In this document: piece after piece, positions 1-64,000 of the stretch | Position numbering within the stretch: position 1 is the first letter of the stretch | Layout of the letters: every line of letters begins with the position of its first letter | Source of the DNA: Spirochaetia bacterium | GTDB taxonomy: Bacteria; Spirochaetota; Spirochaetia; DSM-2461 | Length of the DNA: 64,000 bases | Direction: 5' to 3' | Assembly: GCA_963666985.2 (NCBI GenBank) | Contig: CAXXIA010000002.1 | Location: 832,001 to 896,000, forward strand | The notes under the pieces: generated by a model | Databases searched by the model: none | Seen by the model: the letters and a program-made list of their open reading frames with translations, nothing else | Told to the model about the DNA's origin: nothing | Translations under genes and position numbers: made by a program

Positions 1-17
1 GAAAAACGCCGAACTCC

Positions 18-881
18 ATGAAAATCAAACAAAGAACCGATACCCGCAAAGCCATGGCGCTCATTTCGCCCGCGCTGCTGTTCCTCTTTTTGGTTCAAAT
101 CTATCCGATCTTCGACGCATTCTATTTAAGCTTATTGAAAATCAAGGGGCGGAACAGCACCTTCGTCGGACTGACGAACTATATCCACATTTTTCAGAAT
201 TCCGATTTCTGGGAAAGTTCATGGTTAACGGCGCTCTTCACATTCGGATATCTGTCTCTGACGCTGATTCTGGCGATGCTCCTCGCTCTTCTCCTGAATA
301 GAAAACTTAAATTCTCATCCCTGTATCTGATTCTTATCTTCATCCCGTGGATTCTCTCGCCGGTCGTTGCCGGGACAATGTGGAGATGGCTTTTCCAGCC
401 GGCATACGGAATCATTCAAACTCTATTCGAACCCCTGATTCACAAGAGCCTGATTACGGACAAAGCGGGCGCGATGATGATCATCATCCTGGCGTTCCTC
501 TGGCAGAATCTTCCGTTGACGACGCTCTTGTTCCTGGGAGGACTCCAAACCATTTCAAAGGAAATTTTCGAATGCGCTTCACTGGACGGTGTAAGCGGTG
601 TTCAAAAATTCCGTTTCATCACCCTCCCTCTGATTAAGCCGATTCTCCTGATCAACATGATCATGGGCACCATTCGGGGCATAAACGTTATCAGCATCGT
701 CATGTCGATAACGCGGGGAGGCCCGGGACGGGCCACCGGCGTCTGGGGATTGTATCTCTATCAGACGGCTTGGCAATTCGGTGATTTCGGCAGCGGGGCC
801 GCTTTGGGAATCATCATGTTCTTCGTAAGCGTCCTGCTGTCGCTTCTCTATATCCGGTCCGTCAAGTTGGAGCCGAAATGA
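18..881 (+). CDS. Carbohydrate-type (CUT1) ABC transporter permease
   Basis: Multiple TM segments; EAA-like loop 'EIFECASLDGVSGVQKFRFITLPLIKP'; 'TRGGPG'. Confidence 0.93.
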   Translation: MKIKQRTDTRKAMALISPALLFLFLVQIYPIFDAFYLSLLKIKGRNSTFVGLTNYIHIFQNSDFWESSWLTALFTFGYLSLTLILAMLLALLLNRKLKFSSLYLILIFIPWILSPVVAGTMWRWLFQPAYGIIQTLFEPLIHKSLITDKAGAMMIIILAFLWQNLPLTTLLFLGGLQTISKEIFECASLDGVSGVQKFRFITLPLIKPILLINMIMGTIRGINVISIVMSITRGGPGRATGVWGLYLYQTAWQFGDFGSGAALGIIMFFVSVLLSLLYIRSVKLEPK

Positions 882-1714
882 TGAAAAAACACATGATGAT
901 TTCCACCGTATTCGTTCATCTGCTCCTCCTTGTCGTCTGCGCCGTCTGTCTCTTTCCGGTGTTCTATACGCTGACGACATCCTTCAAGGACGAAATCGAA
1001 GTCCTGACGAAACCTCCCCGGCTCTTCCCCGCGACATGGGTTATCAGCGGCTACGCGCAAGTCTTCAAAAGCAGCATGCTGACCTTATATCTGCCCAATT
1101 CCCTGATGAATTCCATCGTCACTTCCCTCATCGTCCTGCCTCTCGCCTCTCTGGCCGCTTACGGGTTTTCCCGTTATAAATTCAAGGGAAGTATGTTCAT
1201 TCAAGTCTGTATTCTGATGATTTGGATGGTTCCCCGTCTGACGACGCTTCTGCCCCTGTATAAAATCAGTTCCCGTCTTCATCTTCTGCAGACCCGCATT
1301 CCGCTTATCGCCGTCTATGCATCGTACTCCCTTCCCATCAGTATCTGGATTATCAAGAGCTTCATCGACGCCATTCCCAGGGACATGGAGGAAGCGGCGT
1401 GTTTGGACGGAACCACCTTGATTCAGTCCCTTTGGCACATCACCCTTCCGATGATCGCGCCCGGACTCTTTACGGCGTTTCTCATGGCATTCCTGGAATC
1501 CTGGAATGAATTTCTGGCGGCTGTCGTCCTGATCAGCAACAACAGCCTGAAAACGGCGACGGTCGGACTCTATGACTTTCAGTCGGCCTTCGAAACTTCA
1601 TATCACACCTTGGCCGCCGCCTGTATCGTCATCGCATTGCCGATACTGATAATCTTTATCCTCGGAAGGAAATATTTCTTCAAAGGGCTTATGGAAGGCG
1701 CCATTAAAGGCTAA
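878..1714 (+). CDS. Carbohydrate-type (CUT1) ABC transporter permease
   Basis: EAA loop 'MEEAACLDG'; 'SWNEFL'; C-terminal 'GLMEGAIKG'; ATGA overlap with previous gene. Confidence 0.93.
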   Translation: MMKKHMMISTVFVHLLLLVVCAVCLFPVFYTLTTSFKDEIEVLTKPPRLFPATWVISGYAQVFKSSMLTLYLPNSLMNSIVTSLIVLPLASLAAYGFSRYKFKGSMFIQVCILMIWMVPRLTTLLPLYKISSRLHLLQTRIPLIAVYASYSLPISIWIIKSFIDAIPRDMEEAACLDGTTLIQSLWHITLPMIAPGLFTAFLMAFLESWNEFLAAVVLISNNSLKTATVGLYDFQSAFETSYHTLAAACIVIALPILIIFILGRKYFFKGLMEGAIKG

Positions 1715-1753
1715 AACAACCATTGTTCGATCATCACGCTTAAGGAGACGCTT

Positions 1754-2485
1754 GTGACGATTAAAAACTCGGTAATCATGATAACCGGCGGAGCGATTCG
1801 CGTAGGAAAAGCTTTCGCTCTGCATTTGGCGCGACAGGGAGCTCATATCGCATTTACGTATTTCGACGATTCCGAAGACTGGGAAACCACATCCCGGGAA
1901 ATCGAAGAATGCGGAGTAAAATCCCTCCCCTTGAAAGTCGACAGCAGGGATTCCGCGCAAATCGGAGAAGCCGTTGAGAAAACCGCCGAGACTTTCGGCA
2001 CCATCAATGTTCTTATCAACAATGCCGGAATCTGGCTCAAAACACCGTTTCTCGAAATTCCCGAGGAGGACTTCGACAGGGAAATCGCGATCAACCTGAA
2101 AGGGCCCTTCCTTTTCTCCCAGAAGGTGGCTCCGATCATGCTGAAAGGCAAAGCCGGAGTCATCATCAACATCACCGATATCTCCGCGTTCCAAGTCTGG
2201 CCGGGTTATGCGCATCATGCCGCGTCAAAAAGCGGATTGGTTTCGCTGACCAAGCAGATGGCGACGGAGTTGGCTCCGTCCGTCAGAGTGAACGCCATCG
2301 CCCCCGGCACCATTATGCTTCCTCCGGAAGCCTCCGAAGAGAAAATCAAATGGTCCAGGGAAAATTCCCTGCTTAAACGAATCGGAAAGGTGGAAGAAGC
2401 CGCGCAGCTGGTTCAATTTCTTATCGAAAACGACTTTGTAACAGGAAGCGTTTATCCCATCGACGGAGGCAGGTCTCTGGTATGA
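1754..2485 (+). CDS. SDR oxidoreductase, pteridine reductase (FolM/PTR1/PruA)-like
   Basis: TGGAIRVG (TGxxxRxG), NNAG, 'VNAIAPG', 'FVTGSVYPIDGG'; GTG start after AAGGAG RBS. Confidence 0.85.
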   Translation: MTIKNSVIMITGGAIRVGKAFALHLARQGAHIAFTYFDDSEDWETTSREIEECGVKSLPLKVDSRDSAQIGEAVEKTAETFGTINVLINNAGIWLKTPFLEIPEEDFDREIAINLKGPFLFSQKVAPIMLKGKAGVIINITDISAFQVWPGYAHHAASKSGLVSLTKQMATELAPSVRVNAIAPGTIMLPPEASEEKIKWSRENSLLKRIGKVEEAAQLVQFLIENDFVTGSVYPIDGGRSLV

Positions 2486-3801
2486 ACAAAAAAGCGGAAT
2501 CGCCGAACGGCGATCTCCTGATAATCGGAGGCGCATATCTCCTTTCCGGCGGATGGCGGCAAGGGGGATATGCGCTGATCAAAGACGGAAAGATTGCAGA
2601 ACTCTCTCCGAAAGAGCCTTCGGAAGAACTGAAGGCCGGCGCGGGAAGCGTTATTTCCGCCGACGGTATGGCCGTTCTTCCCGGACTGATCAACGCCCAT
2701 ACCCACTTCGGACAAACATTCATGAGGGGATTGGCCGGAGGCAGGCCTCTGCTGCCTTGGCTGAAAGAGCGGATATGGCCTTTGCAGGAAGCCTTCGGTC
2801 CGGAGGAAATGGAATTGGCCGCGCAATTGGGACTGTTGGAAAACCTGCGATGCGGCGTTACGAAGGTTACCGACCATCATAAAATAACGAAGGAAAACAG
2901 GTACGCGGACATCGTTTGTACCGCCGCGGAGCAAGCGGGGATACGCTTAACCCTCGCACGGTCCTGGACGGATCTGGAGCCGGGAGGAGAACGGCCGGAA
3001 GCCGTTCTCGACGATCTGAAATCCCTTTTCGGCCGATGGAAAGGAAGCCGGTTCGTAACCATCGCCAACGGCCCGCTGGCGGCTTGGCGCTGCGGCGCAG
3101 AAACGCTTCAAAAAAGCCACGCCCTTGCGCGTGAAAACAATTCTTTTACCCATATCCACGTTTCGGAGGTTTCCGAAGAAGTCCGCAAGAGCCGGGAATC
3201 CTACGATCTTCCTCCCATCGCGTGGCTTGATTCATTGGGCATCCTGGACAGCAGGATGCAGTTGGTTCACTGCGTCTGGGCGGAACCGGATGAAATCGAA
3301 AGAATCGCCCGATCGGAATCCACGATGATCCATTGTCCGGTCAGCAATGCAGTCCTGGGATCGGGAATTGCGCCCTTGAAAAGATTCATCGAGAACAAGA
3401 TTCCCATTCTTCTGGGAACCGACGGCCCCGCGAGCAATGACACTCAGGATCTTATCGAAACGATGAAATCGGCTCTGCTTTTCGCCCGATCTTCGGAACT
3501 GGACGTTGAAGCCGTTTCCCCGGATCAGGTTCTTTCCATGGCCGTCGGGGGAAAACGCCTTGAAGCGGGAGCTCCGGCGGATCTGATACTCATCGATCTC
3601 GAAAATCCCCGGTCGGTTCCCGTTCATGACTATACGTCCGCCTTAACACTCGGCACACACGGGAGCGATGTGGCCACCGTGATTATCGACGGACGCATCC
3701 TGATTCAAGACAAAAAATGCCTGTTTCTCGACGAATCCGCGCTTCTCTCGGAATGCGGCAAAGCGGCGAAGAAACTGAAGAAACGCGCGGGGTTGGATTA
3801 A
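2482..3801 (+). CDS. Metal-dependent amidohydrolase, nucleobase/heterocycle deaminase family (MtaD/SsnA/AtzB-like)
   Basis: 'PGLINAHTHFGQ', 'HIHVSE', 'HCPVSN', 'LGTDG' metal-binding motifs; ATGA overlap with SDR. Confidence 0.88.
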   Translation: MNKKAESPNGDLLIIGGAYLLSGGWRQGGYALIKDGKIAELSPKEPSEELKAGAGSVISADGMAVLPGLINAHTHFGQTFMRGLAGGRPLLPWLKERIWPLQEAFGPEEMELAAQLGLLENLRCGVTKVTDHHKITKENRYADIVCTAAEQAGIRLTLARSWTDLEPGGERPEAVLDDLKSLFGRWKGSRFVTIANGPLAAWRCGAETLQKSHALARENNSFTHIHVSEVSEEVRKSRESYDLPPIAWLDSLGILDSRMQLVHCVWAEPDEIERIARSESTMIHCPVSNAVLGSGIAPLKRFIENKIPILLGTDGPASNDTQDLIETMKSALLFARSSELDVEAVSPDQVLSMAVGGKRLEAGAPADLILIDLENPRSVPVHDYTSALTLGTHGSDVATVIIDGRILIQDKKCLFLDESALLSECGKAAKKLKKRAGLD

Positions 3802-3914
3802 CCTGCCGTCACGCCGCGGTGTTCCGGGCGCGCGGACGGCGCTCTCATGAAGACGGGGGCGGGCGGGGTATCCGCGGCACAGCGGCCCCCGGGAAGCCGC
3901 AAGCACCCGGCGAA

Positions 3915-5273
3915 TCAGCCCGCCGTCCCGCCGCCCTTTCTCAAATAATCCTGAAGATTAACGGACGGATAAACCACTCTTTTCAGCGCTTTCTTTTTCG
4001 CCGGGAGGGTGGCGTCGATACCCATCTTGTTCTGCACTCCTTCGGAGTCGCTGCAGGGATCCAGTTCATGCCCCCGGCTGTTGGGAATGATGAACATATC
4101 CTCCCGGGGATTAACCCGGTTGCTCAATGCCCAAAAAACGTCGGAAGCGCTGAAGATGTCCACATCCGTATCGACGACGATGACATTCTTAATATTCACA
4201 TGAGCCGTCATGGCCGCCATGGCCACGTTCTTGGGTTCCCCTTCGTTCTTCTTCTCCATCTGAATAATCGCCATGAATCCTGAGCCGTAAGGCGGAATGT
4301 GAACGGCGGTAACGGAAGACGAGACATGCATCGCGAAACGCTTGAGCAAAGGCTCCCGGGGAAGAACATTGCCGAGATTGATGTGTTCGAAACTGGCGCC
4401 GTTCAGGGTTTGCCAGATGGGATTTTTTCGATGGGTAACGGCTTTGATCTTGAATACCGGGCTCTCCCAAAGCAAGCCGTAATGACCGGTGAACTCGGCC
4501 AGGGGGCCCTCTTCTTCCCTGACTCCCGGCAGAATTTCCCCTTCCAAAACGTACTCGCTGAAGGCGGGAACGCGGATGTCGCATGTTTCGCATTTCACGG
4601 TCTCAACGGGTTTCCCGCGAAGAGCTCCCGCGATTTCCGCCTCATCCCCTTCGTAGCGGAATCCCGCGGCGATCATCAATGCCGGATCCACTCCCACGGC
4701 CACGGCCACGGGCAGGGGCGCGTTTCGGTCTTCCGCCTTTTTCAAAAAGTCCCTCAAATGGCGCCAGGAATTGATCATGATGCCCATTTTATCCCTTCCC
4801 TTCACCTGCATTCGCTGGAAGCTTAAATTCTGCATGCCTGTTTCGGGATCTCTCCCGACGGTGACTCCGGCGGTAATGAACGGTCCTCCATCACCGGGAG
4901 CGTGAATCGGAATGGGAAGGCTCGTGAGATCCACCTCCTCACCGGTAAGAATAACTTCTTTGCAGGGCGCGTCTGAAATCTCTTTTGATGAGATGGGATT
5001 GTCCAAAACCCTCTCCATCCTGTCCGAGATTTCTTCCGGTTCACATTCAAGGGCTGCGGCAATCTTCTTATGATCCGAAAGCAAACCTCCGGCAACTTGT
5101 CCCGCCCCCCCCTTCAGCTCCGGAAAAAACGCGGCGGGACCATGGATTTTCTCCAAACCGGCGAGGACGCTTCCGATTTCATGCCGGAGGTCCACCGGCT
5201 TCACGATGGTTTCGAGTTCTCCCCGCGCTTCCAGGGCCTTCATAAATGTTCTTAAGTCGTAAATGTCCGCCAT
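3915..5273 (-). CDS. UbiD-family prFMN-dependent (de)carboxylase
   Basis: 'DGGPFIT', 'NLSFQRMQ' (Arg), 'EEEGPLAEFTGHY', 'VVDTDVDI', 'KMGIDAT'. Confidence 0.93.
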   Translation of the reverse strand: MADIYDLRTFMKALEARGELETIVKPVDLRHEIGSVLAGLEKIHGPAAFFPELKGGAGQVAGGLLSDHKKIAAALECEPEEISDRMERVLDNPISSKEISDAPCKEVILTGEEVDLTSLPIPIHAPGDGGPFITAGVTVGRDPETGMQNLSFQRMQVKGRDKMGIMINSWRHLRDFLKKAEDRNAPLPVAVAVGVDPALMIAAGFRYEGDEAEIAGALRGKPVETVKCETCDIRVPAFSEYVLEGEILPGVREEEGPLAEFTGHYGLLWESPVFKIKAVTHRKNPIWQTLNGASFEHINLGNVLPREPLLKRFAMHVSSSVTAVHIPPYGSGFMAIIQMEKKNEGEPKNVAMAAMTAHVNIKNVIVVDTDVDIFSASDVFWALSNRVNPREDMFIIPNSRGHELDPCSDSEGVQNKMGIDATLPAKKKALKRVVYPSVNLQDYLRKGGGTAG

Positions 5274-5289
5274 TTGATGTCCTTTGTTT

Positions 5290-6015
5290 TTATTTCCATT
5301 TGGTCAGAAACGCTAATTTAACAAGATGAGGATTAAACGAAATCAAACTCCTGCATACCAGATTGTCGAAAATGCTGATATGGTTTTCCTCCCAGCGAAT
5401 AAGAGATTCGCCCTCTTCCAGTTCGAGAATCTCAGCAAGCCGGGGAGAGGCCTTGGACGGTTCAAAACGCTTGAGTGATTGAACGACTTCTTCCGTAACA
5501 AGACTTTGAAGCTGTTCGTTGAACCCCGACGGATTCAGCGGCATAAAACCTTCGCTGCGTCGAAGGTAATCGGCGAGGATGAAATTCCGGCTGTAGATAA
5601 CCGGTTTTCCGTCGGCCGAATAGAGGTTCTCCAAGAGAAGGTAGCCCCGGCGGGGATTCAAATCCTCGAACAGCGAATCGGCCTCGCCGCCTTCCACCCA
5701 TCGGGGCTCTTTCCGATCCACCGAAACCGCATAGCCTCCGTTCTCAAGGAGACTCCGGAAGTCGCCGATTCTGTCGATTCGCATGGTTTCGTTCAAAGTC
5801 GTCGGATGGACGAGATTGCCCAATCCATGCTTTTTCGTAATAAAGCCTTCCCTGTTGAGAGCGATAAGGGCTTCACGCAGAGTCGTTCGGCTGATGCCGA
5901 ACTCCGAACAGAGATGAGCTTCGGAGGGAAGCCGATTCCCGGGAAATCGCGTTCCGGAAATAAGTTCCAAGAGTGCTTCTTTTGCTTTGACGTAAAGAGG
6001 ATTTTTTTCTATCAT
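5290..6015 (-). CDS. GntR-family regulator (HutC/UTRA-type)
   Basis: 'RLPSEAHLCSEFGISRTTLREAL' wHTH, 'KKHGLG'; 241 aa with UTRA-size C-domain. Confidence 0.88.
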   Translation of the reverse strand: MIEKNPLYVKAKEALLELISGTRFPGNRLPSEAHLCSEFGISRTTLREALIALNREGFITKKHGLGNLVHPTTLNETMRIDRIGDFRSLLENGGYAVSVDRKEPRWVEGGEADSLFEDLNPRRGYLLLENLYSADGKPVIYSRNFILADYLRRSEGFMPLNPSGFNEQLQSLVTEEVVQSLKRFEPSKASPRLAEILELEEGESLIRWEENHISIFDNLVCRSLISFNPHLVKLAFLTKWK

Positions 6016-6037
6016 AGATCATCTGCTCATCAGACCT

Positions 6038-6065
6038 ATTTTATAAAGATGAGAGAGCATGTCAA
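6038..6065 (-). promoter_or_regulatory. sigma70-type promoter for gntR-ubiD
   Basis: Minus strand TTGACA-N16-TAAAAT just upstream of the gntR ATG (6015). Confidence 0.6.
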
Positions 6066-6129
6066 TCTCTTCACGAAAATCGCGGCGATGAAGTTCCACA
6101 TCCGGCCGCTTCGGTTAAGGATTCCGATT

Positions 6130-6726
6130 ATGAACGATCAGACAAAACACCCTCTTCTTGTAGGGATTACCGGCGCTTCCGGAGCTCTTTTGGCCGGAAG
6201 ATTCCTTCGGATACTGAAAGAAGAGAAAATCCCGATGAGAATCATCATTTCGCAATGGGCGGAAGAAGTCGCTCTTTCGGAAACGGGTCAATCTTGGTCC
6301 GATTTGCTGGCGGATCTAAACCTGAAGTCCTTCCGGAGGGATTGGACCGACCTTTCGGCCGATATCGCCAGCGGCTCCTTCCCTTCCGAAGGAATGGTGA
6401 TCCTGCCCTGCTCCATGGGAACCCTCGGCGGCATCGCGGCGGGGATTTCCAGGAACCTCATCGAAAGGGCGGCCGATGTTATGCTGAAAGAAAGAAAACC
6501 GCTTGTTCTCGTGCCCAGGGAAACACCGCTGAACACGATTCATATCAAAAACATGCTGCGCCTTTCCGAAGCGGGCGCGATTATCATGCCGCCGATGTTC
6601 TCTTTCTATACCAATCCGGAAAATATTCCGGAAATGATCGATCAGTTCGCCTATAGGATTCTCAAATGTCTGGGCATTGAATCAGACGGATTAAAGATCT
6701 GGAATCCCGAGATCGCGGGCCGATAA
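6130..6726 (+). CDS. ubiX: UbiX-family flavin prenyltransferase
   Basis: 'VGITGASG', 'IASGSF', 'PCSMGTL', 'RAADVMLKERKPLVLVPRETP'; start moved to ATG 6130 (5' part of track ORF 5479.. overlaps gntR). Confidence 0.93.
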   Translation: MNDQTKHPLLVGITGASGALLAGRFLRILKEEKIPMRIIISQWAEEVALSETGQSWSDLLADLNLKSFRRDWTDLSADIASGSFPSEGMVILPCSMGTLGGIAAGISRNLIERAADVMLKERKPLVLVPRETPLNTIHIKNMLRLSEAGAIIMPPMFSFYTNPENIPEMIDQFAYRILKCLGIESDGLKIWNPEIAGR

Positions 6727-6933
6727 GTCCCGCACCCCGAAAAATCGATCCCTCCGCGGCATCTTCTTATTGAGAATTGAAGAATGAAATCGAATCGTCC
6801 GAAATCGGCATGAAACCGTACGGCCTTGTGTTGCATGATCATTTCAAGCACCGCCGAACGCCGCATACGGGCCAAAGACCAAGAATCGTAACACGATTTA
6901 GCGAGCGGCATTCATGAGAATGCCCCACAGGCG

Positions 6934-7767
6934 CTATTTCACTCCTCCGAACGTCAGGCCGCTTACATAATATTTCTGCAGCAGAAGAGAAAGAACGATA
7001 ACCGGAAGAACCGACAGCACACCCATGGCCGCCATGGTGGTCCAGCCGACGCTCATCATGCCGAAAGTGCTGAGCATTCCCAAAGGCAATGTCGCGGTTG
7101 CCGGAGCTGTCAGTGTTAAGGCGAAGATAAAGTCGTTCCATGAATAAATGAACGCAAAGAGCGCCGAAGTTACCAGCCCGGGAAGACTTAAAGGAATCAC
7201 GACTCTGTAGAACGCTTTAAAAATGCCGCATCCGTCGATTATGGCGGCCTCCTCCAGATCTTCCGGAACGGCTTCGAAAATCCCGGACATCAGCCAGGCC
7301 GTAAAACAGGCGTTGTAGATCGTATCGATCAGGATAACCGCCAATCGCGTTCCGAAAAGCCCCAATTTCTGCATAAGAATCCGAAACGGCAGAACAATCA
7401 GAACCGGCGGCAGAGTCCTGGCCAGCAGGATGAAGGACAACAGCAGGAAGCGTCCTCTGAATCGCACCCTGGAAAACGCATATCCGGCGGGTACGCCCAG
7501 CAGAAGTGAAAGAATCATCGTTCCGAATGAGATGACGATGCTGTTCCAGCCCCACTTGAATACGGGCATGGAACCGGTAACGTATTCAAAGTTGGTGAAC
7601 GTCGGCTTAAAGCGGAACCAAACGGGAGGAAGCTTGAACATTTCGATTTTGAACTTCAGCGATGTCTGCAGAAGCCACAGAATCGGGATGAGGAAGAATC
7701 CGAGGGCCAGGGCGATGAGGATGTACCGCATCCAGCGGGTATACATCCGTGTCGATGGAAGACTCAT
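6934..7767 (-). CDS. Carbohydrate ABC transporter permease
   Basis: 'LEEAAIIDG', 'SWNDFIFAL', 'GLTFGGVK'. Confidence 0.93.
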   Translation of the reverse strand: MSLPSTRMYTRWMRYILIALALGFFLIPILWLLQTSLKFKIEMFKLPPVWFRFKPTFTNFEYVTGSMPVFKWGWNSIVISFGTMILSLLLGVPAGYAFSRVRFRGRFLLLSFILLARTLPPVLIVLPFRILMQKLGLFGTRLAVILIDTIYNACFTAWLMSGIFEAVPEDLEEAAIIDGCGIFKAFYRVVIPLSLPGLVTSALFAFIYSWNDFIFALTLTAPATATLPLGMLSTFGMMSVGWTTMAAMGVLSVLPVIVLSLLLQKYYVSGLTFGGVK

Positions 7768-8666
7768 TTATTCCTCCCTCTGTTGCTGTAGAGAACTTGC
7801 ATGAACACCATTCCAAGAACGACTCCCGCCACAAGCAGGACATTCGACATCGAAGCGGCATATCCGATATGAAGCTGCTGAATCCCCACTTCATAAATCC
7901 TGAGATTGGCCACCGTCGTCGCCGTTCCGGGCCCCCCGTTCGTCGTGGCGAAGATTGTATCAAACGTCTTCATGGCGTCCAAAGTCCTGATCAGCAGGGC
8001 GATGAGCAGCGTCGGTTTCAGCAGCGGCAGAGTAATATGCCGAAAAAGGGCGAATTTTCCGGCACCGTCGAGCATCCCGGCTTCATAGGGCTCCTTCGGC
8101 AGGCTTTTCATGCCGGCCAGAACGATGATGGCCACCAGAGGCGTCCATTCCCAGATATCGATAATCACGATGCCCAAAAGCGCGAGATGCCGCTCGACCA
8201 AAAGCCCTCGACCGATATTGAGTCCGATAAGGCGCATGTAATACGTCAGGAATCCCTGGTCCGGATGATAGAGAGCTTTCCAAAGCAATCCGACGACCAA
8301 AGGGGTGAAGACCGTCGGAAGCAGAATCAGAGTTCTGAAAAAACCGATGATTTTCGATTCGATATTGAAAAGAAGCGCGATAAGAATTCCCAAAAACAGC
8401 TGGCTGGCGACGCAGTAAATAATGTAAAGAATCGTGGTTTTCAGAGAACCGACGAACTGCTCGTCACGGAGCATAAGAAGATAATTTTTTCCGCCGTTAA
8501 ACGTCTTCTCTGCACCCAGGGAATAATCGAAGAAGCTTATAACGATGTTATAGATAACGGGATAGAGAAAAAAAACCACCATATAAAGGCTTAAGGGAAT
8601 AAGGAAGAGAGCGATGTATTCCTTGTAAAAGTGTTTTTTCAGAGTACGGCGCATCAAAAGCTCCAC
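7764..8666 (-). CDS. Carbohydrate ABC transporter permease
   Basis: 'DIWEWTP', 'PYEAGMLDGA', 'TNGGPGTAT'. Confidence 0.93.
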   Translation of the reverse strand: MELLMRRTLKKHFYKEYIALFLIPLSLYMVVFFLYPVIYNIVISFFDYSLGAEKTFNGGKNYLLMLRDEQFVGSLKTTILYIIYCVASQLFLGILIALLFNIESKIIGFFRTLILLPTVFTPLVVGLLWKALYHPDQGFLTYYMRLIGLNIGRGLLVERHLALLGIVIIDIWEWTPLVAIIVLAGMKSLPKEPYEAGMLDGAGKFALFRHITLPLLKPTLLIALLIRTLDAMKTFDTIFATTNGGPGTATTVANLRIYEVGIQQLHIGYAASMSNVLLVAGVVLGMVFMQVLYSNRGRNK

Positions 8667-8678
8667 TTGGCCACGCGA

Positions 8679-8711
8679 AACGGCCGCCCGCCTTGGAAAC
8701 GGGCGACCGTT
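8679..8711 (-). terminator. Intercistronic stem-loop after binding-protein gene
   Basis: AACGGCCGCCCG...CGGGCGACCGTT near-perfect inverted repeat between SBP stop and permease. Confidence 0.5.
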
Positions 8712-8720
8712 CGGGGTTAC

Positions 8721-10055
8721 TTATTCGCCGATGGCGATAAGATCTTCTTCCATCTTCTTGATGGCTTCGTCCACGGTCAGCTCATGAGTGATGGCTTGAT
8801 TCACCCTCAATCCGAGAGCGTTCTGGACTTCATTGGCTTTGGGTCCGCGGGGACGATAATCACCGTCTCCGTTTTCAAAGACGTTCAGCATCACCGGCAG
8901 CCAAGGTTTCTCCTTCAGAATGCCGGGATCGTTCAGGGTGGAATACCTGATGGGGGCTCCGTCGTGCAGCATCCATTCTTTCTGCATCTTTTCGCCGCAG
9001 ATGTACTTCACGAAGGCCCAAGAGGCTTCTTTCTCGACATCGCCGATGTCGTCGTTGATGCCCACTCCCCAGCCGCCGACACCGTAGAGGGAATCAACAC
9101 CCTCGGCCAGAGGAGTCGCGGTCATGCCGGTTTTCCCGCCGACCATGGAAATTTCGGGATTTTCATATCCTGCCCGGGCGATGCTCCAGCTGGACTGCAT
9201 CACGGCCTGGCCGGTCCGGTAAGCGGTTTCCCTGTCGTCCCACCAGTAGCCGATGGCTCCCGGAGGGGCATATTTATCAAAAATCCGGACGTAGAATTCC
9301 AGGGACGCCTTGGCTTCGGGACTGTTGACGGCCACGTTGCCTTTCTCGTCGTATAAGGAAGCGCCGTATGCCCTCATGTATTCCATCCAGTCCTGAGCAA
9401 CCGCCGATCCCCTCGCCCCGTTGGCCACAAGGCCGTAAAGATTCTGTTCCGGACGGGTAAAGAATTCGGCGATGTCCTCAAGAGCTTCCAGAGTTTGGGG
9501 AGCGCCGAGGTCGTATCCGTAGCGGGCTTTGAACGCTTTCATCTCTTTCGGATCGGTGAAAAGATCCTTCCGGTAAATCAGGCTGTTCGCGTATCCGGCC
9601 ATCGGGAAAGCGATCTGCCGGCCGTTCCAGGAACCCATGGACCACATCACGGGAATGATGTCGTCGAGATTAACCTCATCGGCGTCCCGTTCCATCAAAT
9701 CGGTCAGATCCATGGTGAATCCCTTGTCTTCAAATTCACCGGTCCACATAATGTCGACGGTCGCCAAATCGTAGAGTTTGGTGTTGGAAGCATAATCCTG
9801 GGTAATCTTCTGGTACAGTTCGACATACCCGATAACATCGACCAGAATATCGGCTCCCGTTTCATCCGCGAAGGATTTTCCAAGCTCTTTCAGGTAGTCC
9901 GCATACTGTTCGGCGCAGACCGCCATCGTCAGAGAGACACCCTCGTAAGGGAGTTCCGAAACGGCTCCTTTTGCCGATGAGTCCTGAGAACCGCCGGCGA
10001 AAAGAAAAACCGATACCGCTGTAAGTACGCATAAGGCGCTTACTATCCTTTTCAT
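8721..10055 (-). CDS. Sugar ABC transporter substrate-binding protein
   Basis: Signal peptide followed by 'FAGGSQD'; 'YRKDLF', 'GGWGVGIN'; leads two permeases. Confidence 0.92.
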   Translation of the reverse strand: MKRIVSALCVLTAVSVFLFAGGSQDSSAKGAVSELPYEGVSLTMAVCAEQYADYLKELGKSFADETGADILVDVIGYVELYQKITQDYASNTKLYDLATVDIMWTGEFEDKGFTMDLTDLMERDADEVNLDDIIPVMWSMGSWNGRQIAFPMAGYANSLIYRKDLFTDPKEMKAFKARYGYDLGAPQTLEALEDIAEFFTRPEQNLYGLVANGARGSAVAQDWMEYMRAYGASLYDEKGNVAVNSPEAKASLEFYVRIFDKYAPPGAIGYWWDDRETAYRTGQAVMQSSWSIARAGYENPEISMVGGKTGMTATPLAEGVDSLYGVGGWGVGINDDIGDVEKEASWAFVKYICGEKMQKEWMLHDGAPIRYSTLNDPGILKEKPWLPVMLNVFENGDGDYRPRGPKANEVQNALGLRVNQAITHELTVDEAIKKMEEDLIAIGE

Positions 10056-10116
10056 AAAAACCCTCCTACAGATTTTTTTATGAATGCTCCTATTTGATTC
10101 AAACGCAGAGGTTCCT

Positions 10117-11148
10117 TTACTCCTGCATTTTCACCGCCACCCTGTAATTTTCCGGATTCAAAGAGGCCCTGAATGCCTTTTCGGCCCGATTCAGAGGATG
10201 GATTTCATTTAAGTACGGTTTCATGTCCACGAGGTTCTCCGAGAGAAGACGGGCGGCCCGGAAGAAATCCTCCGTGGAGGGGCTGTAGGATCCGGTAATC
10301 ACCTGCTGGTTGTAATGAACGGCATTTGGATCGAAGGGGATGGTTCCCTTGGGATGAAAGGATCCGTAATAGATTATTGTCCCGGATTTTCTGACATAAC
10401 CGAACGCTTCTTCGGCTATGGACAATTGCGGCGTGGTAATAATGAAACAGTCGAGCTTCTTCCCGCCGGTGAACTCATCGACGGCTTGAGAAACCGATTC
10501 TCCGAACGGATCGACCGTCCGATGCACGCCGACTTCACGGGCCAGGGCCGCTTTCGTTCCGTTCGGTTCCATGAGGAGAACCTTGGCTCCCCTCATGGCC
10601 GCCAGGATGCCGTTGAGCTGTCCCATGATGCCGCCGCCGGAAATCCCGACGAAGTCTCCCGGCAGAATATCCGCCCGCATAACGCTGTGATAGCAGCAGG
10701 CAAGAGGTTCGGCGAACGCCGCGATTTCCAGCGGAAGGTCGGAAGCGACTTTGAAGATTCGTCCGGGTTCCAAATCGATGTACTGCGCCATTCCGCCGCT
10801 TCCGGGGATTCCGCCGTACTCCCTTTTCCTGGAAACGCCCTCGCAAAGATTCGTTTCCCCGGCATAACAGAATCGACAGTGACCGCAGTGATCGAGGGTT
10901 TTGAACACAACCGAATCCCCGACGCGGAAAGAGGTTGCCGTATCGGGATGAATCTCTTCAATAACTCCGGATGCCTCATGCCCGGGAACGAAGGGCAGCG
11001 GCGGAGAATCGCCGGTAAAAATCCGCTTTTCCCAAGTACAGATAAGACAGTATTCAATCCTGATGCGGATGAATCCGGGAAGTAATTCCGCGAGCGGAAC
11101 TTCCTTAATCTCGATTGTCTCCGGGGCCGTCACCGTCAGCGCTTTCAT
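10117..11148 (-). CDS. Zn-dependent alcohol/polyol dehydrogenase (MDR)
   Basis: 'PGHEASG', structural Zn 'CGHCRFC...C', 'AEPLAC', 'GGGIMG'. Confidence 0.9.
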   Translation of the reverse strand: MKALTVTAPETIEIKEVPLAELLPGFIRIRIEYCLICTWEKRIFTGDSPPLPFVPGHEASGVIEEIHPDTATSFRVGDSVVFKTLDHCGHCRFCYAGETNLCEGVSRKREYGGIPGSGGMAQYIDLEPGRIFKVASDLPLEIAAFAEPLACCYHSVMRADILPGDFVGISGGGIMGQLNGILAAMRGAKVLLMEPNGTKAALAREVGVHRTVDPFGESVSQAVDEFTGGKKLDCFIITTPQLSIAEEAFGYVRKSGTIIYYGSFHPKGTIPFDPNAVHYNQQVITGSYSPSTEDFFRAARLLSENLVDMKPYLNEIHPLNRAEKAFRASLNPENYRVAVKMQE

Positions 11149-11158
11149 GGCGTCTCCT

Positions 11159-11938
11159 TTAGCTCCTCATAACCTCATCGGCCGTCTCGTTTTCATGAAC
11201 GATCCGGCACAGGGCCTTCATGCGGTCGTAGGGATCGGGCTGTCCCCAAACATTACGGCCGATGGCCACGCCCGCACCGCCGACTTCATTGGCGAGCTGT
11301 ACCGTTTTCAACAAAGTTTCAAAATCGGAACTGTGGGCGCCTCCGAGAATAACAACGGGCACGTAGCTGCTCTCGATGATTTCGGCGAATTCCTCCCGGT
11401 TTCCGGCAAAGGTGGTTTTAATGATTGAAGCGCCCAGTTCGGCACCGATCCGGCAGGCCAGCCGAACGTTCTCGGCGCTTTTCTCGGGTTTCGCGCCGAA
11501 GCCTCCGGGCAGCATTTCGGCCATCAGCGGAACGCCCCAGTCCCGGCATTTTTCTCCCAGAAAAGCCAGATTCTTCAGCGTTATCTTTTCGTTGTCCGTT
11601 CCCAGGAAACCCATGCAGGCCACGCCGTCGGCTCCAAGCTTCAGCGCCGCTTCCAGAGAATACAGGAGGGCATCGCCGGATGCGCCGCTCAGCTGACAGC
11701 TTCCTCCGTCCATGCGAAGAATTAAACCGCACCGAGAAAGGGACTTTTCAAACGTATTCGCTACTCCGAATGTCGTCAGGACCGCATCCGCGCCCGCTTC
11801 CAGGCAGCGCTCGATGACGTAATCGGGGCGTTTGAGACCCGGATGAACATCCAGGCTCGCTCCATGATCAATCGGCAGGATAACGGTTTTGTCATCCGCG
11901 CCGAACAGGTTCTTCATTCGTCTCATGTGTCGTGACAC
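11159..11938 (-). CDS. DhnA/LsrF-type class I aldolase family protein
   Basis: 'PIDHG', 'RIGAELGASIIKT' (Schiff-base Lys), 'VVILGG', 'GVAIGRNVW'. Confidence 0.88.
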   Translation of the reverse strand: MSRHMRRMKNLFGADDKTVILPIDHGASLDVHPGLKRPDYVIERCLEAGADAVLTTFGVANTFEKSLSRCGLILRMDGGSCQLSGASGDALLYSLEAALKLGADGVACMGFLGTDNEKITLKNLAFLGEKCRDWGVPLMAEMLPGGFGAKPEKSAENVRLACRIGAELGASIIKTTFAGNREEFAEIIESSYVPVVILGGAHSSDFETLLKTVQLANEVGGAGVAIGRNVWGQPDPYDRMKALCRIVHENETADEVMRS

Positions 11939-13359
11939 TCCTTCATGTTATTTGCGCTTTTTTGGTTGTTGATATCCGACAAATTATGAAAAGAATCCTT
12001 CAAAAGTTCGGACAGCTTCACAAACTCTCCGTAGAGATCTTCGTAGTGCCGCTTCCGAATTCCTGAGGAATCGGGATAAAAGGTTTTGCGAATCCGCAAG
12101 ATACGCAATTCTTCCACGGGATTGGCCATCTTACGGAAATATCCGCAGAGGCAAAGGTCTCCCAATGGGGCCGTATCTTTATAAACCGGCTGAATATAAG
12201 GATGATTCAGAATATCCGCTTTCATCTGAAGCCAGTATTCGTTCTCGGCCCCTCCGCCGGCGGCGAATATGGCTCCTCCCGGCTTATAGAGATCCGCCGG
12301 AAGCAGTTCCAGATTGTGCTTAATCGCGAACGTGATTCCTTGAAGAACCGAACGGCGAAGGGTTTCGCGATCCGTCCGATCGGTTAGGCCGACGAAAGCG
12401 CCTTGAAGCTTATCGTCCCAGAAAGGAGTCCGTTCACCGTTCAGATAAGGAAGAAAAATAGTATTCACGGGTCCGCGAACGGCGCCCTCCGGGGAAGAGG
12501 CCGCCGGGGTTAGGTTCCGAAACCATTCGATGGCCGACCCCGCATTGGACATCAGGGCGATTACAAGTCCCCGTTCGGGAACAACATGGATATCCCCTTG
12601 ATTTCTGCGGGCGCAAACCGAAAGACAGGTTGACGTGCCCGAACCTTCGGTTATGTCGCCGATCGAAACGGCTCCGCCGCCGAGGGCCTCGCAATAAGCG
12701 TCGATGCCTCCGGCGAGAACCGGAATGCCGTCCCTCAGGCCGCAGGAGCGGCTGAACACCGTTCCGGTTTCCCCCACCGGAGCATGGGATTCGAAAACCT
12801 CGGGAAGAAGGGAACAAGGGAATTCCATGCTTTCGGAATCCCAAGAAAGGGCGGACTTGTCGAAAAAAGTCAGGGTTGAAGCGGTGGAAAGATCGAATCC
12901 CTTCCCGCCCGTCAGAAGAAAATTGATATAATCCTTGGGATAGAGGAAGGATTTCACCCGCGGATTCCTCAAAAATTCCCTCAGACACTTGGCTTCCCAA
13001 GACGTGCCGTCCTTCTTGAACGAAGGAAAATCCCGCCGAATCCGGTCAGCTTCCTCCGAAGCGTCGCGATTCTGCCAGGTGGCCATGGGTCCCATGGGAT
13101 TTCCGTCGGCATCAAGAGAAATCAAGGAAGGACCATGACACGAAACGGCGATGCACTCGGGAGCTTCCCTCCGCTCTTCGGCGCCGAAGAGCGAACGGAT
13201 GAAGTCGCCGACGGATTCCGAAAAGGCCGGAACATTTTGATAAAACCCGGGAAGAAAAGTTTCTTCGCGATACGATTGGGAAAACACTTCCAGCGTCCCG
13301 TCCTTCCAGACGGCGGCCTTCATGCTTCCGGTTCCAAGGTCCAGCCCCAAGAACGTCAT
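11923..13359 (-). CDS. FGGY-family carbohydrate kinase (xylulokinase-like)
   Basis: 'LGLDLGTGSMK', 'GGID', 'GTS', 'FLPYLNGERTP', 'GGGA'. Confidence 0.9.
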   Translation of the reverse strand: MTFLGLDLGTGSMKAAVWKDGTLEVFSQSYREETFLPGFYQNVPAFSESVGDFIRSLFGAEERREAPECIAVSCHGPSLISLDADGNPMGPMATWQNRDASEEADRIRRDFPSFKKDGTSWEAKCLREFLRNPRVKSFLYPKDYINFLLTGGKGFDLSTASTLTFFDKSALSWDSESMEFPCSLLPEVFESHAPVGETGTVFSRSCGLRDGIPVLAGGIDAYCEALGGGAVSIGDITEGSGTSTCLSVCARRNQGDIHVVPERGLVIALMSNAGSAIEWFRNLTPAASSPEGAVRGPVNTIFLPYLNGERTPFWDDKLQGAFVGLTDRTDRETLRRSVLQGITFAIKHNLELLPADLYKPGGAIFAAGGGAENEYWLQMKADILNHPYIQPVYKDTAPLGDLCLCGYFRKMANPVEELRILRIRKTFYPDSSGIRKRHYEDLYGEFVKLSELLKDSFHNLSDINNQKSANNMKECHDT

Positions 13360-14102
13360 ACCGCGCCTCCGCTGTTCCTGTTGAGATGAACGACGAACTG
13401 ATAGCGGTCGGATCTGTAGAATCCTTCCGAGAACTCAACAACCCGGGAGTTTTTGTCGTAGGAATAGGTTTTCAGGGACATAACGGAAGCCGGCTGTTCA
13501 ATTTCCAGATAATCGGCGATTCGATCGTCGGCAAGAATTGAAGAAACTTCCCTCTTCGCCTCTTTAATGTAAATGCCGCATTGTTCCTCAATGAGTTTAT
13601 AGATGGATTTTCTATAGTCTTCTTCGAGGCTGAGCCCCAGAGTTCCCAGAATGAAATTTTCGAAATAGCCGATCGGTTCTCCTTCGCAATAGCGAAGCCT
13701 TTTAATGTGAAGAACCGGATCCCCTTCCCTGATTCCCATATGCATCGCAATCAGCGTCGGAGCCAGTGTTAATTGAGCATCCAGAACTTCGGTTGAAAAA
13801 TGGATGGAAGAACCGTTTGTTTTTTCCGAGAAGCTTTGAAGTCCGAAAGCATCGTCGATAAATTTCGGAGTATTAACGATGGTGCCCCGCCCCCGATGTT
13901 TGGAGAGCAATCCTTCGGAAACCAATCCTTCGATGGCTTTCCGAACGGTTATCCTGCTGATGCTATAGGTATCGATCAGTTCACTCTCCGAAGGAATAAT
14001 GTCCCCGGGCTTGTACTCGCCCGAAGTAATTTTCTTGTACAGAATCTTTTCCAGCTGGGCATAAAGAGGAATCAAGCTCTCTGGATCTATTCCATCGTTC
14101 AT
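13356..14102 (-). CDS. GntR-family regulator (HutC/UTRA-type)
   Basis: 'PLYAQL', 'IPSESELIDTYSISRITVRKAI', 'RGRGT', 'YRSDRY'. Confidence 0.92.
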   Translation of the reverse strand: MNDGIDPESLIPLYAQLEKILYKKITSGEYKPGDIIPSESELIDTYSISRITVRKAIEGLVSEGLLSKHRGRGTIVNTPKFIDDAFGLQSFSEKTNGSSIHFSTEVLDAQLTLAPTLIAMHMGIREGDPVLHIKRLRYCEGEPIGYFENFILGTLGLSLEEDYRKSIYKLIEEQCGIYIKEAKREVSSILADDRIADYLEIEQPASVMSLKTYSYDKNSRVVEFSEGFYRSDRYQFVVHLNRNSGGAV

Positions 14103-14125
14103 AGATGAATCCTTCCCGGAATCAA

Positions 14126-14139
14126 TATAACGTTATGAC
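14126..14139 (-). promoter_or_regulatory. Putative GntR/HutC-type operator
   Basis: Palindrome ATAACGTTAT within GTCATAACGTTATA, about 25 bp upstream of gntR. Confidence 0.5.
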
Positions 14140-14352
14140 CATTACTATAAAGGAAGATTCAGGAAGTGAAAGAACGATTCGCCCGAAGAATTGAATTTCC
14201 CGCCTTTTTTAGGACAAAAACACGAAAAAATCGGCAATTCCTACATTCTGGTATGTTTCTTAATTTCAAAAAGAGCGGAAAGGCCCGCTGAAATGAGGAA
14301 ACGGCCCCTCTTTCGCAACAAATAAAGCCCTCCGGTTACGACCGGATCGGCC

Positions 14353-15633
14353 TTATCGTCCCAAAGAATCGTCCTCATGTTCATCGAAGTATTTCAGAAG
14401 CACATAGGTAACATCGTCGTGCATGTGCTGGCCGCCGCGGAATCGATCAAAATCCTCTATCAGCGCCAAATGAATATCGTCGAGCTGACGTTCTTTGTTT
14501 TTACCGATTACCGATTGAATCCGTTCCGGAGTATAAAGCTCCCCGTTATAGTTTTCCTGCTCCAGAAGTCCGTCGGTGGGGATGAAGATGATATCCCCGG
14601 GCTTCAACTTCATTCTGTTCAGCACGGGTTCGTTTTCCGGCATAATCCCGATGGGAAGATTGCTGGAATTGGTCTTAATCCTGTTCAGTTTCCCCTTGCG
14701 ATATAAATATATATAGGAATGACCCATATCGCAGATAAGGGTATTGCCGCTTGCCGGATCGAATTCCAGAAAAATCCCGGTAACGAACTTCTCCGCCTCA
14801 AAGGTTCTGAAAAGATAACGGTTAACCACGCGAACGAACTCGCCGAGTCCTTTGCTGAAGTCGAAAATACTGGACATTCCCCACATCACGGAGGTAATCA
14901 GACTGGCCGCCACGCCTTTTCCGGAAACATCACAGACGGAAATAATCCACTTATCGTCGCTGTATTTGTCAATCGAGTAGTAATCGCCGCCGACACCTTT
15001 AGCGGTTTTGGATGAAGCGACCAGATCGAATCGCATCTCGTGAATGCTGGAAACCTCTCCGGTGAGCTTCTTTTGAAGCGTTCGTGCCATTTCCAAATCG
15101 TTGCGGGATATGTCCGACATATAAATGAGTATCTGCCGGGAACTGAACAGTCCGCGAAAAACCTGTTTCTCGTCAACCAGGGCATACCACGTAACATCAT
15201 CTCCATGCAGACCGTCGTCCAGGGCCTCGCTTACCGTATGGATGTTCTGGGTATATTCAAAAGAAAGCACGCTCACGGCTTTCTCCCTGACGGGCCTGCG
15301 CCGCAGAACATCACGTCCGTAGGGTCTGGCCAAATCTCCCATCAATTCTCTGCGGACGATAACGCCGTAAACCGTCATGTCTTCTTCAAGTACGGCCAAA
15401 GCCATAACCGAAGGATGCTCGGCCAAATCATCGGCAAGGTTTTCCACCGTGGCATCGGCCGCGACATACCAAGACCGGCTTCCGAGAATCCCTATGGTCT
15501 GCGTGTTGCGCTTTTCCTCGGGAAGGCGCCTGAGAACCCTGGAGCCGCTCATGGTTCCGCTGTTCCCAATCTCTTCCTTAACGACTTTTTCAGGCTTGAC
15601 TGTTACCGACGATTCCAATATCTCCGGGGGCAT
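14353..15633 (-). CDS. PP2C/SpoIIE-family phosphatase with N-terminal CBS-like region
   Basis: 'VGGDYY', 'CDVSGKG', 'PTDGLLE', 'DDVT'; N-terminal 'LAVLEED..VYGVIVRREL' CBS-like. Confidence 0.88.
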   Translation of the reverse strand: MPPEILESSVTVKPEKVVKEEIGNSGTMSGSRVLRRLPEEKRNTQTIGILGSRSWYVAADATVENLADDLAEHPSVMALAVLEEDMTVYGVIVRRELMGDLARPYGRDVLRRRPVREKAVSVLSFEYTQNIHTVSEALDDGLHGDDVTWYALVDEKQVFRGLFSSRQILIYMSDISRNDLEMARTLQKKLTGEVSSIHEMRFDLVASSKTAKGVGGDYYSIDKYSDDKWIISVCDVSGKGVAASLITSVMWGMSSIFDFSKGLGEFVRVVNRYLFRTFEAEKFVTGIFLEFDPASGNTLICDMGHSYIYLYRKGKLNRIKTNSSNLPIGIMPENEPVLNRMKLKPGDIIFIPTDGLLEQENYNGELYTPERIQSVIGKNKERQLDDIHLALIEDFDRFRGGQHMHDDVTYVLLKYFDEHEDDSLGR

Positions 15634-15764
15634 CTTCTTTACCTCATCATCCGATACGCCGTTTTTTCACGGCGAACCGTCATAGTCTGGAGGCGGAAAG
15701 TCAGATTTCCATTAGGAAAAAGTCAATGATTCATCCGCTGATCGCGGTCTTCGGAGCCGCTCTT

Positions 15765-17357
15765 TCAGTAGAGCGTTAAGAGTCCGCTCACTTTATCCCG
15801 GCCCAGTACGTGAAGGAAACTCAGCAGCCTGGGACCTTTTTCTTTTCCGATGAGGGCTCTGTAAACAGCCGAGAAGAAATCGGCGGACTCCAAATTATGA
15901 GAATGGATAATGTCGTACATCAGGTTGGAGAATTCTTTTTCCGGAATATCGCCGAGCTTTTCCGCGGCCAGGTTTCCCAAATCCCGAACGGCCGCGGTAT
16001 AGATTTCATCCAGTTCCACGGGTCCCTCTTCAATTCCGCGGACGGAAAAACGGAAATCCTCCGGAGCGAAATCGTTCACCCAGTTCCAGGCGCAGAGGGC
16101 GCGTGTACGAAAGCGTTTCAAATCGGCATTCGGAATATCGCCGAGAAAGTCGATAACGGCATCGACATCACCCGAATGAATCTGCAGAAGAGTGGTAAGG
16201 TGCCGAATCTGAATTTGATAAGGAAGACGGGAAGGGGCTCCGCCGACTTGAGAAAGTTCGTAAACGCGGGCGTCCTTTTCCCATTTCTTGAGCTTTTTGG
16301 GATTATCCGGTTTCTCGAAATACGTCCGCTCGATTTTATCATAATCCTCGTAGATTTTAAGAACGTCCAAATCGAAACTGATGGCGAATTCGCTGTTGGG
16401 GCGTGTTCCGGCGAAGAGGAAGCGGATAACCTCCGGCTGGTAATACCTTAATACATCATTAAGCGACACCACCTCTCCGGATGATGAAGAGATTTTTCCG
16501 CTGCCGCCTTTTACCCGAACAAAATCGTATTGGAAGGTTACCGGAGGTTTATGGCCGAAGACTTCCATGCTCGTAAGTTTGGCGGTATCGAAACTGCCGC
16601 CTTCCGAATGATGGTCTTTTCCCGCCGGCTCGAAATCCACGCTTTCATACGCCCACCTCATGGGCCAATCGATACGCCAGGGAAGTTTTACCGCGGAGGT
16701 TTCCCGAAGATCCACCGTTTCGCTGTTTCCGCAAGAACCGCATTCATAGGACACACCGAAATCCCCGATGCGCCCGGTTACTTTGGTTGTATCCCGTTCA
16801 CACCGCGTACAAAAAACACTCACCGGCCACCAGTCGTCGTCCAGCGGTTCCGTTCGGTGAGTATTCAGCTGCCGCCGGATATCGTTCCGATGATCAAGGG
16901 CGACTTTTATACTGTCCGCGTATTGGGAGGAACGATACTTTTCGGCCTGATAGATGTATTCGGGCTCAATGCCCACCTTCGGCAAAAGGGCTTCCAAAGC
17001 CTTCTCGTTGTGGGCGGCGTAACTCGCCTCATTGCCGACGACATCAGGAACAAGGGTTATGGGTTTACGCAGATACGAGGCAAGAAGCTCCTGCTGGGGC
17101 ATGTTCGCCGGAACTTTTCGGAAAACATCATAATCATCCCAGGAATAAAGAAAGCGAACTTTTTTCCCGCGGTCCTTTAAGGCCCTCACCACCAGTTCCA
17201 CCGAAATAATTTCTCGAAAATTTCCGATATGCACCGTTCCCGAGGGCGTAATGCCCGAGGCACAGACATATTGGCGTTTATCTCCGCGTTCACGGATGAT
17301 CCGATCGGCGGTTACGTCAGCCCAGTGGCTGGAAAGAGGTCCTTGATTGATATCCAT
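15765..17357 (-). CDS. lysS: Lysine--tRNA ligase, class I
   Basis: 'HWAD', 'SGITPSGTVHIGNFRE', Zn motifs CxxC, 'KLPWRIDWPMRW', 'GKDH', 'KISSS', 'GPRL'. Confidence 0.97.
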   Translation of the reverse strand: MDINQGPLSSHWADVTADRIIRERGDKRQYVCASGITPSGTVHIGNFREIISVELVVRALKDRGKKVRFLYSWDDYDVFRKVPANMPQQELLASYLRKPITLVPDVVGNEASYAAHNEKALEALLPKVGIEPEYIYQAEKYRSSQYADSIKVALDHRNDIRRQLNTHRTEPLDDDWWPVSVFCTRCERDTTKVTGRIGDFGVSYECGSCGNSETVDLRETSAVKLPWRIDWPMRWAYESVDFEPAGKDHHSEGGSFDTAKLTSMEVFGHKPPVTFQYDFVRVKGGSGKISSSSGEVVSLNDVLRYYQPEVIRFLFAGTRPNSEFAISFDLDVLKIYEDYDKIERTYFEKPDNPKKLKKWEKDARVYELSQVGGAPSRLPYQIQIRHLTTLLQIHSGDVDAVIDFLGDIPNADLKRFRTRALCAWNWVNDFAPEDFRFSVRGIEEGPVELDEIYTAAVRDLGNLAAEKLGDIPEKEFSNLMYDIIHSHNLESADFFSAVYRALIGKEKGPRLLSFLHVLGRDKVSGLLTLY

Positions 17358-17590
17358 AACAGCTGATGATATCGAAAGGAGAAAGGTTATTCAATGTAAG
17401 TACAGCCGAGCATTTTTCGCGGCGATTTCGAAACGGCGGGAAATTGAACGCGATTATTACGGAAACAAAGCAAAGATATCGGGATTTGTTTTCCAAATCG
17501 GCTTTTAACATACAGGATTAACGATTCCGGACAAAGTGATAGCATTTTTGTACCTTGAGATTGCATTTTTATACAAATAAAACAATTGCA

Positions 17591-17620
17591 TTGACAGATA
17601 AAAATTCAACCTCCTACCAT
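17591..17620 (+). promoter_or_regulatory. sigma70-type promoter for OYE-TRAP operon
   Basis: TTGACA-N18-TACCAT followed by palindrome GTTAATTTTTAAC (17623-17635). Confidence 0.5.
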
Positions 17621-17651
17621 GAGTTAATTTTTAACGAAACAGGATAGGATA

Positions 17652-19595
17652 TTGGTCTCCGAATTTCCCCATCTCTTTCAATCGCTTAAAGTCGGAAATC
17701 TCCGTATTAAGAATCGTATTCAGCTTGCTCCCATGTCGTTCACAATCGTCGGTCCGAAAGGCGGTTATTCCAAAGACAATATTGCATTCTATGAGGCCGT
17801 GGCCAAAGGCGGTACGGGACTTGTTACCCTGGGAGAAGCCATCGTTTCTCTAAAAAACGGAAAAACGCATCCTCATATGGTCAGAATCTGCGATCCTGAA
17901 GTCTTTCCGACTCTCGCGGATGTGGCGGAAGCGATCCATCGGCACAACGCCCTTATTTCCATTGAAATTTCACATGGCGGGGGGGCCGATCTCTGCCTGC
18001 CCTCCTATAACGACGGCCGCAACCCCATGGGCCCGACAGCTTTTATACGGGAAGACGGCGTTCAAGTCGACGAAATGGATGAATCCATGATGAACGACGT
18101 GGCCGACGAGTTCGCCGATGCCGCGGAGACTCTGAAGCGGGCGGGCTTCGATATGGTCCAAATCCATGCCGGACACGGATGGCTTTTAAGTCAGTTCTTA
18201 TCTCCTTTTAATAATAAGCGGACGGACAAATACGGCGGATCTTTAGAAAATCGCGCCCGATTCCCTCTGATGGTTATCGACAGAGTTCGGGAACGGGTAG
18301 GTGGAAACTTTCCCCTGGAAATGCGCATCAGCGGAACCGAAAAAAGAGAAAACGGCTGGGAGCTGGAAGATGCCGTCGAGTTCTGCCGGATGGCTGAAGA
18401 TAAAATCGACTACATCCAAGTTTCCGCCGGGGGAATATTCAGCGAAGACGGAACCCACATTATGTCTCCGGGGATGTTCCTGCCCAGAGGCTGCAATGTC
18501 TATTTGGCGGAAGCCGTCAAAAAGGCGGTGAAGATTCCCGTAGCCTGCGTGGGCGGAATAGCCGAACCGGAAATGATGGAAGACATCATCGCTTCGGGTA
18601 AAGCGGACATGGTGACTCTGGGCAGGGCGCTCATCGCGGATACCGATCTTCCGAACAAAGCGAAATACGGCCGAACCGATGAAATCTTTCGCTGCCTCAG
18701 GTGCACCGAATGCCACGGGCGTCTTTTTGCCAAGGGTTCCATGAAGTGCCAAATCAATCCGAAAGTCGGAAGAGAATACGAAAACCAATTCATGATTCCT
18801 CCCGCCGAGTATTCCAAAAAAATTCTTATCGCCGGAGGCGGCCCCGCCGGCATGCAGGCCGCCATAACGGCCTCCGAGCGCGGGCATGATGTGATCCTTT
18901 GTGAAAAGAAGGATTCTCTCGGAGGCGCGCTGCAATTCGCCGATAACGAACCGTTCAAAGCGGATCTGGCCTACTTCTATAAGCAGCTTATTCACCGGCT
19001 TCAAAAAAGCGGCGCGGAAGTCAGACTCGGCACGCAGGTAACGCCGGAACTGGTGAAGGACGCCGCACCGGAAGTTCTGATTTGCGCCGTCGGGGCCGAG
19101 CCGATCATTCCGAGAATCCCCGGTATCGATTCCCCTCATGTTATTCTGGGAACTCAAGTCTATTCCAAGGCCGATTCCCTCGGTGAAAACATCATCATTA
19201 TCGGCGGGGGACTGATCGGGTGCGAATTGGCCGTCCATTTCTCCTCCGAGGGGAAAAAGGTCACGATTATCGAAATGCTGGACGATATCGCCCCGGAGAC
19301 GAATCCTCCGCATAAAAACTCCCTGAACCATGCGCTCAAAGGAGTCGATATCAAAACCAAAACACGATGTATCGCCATAGACGAAACGGGAGTAACCGCT
19401 CTGAATGAAAATAATGAGGGAATTCGGATTCCCGGAGATAACGTTATCGTCTCGGTGGGCATGAAGTCGCTTTCCGATACGGTAAACGGCCTGGAAGGAC
19501 TGACAACCGATTACATCGTTATCGGCGACTGCGGAAAACCGGGTAAAGTCGGCGACGCGATTCACGGCGGCTATAACGCCGCCAGAGATCTTTAG
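17652..19595 (+). CDS. NADH:flavin oxidoreductase (OYE + 4Fe-4S + FAD domain; 2,4-dienoyl-CoA reductase/BaiCD-like)
   Basis: 'KNRIQLAPM', 'HAGHGWLLSQFLSP', 'YGGSLENRARF', 'CLRCTEC..C', 'GGGPAG', 'GGGLIG'; TTG start. Confidence 0.9.
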   Translation: MVSEFPHLFQSLKVGNLRIKNRIQLAPMSFTIVGPKGGYSKDNIAFYEAVAKGGTGLVTLGEAIVSLKNGKTHPHMVRICDPEVFPTLADVAEAIHRHNALISIEISHGGGADLCLPSYNDGRNPMGPTAFIREDGVQVDEMDESMMNDVADEFADAAETLKRAGFDMVQIHAGHGWLLSQFLSPFNNKRTDKYGGSLENRARFPLMVIDRVRERVGGNFPLEMRISGTEKRENGWELEDAVEFCRMAEDKIDYIQVSAGGIFSEDGTHIMSPGMFLPRGCNVYLAEAVKKAVKIPVACVGGIAEPEMMEDIIASGKADMVTLGRALIADTDLPNKAKYGRTDEIFRCLRCTECHGRLFAKGSMKCQINPKVGREYENQFMIPPAEYSKKILIAGGGPAGMQAAITASERGHDVILCEKKDSLGGALQFADNEPFKADLAYFYKQLIHRLQKSGAEVRLGTQVTPELVKDAAPEVLICAVGAEPIIPRIPGIDSPHVILGTQVYSKADSLGENIIIIGGGLIGCELAVHFSSEGKKVTIIEMLDDIAPETNPPHKNSLNHALKGVDIKTKTRCIAIDETGVTALNENNEGIRIPGDNVIVSVGMKSLSDTVNGLEGLTTDYIVIGDCGKPGKVGDAIHGGYNAARDL

Positions 19596-19651
19596 GTAAA
19601 AACTTTTGCCGAAAGATCGGCAGAGTTTAAATATTTTCTGGAGGTACAGAA

Positions 19652-20707
19652 ATGAAAAGGAGACTCTTAATTCTCGCGGTCTTTTTCGTTATTACCGGAG
19701 GCATGACACTGTATGCCGCCGGCGGAGCGGAGGGTGCGTCAGGCGGGCAGCAAGGTCCCATCGAACTGAAGTACAACGACTTCAATTCCTCAGGTATTGG
19801 AATTACCATGATGACTGAAAAATACCTGAATGAAGTTGAAACGCTTACCGAAGGACGGGTTAAGATTACCTGTTACTTCAACGGCAGTCTGATTAAGTAT
19901 CCCGAAACCTTTCAGGGCATATCCAACGGCGTGGCCGATATTACCTATTACATGATCGGCGGCACTCCGGGCGTTCATCAGCTGAATGAAGTGTTCAACC
20001 TGCCGTTCCTCGGGTTCAAAGACAGCCCGAGCGCTTTGCGGGTTTACAACAAAATGCTGGAGGATTATCCGGCTCTTCAGGAAGAAAACGAACAGTACAA
20101 TGTTCGGGCTTTGGCCATCCATCCCATGCTTCCGTTCCACCTGCATATGACCGACAAACTTTGCAGAACTCCGGCCGACATGAAGGGTGAGAAAATCCTT
20201 GCCGAAGGACACAACGCCGTTATGTTCAGCGATATGGGAGCTTCGGCCATGAATATGGGTCCTCAGGATTGGTACACATCCCTGCAGAGAAACGTGGTAA
20301 ACGGACACTTCACCCACTTCGTCGTTCCCATGGAATTTAAAACCGACGAACTGCTGAAATACCACACCATGTTCGGAGAAGGCGGCGGCGGGAACGGATG
20401 CATCGTCTACCTCGTCAATCTGGATTCCTGGAACAAATTAACTCCGGAAGATCAGAAAATCGTCGGCGATGTGTTCCAAAAGATTAATGAGGAAGCCGTT
20501 ACACTTGATCTCGGACTTCAGGAAAAGGCCTTTGCCAGCCTTGAGGCGCAGGGAGGTCATACCATCGTGACACTCACACCCGCCGAAATGGAACTCTGGC
20601 GAAAAGCCGCGCAGCCGGCGATCAACGAATGGATTGAAGCCACCGAATCCAAGGGTCTTCCCGGAAAAAGAATCTATAAAGCCATCACCGAACTGGCGGC
20701 TCAATAA
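19652..20707 (+). CDS. dctP: TRAP transporter solute-binding protein
   Basis: Signal peptide; 'LPF', 'DMKGEKI', 'YTSLQRNVVNG', 'WNKLTPEDQ'; precedes small and large permeases. Confidence 0.88.
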   Translation: MKRRLLILAVFFVITGGMTLYAAGGAEGASGGQQGPIELKYNDFNSSGIGITMMTEKYLNEVETLTEGRVKITCYFNGSLIKYPETFQGISNGVADITYYMIGGTPGVHQLNEVFNLPFLGFKDSPSALRVYNKMLEDYPALQEENEQYNVRALAIHPMLPFHLHMTDKLCRTPADMKGEKILAEGHNAVMFSDMGASAMNMGPQDWYTSLQRNVVNGHFTHFVVPMEFKTDELLKYHTMFGEGGGGNGCIVYLVNLDSWNKLTPEDQKIVGDVFQKINEEAVTLDLGLQEKAFASLEAQGGHTIVTLTPAEMELWRKAAQPAINEWIEATESKGLPGKRIYKAITELAAQ

Positions 20708-20797
20708 ACAGATTGAGAATGCATTCCGTGTCTTCCCGATTTTTCGCGGAGGCACGGAAATGCATTTTTTAGTTTTCAAAGAAAGAACAGGTTTTCC

Positions 20798-21295
20798 ATG
20801 AATAAATTTATTAAGTGGTTCGTTTCCATACCGGCAATCGTTGCGGGATCGGTTCTGATTCTCATTATGCTCTTAACCACCCTCGATGTTATTATGCGGT
20901 TTTTCTTCAACGCGCCCATTACGGGCAGTTCGGAAATAACTCAGCGCTTCATCATCGTTGCCGGATTTCTGGGTATAGGCTGGTGTGCTTTGAATAATCA
21001 GCATATCAAGGTTGATATTCTGGTGGGGAAACTTCCTCCCAAGGGGCAGAAAGTCTTTACGATTTTTAATTACCTTGTCGTCGGCATCATCAGTGCTCTC
21101 ATCGGAACGCAAAGCTTTAAGCAGGCGGCTCTTGTGAAAAAGATGCATGTCCAGTCACAGCTTCTTGGAATCCCGAATTTTCCCTTTTACTATGTCGTGT
21201 CCGTTTCTTACTTTATTTTGTTTATCACGATTTTATTCCTGCTTGTTATGACGATTCTCAACAAAAATCCTGAGGTGGAAGATCATGAGTCCTGA
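20798..21295 (+). CDS. dctQ: TRAP transporter small permease
   Basis: 4 TM, 'DVIMRFFFNAPITGSSE', 'HIKVD'. Confidence 0.9.
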   Translation: MNKFIKWFVSIPAIVAGSVLILIMLLTTLDVIMRFFFNAPITGSSEITQRFIIVAGFLGIGWCALNNQHIKVDILVGKLPPKGQKVFTIFNYLVVGIISALIGTQSFKQAALVKKMHVQSQLLGIPNFPFYYVVSVSYFILFITILFLLVMTILNKNPEVEDHES

Positions 21296-22586
21296 ACTAA
21301 TCGGCATCATCGGAATAGTTGTTCTTCTCGTCTTGATCTTCATGCGCGTCTGGATCGGTTTCGCCATGACGGCCGTCGGACTCGTCGGATACTGGATTCT
21401 CGAAGGATGGACCAGAACCGCCGTTATGATAGGAACCGAGCCATTCAGCCAAATCTCGGACCTGACTCTGGCCACCATTCCTCTTTTCGTCCTTATGGGA
21501 GCCGTTATTTCGAACACCAATCTGGGAAAAGATCTCTTCGAGACGGCATCCAAATGGATCGGTTCCATCCGCGGCGGGCTTGCATCCGCAACCGTATTGG
21601 CCTGCGCAGCTTTCGCGGCGGTTTGCGGTCATACATCGGCAACATCCATTACCATGGGCAAGATCGCCCTGCCGGAAATGAAGCGCTATAAATACAATGA
21701 GAAGTTCGCGGCCGGGGCCTGTACCGCGGGCGGAACCATCGGCATTATGATTCCGCCGAGCATCGCCTTCATCCTCTATGGGCTTATTACCCAAGTGTCC
21801 ATTGGAAAACTCTTTCTCGCCGGTTTTATTCCCGGAATCCTGCAGGCCGTTTTCTATATGGCAACCATCATGATCATCACCCGCATTAAACCGGATTGGG
21901 GTCCGGCGACTTCGCAGAAATTCACCATGAAGGAAAAACTCGGCTCGCTGAAACTCAGCGGACCGGTTATGCTCATTTTCCTCATCGCCATCGGCGGTAT
22001 TTACCTGGGCGTTTTTACTCCGACCGAAGCCGGTGCCGGCGGCGCTTTCGCGGCCATTATTATTTCCCTTATCGCCAAACGCCTGAAATGGCCGCAGTTT
22101 AAAGGTACGATGCTGGAAACCACCATGATGACCGGTATGATGATCGCGCTCATGGCCGGTGCTTATATTTTTCAGCGTTTCATTACAGTCAGCAAAGTCC
22201 CCTTTCTCATCAGCGACAGCATCGCCGCCATGGGGCTGGGAAAAACACAATTCATGCTGGTTGTGGTTTTCTTCTACCTTTTCCTCGGCTGCTTCATGGA
22301 CATCTTCGGGGCCATTATTCTGACCATTCCCATCATCATGCCCACGGTCAACGCACTGGGAATCAATCCCGTTTGGTTCGGCGTTATCGTTGTCAGGCTT
22401 ATGGAAATCGGCCTGATTACTCCTCCGCTGGGAATGGATGTTTTCACCTTCAGCGGCGCCATGAAAATCCCAACCGGAACGGTTTTCCGGGGAATCGCTC
22501 CCTTTGTTCTGGCGGATTTCCTGCACTTAATGCTTCTGCTCTTCATTCCTCAGCTTTCGCTGTTCCTGGCCGGCGGCGGAATGTAG
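21285..22586 (+). CDS. dctM: TRAP transporter large permease
   Basis: 'IPLFVLMG', 'GTIGIMIPPS', 'GVFTPTEA', 'ITPPLG'. Confidence 0.93.
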   Translation: MSPELIGIIGIVVLLVLIFMRVWIGFAMTAVGLVGYWILEGWTRTAVMIGTEPFSQISDLTLATIPLFVLMGAVISNTNLGKDLFETASKWIGSIRGGLASATVLACAAFAAVCGHTSATSITMGKIALPEMKRYKYNEKFAAGACTAGGTIGIMIPPSIAFILYGLITQVSIGKLFLAGFIPGILQAVFYMATIMIITRIKPDWGPATSQKFTMKEKLGSLKLSGPVMLIFLIAIGGIYLGVFTPTEAGAGGAFAAIIISLIAKRLKWPQFKGTMLETTMMTGMMIALMAGAYIFQRFITVSKVPFLISDSIAAMGLGKTQFMLVVVFFYLFLGCFMDIFGAIILTIPIIMPTVNALGINPVWFGVIVVRLMEIGLITPPLGMDVFTFSGAMKIPTGTVFRGIAPFVLADFLHLMLLLFIPQLSLFLAGGGM

Positions 22587-22695
22587 TTAAAAATTGTTTT
22601 AGCCTTATAGGTGAAACCAATCGGCGCGTGACCGGTCGAAGACTTCGATCGATCCACGTGCCGTTTTCATATTTCAATAAAACGGAGGAATTTAC

Positions 22696-24654
22696 ATGAA
22701 TACATATCCGCATGTTTTCAGTCCTTACACAATAAAAAAGACAACGTTCAAGAACCGAATTTTCGCCGCACCGGCAACGACAAACCGAATCGCCATCGGC
22801 GGCGCACCGACCCAGGAAGGTATCGATACCTACGAAACCCGCGCCCGCGGAGGCTTCGCCCAGGTAACCGTTACCGAAACGTTCGTGGATTTCGAATACG
22901 CCGCCAGGCATGAACACGGTTTGGATTTGGTTTCTCCCCATCAAACAACCCACCATATGGAATCCATCGCCATTCTGACCGATGCCATCCGCTGTCACGG
23001 TGCGGTTCCTTCCATACAGCTCAACCATGTGGGGAACGTGAACCATCCGGACTCACTGGGCGGTAAAAATCCCATCGGTCCCTCGGCCATGGTTCGGCCC
23101 GACGGCGTTCGGATCGACGAAATGGACGAAGCGATGATTGAGCATGTCTCGGACAATTTCGCCAATGCCTGCGGCGCGGCCAAAGCTTTCGGTTTCGAGA
23201 TGATTATGCTTCACGGAGGACACGGGTGGCTCCTCAGTCAATTCACCTCCCCTCTTTCCAATAAAAGAACGGACCGATGGGGCGGGAATCTGGAAAACAG
23301 GGCCCGCTTCGCCATGCTCGTTCTGGATAAGGTACGGAAAGAAGTCGGAGATGACTTTCTGATTGAATACCGTGTTTCCGGCGATGAACGGATCGAAGGC
23401 GGCATGCACCTGGATGAGACGGTGGAATTCTGCAAAATGATCCAGGATAAGGTGGATATCATTCACGTTACCTCAGGGATTTACCACTCTCATGTTGAAA
23501 CCAAAGCCTTTTCCAGCATGTTCGACGATCACGGATGCAATATCGATCTTGCCGCCGCAGTCAAAAAGGCCGTGAATATTCCGGTCGTATCCGTCGGCGG
23601 CTACAATGACCCGGCTCTGGCAGAGAAAGTGATCGCCGAAGGCCTCTGCGATTTCGTGGCACTCGGCAGGCAGCAATTGGCCGATCCCGAATGGGTGAAT
23701 AAAGCTCTTACCGGGCGGGCCGATGAAATCGCGCCCTGTCTGCGCTGCAGCTGCTTCAATCCCCTGGCGGCGGATCCGAATGCCCGGCCCACGGCGCCTC
23801 CGTGGACCTGCACCATCAACCCCACATCCGGCCGTGAGCTGAGAATGCGCTGGGCCCCTCAGCCGAAAGGCTCCCGAAACGTTCTGGTTGTCGGAGGCGG
23901 CGTGGGAGGCATGTACGCCGCCGTCACGGCGGCCGAGCGGGGCCATAAGGTGACTCTCTGCGAAAAAGACGACAAACTCGGCGGCATCCTGTGGTTCACC
24001 GAAATCGACTACCACAAAACGGACTTGAAGAAGTATAAGGATTCCCTGATTACACGAATGTCCCGCCTCGGCGTAAAGGTCGAAATGAATACCGAAGTTG
24101 ACAAGGCTTACATCGAGAAGAAGAAGCCCGACGCGGTTATCTGCGCGGTTGGAGCCGAACCCATCGTGCCCCGTATTCCGGGAATCGAAAAAGCCCGCTC
24201 CATTTTCACCGTGTATACCGACTTCGAAAGCCTGGGGCAAAAAGTCGTCGTTATCGGCGGCGGCCTTGTGGGAAGCGAAACCGGTTTTTATCTGGCAGAA
24301 ATGGGAAAGACCGTTCATGTCGTGGAAATGCTCGACGATGTGGCCAAGGACGCCAACGACAGCCACCGCCGGGCTCTGATTCCCCGAATGAAGAAAACCC
24401 TCACCTGGGATGTAAACACCGCCTGTACGGGCATTGAAAACGGCGGCATCACCGTAAAAGGTCCCGACGGAAAGGAACGATTCATTGAGGCCGATACGGT
24501 TGTTTACGCCGTGGGGCTGAAAGCCAAAACCTCCGTGGTGGAATCCTTGCGCGGGGCGGCGAACTGGTTTATCCCCGTGGGCGACTGCATCCGGGCCCGG
24601 CGGGTTGAACAGGCGGTATACGAAGGATATATCGCGGCAATGGATATTCTTTAA
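22696..24654 (+). CDS. NADH:flavin oxidoreductase (OYE + Fe-S + FAD domain), second paralogue
   Basis: 'HGGHGWLLSQF', 'WGGNLENRARF', 'CLRCSC...CTINP', 'GGGVGG', 'GGGLVG'. Confidence 0.9.
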   Translation: MNTYPHVFSPYTIKKTTFKNRIFAAPATTNRIAIGGAPTQEGIDTYETRARGGFAQVTVTETFVDFEYAARHEHGLDLVSPHQTTHHMESIAILTDAIRCHGAVPSIQLNHVGNVNHPDSLGGKNPIGPSAMVRPDGVRIDEMDEAMIEHVSDNFANACGAAKAFGFEMIMLHGGHGWLLSQFTSPLSNKRTDRWGGNLENRARFAMLVLDKVRKEVGDDFLIEYRVSGDERIEGGMHLDETVEFCKMIQDKVDIIHVTSGIYHSHVETKAFSSMFDDHGCNIDLAAAVKKAVNIPVVSVGGYNDPALAEKVIAEGLCDFVALGRQQLADPEWVNKALTGRADEIAPCLRCSCFNPLAADPNARPTAPPWTCTINPTSGRELRMRWAPQPKGSRNVLVVGGGVGGMYAAVTAAERGHKVTLCEKDDKLGGILWFTEIDYHKTDLKKYKDSLITRMSRLGVKVEMNTEVDKAYIEKKKPDAVICAVGAEPIVPRIPGIEKARSIFTVYTDFESLGQKVVVIGGGLVGSETGFYLAEMGKTVHVVEMLDDVAKDANDSHRRALIPRMKKTLTWDVNTACTGIENGGITVKGPDGKERFIEADTVVYAVGLKAKTSVVESLRGAANWFIPVGDCIRARRVEQAVYEGYIAAMDIL

Positions 24655-24692
24655 GGGGTAAAAGGAGGATCGCCGTTTCTCGGCGGATTTTC

Positions 24693-24722
24693 AGTCCCCG
24701 GCTCAATGCCGGGGATTTTTTT
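24693..24722 (+). terminator. Rho-independent terminator
   Basis: TCCCCGGC-TCAAT-GCCGGGGA followed by T7. Confidence 0.85.
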
Positions 24723-25096
24723 CGATTCAACCGGAATCGGCTAATTCGCCCCATCCGCCGGCACACCGTAACCGCCCAGATTCATCGATACCGACGGCTC
24801 TGGCCGGTCGGACTAAGGCCGCAGAACCAAACGAAATCCGATAATACCGCCGCGCGTATCCGGAGGATAACGATACCGGGAGGCGGCACGGCAAAACAAC
24901 ATTAATCGCCTGTTCACCCGAACTCTTCAACTCCCCGCGCAAGACTCTTTAGAAAGAGAGAGAAGTGTTTCTTGATGCTGCGTTCCGGTGAATGAAAGAA
25001 CTCGTGAAGACTTTACTTTTCCGGGAGTCATCCGGTCCGGAAGACTGCTCATTAGGGGCTCCGCTCAATCCCCCACCCCATGATAGCATCATATCC

Positions 25097-25435
25097 ATGG
25101 ACACCATCAGTTGGAACGATTTTGAGAAAGTGGAACTTCGCGTCGGAACTGTTATAAACGTCGAAGAGTTTCCGGAAGCCCGCAAACCCGCGTGGAAAAT
25201 CACGGCCGATTTCGGCAAAGAGATAGGAATCCGAAAAACAAGCGCGCAGATTACCGTACACTACAGCCCTGAGAACCTTATAGGCCGTCAGATTGTCGGC
25301 GTGGTGAACTTCCCGCCCAAACAGATCGGTCCGGTACGCAGTGAATTTCTTCTGACGGGCTTTCCCGATGAAAACGGAGATGTGGTTATCGCCGTACCGG
25401 AACGGCCGGTTCCCAACGGCGGAAAACTGTATTAG
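25097..25435 (+). CDS. csaA: CsaA/Trbp111-like tRNA-binding chaperone
   Basis: '[11 protein letters not shown]', 'FPEARKPA', 'SAQIT', '[10 protein letters not shown]', 'VPNGGKLY'; start set at ATG 25097. Confidence 0.9.
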
Positions 25436-25640
25436 TGCGGTATTTCTCTTATAAGCGGCGGCTTATGGAAACGCACCGTTTCATAGTGAAAGTCCCCAAA
25501 GAGCCCCTATAGTCATCCGGCGACCTCAATCCCTTCCAATAAGCCGTCTCTTCGCTCTCTTCGGATAGGGGGACGAATCAGTGACCTATTATTGAAATAA
25601 TAGAAATTTGATATTATAGGGACATCTCAAGAGGTGAGTC

Positions 25641-26009
25641 ATGATTAAGTCCGTCAAGCCTTCAATGAAACAATTATTTGAATATGAAGAAATGTTATTA
25701 ATGAATGACCATAGGAACAATCCGGATTTTATAAAAAAAGTAATCAGCGAAGACTGCGTTGAAATTGATGAATCCGGAATGTCGAACTATAAAAAAGGCA
25801 TGAAACTGGAGCCCATCAAAGGCGTTCTCTACATTACCGATAATTCCTTTGAAAGTAAGTTTTTATCTGATGAGAATTTATTAATAACGTATGAAGCGGT
25901 TCAGGTTAGGAAAAATATCCGAATTAAAGCGAATTGCAGCTCAATATGGCGGAATGAAAACAACGCTTGGAAAGTTATCTTTCACCAAAGAACTATTCTT
26001 AACGTGTAA
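25641..26009 (+). CDS. NTF2-like / DUF4440-type protein
   Basis: 'EIDESG', 'SSIWRNENNAWKVIFHQRT'; RBS GAGGTG; AT-rich. Confidence 0.75.
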   Translation: MIKSVKPSMKQLFEYEEMLLMNDHRNNPDFIKKVISEDCVEIDESGMSNYKKGMKLEPIKGVLYITDNSFESKFLSDENLLITYEAVQVRKNIRIKANCSSIWRNENNAWKVIFHQRTILNV

Positions 26010-26106
26010 TCCGCGGATTTCCCGGGATTGCCCGAAAAAATGATTCCCGCGGCGTCCTTCTCGAAGCCGATATGAATTCTCAATCAGCACCGATAATCGG
26101 CAATCC

Positions 26107-26214
26107 GATCACGCTCACGCTCACGATCACGCTCACGCTCACGATCACGATCACGCTCACGATCAAGATCAAGATCAAGATCAAGATCAAGATCAAGATC
26201 AAGATCAAGATCAC
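26107..26214. repeat. Hexanucleotide tandem repeat, 18 units (GATCAC x5, GCTCAC x5, GATCAA x8)
   Basis: Read directly; intergenic between convergent genes. Confidence 0.97.
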
Positions 26215-26246
26215 GAATCCTCCCGAATAACAATTCGGGAGGATTC
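26215..26246. terminator. Perfect 14-bp stem-loop downstream of sugar ABC permease
   Basis: GAATCCTCCCGAAT-AACA-ATTCGGGAGGATTC. Confidence 0.7.
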
Positions 26247-26260
26247 AAACATAATCTCGG

Positions 26261-27277
26261 CTATTCTTCCGCAGGCGGCTGACCGGCAACGAGCTTCGCC
26301 CGTTTCTCGGTGGCCTCGGTCTGCAGGGTATCCAGGGTAATGGCCAGAAGAAGAACAATTCCCATGGCAACGTACTGCCAGTATTGATTCAGGTTCATCA
26401 GGTTCATACCGTTGTTCAGAAGACCGATAATCAGCATACCGACGACCATATTGTTCATCTTTCCGCCGCCGCCGCCCATCTTAATACCGCCCAGCATGGC
26501 ACCGGCCATAACGGTGAATTCCGCGCCGATACCGGTTCCCGAACTCGACGCACCGATACGTCCGGCACACATAATGGATCCCAACGCAACAAAGACTCCC
26601 GCAACGGAGAATACAAGAACCCTCATTTTGGCAAGATTAACGCCGGAAAGGGCCACCGCTTCGGGGTTGGAACCCAGGGCATAAATATTCCGTCCGAAAT
26701 AGGTCTTATTGAGAATGAAAGCTCCCAGCATGATGATAAGAATCATCACGATAATGCCTATGGGAAAAGTGAGGTTTCCCGAGGCCAATCTGAAAGTAAT
26801 GTTATACCCTCCTAAAAACTTAAAGCCCGGAGTAAAGGTTCTGAAAGTCTTGGAATTGGAGAGGAGGTAGGTTACACCGTTTAAAATGTACTGTGTGGCC
26901 AAGGTAATCATGAAGGGGAAAACTTTTAGCCTGGCGTAAATGGCGCCGTTTACGGTTCCCAGAAAAATTCCCAGGGCGAAGCCGACAAGAATAATCAGCA
27001 GTGTATTGCTTCCGCTCTTGGCCATCAGCCCCATTACAACGGCTATCGTCGATACCTGATATCCGATTGAAAGGTCCAAACCGCCCGAAAGCATGATAAA
27101 CGTTATGCCGACGCCGATAATCAGCAGATAGACATTCTGATTGACCACATTGATCAGGTTTTGAGGATTCAGAAAAGTCCCGCCGGTTGTAATGGCGAAA
27201 ATGATGATGAGAACCACAAGAACGAGATACATTATATAATCTCTTAAGATTTTGGACATTGACTGCTTAAAGCTCAT
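26261..27277 (-). CDS. Monosaccharide (CUT2) ABC permease, RbsC-like
   Basis: 'GGLDLSIG', 'TYFGRNIYALGSNPEAVALSG', 'GG..MGGGGG'. Confidence 0.92.
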   Translation of the reverse strand: MSFKQSMSKILRDYIMYLVLVVLIIIFAITTGGTFLNPQNLINVVNQNVYLLIIGVGITFIMLSGGLDLSIGYQVSTIAVVMGLMAKSGSNTLLIILVGFALGIFLGTVNGAIYARLKVFPFMITLATQYILNGVTYLLSNSKTFRTFTPGFKFLGGYNITFRLASGNLTFPIGIIVMILIIMLGAFILNKTYFGRNIYALGSNPEAVALSGVNLAKMRVLVFSVAGVFVALGSIMCAGRIGASSSGTGIGAEFTVMAGAMLGGIKMGGGGGKMNNMVVGMLIIGLLNNGMNLMNLNQYWQYVAMGIVLLLAITLDTLQTEATEKRAKLVAGQPPAEE

Positions 27278-28782
27278 TGCACTACCTCTGCTTTCTTACC
27301 TTTTCTGCCGCCGGAAGCAAGTTCAAGAATCGCTTCCTGAGAAAAATTCTCTTTTGTCAGCTCTCCGGCCATTTGCTGTTCGGCAAAAACGACGATTCGA
27401 TCCGACATACCCAACAGTTCTTCCATGTCGGAAGTTATCATGATGATGCATTTGCCTTCCTGACAAAGCTCGTTCATCAACTCATAAATCTCATGCTTCG
27501 CACCGACATCGATACCCCTGGTAGGTTCATCAAAAATGATGATGCTGGTATCCGCTGCCAAAGCTTTGGCGACAACGACTTTTTGCTGATTTCCGCCTGA
27601 AAGATTGAGGACTTTCTGTTCCAGGGAGGGAGCTTTAATCCTCAATCTGTTAAAATAAGATTCCGCAATCTCTTTTTCTTTCCGGCTGTCGATTTTTAAA
27701 AATCGGGATATTTTCCTGATGACATTGTACACAATGTTCCAGCTGATGGATTCCATCAGAAAACAGCCTTCCAGTTTCCGATCCTCGGGGATAAGCCCGA
27801 TTCCGTATTCCATGGCATCTTTAGGGGTTTTAATGTTAACTTCTTTTCCGTTAACCAATACTTTTCCCCATTGACGGTGTTCGGCTCCGAAGACAACCTT
27901 CATGATTTCCGTTCTGCCGGCACCGACCAGCCCCGCCACGCCGAGCACTTCATTGTTATAGGCTTTCAGAGAGATATTTTTAACGCCGTTACCCGTAAGG
28001 TTTCGGAGTTCCAGGGCCACATCGCCCTGCTCCGTTTTCCTTTTGGGATACGCTTCGGACAGCTCCCGGCCCACCATATATTTAATCAGTTCCGGACGGT
28101 CCGTCTCTTTAGTTTTCAATGTTGTGATGTACTTTCCGTCGCGCAGAACGGAAACCCTGTCGGAAACTTCGAATATTTCTTCCAAACGATGGGATATATA
28201 GATAATTGTCGCTCCATAGGCTTTCATTTGAGCGATAATTTTCATAAGGATTTCAATCTCGGAAACCGTAAGAGAGGCTGTTGGTTCATCAAGGATGAGA
28301 ATCCGCGGACTTTTCGTAATGGCCTTGGAAATCTCGACAATCTGCTTTTGAGCGGAACTTAATTCCCGAACAGGAGTTCCCGGATCAATGTCGATTCCGA
28401 ATTGATTAAACACGTCCTGGGCAATTTTGTTCATTTCCTTCTGATTGACGAGTTTGCCCATGCGTTTCCCGTAGCAGATATTCTCCGCGGCGGAAAGCGC
28501 GTCAATCAAATTGAATTCCTGATAAATACACTCGATGCCATGTGTTCGCGCGATGTTCGGAGTAATGCATGGAAAGGTGTCGTGCTGCAGGGTAATTTCA
28601 CCTTTATCCGGCTTAATGGCACCCGTTATGGTTTTAATAAATGTTGATTTTCCGGCACCGTTTTCCCCGACAATAGCGTGAACCTCACCTGCGGCGAAAC
28701 TCAGTGAGATATCGTTCAGCGCCACAACACCGGGATAGAACTTAGTAATATGACTCAGTGATAATACGTTATATGTGTCCAA
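27274..28782 (-). CDS. Monosaccharide ABC ATP-binding protein, RbsA/MglA-like
   Basis: 'GENGAGKST', 'LDEPT', 'LSGGNQQK', 'DEPTRGIDVGAK'; TTG start at 28782 preferred (AAAGGA RBS; track start lies in a hairpin). Confidence 0.92.
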   Translation of the reverse strand: MDTYNVLSLSHITKFYPGVVALNDISLSFAAGEVHAIVGENGAGKSTFIKTITGAIKPDKGEITLQHDTFPCITPNIARTHGIECIYQEFNLIDALSAAENICYGKRMGKLVNQKEMNKIAQDVFNQFGIDIDPGTPVRELSSAQKQIVEISKAITKSPRILILDEPTASLTVSEIEILMKIIAQMKAYGATIIYISHRLEEIFEVSDRVSVLRDGKYITTLKTKETDRPELIKYMVGRELSEAYPKRKTEQGDVALELRNLTGNGVKNISLKAYNNEVLGVAGLVGAGRTEIMKVVFGAEHRQWGKVLVNGKEVNIKTPKDAMEYGIGLIPEDRKLEGCFLMESISWNIVYNVIRKISRFLKIDSRKEKEIAESYFNRLRIKAPSLEQKVLNLSGGNQQKVVVAKALAADTSIIIFDEPTRGIDVGAKHEIYELMNELCQEGKCIIMITSDMEELLGMSDRIVVFAEQQMAGELTKENFSQEAILELASGGRKGKKAEVVQ

Positions 28783-28812
28783 CGAAGATCCTTTTATCGG
28801 AAGCATTGAGTA

Positions 28813-28845
28813 ATGAAGGGACACAAAGACTTTGTGTCCCTTCAT
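28813..28845. terminator. Perfect 16-bp inverted repeat between SBP and ATPase genes
   Basis: ATGAAGGGACACAAAG-A-CTTTGTGTCCCTTCAT. Confidence 0.65.
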
Positions 28846-28896
28846 ACATCATAAGATTTTTATAACATAGTTACCAAATTCAATGGTAAATGCTGT

Positions 28897-29973
28897 TTAG
28901 TATTTATACTTCTTCGCGGGATTGTCTTCACCCATTTTCCAGCTCATCGAAAAATCGAACGTGGCGAAAGTGTACACGGGATCGTAATAGACATCGCCGA
29001 ATTTCCAAGAACCGTCGGTGGATCCCAACAGAAGCATGGCCAGAGTCTGACCGGTAATGGGAGGAGCTTCACCATAGGTGACATATCCCTTAAACGGCGT
29101 GCTGGAAGGATTGGCTTTCGCCTTCTCCAGCTCTTCGGTTGTTGCGGAATCGAAGTAGCAGTTAACAACACAGAAATTCTTCAAATCAATTCCATTATCC
29201 TTGCCGTACTTGGACAGGAAGGAAACAACACCAACCATGCAGTCGGGCTCATAGCAGACAAAAATTCGAAGATTGGGATTGGCCGTCATCATATTTTCGG
29301 CCCAGTTATAGCCCGTGTTCTGAGCATCGTTACCGTAGGCAACGTTGGTGTTGTAAACATAAAGGCTGCTGCTTTCTTCCGTTCTGTCGCGGAAAGCGTT
29401 GGAACGGTACTGACCGTCTTCAATATCGTCATAGACATCAAGAGCGACGGGGATACCCTTCTTGTCGGCCGGAGGATTATTAATTTTCGCCCAGGCCTCA
29501 ACCATCTCGATGGCAAAGAAACCGGTAATTTCATAAGCGGTATAGACAGCCGCATTGATGGTATAGTCCTTAGGCAGAGCACCGAGATAACAGACGGCGA
29601 TACCGGCGTCAATCGCTCTCTGGGCAACATCTTTCAGCATATCGACGGCCATGGCGGCGCACATAATCGCACCGACTTTCTTGGAAGCAATGGCATCTTC
29701 AATAAAGGTAACCTGCTTCCCCGGATCGCCCGCGGCATCTTTGGCGACATATTTCCAGCCCTGTGCTTCCATAGCGGCACCCATCGAGTTGGAAATAATC
29801 ATCAAACCTTCGGCGTTCGTGGTAGGAAGAACCGACCAGACTTCCTTTTGTCCGTTCCAGGTAAAATCAACGGCTGATGCGTCCGCCGAAGCGGGAGCCG
29901 CGTCCTGCGCTCCGCCGGCAAATGCGGAAACAGCCAGGGTGATCATAAGAAGGACTGAAAGAATTCTCTTCAT
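28897..29973 (-). CDS. Sugar ABC substrate-binding protein (Peripla_BP type)
   Basis: Signal peptide then 'FAGGAQD'; 'DAAGDPGKQVTFIEDAI', 'AENMMTANPNL'; heads ABC operon. Confidence 0.85.
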   Translation of the reverse strand: MKRILSVLLMITLAVSAFAGGAQDAAPASADASAVDFTWNGQKEVWSVLPTTNAEGLMIISNSMGAAMEAQGWKYVAKDAAGDPGKQVTFIEDAIASKKVGAIMCAAMAVDMLKDVAQRAIDAGIAVCYLGALPKDYTINAAVYTAYEITGFFAIEMVEAWAKINNPPADKKGIPVALDVYDDIEDGQYRSNAFRDRTEESSSLYVYNTNVAYGNDAQNTGYNWAENMMTANPNLRIFVCYEPDCMVGVVSFLSKYGKDNGIDLKNFCVVNCYFDSATTEELEKAKANPSSTPFKGYVTYGEAPPITGQTLAMLLLGSTDGSWKFGDVYYDPVYTFATFDFSMSWKMGEDNPAKKYKY

Positions 29974-30214
29974 ACCTATCTCCTTTCCCTTTTAAAATTG
30001 TTTATGAAGCACCGAGACAACCGACGTTGCCCGGTGTTGTCCGAACGATTATTCCCCTACCTAATAAGAAAACGAGAGAATATCGTTCTCTATTAGCAAA
30101 AGAGTAATCAATTAACTATATTTGACACCTTATCTTGGGACAACAAACATTTTTGTACATTCGAAACTCAAATTTGTATCATGCCGAAGGCGATTTCACA
30201 CATTGGAACGGTGA

Positions 30215-31042
30215 TTATGCCTTTGATTCGTTATCTCCCCGCATCATTATTAACTCTCCGTAGAGTTCAACCCTCCGGTCGCCGAGTAAATTATTCGCGG
30301 AATCAAGATTCTTGTTCCGAGCCGTTTCCGGATCAATATCCACGAAACACGACTCATCCGCGGATACGGGAGCGGAAGCAAGAACAACTCCCCGAGGGGC
30401 GGTAATCCGGCTTCCACCCGTAAAGGCGATTTCCTTTCCTTCCCGCATCTCGCTGCCGTAACGGTTTGCCGTAACGGCAAAGAGATTATTCTCCAAACAT
30501 CGGGTAATCATGGATTTCTGACACCAGTCCATCACCAAATTCGCCGGATGAGCGATAACATCGGCGCCCTTAAGGGCCAAGAGCCGAGCGGTCTCGGGAA
30601 AAAACCAATCGAAACAGATCATCATGCCTACTTTTAAACCGCCGATATCATAGACCGCCGGAGGCTCGGGCCCCGGATCGAACAGCTGACTTTCGAATCC
30701 GAAAAGATGAATCTTGCGATAGACGGCGGTCAAACCTTCAGGACCGACGAGAACCGCGGAATTGTAAAGCCTGTTTCCTGCGCGTTCGGCGAACCCGGCC
30801 GCGACATGATACCCGCCGGAGCGGCAGAGATTCGTAAGAAGATCGACGGACGGAGAATCGCCGGTCTCCTCGGCCAAGGAGAAAACCTCTTCTCTATCCT
30901 TCATGCAGTAACCGGTAAAAGAGAGTTCGGGTAAAACAATAAGATCGGCGGACACGCCGTCCAAAGCCGCGGCGATACGGTCCCGATTGGCGTGAACATC
31001 ACCGAGAACCGGTTTAAACTGAATATAACCGATGCGTTTCAT
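30215..31042 (-). CDS. Carbon-nitrogen hydrolase (nitrilase superfamily)
   Basis: E-K-C triad: 'VLPEL', 'YRKIHL', 'ICFDWFFPE'; start ATG 31042 after GGAGGG. Confidence 0.92.
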   Translation of the reverse strand: MKRIGYIQFKPVLGDVHANRDRIAAALDGVSADLIVLPELSFTGYCMKDREEVFSLAEETGDSPSVDLLTNLCRSGGYHVAAGFAERAGNRLYNSAVLVGPEGLTAVYRKIHLFGFESQLFDPGPEPPAVYDIGGLKVGMMICFDWFFPETARLLALKGADVIAHPANLVMDWCQKSMITRCLENNLFAVTANRYGSEMREGKEIAFTGGSRITAPRGVVLASAPVSADESCFVDIDPETARNKNLDSANNLLGDRRVELYGELIMMRGDNESKA

Positions 31043-31095
31043 GCTCCCTCCTTTGTCAGGATACACCGGCGGGCCCGGGTATTATAGATGCCGCA

Positions 31096-31691
31096 TTATT
31101 CCCCCGCATTATCCCCCGAAAAACATTGCTTCCGAAAGCGTTCCAGATCATCCTCATCATTCGCCGGGCCGAAACGGCACTCCCAGGTATGATCCGTCCC
31201 GAAAGTCCAAAGCTCCCTCCACGGCGGCTCCAAAGGATTCCCGTCGGAATCCTGGGCCAGCCAAGTGGCCGGCAGAGACGACCAGAGCCCCATTACCACA
31301 GGTTCGCCGCGGAATCGAAAAAAGTACCGGCCCCGATGAGTTCCCGCCGGAATCCAATGCTCGGGAGGAATTTCCACCGAAACGCCGAAGGCCCGGCGAT
31401 GGAAAAACGGAAAAGTCCGAGCCGCCGTAAACCGGGCGGAGGCGCCCAAATAACCGCTACGGGACGTCTCCGCCTCCGAATCGGCCGTTTCCGGCACGCC
31501 TGCCTCATCGGATGAAAAATCGCCGCTATTTATCCCGCCGCCGTCAATTCCATGAGAAATCACCCGAACCCGTTTCGGCGCGCGCTCTCCCGTCTCGAAC
31601 GCCCCCCTATATCGCGGACCGATCGGAGCAAATCCCGAAACAGGCGGCCGCAACAGCCACCCGCAAGGGAGATCAACAAAATCCGACTCAC
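31096..31691 (-). CDS. Possible hypothetical protein, 5' end unclear or frameshifted
   Basis: C-terminal ~190 codons of track ORF 31096..31980 look protein-like (Trp/Phe-rich); N-terminal part is Arg-rich and implausible. Confidence 0.3.
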
Positions 31692-31964
31692 TCGTCCGCC
31701 AACTGCGCCAACTCCCCAAACTGCGCCGCATCGCCCGCCGTGCCCCTCGCCGCCGAACACTCTCGCGCCCGCCGGACCGCGCATCTCGCCGCGCCGCCTG
31801 CCGAAGGCCCCTCCAGAATGAACCTCGCCGAGCTTTCCGCAGCCTACATCTCCGCGAATCGGCGCTTGAATCACTTATCCCGCAATCCACCGTCAGAATC
31901 CAGCCGTCCAAAAAGCCCCGCCCCCTTAAGTTCATTCGAAAACACCATAAGCCGATAAAGAAGC

Positions 31965-32573
31965 ATGAGCTCATCCGCATGCCGCCTCGCCGCCCTTCTG
32001 CCCATCCTGACCGCCCTCGCCCTCCCGATCAAGGCCGCCGCCCCATGGGAACAGACGGGCATCGCCTCGTGGTACGGCGGAATCTTCCAGGGACGAATAA
32101 CGGCCAACGGAGAAACCTACGACACCTACGGCTACACCTGCGCCCACAAAACCCTCCCCTTCAACACGCTTTTAGAAGTGGAAAACCTCGGCAACGGTCA
32201 CACCGTCCGAGTCCGCGTCAACGACCGCGGCCCCTTCGTGGAAGGCCGCATCATCGACCTTACCTACGCCGCCGCCGCCGAACTGGACATGATCCGCGAC
32301 GGCACCGTCGAAGTTCGCATCACAGCCGTGGAAGAAAGCATTCCCGAAGTCCGATTCAACATTCAAGTCGGCGCCTGGGGCACCCTTGAGAATGCCGTGC
32401 TCCATCGAAAACGCCTGGAAGAAGCGGGCCTCGAACCCACGGCCGCCCTCTCGGACGACGGCATCACGCGCCTTTCTATCGCCGAAGTGGCCGAAGCCGA
32501 CGTCTTCCCCCTGGCTCAAATCCTCGAAGAACTCGGCTACACCGACCTTTTCATCTACCAAGTCTCCGAATAA
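31965..32573 (+). CDS. rlpA: Septal ring lytic transglycosylase RlpA with SPOR-like C-terminus
   Basis: 'GIASWYG', 'TANGE', 'AHKTLPF', 'VNDRGPFVEGRIIDL', 'IQVGAW'. Confidence 0.93.
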   Translation: MSSSACRLAALLPILTALALPIKAAAPWEQTGIASWYGGIFQGRITANGETYDTYGYTCAHKTLPFNTLLEVENLGNGHTVRVRVNDRGPFVEGRIIDLTYAAAAELDMIRDGTVEVRITAVEESIPEVRFNIQVGAWGTLENAVLHRKRLEEAGLEPTAALSDDGITRLSIAEVAEADVFPLAQILEELGYTDLFIYQVSE

Positions 32574-33030
32574 ACCCAGGCACGCTCACGGCGCCGCGTA
32601 ATCACATTTTTTTTAAAAAAGGGGCCGACCCCCGAAGCCGATCCGATGCCCCGCCCCCGAATCGAAAAGCACCCGTTATCCCGATACCTCCGGGATCGTC
32701 CTTCAACGTCAACCGCTTCGGTCCGAATCCCCCCGGATCCGCCCGGCCGGCGAACCCGAACCGATAAGGCCGCCCCCCATCCGCATTCGGCCCTGCCGCA
32801 CACGGCCCATCAGGCGGCGCCCAGCCGGTCAATCGCCTTCTTGTGCGGCCTCTTTCAGCGGACCCGACCGAACAGCCGCACCTCAGGCCCCTTCGAATCC
32901 CCCACGGATCGCCGGCCGCGGCATCTTGACCGAAGACATCCCATTTGCCTATCGTAATGAACCGGTCCGTTTTGCGGCGACCCGATAATGTTTTGCAGGG
33001 CGCCGACAATTTCATGCGGACCACACACAA

Positions 33031-33061
33031 TACCTCGGACTTGATCCGAAAAGGACAGGTA
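33031..33061 (+). promoter_or_regulatory. Structured leader of pan operon, candidate pan RNA motif
   Basis: TACCT/AGGTA outer stem with TCC-GAAAA-GGA inner hairpin, ~100 nt upstream of panB. Confidence 0.4.
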
Positions 33062-33159
33062 CCCATGATTCTCTTCGCAACCGGCATGCCCGGTTATTTT
33101 CGTTATCACAACAGTTCCCGCCTCTCCGTTTCGCCTCTCGGCATTCACGGAGGAACCTC

Positions 33160-33948
33160 ATGACCGTCGTCGATTTCGCGAAAAAGAAACGCGGCGGCAT
33201 TCCCATTTCCATGGTCACCTCCTACGACAGCTGGAGCGCCGCCCTGGTGGCCCAAAGCCAAGTGGACTGCATCCTCGTCGGAGACAGTATCGGCATGACC
33301 CTCTACGGTTATACCGACACCGTTCCGGTTACGATTGAAACCATGGCCGCCCATGTCGCTGCGGCGCGCCGCGGCGCTCCGGAGGCGTTTATCGTCGGTG
33401 ACATGCCCTTTCTCGCCCACCGCATGGGTTTGGAGCGGACCATGGAAAACGTCGCGCGCCTCATGCGCGCCGGAGCCAATGCCGTCAAAATGGAAGGAGC
33501 CGCGGGAAATACGGATCTCATTCGGCACATCGTGGAATCCGGAGTTCCGGTAATGGGCCATTTGGGACTCACTCCCCAGTCGGTTCATGCCTTCGGGGGA
33601 TTCCGCGTCCAGGGAAAAAGTCAAAACGCCCAAAAACGCCTTCTGGAAGATGTCCGCATGCTGGAAGATTCGGGATGCTTTTCGCTGGTTCTGGAAGCGG
33701 TTCCCGCCGCAATCGCGGCTCAGGCATCCGAATCGGTCTCCATCCCGATTATCGGTATCGGCGCCGGAACCGGAACGGACGGTCAGGTTCTGGTGCTCCA
33801 GGATCTTTTGGGGCTGAATACGGATTTCAAGCCGAAATTCGTACGCCGTTTCCTGGACGGCGCCTCTTTGGTGGTCGGAGCGCTGAACGATTATCACCGG
33901 GAAATAACCGCCGGAACGTTCCCCGATGAAACGGAGCGGTACGAATAA
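33160..33948 (+). CDS. panB: 3-methyl-2-oxobutanoate hydroxymethyltransferase
   Basis: 'LVGDS', 'DMPF', 'AVKMEG', 'GHLGLTPQ', 'IGIGAG..DGQVLV'. Confidence 0.97.
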   Translation: MTVVDFAKKKRGGIPISMVTSYDSWSAALVAQSQVDCILVGDSIGMTLYGYTDTVPVTIETMAAHVAAARRGAPEAFIVGDMPFLAHRMGLERTMENVARLMRAGANAVKMEGAAGNTDLIRHIVESGVPVMGHLGLTPQSVHAFGGFRVQGKSQNAQKRLLEDVRMLEDSGCFSLVLEAVPAAIAAQASESVSIPIIGIGAGTGTDGQVLVLQDLLGLNTDFKPKFVRRFLDGASLVVGALNDYHREITAGTFPDETERYE

Positions 33949-34709
33949 TGGAAATCCTCGAAACCGTCGATATCGCCAAAGATCGTTTGAGAACAATTCG
34001 GAACAAAGGCCTCGGCCTCGGCTTTGTTCCAACCATGGGCGCCATCCACGAAGGTCATTTAAGCCTTGTACGGCGCGCCGCGGAAGAAAACGACCGAACG
34101 GCGGTCAGCATCTTCGTGAATCCCACCCAATTCGACAATCCCGAAGACCTTGAACAATACCCTCGGGATTTGGAAGGCGACCGCGGACTTTTGGCCGAGG
34201 CCGGTGCGGATTTTCTCTTCTATCCCGACGCGGATGCGATGTACCCCGATGCTTATCGTTATAAGGTAATCGAGACCGAAAAAAGCCGAATCCTTGAAGG
34301 AGCTCATCGCCCGGGACATTTCGACGGAGTTTTAACCGTGGTGCTCAAACTGCTCAACCTGGTCGCCGCCGACCGGGCGTATTTCGGTGAAAAAGATTGG
34401 CAGCAATTTACACTGGTGCAAGAAATGGCCGAGGCCTTTTTCCTGGACACGAAAATCATTCCCTGTTCCACCGTACGGGAAAATGACGGCTTAGCCTTGA
34501 GTTCCCGCAACAGCCTGCTGAATAATCGGGAACGTCTGCTGGCACCGAAACTCCACCGCATCCTTTCGGGAAAGAAGTCTCCGGAGGAAAAAGCGGCGGC
34601 TCTTCGGAAGGAAGGATTCGACGTGGATTATGTAGAACGATGGAACGGCCGCCTTCTTGCAGCCGCAGGACTCGGAAAAGTGAGGTTAATCGATAATGTC
34701 CCCGAATAA
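33948..34709 (+). CDS. panC: Pantoate--beta-alanine ligase
   Basis: 'FVPTMGAIHEGH', 'SIFVNPTQF', 'RPGHFDGV', 'FGEKDWQQ', 'LALSSRN', 'RLIDN'. Confidence 0.97.
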   Translation: MEILETVDIAKDRLRTIRNKGLGLGFVPTMGAIHEGHLSLVRRAAEENDRTAVSIFVNPTQFDNPEDLEQYPRDLEGDRGLLAEAGADFLFYPDADAMYPDAYRYKVIETEKSRILEGAHRPGHFDGVLTVVLKLLNLVAADRAYFGEKDWQQFTLVQEMAEAFFLDTKIIPCSTVRENDGLALSSRNSLLNNRERLLAPKLHRILSGKKSPEEKAAALRKEGFDVDYVERWNGRLLAAAGLGKVRLIDNVPE

Positions 34710-35256
34710 AGAAAATGGTGAGCCGAAGAAAATCGTTCTGATGATCGGCGGCTCCATCGCCGCCTTCAAGGCCGCTTCCCTGGCATCTCTTATGATTAAG
34801 GAAGGCTGGAAAGTTCAGTGCATCACCTCCGACGGAGGAGCGCGGTTCATCGGCGAGGCGACGCTGGAAGGCCTTACCGGTCGGCCGGTGCTTTCGGACC
34901 TGTTCGAATGCGGACGGGCTCTGGATCATATCGCTCTGGCGGATTGGGCCGATCTCATTCTCTTTTACCCGGCTTCGGCGAACCGTATCGCCAGACTGCG
35001 CGGCGGACTTTCCGACGATTTATGCGGAGCGCTGTTTTTGGCGAACAACTTCCGCAAACCGTTCTGGATCGCTCCGGCGATGAACAGCAACATGTTCGCT
35101 CATCCAGCCGTCGTCGAAGCCGTTTCGATTCTCGAAGGATGGGGCTGCCGGATTCTGCCCACCGGCGAGGGCCGACTGGCTTGCGGGAGCGTGGGATACG
35201 GACGGCTGCTGGAACCGGAAGAAACAATGAATCTCCTGAAAGAAGAACTCTCATGA
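34696..35256 (+). CDS. coaC: Phosphopantothenoylcysteine decarboxylase, stand-alone flavoprotein
   Basis: 'GSIAAFKA', 'HIALADWAD', 'PASAN', 'APAMNSNM', 'LACGSVGYGRL'. Confidence 0.92.
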   Translation: MSPNKENGEPKKIVLMIGGSIAAFKAASLASLMIKEGWKVQCITSDGGARFIGEATLEGLTGRPVLSDLFECGRALDHIALADWADLILFYPASANRIARLRGGLSDDLCGALFLANNFRKPFWIAPAMNSNMFAHPAVVEAVSILEGWGCRILPTGEGRLACGSVGYGRLLEPEETMNLLKEELS

Positions 35257-35916
35257 ACATCCTCATAACATCGGGCGGCACCGAAGAGGCTATCGATGGG
35301 GTGCGGTGTATCACCAACAGCTCCACGGGAAGAACCGGAGCGGCCATCGCCGGCTATTTCTCCGAACGCGGTGCCGACGTTCTTCTGCTGCGGGCCGAAA
35401 AGGCCGCGGGGGCGCCGCAGGGCGTTACCGAAAGGCGCTACCGTTCCTACGCCGATCTGGCCGCCGCTTTGAAAAAGATCCTGGGCGCCGAAAAATGGGA
35501 TGCGGTGATTCATTTGGCGGCGGTGAGCGATTACACCGTGGCCGCGGTGGAAGTGGACGGTAATCCCTTTTCCCCCGGCGGTCCCGGAAAAATCGCCGGA
35601 GGCAGGGATGTAAAAATCACGCTGAAGCCGACCGCCAAGATTCTCGATTCCCTGCGTTCCTGGAGTTCCAATCCCGGACTCGTCGTCGTGGGTTTTAAGC
35701 TTACCGACGGAGCCTCCCCGGGAAGAACAGGACGCCGCGGTTGCGGACATCTTTCACCGGAACGCGGCGGACTATGTCGTACACAACGACTTAGCCGATA
35801 TGAACGAAAAACGGCATCCCGCAACCCTCCGGAATCCCGGCGGTATTCTGAAACAAGCGGAAACCAATGAAGGCATCGCCGCGGCTTTGTATGAGCGGCT
35901 CACTCTAAGGAGATAG
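35253..35916 (+). pseudogene. coaB: Phosphopantothenate--cysteine ligase with +1 frameshift (probably assembly error)
   Basis: 'ITSGGTEEAIDGVRCITNSSTG', 'HLAAVSDY', 'VGFKL'; after CCCCGGG (35716-35722) the +1 frame gives 'EEQDAAVADIF..DYVVHNDL..' ending TAG 35916, 3 bp before coaX. Confidence 0.85.
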
Positions 35917-35919
35917 CAT

Positions 35920-36699
35920 ATGAATCTTTGTCTCGACGTGGGGAATTCTCAAATTTACGGCGGCTTATACGATAATGAGAAGCTTTTATTCCATTTCAGG
36001 CGTATCACGGAACGCGTGTCGTCCAGCGATGAACTGGGGATTTTCTTCCGGCAGGTTATCAGGGAGAACGGATTCGATCCCTCGGACGTGGATGCCGTCG
36101 GTTACTGTTCGGTGGTTCCCAATTTAAATCACGCTTTACACAACGCGAGCCTCCGCTATTTCAGCGTCGAACCGTTCAGCCTTAAGGCCGGAGTTAAAAC
36201 CGGGCTGAAAATCCGGTATAAGAATCCCGCGGAAGTAGGAGCCGATCGTATCGCCGACGCCATCGGAGCCGTGGCCCGGTATCCCGATGAAAACTTGATT
36301 ATCGTTGATTTCGGCACCGCCACCACCGTTGAGGCCATCGGCGCGAACCGGGACTATTTGGGCGGCGCCATTATTCCCGGACTCCGTACGGCTATGGATT
36401 CTCTGGAAAAAGCCACCGCCAGGCTGCCCAAAGTTGAAATAATCAAACCGGAAAGAAGCTGCGGCCGATCAACCATAGAAAGTATTCAGTCGGGACTCTA
36501 TTGGGGGCATTTGGGCGGTATTCGGGAGTTAATCGGCCGATACCGCAAGGAAAATTTTTCGGGAGAAGAATGCCGCGTGGTTGCCACCGGAGGATTCGCC
36601 GGTCTTTTCGAAGAGGCGGATATATTCGATGTCGTTCACCGCGATCTTGTTCTGGAAGGTATTCGTATCGCCCAGAGCATGAATACCCCGGAACTCTAA
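35920..36699 (+). CDS. coaX: Type III pantothenate kinase
   Basis: 'LDVGNS', 'SVVP', 'VGADR', 'VDFGTATT', 'GGAIIPG', 'ATGG'. Confidence 0.96.
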   Translation: MNLCLDVGNSQIYGGLYDNEKLLFHFRRITERVSSSDELGIFFRQVIRENGFDPSDVDAVGYCSVVPNLNHALHNASLRYFSVEPFSLKAGVKTGLKIRYKNPAEVGADRIADAIGAVARYPDENLIIVDFGTATTVEAIGANRDYLGGAIIPGLRTAMDSLEKATARLPKVEIIKPERSCGRSTIESIQSGLYWGHLGGIRELIGRYRKENFSGEECRVVATGGFAGLFEEADIFDVVHRDLVLEGIRIAQSMNTPEL

Positions 36700-36726
36700 T
36701 CCGTACGGTCCTGTTCGCTCGGCCTT

Positions 36727-37570
36727 TCAGCGCCGAGCGAACAGGGAAATCACCTCTCCGGCGGCCTCTTCAAAAGACCGGACGGGGTATTCACGCCTCA
36801 GCGGTTCCGGCGCGTTCGGCACAACCCGCGGCCGGCCGGCCCACGCGAACATGGAAACATCGTTATAGTCGTTTCCCAGAGCCATAACGCGATTCGCCGG
36901 TACGTTGTGCTCGGAACACCGGAGAGCCAGCGCGCCGCCCTTATTCACACCGAAGGGAAATACCTCGAACCAAATTGAAGAAGAATCAAGAGGAGAGGCG
37001 CTTTTGAACGTCGACCAAGCCGCCAGTTCTTCCTCAAGCGCCGCCTCGGAACGTTCCGAATCCATACCGCCCGGCCGAATCACCAAAATCTGGCAGGCAT
37101 CGGCGGCCCGGCCGTCGTATTCCCTTTCCCAGTCGCTATAAAGATTCCTGCGCTCGTTAAAATCCGGATTCTCAGCGGCCGGGCGGTTTCGCTTCCAGGC
37201 AAAATAATGATTATCGGGAATGGGATTCAGAATGCAGTAATCTTCGCCGCGGCGGTCCAGAATCGCGGTAATGCGTACCACATCCTCGGCGCCGAGCCGT
37301 CCCCTCTCTTCCGGTGCGGCGTTCGGTCCGCGCAGGAGTCCCCGCACCCGAAGAAAAAAGAACCTCATCGGCCACCTCCCAAAGACCTTCAACACGTTTC
37401 AGAGACATCGGATTTCGACCGGTTATGATAAGGATGGGGATTCCCTCGGAGCGGACGCGTCTGGCCGCTTCCCGCACTTCGGGAGAAATCACCCCTTGAA
37501 AAGCCGCGGTTCCATCCAGATCAACAGCCAGCAGTCCGGGGATATCGGCCGCGGCAAGAGGATATTTCAT
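36727..37570 (-). pseudogene. Cof-type HAD hydrolase with single frameshift
   Basis: N-part 'AVDLDGT', 'ITGR', 'FSSGAG' in one frame; C-part 'VNKGGAL', 'LGNDYNDVSMF', 'NA' in another; switch at G4 run (plus-strand CCCC 37340-37343). Confidence 0.82.
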
Positions 37571-37741
37571 GAAAAGACGATACCGGAACGGACACTTTTG
37601 GAACATCCCGGCCCCGACGGCTTGGATAACGGAAGGATTCTCCCTTACTCTGTGAAAAGAAAAGGGAATCTTTTCCCGCCGAAACAAAAAATCAAAAGGC
37701 GGCGTAAGCCGAAAAATGCCGCCCTTAAGGAAACGAATCAT

Positions 37742-38227
37742 ATGACCATACGGAATAACGCCGTCGTTACCATCGATTACACCATTAAAGACGCCGAAGG
37801 GACTCTCCTGGAAGAATCCGATGACGGTCCTTTAAGCATTATTCAGGGCTTGGGAGATTTGGCGCCGGGCTTGGAGAAAGCTCTGGAAGGGAAAAAAGCG
37901 GGAGATGAAATCACCGTTACCCTTCCCCCCGAAGAAGCCTTCGGAGAGAGGGAAGAAAATTTGATGATTACCGTCTCGATGGAGGACTTTGAAGATTCTT
38001 CATCCGTCGAGGAAGGTTTCGTATTCCACGCCGAATTTAATGGAGAACCGATGTTATGCACGGTCCTATCCGTCGACGGTGACAAAGTCGTCATCGACGG
38101 GAACCATCCCTTCGCGGGGCTCGAACTGACCTTCGAAGTGAACGTGCGGGGTGTCCGGGAAGCAACGCCGGAAGAACTGGACCACGGTCATGTTCACGAT
38201 GAACACGGTCATCATCACAACCACTGA
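37742..38227 (+). CDS. slyD: FKBP-type peptidyl-prolyl isomerase SlyD
   Basis: 'VTIDYT', 'GLEKALEG', 'PEEAFG', 'DGNHPFAG', 'REATPEEL.HGHVH' His tail. Confidence 0.95.
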   Translation: MTIRNNAVVTIDYTIKDAEGTLLEESDDGPLSIIQGLGDLAPGLEKALEGKKAGDEITVTLPPEEAFGEREENLMITVSMEDFEDSSSVEEGFVFHAEFNGEPMLCTVLSVDGDKVVIDGNHPFAGLELTFEVNVRGVREATPEELDHGHVHDEHGHHHNH

Positions 38228-38347
38228 ATCCCGGCAGACTCGATTCCTCAGACCATATTACCGTTTGGCACGATAAAACTCTTTGGCGTATTTTCACATT
38301 TATAAACAAATGTGCTTTTTTATTTTTTCAGAATTCTATAATTCACA

Positions 38348-39004
38348 TTGGTGGATGCAACAAAAAAGAAGGATTATGTGAATCTTACAAATTATTCAAT
38401 ATTTTTATCGGCATCTTTTTTACTCCTCATTTTCCCTGGTCCCAACATGCTTGCCGTAATAAGCAGAGGTATTCAATTCGGCAAGAAAGCGGCTTTTCTA
38501 ACAGTCCTAGGATATGGCCTTGGCGATATGCTGCAAACATTTCTTGCCGTAGTGGGTCTTTCCGCCATTATTTCTTCATCTTTAATTGCTCTTAAGTTTC
38601 TTCAATATTCCGGATCGGCCTACCTGATATACCTTGGAGTAAGAATGATTCTTACCAAGCAGGAGAAAGCTGAAAATGAAATGCCTATTATTTCCCATAA
38701 GGGAATATTGATGCATAGTGCCGTTGCAAGCATACTGAATCCCAAAACAGTCTTGTTCTTTATAGCCTTCCTGCCGCAGTTTGTAGCACCTGAGAATGGT
38801 TTTTTGACACTTCAATTACTTATTCTTGGATTTAGTTTCACCTTGTTGGGCATCATAATGTACCTTCCCATAGCGCTGTTTTCTGTAAAAATTGGCGAAT
38901 TGTTAAAAAGCTCGGAAAGAATTGGCAAACGGGTCAATTGGATATCAGGCAGTATCTTTATCTTTTTAGGAATATTGCTCGGAACTTCAAAAATAACGGA
39001 ATAA
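38348..39004 (+). CDS. LysE/RhtB family amino-acid exporter
   Basis: 'PGPNM', 'AYLIYLG', 'LNPKTVLFFIAFLPQF'; start may be GTG 38378. Confidence 0.9.
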   Translation: MVDATKKKDYVNLTNYSIFLSASFLLLIFPGPNMLAVISRGIQFGKKAAFLTVLGYGLGDMLQTFLAVVGLSAIISSSLIALKFLQYSGSAYLIYLGVRMILTKQEKAENEMPIISHKGILMHSAVASILNPKTVLFFIAFLPQFVAPENGFLTLQLLILGFSFTLLGIIMYLPIALFSVKIGELLKSSERIGKRVNWISGSIFIFLGILLGTSKITE

Positions 39005-39081
39005 AAAAAGTAAAATAACGGAGAGAAAGAAACATCGCTTAACGGCGCGCCGTTTTCGAAAAGCAAGAACGAGGTTCTGTT

Positions 39082-39564
39082 TTGATTCCATTTTTATTTA
39101 TAGTTTCCTTTATTCTGCATAATCTCGAGGAGGCTATTTGGCTTCCTGCGTGGTCTCGTTCAACGAAACGATTTCACAAACCGGTCGAAAATCATGTGTT
39201 CTATTTTTCCGTTTCAATTGTAACCATAATCGGGCTTTCCGTCGTAATTGCATATTTACTCAATCCAAAGGAGAGTCTTCAGCTTTTGGCGTTTTGCGGC
39301 TTACTCGGAAGTATGATGTTTAATACCTTCTCTCCTCATCTCATCGCGACAATCGCTACTCGAACTTACTGTCCCGGTACGGCGACGGGATTAGCCTTCA
39401 TTTTGCCGGTTTCGATTGCAGGGATAACAAAACTGATTCGCGCAGGAGCGGTAACATTCGGACAATTTCTCTTATCAACGGCAATAGTCGGGGTTATGCT
39501 GCTCTTTTTATTACCGATTTTATTTGCATTAGGAAGGAAAATTTTCAAAGATCGGAAAACTTAA
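39082..39564 (+). CDS. HXXEE-domain membrane protein
   Basis: 'LHNLEE', second His 'PHL', 'YCPG..TG', several TMs. Confidence 0.85.
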   Translation: MIPFLFIVSFILHNLEEAIWLPAWSRSTKRFHKPVENHVFYFSVSIVTIIGLSVVIAYLLNPKESLQLLAFCGLLGSMMFNTFSPHLIATIATRTYCPGTATGLAFILPVSIAGITKLIRAGAVTFGQFLLSTAIVGVMLLFLLPILFALGRKIFKDRKT

Positions 39565-39602
39565 CAGAGCATCGGGCCGTTATGTAAAATGAGGAGATAC
39601 GG

Positions 39603-40040
39603 ATGGTTCGCGCGGCAAAAAAGGAAGATTTAAAAGATCTCTTATTCTTGTATCAACAGCTTTTTCCGGAAGAGGATTACAGGAATACACAGGCATACAT
39701 TCGAACCTGGGCTGAAATACTCAATGATAAGAAAATAAAATGCTTCATTGCCTACAAAGAATCCACGGCTGTTGCTTCCTGCCTGATAACGATCATTCCG
39801 AATCTGACACGGAATCAAAGGCCCTACGCGGTAATCGAAAATGTCGTTACAGATAAGAATTATCGAAGGCAGGGATATGGGAAATCCGTCATGGAAAAAG
39901 CTGTTGAGTATGCCGAAGCTCAAAACTGTTATAAAATCATGCTGATGAGCAGTTCGGCACGAAAAGAGTCTCATAAGTTTTATGAAAAAATCGGCTTCGA
40001 TGGAAATTCAAAAAAAGGATTTCAATTAAGGATTCTCTAA
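39603..40040 (+). CDS. GNAT N-acetyltransferase
   Basis: 'IIPNLTR', 'IENVVT..YRRQGYG', 'CYKIML', 'FYEKIGF'. Confidence 0.92.
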   Translation: MVRAAKKEDLKDLLFLYQQLFPEEDYRNTQAYIRTWAEILNDKKIKCFIAYKESTAVASCLITIIPNLTRNQRPYAVIENVVTDKNYRRQGYGKSVMEKAVEYAEAQNCYKIMLMSSSARKESHKFYEKIGFDGNSKKGFQLRIL

Positions 40041-40121
40041 TTTCCAATAACCGCTGCTGATATATTCCGGACGCTAAAAATGTTCGGAGAACTCAAGATT
40101 TTATCCTTTCTTCACAGAACA

Positions 40122-40197
40122 GAGGTGATTTCAAAAATCAGCGATTTTTGAAACGAAGTCCTTCTAAAGCGGGTTCTGAGGAATTTCGGCTGTCGGA
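40122..40197. repeat. Dispersed 76-bp palindrome-containing element, copy 1
   Basis: Contains TTTCAAAAATC-AGC-GATTTTTGAAA; 65/76 identical by hand to reverse complement of 56676-56751. Confidence 0.85.
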
Positions 40198-40208
40198 TTT
40201 ATCCAATT

Positions 40209-41321
40209 TCAAGAATGCTTGCGGTACAATCCCCGGAACTGATCGTAGCTCAACCCCAAGAGTTCCGCCGCCCTGCCCTGATGACCGTCCGCTTCGGCCA
40301 TGGCCTCCTCCAGCCACTTCTCTTCCAAATCAAAAACAGCGGCTTTTAAATCCCGCGGCCAGGACGGCCGGGCATCTCCCGCCCTACCCGCTGAAGAGCT
40401 AACGGAAACACCGCCTCCGGCAGAGATATCGGTGGGAACCTCAGTACCGGCCTCGCAGCCCATAGAGCCACGCGTATGCTCACTTCCGGCCGCCGCGAAA
40501 ACAGAGGCTTCTCCTCTTCCGCCGCTCAGCTCGGGAACAGCCGCCCAGGGATTTCGAAAAGGATCGAGAATGAGTTCCGATATAATCGAGCTTTCTTCCC
40601 GGTACACGGCCCGTTCCACCGTATTCTTCAACTCCCGGATATTGCCGGGCCACGGATAGGATAAAAGCTGCTGAACAACATCTTCGGAAAAAGAAGGGAC
40701 TCTCTCCCGGCCAAGTTCCCTGGCCATCTTAGAGGCAAAGGATTCGGCCAGAAGAAGAATATCTGTATCCCGCACCCTCAGCGGCGGCAGAAAGAGAACT
40801 TCAAAGGACAGCCGATCCAAGAGATCGCGCTTGAAGGCGCCTTTGTCGCAAAGGAAAGGAAGATCCTGATTGGTCGCCCCGATGATGCGAACGTCCACCT
40901 CAACGGTGCGGGAACTCCCCACTCGCTGAAAGGTTCCGTATTCCACGGCCCGGAGGATTTTCTCCTGCACTTCGATGGGAATCAGACCGATTTCATCCAG
41001 AAACAGCGTGCCGCCGTCGGCCTCTTCGAAACGCCCCTTCCGCCGTCCCTCGGCACCGGTAAACGAACCGCTTTCATGACCGAACAGTTCCGATTCAATC
41101 AGTCCCGGCGGAAGGGCGGCGCAGTTGAGGGCCACGAACGGAGAGTTCCACCGGGAAGAGAGGAAATGAAGGCGTTCGGCGGCCAGCTCTTTGCCCGAAC
41201 CCCTTTCTCCGATAACCAAAACCGACCTGTCCACCCTGGCGGCCTGGCCGAGCAGGCTGTTGAACTCCAGAAAGGCTTCCGATTCACCGATGGCGTCCTG
41301 CGGGCCTCTGTTCGCTTCCAT
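40209..41321 (-). CDS. pspF: sigma54 activator of psp operon (no receiver domain)
   Basis: '[21 protein letters not shown]', 'ESELFGH..GSFTGA', 'LFLDEI', 'WPGNIREL', C-terminal '[14 protein letters not shown]'; divergent from pspA. Confidence 0.93.
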
Positions 41322-41340
41322 ACCACATTTTCCTTTCTTT

Positions 41341-41379
41341 CGGCATTTTTCGCCACCGCTTCGGTGGTCATTTTCACCA
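41341..41379. promoter_or_regulatory. Two putative PspF upstream activator sequences
   Basis: Imperfect palindromes CGGCATTTTTCGCCA and TGGTCATTTTCACCA, 50-90 bp upstream of the sigma54 promoter. Confidence 0.55.
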
Positions 41380-41429
41380 AACAACACGTAAAAATTAGAT
41401 TTAACGGTGATAGAAAGCCTCCGGAGGCT

Positions 41430-41445
41430 TGGCACGGCGCTTGCT
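41430..41445 (+). promoter_or_regulatory. sigma54 (-24/-12) promoter of pspABC
   Basis: TGGCACG-GCGC-TTGCT, consensus match. Confidence 0.9.
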
Positions 41446-41488
41446 TAAAAGGCGGTAAGGCTAACGATAATTCCAGAGGAGGAAAGAA

Positions 41489-42217
41489 ATGGGAGTATTC
41501 AGCCGATTAGGAGACATCATCAACGCCAACATCAACGCGATGCTGGACAAAGCGGAAGATCCCGAGAAGATGATCCGCTTGATGATTCAGGAAATGGAGG
41601 ACACCCTTGTGGACCTCAAATCTTCCTGCGCGGCCAAGATGGCCACCAGGGCCGAGATGGAGAGGGACAGGGACACCCTGGAAGCCAAGATAACCCGCTG
41701 GAGTGAACGCGCCGTCCTGGCGGTGGAACGCAAACGGGACGATCTGGCCAAGGAAGCGCTTCTTGAAAAAAAGCAATGCGTCACTCAGCTCGAATTCGCC
41801 GAGAAGGATTTGATTCACTATGATGAACTGATTCGCGACTGTAAGAGCAACATCGCGCAGCTTGAACAGAAGCTTGAGGAAGTCACCCTGAAGCACAAGA
41901 TGCTCGTTCAGCGCAGCATCCATGCCGCCGAAAAGAAACGCGCCCGGACGGCTATGTCCGCGGCCAGCGGCGCCCAGGCCATGATGCGGTTCGGAGAACT
42001 GGAAAACCGTATTGAACGCATGGAAGCCGATGCCGAACTTTCCGGACGCTTCGGTGATTCAGGCAGCGATTTGGAACGTGAATTCGACAAACTCGAATCC
42101 GACAATGTCATCGAGGAAGAACTCGCGGCCTTGAAGAAAAGCATGAATAAGAGTGCCGGGAAGCCAGCCGGCAAGGAGGCGGCCGCGAAGGATTCGGCCG
42201 AGAAGAGCGATGGTTAA
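41489..42217 (+). CDS. pspA: Phage shock protein A
   Basis: 'MGVFSRLGDIINANINAMLDKAEDPEKMIRLMIQEMEDTLV'; coiled coil. Confidence 0.96.
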   Translation: MGVFSRLGDIINANINAMLDKAEDPEKMIRLMIQEMEDTLVDLKSSCAAKMATRAEMERDRDTLEAKITRWSERAVLAVERKRDDLAKEALLEKKQCVTQLEFAEKDLIHYDELIRDCKSNIAQLEQKLEEVTLKHKMLVQRSIHAAEKKRARTAMSAASGAQAMMRFGELENRIERMEADAELSGRFGDSGSDLEREFDKLESDNVIEEELAALKKSMNKSAGKPAGKEAAAKDSAEKSDG

Positions 42218-42404
42218 ATTCCTGGGGATTCTGCTGATAATTCTCGCTCCTCTTCTGTTTATTGCCGTATCGATAGGTCGCAGATTGGAGACGAGTGATG
42301 TTAAGATGGAAAGAGATCGGGCCATAAGAGACGGAATGGATGCCCTGAAGCGAAGAGTGTTGAACCTGGAGAAACTCCGGGGCATGCGCAGGGAGAGGAG
42401 TTGA
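42210..42404 (+). CDS. pspB: PspB-like small membrane protein
   Basis: N-terminal TM followed by 'LKRRVLNLE'; between pspA and pspC. Confidence 0.7.
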   Translation: MVKFLGILLIILAPLLFIAVSIGRRLETSDVKMERDRAIRDGMDALKRRVLNLEKLRGMRRERS

Positions 42405-42409
42405 CAATC

Positions 42410-42760
42410 ATGGCAGGGCGATATGCCGGCGGAAAAAAACTGTACAGATCCAGAAGCGGCGTGTTTCTGGGCGTATGCAAAGGCATCGCCGAGTGGGGAG
42501 ATTTTTCGGTTGAAATGGTTCGCATCGGTTTCGTGGTGCTCTGTGTTTTCGCCGGACTTCCTCTCTGGGTGTACTTCATCCTGGCGCTGATTCTTCCCGT
42601 AGAGCCCGAAGCTTACGACGGACGCTATCATGAACGCCCCCGAAGAGATGACGACATCCACGCCGATTTCGAAGACCTGAAAGAACGGGTCCGGAAGATG
42701 GAAGACGAAGAGTTCGACAAGGAACGTGACTGGGAAGACCGATTCCGCAAAGGACGGTAG
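42410..42760 (+). CDS. pspC: PspC domain protein
   Basis: 'KLYRSR...LGVCKGIAE', TM, 'YFILALILP', C-terminal coiled coil. Confidence 0.9.
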   Translation: MAGRYAGGKKLYRSRSGVFLGVCKGIAEWGDFSVEMVRIGFVVLCVFAGLPLWVYFILALILPVEPEAYDGRYHERPRRDDDIHADFEDLKERVRKMEDEEFDKERDWEDRFRKGR

Positions 42761-42800
42761 TTTTCCATTCGGCGTTCCGATACTGAGGAAAGAAATAGGG

Positions 42801-42874
42801 GAGGCTTTTTCAAAATAGTGAATTAATTTCGTGCGGAAGGCCGCCGGAATTACGGTGCATTTTGAAAGAGCCTC
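42801..42874. repeat. 74-bp element with 16-bp terminal inverted repeats (MITE/REP-like)
   Basis: GAGGCTTTTTCAAAAT ... ATTTTGAAAGAGCCTC (15/16 match). Confidence 0.65.
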
Positions 42875-42878
42875 AAGG

Positions 42879-42908
42879 AAAAACCGGTCCGTAAGGGCCG
42901 GTTTTTTT
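42879..42908 (+). terminator. Rho-independent terminator, possibly bidirectional
   Basis: AAAAACCGGTCC-GTAA-GGGCCGGTTTTTTT. Confidence 0.8.
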
Positions 42909-43134
42909 GTGTCCACGGCTGTACAAACGGCGGTTACACCGGCGGCCTCAATCTGTTTCCTTTCGCAAATAAATCCTTATTCTGCAATTGCGAATCACAG
43001 TGTTGAAACCCTTCGCTCGCCATCGCCCAGGTTCTTTCCACATAAACATCACCTGCCCTCAGACAGGGAACAAAGAGACTTTCAGGAAAAAAGCGCGAGA
43101 TTATGGCCCCTCCGACCGATAGAATTGATACGAT

Positions 43135-43785
43135 ATGTTCCAAAGCCGCTTTTTTACAGTGTTTGTTCTCATCTCCGTATTAGCCGCTTCCGCGGGCGCC
43201 CTGCCGGTTTCTCTCGGTGAAATTGAAATCGGTCTGGAAAGCTTCGACGGCTACCAGGAAGGCATGGCCTACATTTCCACGGACGAAGAGGGAGAATCAC
43301 TGGAAATCCTGATTGGGTATAAAGGCTTCGGTCTGGACACCGTTACTTGGGTTTTCTCCGGGGAAGATTTAACCGCCATACGGGAAGCGACGGCCGGTGC
43401 GGCTTGGTGGAGATCGCGTTTGTTGGAAATGACGGTGGATCAAACGGTGGAAAAAGAAGTAACCGTAACCGCTCCGTCGGTTACCTATGCTTATCGGGCT
43501 TCAACCTATCCTTTTGATTCTACCGAACATGTTCTCCGATTCGTCAGACAGGGCCGCGATTACGCCCTTCTGCTGACCGAAGATACCCAAGGCGCCGAAA
43601 CGCGCCGTTCCGGAGACAAGACGCTGCCGGTTTTTACCATTCACTTTTCAGGACGGGAACTGCCGGATTTGAGGGACATGGTTTCCGAACCTCGGATGAC
43701 CGAAGTTCTCACCGCTTACGCCGAAAAGAAGGCCGCCATAGAAGAGATTCTGGCCGCCGGGCCGGAAACAAAAGCCGGAGGCTGA
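43135..43785 (+). CDS. Hypothetical exported protein
   Basis: Signal peptide 'MFQSRFFTVFVLISVLAASAGA'; normal composition; no family recognised. Confidence 0.75.
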   Translation: MFQSRFFTVFVLISVLAASAGALPVSLGEIEIGLESFDGYQEGMAYISTDEEGESLEILIGYKGFGLDTVTWVFSGEDLTAIREATAGAAWWRSRLLEMTVDQTVEKEVTVTAPSVTYAYRASTYPFDSTEHVLRFVRQGRDYALLLTEDTQGAETRRSGDKTLPVFTIHFSGRELPDLRDMVSEPRMTEVLTAYAEKKAAIEEILAAGPETKAGG

Positions 43786-43899
43786 GGCATCATACTCTTT
43801 TAAGCAACAGACTTTCCCTGCTTCCAGTTTTCTCTATCAGCTTTTGATAAATCCTCTTCATGTTCACTAAAAAGATTTCACATGCCCGGATCTGAGGAT

Positions 43900-44469
43900 T
43901 CAGCGTATTGCCCTTATACTCTCCAGAAATAAACCCAGAGCGAAAGCTATCAATCTTACAGTTAAAAAAATGACTACTATCTGAAGCAAAGTCATTTTTG
44001 TACATTTCTTTGCAAAGAAAGTCTCAACCAACAATCGAAGAATTAAAGAAATATATTCAGAATATGAAGGAAGCAGCCAAATCGGTATGAGAATAACACT
44101 GTATGAAATACTAATTACATGAGCTATTGCTTCATGTTCATCTCGATTAAAGAAAAGTTTGAAAAGTATATTCCTGATGCCAACTCCTATAAGCAAACTG
44201 ATTGAAGCAAAAAAATTTGCTCCTATCATTACAATACAAAAGAGAATCAAATAGATAATAATCGGATCACCTTTTGCGAGATGTACTAAAAGAGATATTG
44301 CAAAAGAAAGTCTCATTATTAAGGAAAAAACCAGAATACGGGATTCACGGAGCAGCTTCGGTGTTGAATGAAATCGAATCCTTTGGGGATTTGCTATCGA
44401 AGCAAGTATAATTTTCGCCGGGAGAATAGAGTTTCTAAAAAATATTCTATTTATCATTTCATAACACAT
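43900..44469 (-). CDS. Hypothetical AT-rich membrane protein
   Basis: Several hydrophobic segments; start uncertain. Confidence 0.55.
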   Translation of the reverse strand: MCYEMINRIFFRNSILPAKIILASIANPQRIRFHSTPKLLRESRILVFSLIMRLSFAISLLVHLAKGDPIIIYLILFCIVMIGANFFASISLLIGVGIRNILFKLFFNRDEHEAIAHVISISYSVILIPIWLLPSYSEYISLILRLLVETFFAKKCTKMTLLQIVVIFLTVRLIAFALGLFLESIRAIR

Positions 44470-44756
44470 CCTGAATTGTTGCTATATGATACATTAATTC
44501 CTCAATTATTTACGAGCAATTGGATATATATGAACGTCTTTATTGGCACGTAAGCAGCAGTACCTACGAATATAGGATTCCCCGATTGCTTTCTTGCCCT
44601 ATCACACTGCTTTTAGAAACACATCTGAAAGATGTCTGAACAAGGAAAATTTGAACAAAACCCCGAACCCTACTAAACACAGTTAGAGGCCGGGGCACAT
44701 CAATAGCTGTTAAACGAAGTATGAAATGCATATACATCTGGAAGATGTAAAGCTAA

Positions 44757-45455
44757 TCAGGTTTCTCTATAGAAGGATTTATTTTCCAATCTGGATACCT
44801 GTCTGAATATTACATACAGACCTGAAATTATGAGCATGAAATCAATTTTCGCTCCAAGCCTCATTATCCCGAAGAAACCAAAATAGAGTGTTATACATGC
44901 GGTAAATACTTCTAACATCGCAAGGCCTGGTCTCGTTGAAAAAATAAGCAACCCGCAGATTGTAATTAATGTTGGACAGTTAATAATTCCTAACGGAGAA
45001 TAAAAAAAGGCATTTATCCAAACAGGTTCCTCAATCCAGTGTAAATAGTAGAAACCTATGGCAAGTGAAAGAAATGCAATGATTTTACCCAATGCTCCAA
45101 CATTGGAAATATCAAATGACATTTCCTTCTTGATTAGAGGTACCAATGAAAGAGTGAAGATGGCTCCAAAAACAATTATGTTGGGAATAATTCGATATTT
45201 GAACGCCAAGAGCGTTGCTGAGCCGGATAAAATCAAAATCAGCAATGAAAATAAAATGTTTCTTGTTTTCTTTACGAAAAGCCCAACAACAAAGACTATC
45301 AGGAATACACAATGCATTATCAATGCAATCTGCTTTGTTTCTGATGCTACCGAACTCAAACTCACTATTAACTCTTGAGGGGTTTTAACAAATGTCAGAA
45401 AGAACACTATGAGAGAAAGAAATAGCAAAATAAGATATTTGTATTTGTTTTTCAT
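44757..45455 (-). CDS. Hypothetical polytopic membrane protein
   Basis: About 7-8 TMs, 'SPLGIINCPT'; RBS AAGGAG. Confidence 0.8.
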   Translation of the reverse strand: MKNKYKYLILLFLSLIVFFLTFVKTPQELIVSLSSVASETKQIALIMHCVFLIVFVVGLFVKKTRNILFSLLILILSGSATLLAFKYRIIPNIIVFGAIFTLSLVPLIKKEMSFDISNVGALGKIIAFLSLAIGFYYLHWIEEPVWINAFFYSPLGIINCPTLITICGLLIFSTRPGLAMLEVFTACITLYFGFFGIMRLGAKIDFMLIISGLYVIFRQVSRLENKSFYRET

Positions 45456-45592
45456 TAATAGAACTCCTTGAAATTTAATTTTGGATACTGTTTCTGTTCC
45501 TGTTTTCTACAATTACTGTTTGGGATTAAAAAAGCTGTGTCATTTAAATGTCTCCTGTCGCACCTCCTTTTATTTATCCAAATATACAAGTT

Positions 45593-45610
45593 TACAACTA
45601 GATACTTGTA
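45593..45610. promoter_or_regulatory. Putative ArsR operator, copy 2
   Basis: TACAACTAGATACTTGTA upstream of membrane-protein gene. Confidence 0.55.
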
Positions 45611-45626
45611 TAGAAAAAGAAAAAAA

Positions 45627-45962
45627 TTAACTACACTTATCGCAATCCGGGTATTTCCCGCAATCAATGCATTTTTCAAAGGCCATATCGAATAATTTAT
45701 TGAAATCGTCCTTCATCTTTCTGAAGGCCTTTAAATCAAGGTGATAGTACATATGATTACCCTGCCTTTCCGAATAGAGAAACCCTGCCATTTTCATCAG
45801 TTTCAGCTGCTGTGACGCCGCTTGCTGTGAGATTCCTACATAGTTTGCAAGATCATTGACACAGAGTGAGTCTACGGTATTCGACGCAAGCAGCTTTATG
45901 ATTTTCAATCTTGTCTCATCTCCGAGTATTTTTAGGCGTTCAACAGCTTTCCTATCCAACAT
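45627..45962 (-). CDS. ArsR/SmtB-family regulator
   Basis: 'LGDETRLKII', 'LCVNDLA', 'SQQAASQQLK', 'ERQG..MYY'; Cys-rich tail 'CIDCGKYPDCDKC'. Confidence 0.92.
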   Translation of the reverse strand: MLDRKAVERLKILGDETRLKIIKLLASNTVDSLCVNDLANYVGISQQAASQQLKLMKMAGFLYSERQGNHMYYHLDLKAFRKMKDDFNKLFDMAFEKCIDCGKYPDCDKCS

Positions 45963-45970
45963 GCACCACC

Positions 45971-45990
45971 ATACAACTATTTAATTGTAT
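45971..45990. promoter_or_regulatory. Putative ArsR operator, copy 1 (autoregulatory)
   Basis: ATACAACTATTTAATTGTAT palindrome 8 bp upstream of arsR start. Confidence 0.6.
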
Positions 45991-46179
45991 ACTTGTTACC
46001 CCAAAAATGTCCAGATAAAAACAAAGATATGCAGCCATGCAAGAGATTGAAGAATCTACGAGCATTATGGCTTTCATATATGAAATTAACCGTTTTCTGG
46101 CTTTCTCAAACCCTTTGCTAACACAGATAACACGATTCACGTTCGATTATGGTGATATCCACTGTATAAGGAGACACAT

Positions 46180-47652
46180 ATGAAGAATCGTGTCGTTATT
46201 CTTTTTACCGCCCTTTTCATCGCTCTGGCGGTACCGGGCGCCCTTTTCGCCAACGGCGTCGAAGATGCCTCGGACACCATGGAAACGGCTCAGGCCAAAT
46301 ACGTTTTCCTCTTCATCGGAGACGGTATGGCTCTGCCGCAGATTTCGGCCACGGAAGCCTATTTGAACTATCAGAACAGCTCGAACGCCGGCGTTAGACT
46401 TTTGGCCATGAGTCAATTTCCCGCACAGGGACTCACTACCACCTATTCGGCCGACCGCTTCATCACCGATTCGGCCGCCGCCGCCACGGCCATTGCCTGC
46501 GGCCAGAAAACCAACACCGGTGTGATCGCCATGAACTCATCGGCGACGGTCGGTCTGAAAACCATTGCCGAAATGGCCAAAGAGGCCGGCATGAAAGTCG
46601 GGATTCTTTCCAGCGTCAATCTGGATCACGCTACTCCGGCTTCCTTCTACGCCCACTTCAAAACCCGCAACGACTATTACGAAATCAGCCGTCAGATGGC
46701 AAACAGCGATTTCGATTACTTCGCCGGCGGCATGGTTCGACTCGACAAAACCCCCGAAGGTCAAAAGAACGCCATCGACATGATGAAAGACAACGGCTGG
46801 GAAGTCACCACAACGCGTTCCCAGCTGAATACGCTTCAGCCTTCGGATAAACAGGTTTACGCCTACTATGCCACCAGCTTCACCCGCAACTCCATCGACT
46901 ACACCCTCGATCAGGAAAGCGACGATATCACCCTGGCCGAATACACCAAAAAAGGGATCGAGCTTCTGGATAATCCCAACGGATTCTTCATGATGGTGGA
47001 AGGCGGAAAAATCGACTGGGCCTGCCATGCCAACGACGCGGGTTCCTCCATCGGCAATACCATTGCTTTCGATGACGCCATTAAGGAAGCCGTCGCGTTT
47101 TACAACCGGCATCCGGATGAAACCCTCATCGTCGTTACCGGCGACCACGAATGCGGCGGTTTAACCCTGGGATTCGCCGGAACCCAGTACGATTCGGCCT
47201 TCGCCGATATCGGCAAACAGAACATGAGTTACGAAGCGTTCGACAATTTCGTCATCAAACCCTTCAGGGCCGACAATCCCAACGGATCTCTCGCCGATCT
47301 GCTGCCGGAGATTGAAAAAGGATTCGGCTTAACCAATCTTTCCGATTACGAAATGCAGCTTTTGGAAACAGCATTCGAAAATACCATGCTGGATAAGAAA
47401 GAACGCGCCAAGGATGAAGCCACATACCTGAATTACGGCGGATACGAGCCTCTTTCGGTAACCATCACCCACATTCTGAACAACCGGGCCGGGCTGGCCT
47501 GGACTTCCTATTCCCATACAGCCGTTCCGGTTCCCACCTTCGCCATGGGCGCAGGACAGTCGCTGTTCAACGGCTACTACGACAACACCGATATCTTCAA
47601 GAAAACCGCCGCCGTTATGGGACTCGGCCAAGCCGTTTCCATGGCCCGCTAA
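46180..47652 (+). CDS. phoA: Alkaline phosphatase (PhoA family)
   Basis: 'FIGDGM', 'TDSAA' (Ser nucleophile), 'HATPA', 'VEGGKIDWACHAND', 'GDHECGG', 'YDNTDI'. Confidence 0.93.
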   Translation: MKNRVVILFTALFIALAVPGALFANGVEDASDTMETAQAKYVFLFIGDGMALPQISATEAYLNYQNSSNAGVRLLAMSQFPAQGLTTTYSADRFITDSAAAATAIACGQKTNTGVIAMNSSATVGLKTIAEMAKEAGMKVGILSSVNLDHATPASFYAHFKTRNDYYEISRQMANSDFDYFAGGMVRLDKTPEGQKNAIDMMKDNGWEVTTTRSQLNTLQPSDKQVYAYYATSFTRNSIDYTLDQESDDITLAEYTKKGIELLDNPNGFFMMVEGGKIDWACHANDAGSSIGNTIAFDDAIKEAVAFYNRHPDETLIVVTGDHECGGLTLGFAGTQYDSAFADIGKQNMSYEAFDNFVIKPFRADNPNGSLADLLPEIEKGFGLTNLSDYEMQLLETAFENTMLDKKERAKDEATYLNYGGYEPLSVTITHILNNRAGLAWTSYSHTAVPVPTFAMGAGQSLFNGYYDNTDIFKKTAAVMGLGQAVSMAR

Positions 47653-47687
47653 GAAACAGACGGCTCATTAAAACTCTTGGTATCTTG

Positions 47688-47717
47688 AGTGGGGCCCCTT
47701 TCGGGGCTCCGCTTTTT
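47688..47717 (+). terminator. Terminator-like hairpin after phosphatase gene
   Basis: AGTGGGGCCCC-TTTC-GGGGCTCCGCT-TTTT. Confidence 0.65.
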
Positions 47718-47733
47718 CCATTGGAAGACAAAC

Positions 47734-48918
47734 ATGCCGAATGTCAAAAAAACAGACAAGCAAAACATCATTCTTACCGCCGTTCTGGCGCTCTTAACCA
47801 TTGCCGTTTTCTTCATACCCACTCATTTCGGTTCACCCGCAACTGTGAAAACGATTCGCTCCAAAGCGAAAATCATTGAGGTTGACAACAGCACCATTGA
47901 ACAATGCGGCATCGTTATAACCGGCGATCAGGGACTGACCTTTAAAATCATGAACGGACCGTTCAAAGGAACCGTTTTGGAAGGCAACAATCTTCTCATG
48001 GGGAAAATGGACATCGACAAGCTTTTCGATGTCGGTGACAAGGCCCTTGTTACTCTGTATGTGGATGATGCTGTCGAACGGATTCTCTCCAATCAGGTGG
48101 TTGATCACTACCGAACCAATATCGAACTGATTCTGCTGGTTCTTTTTGCGGCCATGCTTATCGGTTTTGCGGGCTGGACCGGTGTGAAAGCACTGCTTTC
48201 CTTTATTTTTACGGCGGCGGCCATTTGGAAAATTCTCATTCCCGGATTGCTGACCGGGATTTCCCCGATGCTTCTCTCTTTGGCCGTCGTCAGTATCATG
48301 ACGGCGGTTATCGTTTTTCTGGTCGCCGGGATTTCCCGAATGGGCGCGGTGGCGTTTCTGGGGGCCATGTCCGGCATCGCCGTTACCGCCGTTTTATCAC
48401 TCACCTTCGGCCGGGCCTTTAAAATTCATGGTGCCGTAAAACCCTTCGCCGAAACTCTGCTTTATTCGGGTTATCCGACTCTGAACCTCACATCCATTTT
48501 CTTATCGGGAATTTTCATGGCCGCATCCGGAGCCGTTATGGACATCGCCATGGATATCGCCGCTTCAATGAGGGAAGTAAAAGACAAGCATCCGCTCATC
48601 ACGCGATCCGAACTCATCCGCTCAGGCTTCAGAGTGGGCCGGGCCGTTATCGGCACAATGACCACGACGCTGCTGCTGGCCTATTCGGGCGGATACACCT
48701 TCATTCTGATGGTCTTCGTAGCTCAAGGAACACCGCTTGTGAATGTCTTTAACATCATCTATGTGAGTTCGGAGATTCTCCACACCATCGTGGGCAGTTT
48801 CGGTTTGGTTCTTGTGGCGCCGCTGACGGCCCTTATCGGAGGATTCCTCTATTCGAAGGAACAATCCCCGAAGAGCGGCATTGAGGCCGTCATTCCAAAA
48901 AAAAGAGCCGGCTCTTGA
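47734..48918 (+). CDS. YibE/F family membrane protein
   Basis: 'SGAVMDIAMDIA', 'VIGTMTTTLLLAYSG', 'GSFGLVLVAPLT'. Confidence 0.88.
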   Translation: MPNVKKTDKQNIILTAVLALLTIAVFFIPTHFGSPATVKTIRSKAKIIEVDNSTIEQCGIVITGDQGLTFKIMNGPFKGTVLEGNNLLMGKMDIDKLFDVGDKALVTLYVDDAVERILSNQVVDHYRTNIELILLVLFAAMLIGFAGWTGVKALLSFIFTAAAIWKILIPGLLTGISPMLLSLAVVSIMTAVIVFLVAGISRMGAVAFLGAMSGIAVTAVLSLTFGRAFKIHGAVKPFAETLLYSGYPTLNLTSIFLSGIFMAASGAVMDIAMDIAASMREVKDKHPLITRSELIRSGFRVGRAVIGTMTTTLLLAYSGGYTFILMVFVAQGTPLVNVFNIIYVSSEILHTIVGSFGLVLVAPLTALIGGFLYSKEQSPKSGIEAVIPKKRAGS

Positions 48919-48985
48919 GGATCGGAGGCGGACGAACCTGTCGGTTCATTCTCCATAAGGCGATGCGCCAGCGATATCGCGGTGT

Positions 48986-51136
48986 TTATAAATGCACCCC
49001 TCCATACCATTTCAGAGTTCCGGCCCAGCCGTTTTCTCCGTCCCAGCGGGTTCCGCCGTCGAGTAAAACGCTCTCGTGGTTCCAGGGCGATTTCACCGTT
49101 AAGCCGAAACCGGTATAAACACCGAACTTCTTTCCAAAGCCCGCCGTAACACTGAAAGTTGGAACGGTAAAGACGTTGTCCAAGGTTTCTTCCATGGTAT
49201 CGTACATATTATAATCCGCGAGGGCCGTTCGAAGGTCATACTCGAATTCCAAATACACCGGCCGAAAGGTTGCCCGCAGACCGATACCGAATCCGAAAAT
49301 AAGCCCGTCGCTGTCCCAATTCCATTGATCAAAACCGAAGATGAACCGGGTGTAATAGTACCGGTTTCCGGTTTTCACACTCAGATACTGACGGTTGCCC
49401 TGCTCATAACGGAAATCCAAATCAAGAATACCGTTCTTGGAGATGTTCACCAAACCGATGGGGAAAGCCCGCATGTCCTCGGAATAGTTAATCAGTCCCA
49501 CCAGGACGCCATGGGAAGTTTCGGAGACGTTAATCAGACCGATTTGCGTTCCGTCGAGCTCTCCGCATCGATTGAGAAATCCCGAAATCTGCGCTCCGGT
49601 AATCGATCCTTCGGCAAGATTCAGAAAGCCGGCGACCTTGCATCCTTTCATATCGCCCCGGACACTGCCGTAGAATCCCGCCGCCTGCACTCCTTCGAAC
49701 GAATCGTCCGCGGAAACGAAAATTCCGGCGGCCTGTACTCCCGTAAGAGGCCCTCCCGTGCGGGCAAAAATTCCGGCAGCCTGAACGCCCGAAACCGAAC
49801 CGGCCGTTTCCGCGAAGAATCCCGCCGCCTGCACTCCCGAAAGAGGACCTAAGTTTTTCGCTCCGAAATTGGCTTGCTGTATACCTTCAACGCCTCCGGC
49901 GGTCATGGACATGAAGAGAGCCGATTGAACGCCCTGAATTCCCCAGGCGGATGCGATGGGCAAACCGAGCTGGAGGTTCACAACGGCTTCGGAAACGTTC
50001 GGGAAACTCAGCGACGGGAAAATGCCTAAGGAGGCGACCACTTCCTTGCGTTCTGTTTCCGGTTCCTCGCCGCGGAATTGCGTATACTCAGGCCTAACCC
50101 GGGAAAAATCATCGCCGTCAACCATCGTCGGAACACCCCGCTGAAGAGAAACCGCTCCCGAATATCGGGTTTCATCCCGCATAACCACGACATCGTAGGC
50201 TCCCGGCGGCAGGGCCATCACCACTTCTTCCTCGGATCTTTTATTAATCTCGGCGACAAGAAGTCCCGTATTATCGCGGACGGCGATACGCCCGCTTAAT
50301 GAAGAAGCGAAAATCATCGATGCGGTGGGGCTGCTTAAATCGGTAAGAACCAAATCGCCGGTGCCGGTAAGCCGAATGTCGTAAGCCGGATGCTGTGGAC
50401 CGCCGAGAGTTTTTTCGGTCCGGGCAAGAGTTTCCGCATAGGTATGCTGGTATATCTCGTTCAGCGTTACGCGGCCGTCGCGGGTGGTATCCGCCGCGCC
50501 GCGAAGCCCGCTTACAAGATAATGGGTAAAAAACGATCCCCCGATGGCGTCCGATTCCTGACTCACCTCATCCGCGGAGCTGGAGGTTAGAAACGCATGC
50601 CCCTCCATTCGCGAGGAATCATCCATAAGGAACGGGGCCCTGCGGATTCCGCCCTTCTCCCGGGTGAACGCGCCCGAAGCGCAGGAATCAAGGATGGCGA
50701 CCAGAACGTCCGCGTCCAGGTTTTCCAGCCGATCCCGAAGACGGCCGTAGGAATACCGCTCTTCTCCGAGCATCAGGCCGTTCTCGTCGGAATGCCCCGA
50801 GTAATAGAACACCACTTCCGTCCTGCGGGCATTCCCCGCCTCGCCGATATTGCGTTCCATCACGGAAAGGGCGCCGTCCAATTCCTCAACATCCGGTTCA
50901 AAGAGAATCACTTCATCCTGAGGCGCCACGCCGCCGAGATCTCCCAGCGTTCGGGACATGGTAACAACATCGTCATCGGCGTACATCAGACGCATCCGGC
51001 CTGTTCCGCCGTTGTTCGAGGCGACATAGAGTCCGAATCTGCGAACCGACAGTTCCTCGGCGCTCTGCGCGATCAGACCCGATGAGGTCAGAATCAAGAT
51101 TAAAATCGGTAAAATACGTTTTCTCTTCATGTTCAT
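48986..51136 (-). CDS. Exported caspase-family (C14) protease with 16-aa surface repeats and probable C-terminal beta-barrel
   Basis: Signal peptide; 'RLMYADDD'; His in 'YYSGHS' (50792-50794), Cys in 'LDSCASG' (50681-50683); 'SFFTHYLVSGLRGAAD'; GVQAAG repeats; amphipathic beta C-terminus. Confidence 0.88.
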   Translation of the reverse strand: MNMKRKRILPILILILTSSGLIAQSAEELSVRRFGLYVASNNGGTGRMRLMYADDDVVTMSRTLGDLGGVAPQDEVILFEPDVEELDGALSVMERNIGEAGNARRTEVVFYYSGHSDENGLMLGEERYSYGRLRDRLENLDADVLVAILDSCASGAFTREKGGIRRAPFLMDDSSRMEGHAFLTSSSADEVSQESDAIGGSFFTHYLVSGLRGAADTTRDGRVTLNEIYQHTYAETLARTEKTLGGPQHPAYDIRLTGTGDLVLTDLSSPTASMIFASSLSGRIAVRDNTGLLVAEINKRSEEEVVMALPPGAYDVVVMRDETRYSGAVSLQRGVPTMVDGDDFSRVRPEYTQFRGEEPETERKEVVASLGIFPSLSFPNVSEAVVNLQLGLPIASAWGIQGVQSALFMSMTAGGVEGIQQANFGAKNLGPLSGVQAAGFFAETAGSVSGVQAAGIFARTGGPLTGVQAAGIFVSADDSFEGVQAAGFYGSVRGDMKGCKVAGFLNLAEGSITGAQISGFLNRCGELDGTQIGLINVSETSHGVLVGLINYSEDMRAFPIGLVNISKNGILDLDFRYEQGNRQYLSVKTGNRYYYTRFIFGFDQWNWDSDGLIFGFGIGLRATFRPVYLEFEYDLRTALADYNMYDTMEETLDNVFTVPTFSVTAGFGKKFGVYTGFGLTVKSPWNHESVLLDGGTRWDGENGWAGTLKWYGGVHL
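49431..49946 (-). repeat. Protein-level ~16-aa tandem repeats (GVQAAGxF.. / GxQIGLxN)
   Basis: About 10-11 units within the caspase ORF, resembling spirochaete surface repeats. Confidence 0.8.
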
Positions 51137-52008
51137 GGTGCTTTTCGTATCGTTATCACGGTTATACCGGTTTTACCGACCGGATTGAGAATACTTACAT
51201 CAGGCAAAGAATCACCCCGATGGAAGCCCGCCAGCAGCGACTCGGCATCCGCAATGGGAAAAGAGCGATCGGACCATATCAGCGCGAATGCCTCGAAATC
51301 CGGTGCGTCGTCGAGTTCGTATGCATAAGGCAGAAGCTTTTCCCCGCCCATTCCCAACGGCACGGAATCCTCGCCGTCGGATGGCCAGTGCCGCGTTATA
51401 ATGCCGTTCCCATCCACGGAAACAATGGTTCCCCAGCAATCATTCCCGCCGAAGTATCCCACTTGAAGCAGATCATGTTCACCGGCGAGGTCGCCGGATT
51501 TCATCAGTTCCGCTCCATCCGGTCCGTCTTTGTACAGAATGAGTTCGGGAGACGCCGGAAAATCGGGTCTGTCGATTCCCTTGGGGCGCAAGATTTCGGC
51601 CGGCTCACTGTGGGAAGACTGCGTGCTCAAGCGCGGCAGAGCGATCAATACGGCGGCGGCCAATGCGGCCGCGGCGGCCAAGGGAACGATAACGCGAACC
51701 GGTCGAAATCGCCGGGACTCCGCGCTTTCGGCGGCCGCATCCCTTACGGTCTTATCCCTCTCCGGCCGGTTTCTCCCGGGGGCCCGGCGCCGGAGATCTT
51801 CACCGTTCCGGTTTTCTCCGGCCGCGCGGTTCAAAATGGCCCGAACCATATCGGCGGCCGGATACTGTTCCAGAATCTCTTGATCCGATTTATCCAAGGC
51901 GGCCATCCGGTTTTGAAAATCAGGTTCGGCTTCCAATTCACCGCGTTCCGATTCGGTAAGTTCGCCGAGACGGCAGCGCTCATAAGTCCATTCGCTTTTT
52001 TTGCTCAT
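51133..52008 (-). CDS. Single-TM anti-sigma-like protein with extracytoplasmic DUF4384-like domain
   Basis: Start ATG 52008 overlaps sigma stop; N-term 'ERCRLGEL..E'; TM 'VIVPLAAAAALAAAVLIAL'; 'DLLQVGY..SVDGNG..LPYAYELDDAP'. Confidence 0.72.
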   Translation of the reverse strand: MSKKSEWTYERCRLGELTESERGELEAEPDFQNRMAALDKSDQEILEQYPAADMVRAILNRAAGENRNGEDLRRRAPGRNRPERDKTVRDAAAESAESRRFRPVRVIVPLAAAAALAAAVLIALPRLSTQSSHSEPAEILRPKGIDRPDFPASPELILYKDGPDGAELMKSGDLAGEHDLLQVGYFGGNDCWGTIVSVDGNGIITRHWPSDGEDSVPLGMGGEKLLPYAYELDDAPDFEAFALIWSDRSFPIADAESLLAGFHRGDSLPDVSILNPVGKTGITVITIRKAP

Positions 52009-52493
52009 ATTCCGCCTCCTTTCGCCATTTTTTTCCCGTCGGCCCTGAGTTTCCTCAATCTTTTTCGCACGCCGGAGACCGACATTCCGGTGGCGGCGGC
52101 GGTTTCCTCCAGGGTGAATCCGTCGCGGTAATGCAGAAGCGCCATGGTCTTGGTGGACGGCGGCTGCTCTTCGAAAAGCTTCTCCAGAAACAGCTTGTCC
52201 ATCGTTCGCCCCTCGTGGTCCTCGGTACCGGCCATCGCGGAAAGCCATTCGTCGTCAACGGCGATAACCTGACGCCGGAAAGACCGCATGACATTCAAAC
52301 AGGTATTTGTGGCCGTCACGTACAGGAAGCTTGAAAGACCCGTTTCCTTAATTTTCTCTTCATGACGCAGCAGCTTCACAAAGACATCCTGCATGGCATC
52401 CAGAGCGGCCTGTTCCTCCCGCAGCAGGCTGCGGCACCTCCTGAGGACCATCGGTCCGTACGTGATGTAGAGCTGTTCGATGTCGACGGCCAA
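52005..52493 (-). CDS. ECF RNA polymerase sigma factor
   Basis: Region 2 'AALDAMQDVFVK..SFLYVTATNTCLN'; region 4 'DGFTLEETAAATGMSVSGVRKRL'; 162 aa. Confidence 0.92.
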   Translation of the reverse strand: MAVDIEQLYITYGPMVLRRCRSLLREEQAALDAMQDVFVKLLRHEEKIKETGLSSFLYVTATNTCLNVMRSFRRQVIAVDDEWLSAMAGTEDHEGRTMDKLFLEKLFEEQPPSTKTMALLHYRDGFTLEETAAATGMSVSGVRKRLRKLRADGKKMAKGGGI

Positions 52494-52561
52494 AGGGCGC
52501 TCCGATAATCCTTAAGTTCACTCACCCGGCGCCCGGCTCTAACCGCCGAGCACCGGGAAGA

Positions 52562-53143
52562 TCAGTTGAATGCGAATCCGAGGGAGAATACAGCCTCGAA
52601 TTCATCAAATTCCGGGTAATCGATATCCGAGCAGGGAACCCCCGCTCCCGTGGGCCGCCAGTTGAACTGTCCCGAGGCGTAGAGGCCGCCTCCGAAATGC
52701 AGCCCCACTCCCGTACCCAGATAAGGGTACATAACGGCGGCCACTCTCCGCACATCCCCGCAATCCTCTTCGCTGCACGGGGTGCACTCCACTTCCGCTT
52801 CTCCGGCGGCACCGAGACCGGCCTGAATGAACGGATCGATAAAAGCGCGGCGGTCACGGAAATGATAGCTCAAAAACATCCGGCCGTCCCAGTCTATGAA
52901 CCAATAGTCGTCGGATGTTTCTTCACAATGCACCAGAGCCGTTATACCGATGCCGACATGATCGAACAGAACCTCAAGGCCGATGCCTCCGAGATGGTCG
53001 ATGTCCTTGCCGTTATAAGCCGCGGAAACAACTTTCTGCTGATGATCCTGCATGGCCCATTGACCCGTTAAACGAATCTGCTGACCGAAAAGACCGGCCG
53101 TGCCGATGCCGATAAGCATGATGAATATCAGTAAGCGTCTCAT
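52562..53143 (-). CDS. Hypothetical outer-membrane beta-barrel-like protein
   Basis: Signal peptide; 'DPFIQAGLG', 'PYLGTGVGLHF', C-terminal 'FSLGFAFN'. Confidence 0.7.
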   Translation of the reverse strand: MRRLLIFIMLIGIGTAGLFGQQIRLTGQWAMQDHQQKVVSAAYNGKDIDHLGGIGLEVLFDHVGIGITALVHCEETSDDYWFIDWDGRMFLSYHFRDRRAFIDPFIQAGLGAAGEAEVECTPCSEEDCGDVRRVAAVMYPYLGTGVGLHFGGGLYASGQFNWRPTGAGVPCSDIDYPEFDEFEAVFSLGFAFN

Positions 53144-53195
53144 TCTTTCTTTCCTTCCTTCTTATCCTTACGCTGTCGCTTTTGATATGTACCTA

Positions 53196-53224
53196 AGACA
53201 CCTCACGGCGGTACATGTGTTACC
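53196..53224 (-). promoter_or_regulatory. Candidate ECF-type promoter
   Basis: Minus strand GGTAAC-N18-TGTCT upstream of the OMP-sigma-anti-sigma-caspase genes. Confidence 0.35.
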
Positions 53225-53403
53225 GTCGGGAAGAAAAAAATGGAAAGGATAAGAAAGGGATTCTTAAGGCGGTGCCGGTTGGAACCGTAGATGATCGTAT
53301 AAAACTATGAAGCGAAGTTATCGGCGCCGATGCGTTCTTTCAACAGCCGACCGGTGACAGATACAAAACTCTATTGGGTTATATACTATCGATGGAGATA
53401 AAT

Positions 53404-54237
53404 ATGAAACGCGCCGCGACCTTTTTCATGCTGTTCCTGACGACAACAATCATGCTCTTCGCTTCGGGCTCGGAAGAACCCGATGCCGACGGCTGGTATG
53501 AAGTACCGCGCCTCCGGGATTTCAGCGGAGTGCAGCTCAGAACCGACGCCGAACTGACGCTCGTTCCCGGCAGAGGGTATCGCGTCCGGGTTAAGGGCGA
53601 TCATCATGATATCGAAGATTTGGATATCTATGTTTCCGGAGATGATTTGATTATCAAAAGAGAAAGTCTTTTCTCTTTCTTCAACTCATCGAATACGGGT
53701 TTGGAAATAGAGGTAACGCTCCCCAAGCTTTCCCGCGCCGAAATTACCGCTTCCGGCTTTATGAAAAGTACAGGCTTGTTCGAATCGGGCGACTTGGAAC
53801 TGCGAACAACGGGATCCGGAGACATCGTTTTTGAAGCCATCGCCGATTCGCTCGAATGCCAATCAACAGGATCGGGCGACATCGAATATCGAGGACGGGC
53901 CGATTCTCTCGCTATACGGTGTACGGGATCGGGAAGCGCCGAAATGGAAGTCAGAGCCAATCTTGTGGATATTTCATTGACCGGATCCGGGAACGCGGAA
54001 TTACGGGGCGGGGCCGATCGGATGGATGTCCGTATTACCGGAAGCGGTAAACTTAAAGCGGAAGAATTTCCCGTCAGGAATGCCGATATAACACTGACCG
54101 GTTCCGGCGATGCCGAAGTGCGTGTTTCCGGTAACCTCAAGTGCCGAACAACAGGATCGGGATCGGTCTATTACGGCGGCAATCCCGAAAATCTGGATTT
54201 TCAGGGCGGCGGTTTAGGGAAGATTCAAAAGCGATAG
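53404..54237 (+). CDS. Head GIN / DUF2807-like exported beta-repeat protein
   Basis: Signal peptide; repeated 'TGSG' about every 19 aa; terminal 'GSVYYGGNP'. Confidence 0.85.
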   Translation: MKRAATFFMLFLTTTIMLFASGSEEPDADGWYEVPRLRDFSGVQLRTDAELTLVPGRGYRVRVKGDHHDIEDLDIYVSGDDLIIKRESLFSFFNSSNTGLEIEVTLPKLSRAEITASGFMKSTGLFESGDLELRTTGSGDIVFEAIADSLECQSTGSGDIEYRGRADSLAIRCTGSGSAEMEVRANLVDISLTGSGNAELRGGADRMDVRITGSGKLKAEEFPVRNADITLTGSGDAEVRVSGNLKCRTTGSGSVYYGGNPENLDFQGGGLGKIQKR

Positions 54238-54303
54238 TCTTTCCAAGGGCGGCGGTTATACGGCCCTTTCCCGGGCCGCCAAGATTCGTCCGAACCGCCG
54301 AAA

Positions 54304-55209
54304 TCAATACTCCCGGTCGCCCCGGATAACCCCGATAAGCTCCACTTTGGATCTGACCGAAAGCTTTTTATAAACATTGGCCACATGATTTCTGACGGTA
54401 TTGGGACTGATTCCCAAATTCTCGGCGATCTCCCCGTACGTAAGTCCCTGAACAAGATTCATCGCGATATCACGCTCACGATCCGTTAAAGGCAATTCAT
54501 CCGGGAGTTCTTTTTGTTTCTGACAATCAGGTTCGGGAGTGCCCATCTCCCGCAAGTAAAACACAATCCCCGTTATCGCCATCCACAGATAATAGAGAGA
54601 GAAAAAGAGAAACCGTATGGATCGGCTGACGGACCAGGGAACATCAACCTCCGCGAGGATGCGGCCGGCCATAACCAAAGGCAGAAAAGCGACGGTCAGA
54701 AGGGTAACCGATAAAACCGTAATCCGTGTGGTTCCTCGGCGAATCTGCGGCAGACTCCGGACAATATCCGATAAAATAACGGCCAGAGCCAGAAAATAAA
54801 TGAATGCCGCGGCCAATGAAATCTGTTTAAGAAATCCCGTTAACAGATAAACCGCACCCAGGGCAAAGTAGACCGCCGACGCGATAACGGTCGAAATCAG
54901 CCCCAGCCTGTTCCACTTCCTTCCGATAATATGATTAATCGTAGCCGGGAGATAATAGAGAAGCAGCGCGTAGCCCGCAAACTCCGCCAAACCCGTCCCG
55001 ATAATTACGGCCCGGCCGCCGTTGAGCAGCTCACTCCAATAAAAGCGGATACCGGCCAAAAGAAGCAGAAGCGCCAGATACGAGATAAATAAAAACGTGT
55101 TGAATCTTCCGGAGTTTTTCTTTCGCAGCCAGTAAAGGAGACTCAAGGCAACCGCCGCGAAAGTCATACCTACGGTAATAATATACAAAAAAAGGAATAT
55201 ATGATCCAC
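54304..55209 (-). CDS. Membrane-bound LuxR-family regulator
   Basis: About 7 TMs then 'LTDRERDIA...GLTYGEIAENLGISPNTVRNHVANVYKKL'. Confidence 0.88.
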   Translation of the reverse strand: MDHIFLFLYIITVGMTFAAVALSLLYWLRKKNSGRFNTFLFISYLALLLLLAGIRFYWSELLNGGRAVIIGTGLAEFAGYALLLYYLPATINHIIGRKWNRLGLISTVIASAVYFALGAVYLLTGFLKQISLAAAFIYFLALAVILSDIVRSLPQIRRGTTRITVLSVTLLTVAFLPLVMAGRILAEVDVPWSVSRSIRFLFFSLYYLWMAITGIVFYLREMGTPEPDCQKQKELPDELPLTDRERDIAMNLVQGLTYGEIAENLGISPNTVRNHVANVYKKLSVRSKVELIGVIRGDREY

Positions 55210-55221
55210 TACTTCAATCCG

Positions 55222-56646
55222 TTAATAAACAACAACACAGTTCCGCCCTTTGTTCTTCGCCTTATACAGAGCGGCGTCCGCCTCATGGATTATACCGGAT
55301 AAAGAAGAAGACTTTTCAGGGAGGCATCCCGAGATACCGGCACTAATGGTAACCGAACGGTTCATTCCTTCATACCGAAGTTCGGCCACTTCTTTTCGGA
55401 TTCGCTCGACAATCTCTTGCGCGGTATTCACCGGTGTTTCGGGAAAAAGAATAACGATTTCTTCTCCGCCGTACCGGGCGATGGTATCCGTGGCCCGAAG
55501 CCCCTCTTCACAGGTTCGGGCAATTTCCCTCAGGACAATATCACCCGTCTGATGACCGAATTCGTCGTTGACTTTCTTAAAATGATCAAGATCCAGCATC
55601 GCCGCGGAGATGTGCTTCTCCTCTCTGCGGGCCTTTTCGAAGAGGTATCGACTGTTCAAGTCGAAAGCATGCCGGCTCCCGATTCCCGTGAGCGCATCTT
55701 CCATGGCCAGCTTGTAGGTTTCGCCGTGCAGTCTGGCGTTCTCCAAAGCAATGGCAACGGGCCCCGATAAAGAACGGGCCAGTTCCAAGTTCCTGGCCGT
55801 ATAGAAGTTTTTCTTCGAGTGGTCGAAAGAAATCAGACCGATCACATCGCCGTGGGCAATCAGCGGTACGCCGATCCAGGAGCGGGTCGGGGAGATTTCC
55901 TCCACTTCGACAAAAGAGGGAAAATCCTTGGAAACGTCATGACTCAGCCAAGGACGGCGTTCCCGGATGGCTCGGGTGCTGAGGGAATCTTCTTGCGGAT
56001 AGGGAAATTTCAAGTTCATATAGAGTTCGGGAGATTCAAATCCGTATCCGCCGATGACTTCAAGATGTCCTTCATGCAGTACCTGAACCGTCGCCTTTTC
56101 ATACGGGACGATGGAACGCACCTCCTCCAAAATAATTCGAACGGTTTCATCCAAATCAAGACTGGAGATAATCGCTTCTATGGCCGTATTCAAAGCCTCG
56201 GACTCCCGGGCACGGTGAGAAGCCTCTTCCTGGGCCTCTTTAATCCGTGTCATATCCTCGTCAACACCTATATAGATTCTCGGAGATCCGTTGCTTTCCC
56301 GAACAATAACACCGCCTCTGTTTGAAATCCACCTCCATCCGCCGGCCGGATCCTTGAGGCGATATACTTCATGGAAATTGGACGTTTTGCCTTCAAACAT
56401 TTCATGCAACTCATCCGCAACCCTTTTAAAGTCTTCCGGATGCAGATGATTAATCCATTTCCGGTTATAGATTTCATTCGTCGGATAGCCGAATTCCTTC
56501 CAGAGATTGTTTGTCGTGGTTTTTTGACCTTTATAATCCACAAGGAATACACCCATCTGAGATAAGGCATCGACAATAATCGAATCTCCCATAATGAGTT
56601 CGAGAGCGTGCAGGATTTTTCTCTTCCTCTTTCGCATCATGCTCAA
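55222..56646 (-). CDS. PAS-GAF diguanylate cyclase
   Basis: 'HPED' PAS, GAF 'SWIGVPL..AIALENARL', 'DALTG', 'DLDHFKKVND', 'RYGGEEI', RxxD I-site 'RATD'. Confidence 0.92.
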   Translation of the reverse strand: MSMMRKRKRKILHALELIMGDSIIVDALSQMGVFLVDYKGQKTTTNNLWKEFGYPTNEIYNRKWINHLHPEDFKRVADELHEMFEGKTSNFHEVYRLKDPAGGWRWISNRGGVIVRESNGSPRIYIGVDEDMTRIKEAQEEASHRARESEALNTAIEAIISSLDLDETVRIILEEVRSIVPYEKATVQVLHEGHLEVIGGYGFESPELYMNLKFPYPQEDSLSTRAIRERRPWLSHDVSKDFPSFVEVEEISPTRSWIGVPLIAHGDVIGLISFDHSKKNFYTARNLELARSLSGPVAIALENARLHGETYKLAMEDALTGIGSRHAFDLNSRYLFEKARREEKHISAAMLDLDHFKKVNDEFGHQTGDIVLREIARTCEEGLRATDTIARYGGEEIVILFPETPVNTAQEIVERIRKEVAELRYEGMNRSVTISAGISGCLPEKSSSLSGIIHEADAALYKAKNKGRNCVVVY

Positions 56647-56675
56647 CGATTATCCTCAAGGCCGTTAAAATTGCC

Positions 56676-56751
56676 TCCGACAGCCGAAACCCCTCAATTC
56701 TCGCTTTTGAAGGGCTTTGTTTCAAAAATCGCTGATTTTTGAAATTGCCTC
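56676..56751. repeat. Dispersed 76-bp palindrome-containing element, copy 2 (inverted)
   Basis: Reverse complement matches 40122-40197. Confidence 0.85.
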
Positions 56752-57029
56752 ATCGACTAATCATTCCCATCAACTTATATAGTCGCCGTTTCCCAGGAAA
56801 CAATCCAGTTCGTCAAAACACCAAAAAAAGTATAAAATACGGAAGGATACAAAAAATCATTGAAAATTAAAAAAATAAAAATAGATCAGAACGAATCTCT
56901 TCCGGATTGGATTTTAAGGGGATTCGGCCGTCGATTACATGCAATTTCATGAATTATGAAATTGCCGCGGCAAGATATTCCTTCAGAGCCGCCTTTACAA
57001 TAAAATGAGCCTGCCCCAAGGAAAGCATC

Positions 57030-57770
57030 ATGAAATTCACCATTATTGCAAAAATAGCAGCCCTAAGCATGATACTGCTTGGGACGACATCTTGCATGAT
57101 GAAGCAAGAGGTCCATATCGACGAAACAGGCGGCGGGCGTGTTGTCTTCAACATTACACTTGCCGAATACCTGACGGAAGTCATCGATCAGGTGCAAACC
57201 GTTCTGAATCCCGAGAATCCCCTGCCCGGCAGCGACGAACCCTTTTTCAATACGGAAGCCATCCGAAAAGACCTGGAGAAACGGGACCGTGTGGAACTCC
57301 TGAGTTTGAACTCACCGACGCGAAACACTCTGACGGGAGAAATCCGATTTGACGACATTTCGGGGATTTTTCAAGAAATCAAAACGGACTCCTCCGCGGC
57401 CGAACTTGTTCGATTTGAACGACACGGCAAAGTCTCGGAACTGACGGTGCTTATCAACCGGGCAACCGTCGAAGCACTCCTTGCGGAAAATCCCTCTTTC
57501 AATAATCCTCTGGTGGAATCCTTCGGGCCCGCAACCACCGAAGGCTTATCGGAAGAAGACTATCTCGACATGATGGGCTTCCTCCTTGGAGAGGAGAGCC
57601 GTCTCGGCATCATCGATTCGACACTGGATATTACAATCAAAATCGAAGGCCGCATCCTGGAACAGAAAGGCGGACAAATCATCGGCAACAGCACCGTCAA
57701 ATATAAAATCCCCCTGCTTTCCCTTCTGATGCTGAAAGAGCCTCTCGAATACAATCTTCGGTACGAGTGA
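57030..57770 (+). CDS. Hypothetical lipoprotein
   Basis: Signal peptide ending 'LLGTTSC'; stop overlaps MMPL start. Confidence 0.78.
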   Translation: MKFTIIAKIAALSMILLGTTSCMMKQEVHIDETGGGRVVFNITLAEYLTEVIDQVQTVLNPENPLPGSDEPFFNTEAIRKDLEKRDRVELLSLNSPTRNTLTGEIRFDDISGIFQEIKTDSSAAELVRFERHGKVSELTVLINRATVEALLAENPSFNNPLVESFGPATTEGLSEEDYLDMMGFLLGEESRLGIIDSTLDITIKIEGRILEQKGGQIIGNSTVKYKIPLLSLLMLKEPLEYNLRYE

Positions 57771-60124
57771 GCCGGCGAGAAATGAATATTAATAATTCCA
57801 TCAAGTCCATACTCGGCCGTTCAAAATTCATAATCGTTCTTACGCTTTTAATTACCGTATTTATGGGATTTAAAGCGAAAAATGTTGATATCGATACCAA
57901 CGTCAATACGCTGATGCCGCAGCGCAATAAAAGGATCAGCTTAATCAAGAACGAAATCGGCATCGAATCGGAGAGATCAAATTACTTATTCCTCAGCATT
58001 TCCGGTGATAATCTCTATAACCTGGAAGTTCTCGGAACCTTTCAGGAAACAATCGACCGCATTATGGAAATGCCGGATTTTGAAGGAGTTCTCTCACCAT
58101 TCAATTTCATTTTCTTTAATGCCGAGGGAAAACGAATTATTCCGGGAACCCTCTCGCCCACGGGAAAAGCCCCTTCAACCGCGGAAGAACTGGCTGAATT
58201 CGAAGACCGGATAAAAAAACAATCACTCTCGGAGAACTTCGTCGTAGCCGATGAGGGCCGCATTCTGACCGCCGTTTTCACCACAGGCCGTATAGAAGAA
58301 GATACCGGCGCTTTCATGAATCGGTTCCTGGAGAGTATTGCCCCTCTTGAGAACGTTACTCATGTATATTACTCTGGAGACATTCCGTTTCAGGACCGTG
58401 TTGCTTTTCATTTAGGCAAAGATTTTTCCACTCTGCTCATTCTGGCACTGGCGGCAATGCTGGTTATTTTTCTAATCAGCTTCCAAACCGTTCGCGCCAT
58501 GATTCTGCCACTGGTGGTGGTGATTATCGGAGCCATATGGACCGTGGGCTTCATGTCCATGGCGGGTTTTGAGATTACCGTTGTAAGCGTAATCATCCCC
58601 TCGCTTATTCTCACTTTGGGCAGCTCTTACACCATCCATATCCTTAGTGAATACTACAGAAATCCCAGAGCGGAGGGAGCCGAAAAGCACCAATGGCTGG
58701 CCGATGCCGTGGAACACGTTATAAAAACCGTCGTCGTAGCGGCATTAACGACAATGTTCAGTTTCTTAAGCCTCCTGACCACGACTTTGGCGCCGCTCCA
58801 GGAATTCGGGCTCTCCATCGGTTTGGGAATTTTCTTCTGCGCCGTTCTGGCGCTTTTTTTCCTGCCGGCCATGTTCGCTCTGCTGCCGACTCCGCGAAAA
58901 CACCTGAAGGAACGAATGCATCGCGGACCGCTCTCCCGCATGGTAACGGCTCTGGGAACCTGGTCCAGCAGGCATCCGCTCCTTGTCACGGGGCTGTTCC
59001 TTCTGCTCTTCGCCGGTTTTCTGTCGGTTTATCCGCACATCAAGCATCAATCGGATTACTTCTCCTACTTTCCCTCCGACGACCGCATCATCAGAGACAC
59101 GCAATTTATCAACAAGCACAGCGGAGGTTCACAAACTTTCAACATTACGCTGACCGCTCCCGAAGGTGAAAAGAACTTTTTTCTGAATCCCGAAACCCTC
59201 AGGATGGTGGACAATCTGGAAACCCTCCTTGATTCCAATCCGTCGGTTACCAATAAACTTTCTTTTCTCGGAATCTTAAAAAACATGAATAAAGCCGTAT
59301 CCGGCGCTGAGACGGTACCGGATTCCCGAGGGCTTATCCTTCTTCTCAACCGTTATTTCAGAATGATTCCAACAGGGAAATTCGCCCTTGGTCAGGATTC
59401 GAGCATTATGAGCGAAGACGGAAACAGCTTGACCATCTATCTGAAAATGGCGGAAGCCGAAACCTACAGCATTATGAACGAGGACGACCTTCGCGGCTTC
59501 CTGAACTATGTGGAGAACTCTCTGGATGAAACTTTGGACGAATCGATCGATTCGTACCTCTGGGGCAGTACGATGCTGCTGCTGGATACATCAAAAACCA
59601 TTAAACACGACCAGCTCCGTTCAACCGCCCTTTCGATGATTCTCGGAATGATCATCTCGGCGATATTCTTCAAATCGTTCACTTACAGCATTATCGCTCT
59701 CATCCCTCTTCTCAGCGGAATCTTCTGGTATTTCATTACCCTGTTCGTCTCGGGCATACCGCTGGACATGACAACCATCATCGTTACCAACGTCACCGTC
59801 GGGGTTGGTTTGGACGATGCGGTTCATTTCATCCTTCAGTATCGAATGCAGCGGCGGCGGCAATCTTTTAAACCGGCCCTGTCGTGGTCGCTGCGCATAA
59901 CGGGGCGTCCCATCGTTCTCACAACCTTATCCATGGTCGCCGGTCTGATGGTTCTCTGCTTCGCCAGTTTCAAACCCGTGGTCTACCTGGGCTATTTGGT
60001 GGCCGGAACATTGTTTTCAACCATGGTGGGAACCGTAATATTCATCCCCGCCGCCATTACGCTCTACGAGAAATTCTTGGCTCGGAAAACCTTACGTATG
60101 AGCCCCCCCCAAGAACCCTCTTAA
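57767..60124 (+). CDS. MMPL/RND-superfamily transporter
   Basis: Two repeated TM-periplasmic modules; 'SSYTIHI', 'GVGLDDAVHF', 'TGRPIVLT'. Confidence 0.9.
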   Translation: MSRREMNINNSIKSILGRSKFIIVLTLLITVFMGFKAKNVDIDTNVNTLMPQRNKRISLIKNEIGIESERSNYLFLSISGDNLYNLEVLGTFQETIDRIMEMPDFEGVLSPFNFIFFNAEGKRIIPGTLSPTGKAPSTAEELAEFEDRIKKQSLSENFVVADEGRILTAVFTTGRIEEDTGAFMNRFLESIAPLENVTHVYYSGDIPFQDRVAFHLGKDFSTLLILALAAMLVIFLISFQTVRAMILPLVVVIIGAIWTVGFMSMAGFEITVVSVIIPSLILTLGSSYTIHILSEYYRNPRAEGAEKHQWLADAVEHVIKTVVVAALTTMFSFLSLLTTTLAPLQEFGLSIGLGIFFCAVLALFFLPAMFALLPTPRKHLKERMHRGPLSRMVTALGTWSSRHPLLVTGLFLLLFAGFLSVYPHIKHQSDYFSYFPSDDRIIRDTQFINKHSGGSQTFNITLTAPEGEKNFFLNPETLRMVDNLETLLDSNPSVTNKLSFLGILKNMNKAVSGAETVPDSRGLILLLNRYFRMIPTGKFALGQDSSIMSEDGNSLTIYLKMAEAETYSIMNEDDLRGFLNYVENSLDETLDESIDSYLWGSTMLLLDTSKTIKHDQLRSTALSMILGMIISAIFFKSFTYSIIALIPLLSGIFWYFITLFVSGIPLDMTTIIVTNVTVGVGLDDAVHFILQYRMQRRRQSFKPALSWSLRITGRPIVLTTLSMVAGLMVLCFASFKPVVYLGYLVAGTLFSTMVGTVIFIPAAITLYEKFLARKTLRMSPPQEPS

Positions 60125-60619
60125 GCGGAAAGGCAAAAAGTCCCGAGGAATAACGATCGGCGGACATGTAATACTCCGAAAAAAGCCATCCCACCGTGCC
60201 GCCACAGGCCGTTTTTTTTGAAGAGGTAATCGTATAGGAATAACCGGTGTTGAAACCATGGGAAAAGACGAGGCCCAATACACCGGAATCGCATTATTTT
60301 CCGTTTGCGCCGCGGCGCTCTACGCGGTCTTGACTGTTCGATGGGGCTTTAACAGGGATTTCCGCATATTCCGTACCTGGTGACGGACCGGAGCATCGAA
60401 ATCCGGGACAGCTTGTGCGCACGACTCTTCCCGGCGCGGATATTCGGAATTCTTTGTCCCCGGGGGAATAAAACGGTTTCCCGGACGGCCGAAAATCTGA
60501 AGCCGCCCGGATTCTCGTCTTCTCCGAGAACTTCGGACATTCGCCGATCCGATTACCAAGGGATCGGTTCCCCCATGGGCCCGATTCCGCGCCCATGGTT
60601 TCCCTCTTTAGCTGATCCG

Positions 60620-62896
60620 TTAGGCCGTTTCCCGAAGACGATGCGCGGCTTCCACCATGTTCTTAAGCGAAGCCTTGGTTTCCGGCCAGTCCCTGGTTTT
60701 CAAACCGCAGTCGGGATTTACCCAGAGCCGCCTTTTGGGAATGCGCTTGGCCGCCTTTTGCATCAGATCGATCATATATTCGGTTTTCGGCACGTTCGGT
60801 GAATGGATATCGTACACGCCCGGACCGATTTCATTGGGATAAGCGAACTTATCAAAAACGTCCAGAAGCTCCATATCGGACCGGGATGTTTCAATGGTAA
60901 TAACATCCGTATCCATCTCCGCGATGGACTCGATGATGTCATTAAACTCCGAGTAACACATATGGGTGTGAATCTGAGTCTTATCCTCAACACCGTTCGC
61001 CGTTATCCGGAAGGAACCGACGGCCCAGTCCAAATATTCCTTCCAATCCGCCTTTCGCAGAGGCAGTCCTTCCCGAAGTGCCGCTTCGTCGATCTGGATG
61101 ACTTTGATGCCGGCCTTCTCCAGATCCAGAACCTCGTCCCTGACGGCCAGGGCCAATTGGAGGCAGGTTTCCGAGCGCGGCTGATCGTCCCGGACGAAGG
61201 ACCAATTCAGAATTGTCACCGGTCCGGTGAGCATGCCCTTCATCGGCTTGTCGGTAAGCGACTGAGCATAGGTAATCCAGTCAATCGTCATGGGCTTCGG
61301 CCTGCGGATGTCGCCGAAAAGGATGGGCGGCTTCACGCAGCGGGAGCCGTAGGACTGAACCCAGCCGTTTCCGCTGAAAACGTAACCTTCCAGCTGCTCG
61401 CCGAAATACTCCACCATATCGTTGCGTTCCGGTTCGCCGTGAACAAGAACATCCAGTCCCAGCTCCTCCTGAACGGCCACGACATTCCGGACTTCCGCCC
61501 GAATCCTTTCGGTATAGGTTTTTTCGTCGATCTCGCCCTTCTTGAACTTTCTGCGGACGGAGCGAATTTCAGCGGTCTGCGGATAAGAACCGATGGTCGT
61601 GGTGGGGAAAAGAGGCAGTCCCAGGATGTTCTCCTGCAGGGCCGCCCGTTCGGCATAGGGGCTTTTCCGCCGTCCCATATCGGGTGTTGCGGCCGCGGCG
61701 CGCGCTTTCACTTCGGGAATATTCACCCGGGATGACGTTCTCCGCGATTCGAGGGCAAGACGGTTTGCCTCAAGCTTTGCCTCAGCGGCCTCCCGCCCCT
61801 TGTTGACGGCGCCGGCAAGAACAACCAGCTCATCCAGCTTCTGAACGGCAAAAGCCAGCCAGGAGAGAATCTCCGAATCCATACTCTTTTCCAGACTCAA
61901 ATCCACGGGAACATGCAGAAGAGAACAGGAAGGGGCCAGCCACAGCCGATCGCCCAGCTTATCGGCGATGGGTTCCAGCCATTCAAGAAGCGCCGTCAGA
62001 TCGGTTTTCCAGATATTGCGTCCGTCGATAACGCCGAGAGAAAGCTCCATTCCGGCGGGAAGCTTCTCGATGACTTTCTGAACTTCAGAGCGGCCGCGGA
62101 CGGCATCCACATGAATCGCGTCGATGGGAAGAGAAAGAGCCAAGTCGAGATTGTCCCCAAGCGTTCCGAAGTAGCAGGCCGCCATTTTTTTTATCTTAAG
62201 ACCGGAAAGGGCGGCATAGGCTTTCCGGAAAGCTTCCTTCCATTCCTCTTCGAGGTCCATAACCAAAACCGGTTCGTCAATCTGCACCCATTCGACATTC
62301 TTCTCTTCGAGGGCGCCGAGAATCACTTCATACGCTTTGAGAAGAGAGTCCAACAGAGCCAGCTTATCGATATTCCCCTTCTCTTTTCCCAGCCTCAGAT
62401 AGCTTACCGGACCGAGAAGAACCGGCTTGGCGGAAACACCCGCGGCGCGCGCTTCATCAATCTGTTCGATCAGTCGTGTAACATCCGGAGAAAAATGAGT
62501 TTCTTCGGAAAATTCGGGAACGATATAGTGATAATTCGTGTCGAACCATTTGGTCATCTCTCCGGCGGCGACACCTTCGGAGGTTCCATCCACGGGGGAA
62601 CGGCCTCTGGCCACCCGAAAAAACTGATCGAAAAGATCGCCTCCGGCCTTTTGGGCACGGCTCGGAATATTCCCGAGAGTAAAACTCATATCAAGAACAT
62701 GATCGTAAAAGGAAAAATCACCCACCGGAACCCAATCCAAGCCGGATTGAATGGTCCAGTTATTCTTCCGAAGCATCACTCCGGTTTCAATCAGTTCTTC
62801 TTTGGAAATCCGTCCCTTCCAATACGCTTCCTGAGCTTTTTTCAGTTCTCGATTCGCCCCTATTCTGGGAAATCCTAAATTATGTGCTTTTGCCAT
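60620..62896 (-). CDS. metE: Cobalamin-independent methionine synthase
   Basis: 'LGFPRIG', 'KWFDTNYHY', '[13 protein letters not shown]', 'HTHMCYS', 'NPDCGLKTR'. Confidence 0.98.
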
Positions 62897-62946
62897 CGTC
62901 TTATCTCCTTTTGGTACATTATGCTTTTTTTATCTATGTGGAAAAT

Positions 62947-62980
62947 TGATAATTTTTCATATAATCATGATTGATACTCA
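62947..62980. promoter_or_regulatory. Tandem MetR-type LysR boxes
   Basis: TGATAATTTTTCA and TGATTGATACTCA (TGA-N7-TCA, T-N11-A) in metE/metR intergenic region. Confidence 0.7.
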
Positions 62981-63001
62981 TCATACAAGGATACCGCCGG
63001 A

Positions 63002-63952
63002 ATGCTGGAACGCCTTCATCTCTCCATTCTAAGGGAAATCAAACGAAGCGGGACTCTTACCGAAGCGGCCGCGAGCCTGAATCTTACTCAATCGGCTCTC
63101 AGTCATTCCATTAAGAAATTAGAGCAGGATTTCGGTGTACGTTTATGGGAAAAAGACGGACGCCGTCTCCGATTCACGGAAGCCGGCAGCTACCTTCTGA
63201 ACGTGGCCAATCGTCTGCTGCCGCAGATGGATCATGCGGAACGGATTCTGGAACAATTCGCTTCCGGACAAAGAGGGATTCTCCGCATCGGAATCGAATG
63301 CCATCCCTGTTCCCTCTGGCTAACCCGGATTGTCTCGCCGTTCTTAAACCGCTGGCCCGATGTGGATGTCGATATCAGGGAAGAATACCGATTCGGAGGG
63401 ATGGGGGCGCTCATCGGACATGATATCGATCTTCTGATTACGCCCGATCCCCTGAAAAAATCGGGATTGATCTTCGAACCCGTTTTCGATTTCGAAATGG
63501 TCCTCGTCGTTCCCGAAAAACATCCTTTAGCCGACAGGAAATTCGTCCGGCCGCAACAGCTCTCGGAAGAAATCCTGCTGACCTACCCCGTGGAGAATGA
63601 TCGGCTGGACATCATGACCATGTTTTTCGTTCCTTCACAATGCCGTCCGAAAAAGCATAAATACATTGAAAATACGGAAATGCTCCTGCAGATGGTGGCC
63701 GCCGGAAGAGGTGTGACGGCACTGCCGAAGTGGTTCGTGGATGAATATCAAGGAGCGTTTCAAATCCGCAGTATCCGCCTGGGTGAAAAAGGTCTCTATA
63801 AACAGCTTTTCATCGGCCGCCGGAAAAAGGCGCAAATCGAGGAATATATAACGGGATTTATTTCCATGGCCCGCGAGGCGGGAACAATGATTACCGCTCC
63901 GAACATTCGACATACTCCCCGACCGATTGACTCATCCTCTCTCTTGCCATAG
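63002..63952 (+). CDS. metR: LysR-family regulator MetR
   Basis: HTH 'LTQSALSH', 'IGIECHPC', 'TYPV..RLD', 'TEMLLQMVAAGRG'; divergent from metE. Confidence 0.9.
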   Translation: MLERLHLSILREIKRSGTLTEAAASLNLTQSALSHSIKKLEQDFGVRLWEKDGRRLRFTEAGSYLLNVANRLLPQMDHAERILEQFASGQRGILRIGIECHPCSLWLTRIVSPFLNRWPDVDVDIREEYRFGGMGALIGHDIDLLITPDPLKKSGLIFEPVFDFEMVLVVPEKHPLADRKFVRPQQLSEEILLTYPVENDRLDIMTMFFVPSQCRPKKHKYIENTEMLLQMVAAGRGVTALPKWFVDEYQGAFQIRSIRLGEKGLYKQLFIGRRKKAQIEEYITGFISMAREAGTMITAPNIRHTPRPIDSSSLLP

Positions 63953-64000
63953 TCTTTATAACACCTGATCAATATCCCGACCCCGCCAAACACCGTCACG

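Follow-up and report, generated by a model that had tools for sequence, protein, structure and literature searches.

What does a Spirochaetia bacterium do with a UbiD decarboxylase encoded beside a pteridine-reductase-like SDR and a deaminase-type amidohydrolase? Pterins are the ring left over from the breakdown of folate and biopterin. After analyzing the window (the whole stretch of 64,000 nucleotides) and related loci, we suggest from gene neighbourhoods that this locus probably lets an anaerobic bacterium import and dismantle pterins, with UbiD removing the side-chain carbon. The sequence-only reading had proposed either a pterin or a modified nucleoside as the substrate; gene context favors the pterin, and the nucleoside less so. 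We consider a pteridine substrate likely. With somewhat less confidence, we propose that UbiD is a pterin/lumazine-6-carboxylate decarboxylase, and we lean to a similar degree toward reading the locus as an accessory one with which an anaerobe catabolizes 6-substituted pterins (breakdown products of folate, biopterin and neopterin) by a route whose steps are all putative.

Gene families were assigned with Pfam and NCBIfam profiles, and the seven genes and the motifs TGGAIRVG and HTHFGQ read earlier were borne out by the open reading frames and profile matches (Table 1). Scans for promoters, terminators, repeats and GC content gave nothing above chance. Permease 1 is 33-37% identical to permeases adjoining orthologous SDR-amidohydrolase pairs in Chloroflexota, and permease 2 is 39-42% identical to permeases of the same loci. 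Orthologues of the GntR/UTRA regulator (46-54%) adjoin UbiDs of the same clade in loci L099, L105 and L177. Those of the second CUT1 transporter (41-70%) likewise adjoin clade UbiDs in the two loci listed, and this transporter is possibly part of the system. The adjacent alcohol dehydrogenase-aldolase-kinase-regulator genes, a possible side-chain or sugar module, also adjoin UbiD in G210. Near non-soil clade UbiDs, DhnA was found in 7/131 loci, FGGY in 4/131 and Zn-ADH in 3/131, compared with 0/43 control UbiD loci; zeros in controls, here and below, are partly circular because the neighbor panel was drawn from clade loci.

Table 1. Genes of the locus within the window and the basis of their assignment
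Feature	Position	Strand	Basis
CUT1 (sugar-type) ABC permease 1	18..881	+	PF00528; UgpA/MalF-like below cut-offs
CUT1 ABC permease 2	878..1714	+	PF00528; 4-bp overlap with permease 1
Pteridine-reductase-like SDR	1754..2485	+	Arg16, Asp142, His155-x3-Lys159
Deaminase-type metal-dependent amidohydrolase	2482..3801	+	PF01979; 4-bp overlap with SDR
prFMN-dependent UbiD decarboxylase	3915..5273	-	Passes TIGR00148, 359.5 vs 244.85
GntR/HutC-type (UTRA) regulator, same orientation as ubiD	5290..6015	-	PF00392 and weak PF07702
UbiX flavin prenyltransferase (prFMN supply)	6130..6726	+	Passes TIGR00421 (207 vs 108.9) and PRK06029
Second CUT1 ABC transporter: two permeases and binding protein	6934..10055	-	Orthologues in L105, L168
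Zn-alcohol dehydrogenase, DhnA-type aldolase, FGGY kinase, GntR	10117..14102	-	Family profiles

The binding protein expected upstream was recovered just outside the window, at G000:C2:830628-831938, and a gap of 79 bp separates it from the first permease; searches with it returned weak sugar-binding matches and no hint of a ligand. The upstream extension of the locus comprises this gene together with Xdh, a UacX/PreA-like gene (a dihydroorotate-dehydrogenase-family reductase), an SsnA-like gene, a D-aminoacylase and YgeY. The SsnA-like protein falls below the TIGR03314 cut-off (195.8 vs 455.5 bits), and canonical YgfK and SsnA, both over their cut-offs, sit elsewhere in the genome in a ygfK-ssnA-ygeY cluster. 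Therefore, the SsnA-like/UacX-like module at the locus appears to be a paralogue that is free for another ring.

The window UbiD is the only one found in the genome. It has the three UbiD domains, the catalytic Arg...Glu-x4-Glu and a linked UbiX, and it keeps Arg154, Glu255, Glu260 and His297, the last being a weak clue because AroY also has His there. Judged by sequence, it defines an uncharacterised clade of 169 members outside HmfF, VdcC and XCDC, the xanthine-8-carboxylate decarboxylase known from the lumazine pathway. The active-site signature of this clade is Asn168 (168/169), Trp170 (169/169), Arg206, Asn302 (160/169) and Tyr329 (164/169), which is common to soil and anaerobe members and differs from XCDC and HmfF. 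UbiD failed the NCBIfam cut-offs for the VdcC, menaquinone and ubiquinone families (NF041204, 343.7 vs 650; TIGR03701, 217 vs 496; PRK10922, 198 vs 788), and trees placed it outside the HmfF clade; profiles and trees together set it apart from the phenolic-acid, menaquinone and furan groups. Among solved structures, HmfF (PDB 6h6v) comes closest (41% identity, TM 0.90), and the UbiD model added just a confirmation of this ranking. Two genomes carry two clade members each, and several members are labelled '2,5-furandicarboxylate decarboxylase 1' by JGI. We rejected the identification of UbiD as XCDC, since it is 32-33% identical to the XCDC orthologues of L256 and L257 (criterion, about 60% or more) and belongs to a separate clade; these orthologues, recognized by cluster layout and DHLI residues, stand in for the LA-1 protein. 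The earlier statement that no pterin-carboxylate UbiD had been described needs amending, because a pterin-pathway UbiD, XCDC, is in print (PMC12391406), but XCDC represents another clade with another substrate.

A first UbiD scan yielded no more than two close loci, whose surroundings had little in common; SDR anchoring and a UbiD alignment resolved this. Among the close SDR orthologue loci (51-68% identity, n=25), an amidohydrolase of at least 40% identity was present in 20/25, UbiD in 16/25 and both in 16/25, compared with either gene in 0/21 distant SDR loci. The SDR-amidohydrolase-UbiD arrangement exceeds chance, and the three genes co-occur in another phylum. With UbiD outside the characterised clades and its partners recurring elsewhere, the sequence-only reading is supported, and none of the outcomes that it had named as refuting was observed.

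Neighbor counts were obtained by six-frame searches. A soil subclade of 38 metagenome loci, which are partly redundant, is sister to the anaerobe members at about 50% identity. Its loci contain orthologues of the DHL isomerase in 16/38 (10/11 loci of at least 12 kb), a second, XCDC-type UbiD in 10/38 (9/11) and LuDH, counted separately from xdhA, in 7/38 (6/11), each compared with 0/43 control UbiD loci. The reference cluster (L256, L257) has the published layout (PMC12391406), and His6, His8 and Asp235 are present in its DHLI beta subunit, in line with that paper. Because the soil subclade lies within lumazine-cluster orthologues beside XCDC, the clade UbiD should serve lumazine catabolism too, but not at the step that XCDC performs. 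Soil loci additionally carry a GlcD-like oxidase (8/38) and a CoxL-like oxidoreductase (17/38), and other clade loci carry Fe-ADH (33/169), ALDH (19/169) and AOR (15/169); the two sets of unrelated enzymes fit one and the same passage from alcohol through aldehyde to acid.

Pterin-handling families also occur near the clade (n=169): FolB in 9, PTR-like SDR in 25, RibD-C in 14, Mch in 7 and FolK in 1. At least one pteridine marker is present in 56/99 clade loci of at least 12 kb vs 0/36 controls; the other 43/99 have no such marker within 10 kb, and L003, L176 and L177 are among the clade loci with little context. Cluster FolBs have Gln in 9/10 aligned sequences where four solved aldolases and the genome's own FolB have Glu. 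Given the role of this Glu in FolB, the exchange fits a deaminated (lumazine) substrate. We rejected LLM, SsnA, hydantoinase and YgeY genes as pterin-specific and did not count them as markers because they match a described urate-pathway variant (10.1101/2025.05.19.654654).

The SDR carries a substitution overlooked in the earlier reading, HxxxK (His155, Lys159) in place of YxxxK. Of the pteridine-reductase signature claimed for it, the Arg of TGxxxRxG (PMC13259868) is kept as Arg16, but the Tyr of the catalytic YxxxK motif (PMC4488946, PMC13259868) has become His155. R16, D142, H155 and K159 are all present in 120/120 top homologues and in 29/29 aligned sequences from both paralogue groups. 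The SDR is thus not a canonical pteridine reductase, since His stands for the catalytic Tyr. Among 223 NCBIfam matches, it scores best against pteridine reductase PRK09135 (190 bits; cut-off, 288), and the genome's own FolM-like protein is likewise below the pteridine-reductase cut-off (164.8). Sequence and fold searches put FabG first, and the top fold matches of the model are FabG-type rather than pteridine reductases; neither structure nor fold searches could tell the SDR types apart.

In the amidohydrolase, His73, His75, Gln78, His226, Glu229, His263 and Asp314 are invariant in 31/31 close homologues, which corresponds to the HxHxxQ, HxxE, His and Asp set of guanine, 8-oxoguanine and isoxanthopterin deaminases. 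HxHxxQ, whose Gln was previously called typical of such deaminases, is indeed present but unspecific, as AtzA has it too. The protein passed no NCBIfam equivalog cut-off (8-oxoguanine deaminase, 229 vs 532; guanine deaminase, 132 vs 375). By structure, 2paj, which we take to be an isoxanthopterin deaminase, ranked 11th of 20, with SAH/MTA deaminases and AtzA closer by score. The amidohydrolase is a probable pterin-to-lumazine deaminase, a substrate assignment suggested by context; the clade-wide tally of 64/169 lumps subfamilies, because the Firmicute ones are only 23-33% identical.

Overall, we provide a putative mechanism. The ABC transporter would import the pterin, and the amidohydrolase would strip the 2-amino group to give the lumazine series. 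The C6 substituent would then be trimmed to one carbon and oxidised from CH2OH through CHO to COOH: in relatives, a FolB-like, TPP-dependent E1/E2 or DhnA enzyme may cut, and Fe-ADH with ALDH, AOR or XOR may oxidise; in the spirochaete, these tasks may fall to Xdh upstream, perhaps together with the ADH/aldolase/kinase module downstream, or the cell may import the 6-formyl or 6-carboxy compound directly. At the spirochaete locus, no FolB, E1/E2, Fe-ADH, ALDH or AOR orthologue was found, the genome's best matches being 27-39% identical or located elsewhere, and this third step is therefore weak there. UbiD, with prFMN from UbiX, would decarboxylate the pteridine-6-carboxylate, the step proposed earlier and one to which gene context points. 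The His-variant SDR may set the redox state of the pyrazine ring. Finally, the bare ring might be reduced and hydrolysed by the upstream Xdh and the UacX-like, SsnA-like, UacY-like and YgeY proteins, as in the reductive urate pathway. No DHL isomerase was found in the genome (93% complete; best match 28%, E 1.5e-4); therefore, the ring must be broken down otherwise than in the published pathway, and this last step is an analogy.

Two alternatives seem about equally unlikely. UbiD could act on a pteridine pathway as a second, unrelated xanthine-8-carboxylate decarboxylase, with the ring hydroxylated and contracted and xanthine entering a paralogous reductive urate pathway. Xdh, a UacX-like or F420-type reductase, SsnA-like, hydantoinase, carbamoyltransferase/D-aminoacylase and YgeY genes mirror that pathway (10.1101/2025.05.19.654654), and His297 is common to UbiD and XCDC. 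However, the clade UbiD coexists with an XCDC orthologue in those 10/38 soil loci, its identity to XCDC is 32% with a different active-site signature, and the DHL isomerase is absent from the genome and from 131 non-soil clade loci. Alternatively, the substrate might be a 5-hydroxymethyl-pyrimidine derived from thymine, hydroxymethylcytosine or the pyrimidine of thiamine; after deamination and oxidation to the 5-carboxylate, it would be decarboxylated and enter reductive pyrimidine breakdown. The PreA-like, hydantoinase and ureido-hydrolase genes would fit, as would BMP transporters (32/169 loci), NMT1/THI5 binding proteins and an ORF, presumably cytidine deaminase-like, that adjoins UbiD in L004; yet this leaves unexplained the DHL isomerase, XCDC and LuDH around soil members and FolB, PTR-like SDR, RibD-C and Mch around others. 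Slightly less probable is a clade that is not isofunctional and handles varied N-heteroaromatic acids (e.g., 7-deazapurine-7-carboxylate or imidazole carboxylate), the window copy not being the pterin one. Neighborhoods vary widely, two genomes hold two members, and a purinolytic prFMN decarboxylase exists in clostridia, but the signature is near-invariant over 169 sequences and the window copy adjoins a PTR-like SDR. Least probable is an HmfF-like furan-dicarboxylate decarboxylase, for which the nearest structure, the JGI labels and an HmfF-type locus with ALDH, Fe-ADH and UbiD speak, but HmfF-type proteins form a separate clade differing at positions 168, 170, 302 and 329, and the neighborhoods are dominated by nitrogen-heterocycle enzymes.

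Pterins are made by every cell. Genes for their breakdown were first described in 2025; the accessible part of PMC12391406 concerns an aerobe and covers only rings that are unsubstituted or hydroxylated. The literature we searched gave no answer on how side-chain pterins enter the pathway or on anaerobic pterin degradation. Tentatively, the pteridine reading might amount to the first genetic route for anaerobic pteridine-ring destruction, combining a prFMN 6-carboxylate decarboxylase, a lumazine-adapted FolB, His-variant PTR homologues and a repurposed urate-pathway copy in Spirochaetota, Chloroflexota and Bacillota. Candidate enzymes and substrates open to direct assay emerge from the locus, which also flags a clade often labelled furan-dicarboxylate decarboxylase, with gut commensals among its carriers. 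If the reading is true, gut Oscillospiraceae (Pseudoflavonifractor) could live in part on what is left of folate and neopterin after their breakdown, and this decarboxylase would also account for the step, missing so far, by which side-chain pterins enter the aerobic lumazine pathway.

Among known systems, HmfF (2,5-furandicarboxylate decarboxylase, PDB 6h6v) shares with UbiD the catalytic Arg/Glu/Glu, His297 and the logic of hydroxymethyl to acid to decarboxylation, but it differs in clade (about 39-41% identity), other active-site residues and gene context. With PTR1/FolM/PruA, the SDR shares the TGxxxRxG Arg, its best NCBIfam family and an Asp (Asp142) at what we take to be the usual Ser position; in contrast, its subfamily has His throughout for the Tyr of YxxxK and a catabolic context, and a separate YxxxK FolM-like gene adjoins folB in the same genome. 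The reductive uric acid (2,8-dioxopurine) pathway of the C. difficile type, with UacX and UacY (10.1101/2025.05.19.654654, which mentions neither UbiD nor pterin), has counterparts upstream of the window in Xdh, the dihydroorotate-dehydrogenase-family reductase, SsnA-like, D-aminoacylase and YgeY, and an F420-type reductase occurs in Chloroflexota versions; however, the locus SsnA-like protein is far below its cut-off, and no hydantoinase or diaminopropionate lyase gene was seen in the locus. The closest aerobic comparison is lumazine/pterin degradation cluster I of Cupriavidus sp. LA-1 (PMC12391406), the accessible part of which describes neither side-chain removal nor an anaerobic route. Its UbiD (XCDC) belongs to another clade (32%), and the spirochaete locus is without a DHL isomerase or LuDH orthologue, its Xdh being 32% identical to the L257 subunit. 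Nevertheless, judging from the same part of that source, both systems direct a deaminase, an XOR-family enzyme, UbiD/UbiX, a transporter and regulators at pteridines, and soil members of the window-UbiD clade are embedded in orthologues of the LA-1 cluster.

Family-profile matches bore out the families that the sequence-only reading had assigned to seven ORFs of the window (two ABC permeases, an SDR, an amidohydrolase, UbiD, GntR and UbiX), and all seven were found where it had placed them, with 4-bp overlaps between the two permeases and between the SDR and the amidohydrolase. The window occupies G000:C2:832001-896000 within a 4.86-Mb genome. The binding protein sought upstream of it is present on the + strand together with a second GntR gene of the same strand. 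The divergent operon upstream (see table), in which YgeY scored 453.7 against a family-profile cut-off of 321, is probably the ring-opening half of the window's system. Canonical YgfK and SsnA lie elsewhere in the genome, near C2:758-762 kb. The window's locus lacks the alcohol and aldehyde dehydrogenases usual at related loci. Further into the window, we take the two flavin oxidoreductases to be old-yellow-enzyme-like and the transporter between them to be TRAP-type; the ORF at 15765-17357 presumably resembles class I lysyl-tRNA synthetase.

Features of the window and of its source genome (G000:C2, the source contig)
Feature	Position	Strand
Divergent operon upstream of the window: dihydroorotate-dehydrogenase/PreA-like (UacX/PreA-like), three Xdh-family subunits (xdhABC-like), LacI, SsnA-like amidohydrolase, D-aminoacylase-like, YgeY	G000:C2:819331-829193 (L001:7331-17193)	-
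Two flavin oxidoreductases flanking a transporter	window 17652-24654	
Canonical ygfK-ssnA-ygeY-xdh urate cluster	G000:C2:752000-762500 (L264)	
Separate carbamoyltransferase, XdhD-like and amidohydrolase cluster	C2:715000-721500 (L263)	

The co-conservation of SDR, amidohydrolase and UbiD implied by the earlier proposal of a pterin or N-heterocycle catabolic locus was observed. Our SDR scan, with flanks limited to 10 kb, returned 46 loci, 25 close (51-68% identity; 24 Chloroflexota, 1 Zixibacteria) and 21 distant. The close loci encoded the amidohydrolase in 20/25 cases, UbiD in 16/25 and both in 16/25, along with an SsnA-like gene (14/25), xdhA (9/25), a binding protein (7/25) and ygeY (7/25); all six were absent within the 10-kb flanks of the distant loci. 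In one genome, G210, which was left out of the locus tallies, the UbiD module, the sugar-type module that lies downstream in the window and ygeY/ssnA/preA/xdhA form one run in a different order.

An alignment of 41 UbiD homologues served as query; it drew 225 matches from genomes and at least 522 from metagenomes, and the best 80 in each case were taken. Removal of fragments below 330 residues left 235 sequences, of which the 229 distinct ones entered the tree. The window's UbiD, whose nearest relatives are Spirochaetota, belongs to a clade that comprises 169 sequences (FastTree support 0.969; SH-aLRT 96.4 in a 60-sequence subset tree), and HmfF-type, VdcC and XCDC (xanthine-8-carboxylate decarboxylase)-type proteins were all placed outside it, which upheld the proposal on this point too. 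It shares 39% identity with an HmfF-type protein of Geobacillus kaustophilus and 32-33% with XCDC orthologues. Catalytic Arg154/Glu255/Glu260 and His297 are all intact; available parts of PMC7976604 tie the furan specificity of HmfF to the His297 equivalent, which is also present in AroY and XCDC. Soil and anaerobe members share a signature of the clade's own (Asn168, Trp170, Arg206, Asn302, Tyr329). Distribution is patchy: 2/38 genomes of the family, counting the window's, 10/401 sampled from the class and 0/13 other genomes of the genus (71-95% complete). Separately, a Bacillota UbiD adjoining a clade UbiD (L154:1-1365) is sister to XCDC (42%) and is possibly an anaerobic XCDC. Another UbiD clade, of Clostridia, Thermotogota and Spirochaetia (L025-L042; 30-33% to the window's UbiD), usually has UbiX about 1 kb downstream.

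The clade's 38 soil metagenome loci point to pteridines. Two plasmid loci, L256 and L257, match the gene layout of the lumazine cluster of Doi et al. 2025, as far as the available parts of PMC12391406 describe it (pterin deaminase, LuDH, two-subunit DHL isomerase, GTPase, XCDC, UbiX); their isomerase subunits are 64% identical to each other, against 65% there, and the beta subunit retains His6/His8/Asp235. The isomerase occurred at 16/38 soil loci, an XCDC orthologue as second UbiD at 10/38 and LuDH at 7/38 (10/11, 9/11 and 6/11 at loci of at least 12 kb), compared with 0/43 control UbiD loci for each; these zeros are not circular, since the three tests used outside references. Two unrelated UbiDs within one lumazine cluster imply two decarboxylations. 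Soil loci also carry a GlcD-like oxidase (8/38) and a CoxL-like oxidoreductase (17/38), and on the simplest reading the C6 carbon would be removed from hydroxymethyl through formyl and carboxyl to CO2. A genome search found no DHL isomerase in the window's genome.

The SDR's pteridine-reductase signature held in part: the Arg described in the available text of PMC13259868 is kept, but His occupies the catalytic position at which PruA needs Tyr (PMC4488946, available parts). This His was found in 120/120 top homologues and both paralogue groups, and thus, judged from sequence, the replacement is a selected change rather than decay. The window's SDR has Gly92 where 116/120 homologues have Ser. 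The genome itself supplied a control at G000:C1:1127316-1128440 (L287), where folB/folX comes after a FolM-like reductase with the usual YxxxK motif. Cluster FolBs show Gln in 9/10 cases where solved aldolases and the genome's own FolB show Glu. This Glu presumably binds the 2-amino group, so that Gln would suit lumazines and deamination would come early; available parts of PMC2229834 and PMC3704241 held no usable passage on this rule. The amidohydrolase has a complete deaminase catalytic set. Its Gln102 replaces the Glu of SAH/MTA deaminases, which we take to be ribose-binding, and favours a free base as substrate.

Across the 169 clade loci we counted FolB 9 times, PTR-like SDR 25, RibD-C 14, Mch 7, FolK 1, Fe-ADH 33, ALDH 19 and AOR 15, all at non-soil loci but for one of the PTR-like SDRs; a pteridine marker was absent from 43/99 long clade loci. 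The neighbour panel was drawn from clade loci, so zeros in control loci are partly circular; metagenome loci are partly redundant, and related loci are not independent. Of five cluster FolBs compared with NCBIfam profiles, three passed TIGR00525. The candidate enzymes for cutting the side chain hardly ever share a locus, although lineage confounds this (FolB+E1 0, FolB+DhnA 0, E1+DhnA 1 of 169). Amine-oxidase-like genes, at 12/131 non-soil loci, could encode enzymes that cleave the folate C9-N10 bond. At L156:11498-12496, L160:11979-13505 and L282:7268-8095, divergent FolB-like genes stand in tandem in twos or threes, with Gln replacing the conserved Glu and one type bearing a C-terminal insertion; they possibly form a hetero-oligomeric lumazine aldolase. 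Methenyl-tetrahydromethanopterin cyclohydrolase homologues were seen in non-methanogen catabolic clusters (L004, L145, L180-L183, L198), and both of two scanned exceeded the TIGR03120 cut-off.

As for breakdown of the ring, the genes upstream of the window correspond to the reductive urate pathway in its C. difficile-type form, in which UacX and UacY replace YgfK and YgeW, as given in the available parts of 10.1101/2025.05.19.654654, where an F420-type reductase is also noted in Chloroflexota. The upstream paralogous module would reduce and open the ring of the pteridine once it is decarboxylated, or else that of a purine formed from it; this step is the least certain.

Among known systems, the window's UbiD lies outside both XCDC and HmfF, its SDR outside canonical pteridine reductases and the SsnA-like protein outside SsnA. 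A clostridial purinolytic prFMN decarboxylase reportedly exists. Our search, confined to the open literature, looked for anaerobic pathways of pterin breakdown and for decarboxylases that act on pterin-6-carboxylate; only the 2025 lumazine paper proved relevant. As far as the available parts of these sources describe them, the locus resembles the lumazine cluster (PMC12391406) in logic and the reductive urate pathway in its downstream part.

Follow-up and report, generated by a model that had tools for sequence, protein, structure and literature searches.

A candidate trans-envelope signalling operon of ECF sigma factor, membrane anti-sigma and predicted outer-membrane caspase in a spirochaete

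Bacterial caspase homologs are usually discussed as death or defence enzymes. Operons combining a sigma-70 factor with a metacaspase were recorded in 2012 for Myxococcus xanthus DK1622, Anaeromyxobacter, Haliangium, Sorangium, Ralstonia and Fibrobacter, according to the available part of that paper (Asplund-Samuelsson 2012, PMC3501461). For DdvA/DdvS of M. xanthus, a mechanism closely similar to the one considered here has been proposed in print, and autoproteolysis is not demonstrated in the accessible text (PMC11506125). In the type III-E CRISPR system, one group of C-terminal domains of the sigma-binding protein Csx30 is DUF4384, as the available text has it (bioRxiv 2022.08.17.504292).

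Here we analyse an operon in a 64,000-nt stretch of DNA from a Spirochaetia bacterium (the window). A preliminary description of the locus named no known mechanism for such genes; the DdvA/DdvS proposal is closely similar, and the operons of 2012 are an earlier record of the gene pairing. It also suggested that similar trios may exist in myxobacteria, which the 2012 operons and the source names of homologs support. We judge it moderately probable that the operon encodes a three-component trans-envelope system of the cell-surface-signalling type, whose site-1 protease would be a self-processing outer-membrane caspase.

A linked gene trio

All four minus-strand open reading frames were confirmed, encoding proteins of 193, 162, 291 and 716 aa (Table 1). 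The sigma, single-TM and caspase genes are coupled by two ATGA overlaps, as first described, at 52005-52008 (sigma/anti-sigma) and 51133-51136 (anti-sigma/caspase). A longer, 371-aa reading of the anti-sigma frame from 52248 was rejected: homologs start at the ATG which overlaps the sigma stop.

Table 1. Features of the locus, with positions in the window
Feature	Positions	Strand	Basis or remark
Small barrel-like exported protein	52562..53143	-	193 aa
ECF sigma factor	52005..52493	-	162 aa, TTG start; Pfam and TIGR02937 matches
Anti-sigma candidate (ActD-like)	51133..52008	-	291 aa; model, fold, DUF4384 in relatives, source names
Orthocaspase-OMP fusion	48986..51136	-	716 aa; Pfam/NCBIfam matches, model, fold comparison
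Exported DUF2807 (GIN-head beta-helix) protein	53404..54237	+	PF10988, E 1.3e-49; divergent from operon
Anti-sigma R141-P-K143-G144, predicted site-1 cut after K143	51577..51588	-	Conservation, pLDDT <50
Caspase T158-R-E-K161-G162, predicted self-activation site after catalytic Cys152	50651..50665	-	Conservation, shared consensus
Caspase R355-G356, predicted release from outer-membrane anchor	50069..50074	-	Conservation, presence by relative type
Predicted ECF promoter GTAACA-N16-GTGTC, driving four-gene operon	53197..53223	-	Genome-wide matrix rank 3 of 18
Second predicted promoter GTGACA-N16-GGGTT	53354..53380	+	Rank 4; 24 nt before DUF2807 start

The sigma factor matches Pfam Sigma70_r2 (E 2.5e-12) and r4_2 (E 6.4e-6), and TIGR02937 above its cut-off; it is short and has regions 2 and 4 only, as ECF sigma factors do. 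The protein encoded next, in the +1 position, has the anatomy of a membrane anti-sigma that had been attributed to it, and its model and ESM Atlas neighbours support that reading. A cytoplasmic helical N-domain (6-74) is followed in the model by one TM helix (107-127), a disordered linker (128-146) and an Ig-like DUF4384-related domain (149-291), and a single TM helix is found in 126 of 128 relatives. The DUF4384 profile PF14326 does not match the window protein; it has weak matches in 10/63 relatives and occurs on 24-33% of the members of Atlas neighbour clusters. Homologs carry the source names ActD or anti-sigma RsiW. The zinc motif HxxxCxxC (ZAS, zf-HC2) is absent from the window protein, and CxxC occurs in 2/128 relatives. 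VIA fold comparison of the model returned generic Ig-like folds only (best Z 8.7), Foldseek gave no match at E<=0.001, and a PDB sequence search found none for either the anti-sigma profile or the caspase. From its position and modelled fold, we infer that the N-domain binds the sigma.

Conservation of the neighbourhood had been named as a check on the system, and the linkage proved strict. A caspase gene lies downstream in 126/140 anti-sigma loci, which are mutually related, were chosen via the anti-sigma and include near-duplicates; among the 14 without one, 13 end within 263 nt, and the last lacks the K-G motif and has TPR where the Ig domain would be. The sigma gene immediately precedes the anti-sigma gene in 136 of the 140, the four exceptions being at contig ends. 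When the search was started from the caspase instead, it was found in 46 of 301 genomes of the phylum, identical to the 46 with a strong anti-sigma match, and all 50 caspase places in these genomes adjoin an anti-sigma. The linkage is far beyond chance, and the sigma, single-TM partner and caspase are passed on as a single unit.

The anti-sigma profile matches 2,341 representatives (50% identity) at E<=1e-30, with no relatives found on viral contigs or plasmids. A scan of genome contigs with the single sigma gave only three loci, one of them a true trio, and an apparent anti-sigma/caspase fusion (L112) was rejected because it spans an N gap in the assembly. A literature search that reached few subscription journals found nothing on ActD, with none of the act terms in PMC12288465, and listed no study of the trio's mechanism.

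Caspase topology and predicted regulon

The caspase model consists of a signal peptide, a caspase domain (31-266), a beta-sandwich (273-347), a flexible linker (352-360), a beta-helix of LA_2272 repeats (365-566) and an 8-stranded barrel (570-715). The signal peptide, part of the original description, was called from hydrophobicity and the model (helix 8-20), and an N-terminal hydrophobic stretch is present in 113 of 115 relatives, a set from which 15 duplicate, cut or mis-started loci had been removed. Peptidase_C14 matches above its cut-off (E 1.1e-8). The reportedly intact His-Cys dyad is indeed present as H115 (SGH) and C152 (DSC), which, like D56 and D150, are invariant in 97 aligned relatives. 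The closest fold is AtMC4 (Z 21.0), whose Asp137, two residues before Cys139, holds the self-cleaved linker lysine in the partial account available; D150 sits likewise two residues before C152. The orthocaspase MaOC1 is described, in the text to hand, as self-activating after Arg219. The acidic residues that characterise Arg/Lys-specific metacaspases are present in the window caspase, which is predicted to cleave after Arg or Lys.

In the model, the barrel is of the OmpA type, with its long loops at strands 3-4, 5-6 and 7-8, a placement which puts the N-terminus inside. The repeats precede strand 1 and are therefore probably a periplasmic stalk, not part of a surface sensor as had been supposed; the protease domain is probably periplasmic as well. 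Anchors vary across the family. Of 79 complete caspases, three have CsgG-like/Kelch modules at the C-terminus in place of a recognisable barrel, and only 35 have a C-terminal Phe. Anchor modules are exchanged among at least five families, as sensor domains are. In Bacteroidota relatives the repeat and barrel module bears an STN domain instead of a caspase.

The preliminary description overlooked a conserved predicted promoter of ECF type, which occurs twice at the locus, on opposite strands (Table 1). They rank third and fourth among the 18 matches of a genome-wide scan with a matrix trained without the window. The consensus in related loci is GTRACA-N16-GTGTT, with 124 matches against 26-33 in five Markov controls, and the motif occurs in 34/45 module genomes versus 45/255 others. 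It is present within 230 nt upstream of the sigma, on either strand, in 64 of the 103 loci with enough upstream DNA. The motif is partly palindromic and could be the operator of a dimeric regulator, but its fixed spacing, its orientation towards genes and its occurrence in sigma-bearing genomes favour a promoter. A sigma-70 promoter/terminator scan of the locus gave a result at chance level.

Besides the operon, genes for small barrels, TonB-dependent receptors and ExbB lie behind the predicted promoter. In 17/33 loci the gene it would drive encodes a copy of the caspase's anchor module without the protease. The first gene of the operon had been called OMP-like: its Atlas neighbours at 0.97 support this, with OMP_b-brl on 46-66% of members, and it is not proven, the protein itself having no Pfam match. 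Its family adjoins the trio in 12 loci, in either orientation, downstream of the promoter motif. It probably encodes a small exported beta-barrel-like protein, a regulon member outside the core trio; that it is a copy of the window caspase's barrel was rejected, the two having no similarity. DUF2807 genes adjoin the trio also in loci L083, L119 and L124, and the window's DUF2807 protein is a probable further regulon member.

With such targets, the caspase might be an output or maturation enzyme. It would process envelope proteins after induction by the sigma, or cut the anti-sigma constitutively to mature a two-chain form, and signal sensing would lie elsewhere. The caspase gene is last in the operon behind the sigma's predicted own promoter, most regulon genes encode outer-membrane proteins (often copies of the caspase anchor module), and RsgI, in the partial source, offers an analogy as a constitutively self-cleaved anti-sigma. 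We consider this quite improbable, as the sigma/anti-sigma/caspase order is fixed while other targets move, flip or vanish, and anchor modules are swapped in the way expected of sensors.

We give still less credence, as very improbable, to an anti-phage or cell-death module, or to an autotransporter-like, surface-displayed protease acting outside the cell. The beta-helix does resemble TPS and autotransporter passengers in fold comparison, NCBIfam names the repeats surface repeats, and DdvA/DdvS and PCaspase/PCc-sigma, in the accessible texts, are defence systems that may be analogous. The barrel's loops, however, put the N-terminus inside, and the predicted targets are uptake and envelope genes. 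In addition, a PADLOC scan of 13 window proteins matched only the HTH of a LuxR gene, with no match for the four operon genes or the DUF2807 gene and no cas, CD-NTase or SAVED/CARF genes at the locus, and no cas or CBASS family was seen by eye among the 28 largest neighbour clusters.

A shared basic-glycine motif and the proposed mechanism

A T-R-x-K-G consensus is common to the anti-sigma linker and the caspase linker that follows the catalytic Cys (108 pairs). In the anti-sigma, K is conserved in 132/132, G in 130/132 and R in 122/132 sequences; the site has pLDDT <50 and lies a median of 17 residues beyond the TM helix in relatives. In the caspase, K161 is invariant and G162 98% conserved (n=97), with K161 ending a modelled helix (155-161) and so not in a fully disordered loop. 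At the third site, R355-G356, 96/97 relatives have R/K and 95/97 have G, and [RK]G occurs before the beta-helix in 53/58 caspase-bearing relatives versus 2/39 that bear STN/CarboxypepD. All three basic-Gly sites are in or beside low-confidence segments of the models and are probably flexible.

By way of background, R-x-K-G occurs 47 times in 192,650 neighbour residues. It is found in 1/30 unrelated DUF4384 proteins, an imperfect control because K-G or R-G dipeptides near the domain are common there (14/30). Covariation at P3 was not significant: the caspase linker lacks the Arg in 3/9 pairs where the anti-sigma lacks it, versus 17/99 others (p=0.36). Complex prediction for caspase 24-360 with anti-sigma 126-291 scored 0.22 against a mark of 0.32, in a run without folded controls, and is given no weight here. 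A motif common to protease and inhibitor suggests that the protease may cut the inhibitor, switching on outer-membrane uptake genes. The earlier idea of a CRISPR-independent analogue of Csx29/Csx30 is partly supported, by the strict gene linkage, the anti-sigma-like anatomy, a candidate cut site that anti-sigma and caspase have in common, the link of Csx30 to DUF4384 and the lack of defence-gene matches.

The motif could also serve mutual restraint, which we regard as unlikely. On the anti-sigma it would be a bait or docking site, bound and shielded by the caspase domain (perhaps released at R355) until a signal breaks the contact, leaving the site-1 cut to a general protease such as Prc. Possible analogies come from the accessible parts of two papers: the signalling domain of the Fox receptor binds and protects the anti-sigma without signal and is itself cleaved off (PMC11637429), and PCi both inhibits PCaspase and is cut by it (bioRxiv 2023.06.23.546230). 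The caspase also occupies the place that STN has in Bacteroidota relatives. Against restraint, the catalytic dyad is invariant in 97 relatives, and Gly at P1' in a flexible linker near the membrane suits a real cut.

Under the site-1 protease reading which we prefer, the anti-sigma N-domain would hold the sigma at rest, and the caspase would hang in the periplasm from its barrel as a tethered zymogen. A trigger at the barrel's outer loops, for example a barrel-clustering ligand or envelope damage, would lead to self-cleavage after K161 (activation) and after R355 (release from the anchor). The freed caspase would then take the Ig domain off the anti-sigma by a cut after K143, and RseP would cut the TM stub, freeing the sigma. 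An RseP homolog was found; all 14 control genomes have one too, so its presence says little. Targets of the sigma would be the operon itself, together with genes for small barrels, TonB-dependent receptors and ExbB and, in the window, the DUF2807 gene.

More tentatively, and with the balance of our judgement slightly against it, the trio may represent a class of receptor-proteases that resembles the signalling of death receptors and initiator caspases, with gene control as its purpose. The sensor in the outer membrane would be exchangeable and fused to a caspase zymogen. Activated and released by its own cuts at basic-Gly sites, the caspase would cross the periplasm and cut the anti-sigma where that protein repeats the protease's activation motif. 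The protease-free sensor copy that is often among the induced genes would be an effector or a signal-damping decoy. Exact predicted cut sites, a promoter and a regulon make the proposal directly testable, and an orthogonal protease/sigma/promoter set is a possible synthetic-biology part.

Comparison with described systems

By description rather than group HMMs, the anti-sigma type and taxa fit ECF25, for which the available text lists a single-TM anti-sigma in +1 with a zinc domain and/or DUF4384 in Spirochaetes, Deltaproteobacteria and Fibrobacteres (Casas-Pastor 2021, PMC7826278). The promoter differs (GGAAC/GTC there, GTRACA/GTGTT here), and the ECF25 context in that text lists no caspase. 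In the 2012 operons, as in the window's, sigma and metacaspase genes stand together in a conserved operon. The trio very probably belongs to the same family, because homologs in Myxococcota are named ActD or caspase family; this link comes from names, not sequences, and the accessible part of PMC3501461 names no anti-sigma, barrel anchor, cut site, promoter or mechanism.

Two further systems resemble the trio in part, as far as their available texts go. In type III-E, Csx29 is a caspase-fold protease that cuts the sigma-binding protein Csx30 of RpoE in a linker (bioRxiv 2022.08.17.504292), but that system is cytoplasmic, RNA-triggered and built on a CRISPR-bound TPR-CHAT protein, all of which are absent from the trio. 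In SAVED-CHAT/PCaspase/PCc-sigma/PCi of Haliangium, a C14 caspase activated by cleavage is encoded with a sigma and a small partner; unlike the trio, it is activated by a second protease and cA3, has broad specificity, is toxic and cuts the sigma itself, and the system includes a kinase (bioRxiv 2023.06.23.546230).

FoxA/FoxR/FoxI and FecA/FecR/FecI likewise combine an outer-membrane protein, a TM anti-sigma and an ECF sigma, with receptors in the regulon and a cleavable N-terminal periplasmic domain, in the part of PMC11637429 available. The window trio has no TonB-dependent barrel, plug, STN or FecR domain by Pfam; its barrel has eight strands and its periplasmic domain is a protease.

DdvA differs in that a TPR-CHAT protease is fused to a zinc-binding anti-sigma and a defence island is controlled, whereas in the window the protease is a C14 orthocaspase with a gene of its own and an outer-membrane barrel as anchor, and the anti-sigma lacks the zinc motif. 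If our proposal is true, bacterial caspase homologs gain a signalling role as dedicated site-1 proteases, a step unproven for DdvA. Common to both, on the accessible text of PMC11506125, are an ECF sigma, a single-TM anti-sigma and a periplasmic caspase-fold His-Cys protease proposed as the site-1 enzyme at a linker near the TM helix, followed by RseP.

Conservation of the sigma/anti-sigma/caspase trio

The trio is real and widespread. Re-reading the sequence recovered four ORFs that match the preliminary description, joined by two ATGA overlaps where it had placed them; the caspase again showed a His-Cys dyad and a hydrophobic segment at its N-terminus. The sigma factor is a minimal ECF protein (Pfam and TIGRFAM-type matches), for which ECF25 is the likeliest candidate group. 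In the 716-aa protein, residues 48-253 match Peptidase_C14, and LA_2272 repeats are matched as well; a Pfam search gave no match for the 291-aa and 193-aa proteins.

Features of the window around the trio
Coordinates	Strand	Feature	Details
41489-42760	+	Phage-shock-like operon	PspA (E 5.6e-38), 83-aa membrane ORF (no match in a Pfam search), PspC (E 9.4e-17)
43790-46000		AT-rich stretch, possibly acquired	35% GC at 44001-46000; two membrane-protein ORFs and a 111-aa ORF, presumably ArsR-like by motif
46180-48918	+	Alkaline phosphatase, then YibE/F protein	Convergent with caspase gene; pair not in list of recurrent trio neighbours
51136-48986	-	Caspase	716 aa
52008-51133	-	Anti-sigma candidate	291 aa
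52493-52005	-	ECF sigma	162 aa
53143-52562	-	Small exported barrel-like gene	193 aa
53223-53197	-	Predicted promoter site	
53354-53380	+	Predicted promoter site	
53404-54237	+	DUF2807 gene	Divergent from trio
54304-55209	-	LuxR-type regulator, multi-TM	Convergent with DUF2807 gene; no homolog across other loci compared

The 291-aa protein was matched in 15 of 41 related genomes and in none of 13 other genomes of the host genus. Across 301 genomes of the phylum, the anti-sigma profile matched 47 (one of them weakly, at the N-terminus); the caspase domain, an independent query, matched 46, the very genomes with a strong anti-sigma match, at 50 places adjoining the anti-sigma places. We took longer stretches of DNA for 140 loci, 60 of them from genomes and the other 80 from among 297 confirmed metagenome matches. 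In this set, the sigma gene lies immediately 5' of the anti-sigma gene in 136 and the caspase gene immediately 3' in 126, counts that are not independent because the set includes near-duplicates and kin. Neighbourhood conservation, proposed earlier as a check, thus shows the trio linked elsewhere. DNA ends within 263 nt in 13 of the 14 loci without a caspase; the remaining one (L113, G073:C5) has a related sigma and an anti-sigma with the same N-domain, a TPR C-terminus and no K-G motif. Caspase genes are broken in two loci (L060, L191).

At E<=1e-30, the anti-sigma profile matched 2,341 out of 1.84 billion representatives. Homolog source names include Spirochaetota, Myxococcota, Deltaproteobacteria and FCPU426, and Atlas neighbours add Fibrobacterota; some homologs bear the name ActD, which we take to be that of a member of the M. 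xanthus developmental act operon. Contig C2 of the host genome holds six further Peptidase_C14 matches, four of which, taken as loci, had no match to the window's sigma or anti-sigma. One genome (G285) carries the trio in four copies.

Protein anatomy and basic-glycine sites

The caspase protein model has a mean pLDDT of 91 and a pTM of 0.55, so the relative orientation of its domains is uncertain: caspase (31-266; best structural match AtMC4, Z 21.0, rmsd 2.9, 208 aligned), beta-sandwich (273-347), flexible segment (352-360), beta-helix (365-566) and eight-stranded barrel (570-715; best match OprF N-domain, Z 13.9, rmsd 3.1, 118 aligned). Eight-stranded outer-membrane barrels usually have both termini in the periplasm, and the modelled barrel has long loops on the side expected to face outward, so the LA_2272 repeats (the beta-helix) would be a periplasmic stalk of an estimated ~6 nm (12-13 rungs).

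The C-terminal modules of 79 complete caspases form groups of 45, 17, 7, 5, 3, 1 and 1, with types including OMP_b-brl and CsgG-like/Kelch; the architecture across relatives is one of swappable anchors bearing a constant protease. CsgG-like and Kelch modules replace the caspase anchor in L093, L094 and L095 (G285, G266). Bacteroidota share the repeat and barrel module, there with STN and CarboxypepD_reg domains (P0241, P0249, P0251, P0278, P0283 and others have both on the same repeat/8-strand barrel); these proteins are possible TonB-independent transducers.

In the model of the anti-sigma candidate, residues 6-74 are helical and 107-127 form a TM helix, after which a disordered linker (128-146) leads to an Ig-like domain (149-291) that weakly resembles DUF4384 in relatives and Atlas neighbours; a zinc motif was looked for in it and is absent. 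We aligned 132 anti-sigmas and 97 caspases, leaving out exact duplicates and nine cut or mis-started loci. The anti-sigma site comprises K143 (132/132), G144 (130/132) and R141 (122/132). The first caspase site has an invariant K161 and 98% G162, the second R/K355 (96/97) and G356 (95/97), and caspase residues D56 and D150 do not vary. AtMC4 is reported to be activated by cleavage at a lysine in its linker, which is bound by an Asp two residues ahead of the catalytic Cys; MaOC1 is reported to activate itself after Arg219.

Neighbour proteins seldom contain R-x-K-G (47 occurrences in 192,650 residues), and it stands ahead of 1/30 unrelated DUF4384 domains (K-G or R-G, 14/30). [RK]G precedes the beta-helix in 53/58 caspase-bearing versus 2/39 STN/CarboxypepD-bearing proteins. 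Anti-sigma and caspase have the consensus T-R-hydrophobic-K-G in common (108 pairs); P3 covariation between their motifs in these pairs is not significant (p=0.36), which counts against the predicted shared cut site. A shield/bait relation between the two proteins we consider unlikely.

Promoter motif and predicted regulon

The motif GTRACA-N16-GTGTT was first spotted by eye 5' of neighbouring barrel genes. The loci, 1.03 Mb in all, contain 124 copies versus 26-33 in Markov controls, and in 64/103 loci a copy lies <=230 nt upstream of sigma; these figures are partly circular because the motif was derived from the same loci. Genome-wide, a stricter pattern was present in 34/45 module genomes (i.e., those with the trio) versus 45/255 others, with 80 matches in the former and 12 for a reversed control. 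When the window was excluded from training, its two sites still came third and fourth among the 18 genome matches of the resulting matrix; the second-ranked match lies inside a gene, the first before an uncharacterised short frame. At this top match (G000:C2:776253, +), the frame is signal-peptide-like, starts within a few bases and is possibly a further regulon member.

An ORF follows 41 other sites within the loci, and from these we compared 33 exported-looking genes: 17 are protease-free relatives of their own locus's caspase anchor, spanning three unrelated module families, and the rest are small barrels like the 193-aa protein, TonB-dependent receptors, DUF2807 and TSP3 proteins. Of 55 further sites, 39 have an ORF with a ribosome site: seven TonB-dependent receptor-like, three ExbB, four anchor-module relatives, one the sigma itself, and the remainder mixed, partly by chance. 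From these predicted targets (anchor relatives, barrels, TonB-dependent receptors, ExbB), we conclude that the predicted output is outer-membrane uptake and envelope composition, not defence. That the caspase is itself an output or maturation enzyme seems to us quite improbable; a surface or defence role for the module is very improbable, a predicted regulon of uptake and envelope genes speaking against defence.

Proposed mechanism and comparison with known systems

Beyond the linked genes, the domain layouts, the conserved motifs and the enriched promoter that we observed, we infer the signal and every catalytic and binding step of what is probably a cleavage cascade. A signal would be sensed at the outer-membrane barrel, the caspase would cleave itself after K161 and R355 and then make the anti-sigma site-1 cut after K143, and RseP, a homolog of which is present in the host genome, would act next, setting sigma free. 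K143 lies a median of 17 residues from the inner membrane in relatives, and an outer-membrane-tethered protease would presumably reach it more easily once released at R355.

We found no description of the trio's mechanism in the literature searched; sigma/metacaspase operons were recorded in 2012, with no mechanism given in the accessible text (PMC3501461). As far as the accessible parts of the sources go, the trio would work like TonB-dependent cell-surface signalling (PMC11637429), its proposed scheme resembles the model put forward for DdvA (PMC11506125), and the DUF4384 domain of one Csx30 group (bioRxiv 2022.08.17.504292) recurs as weak matches among relatives of its anti-sigma. The trio nevertheless belongs to none of the three; it is a new candidate variant of ECF signalling, putatively protease-gated, and this reading gives sharply testable predictions.
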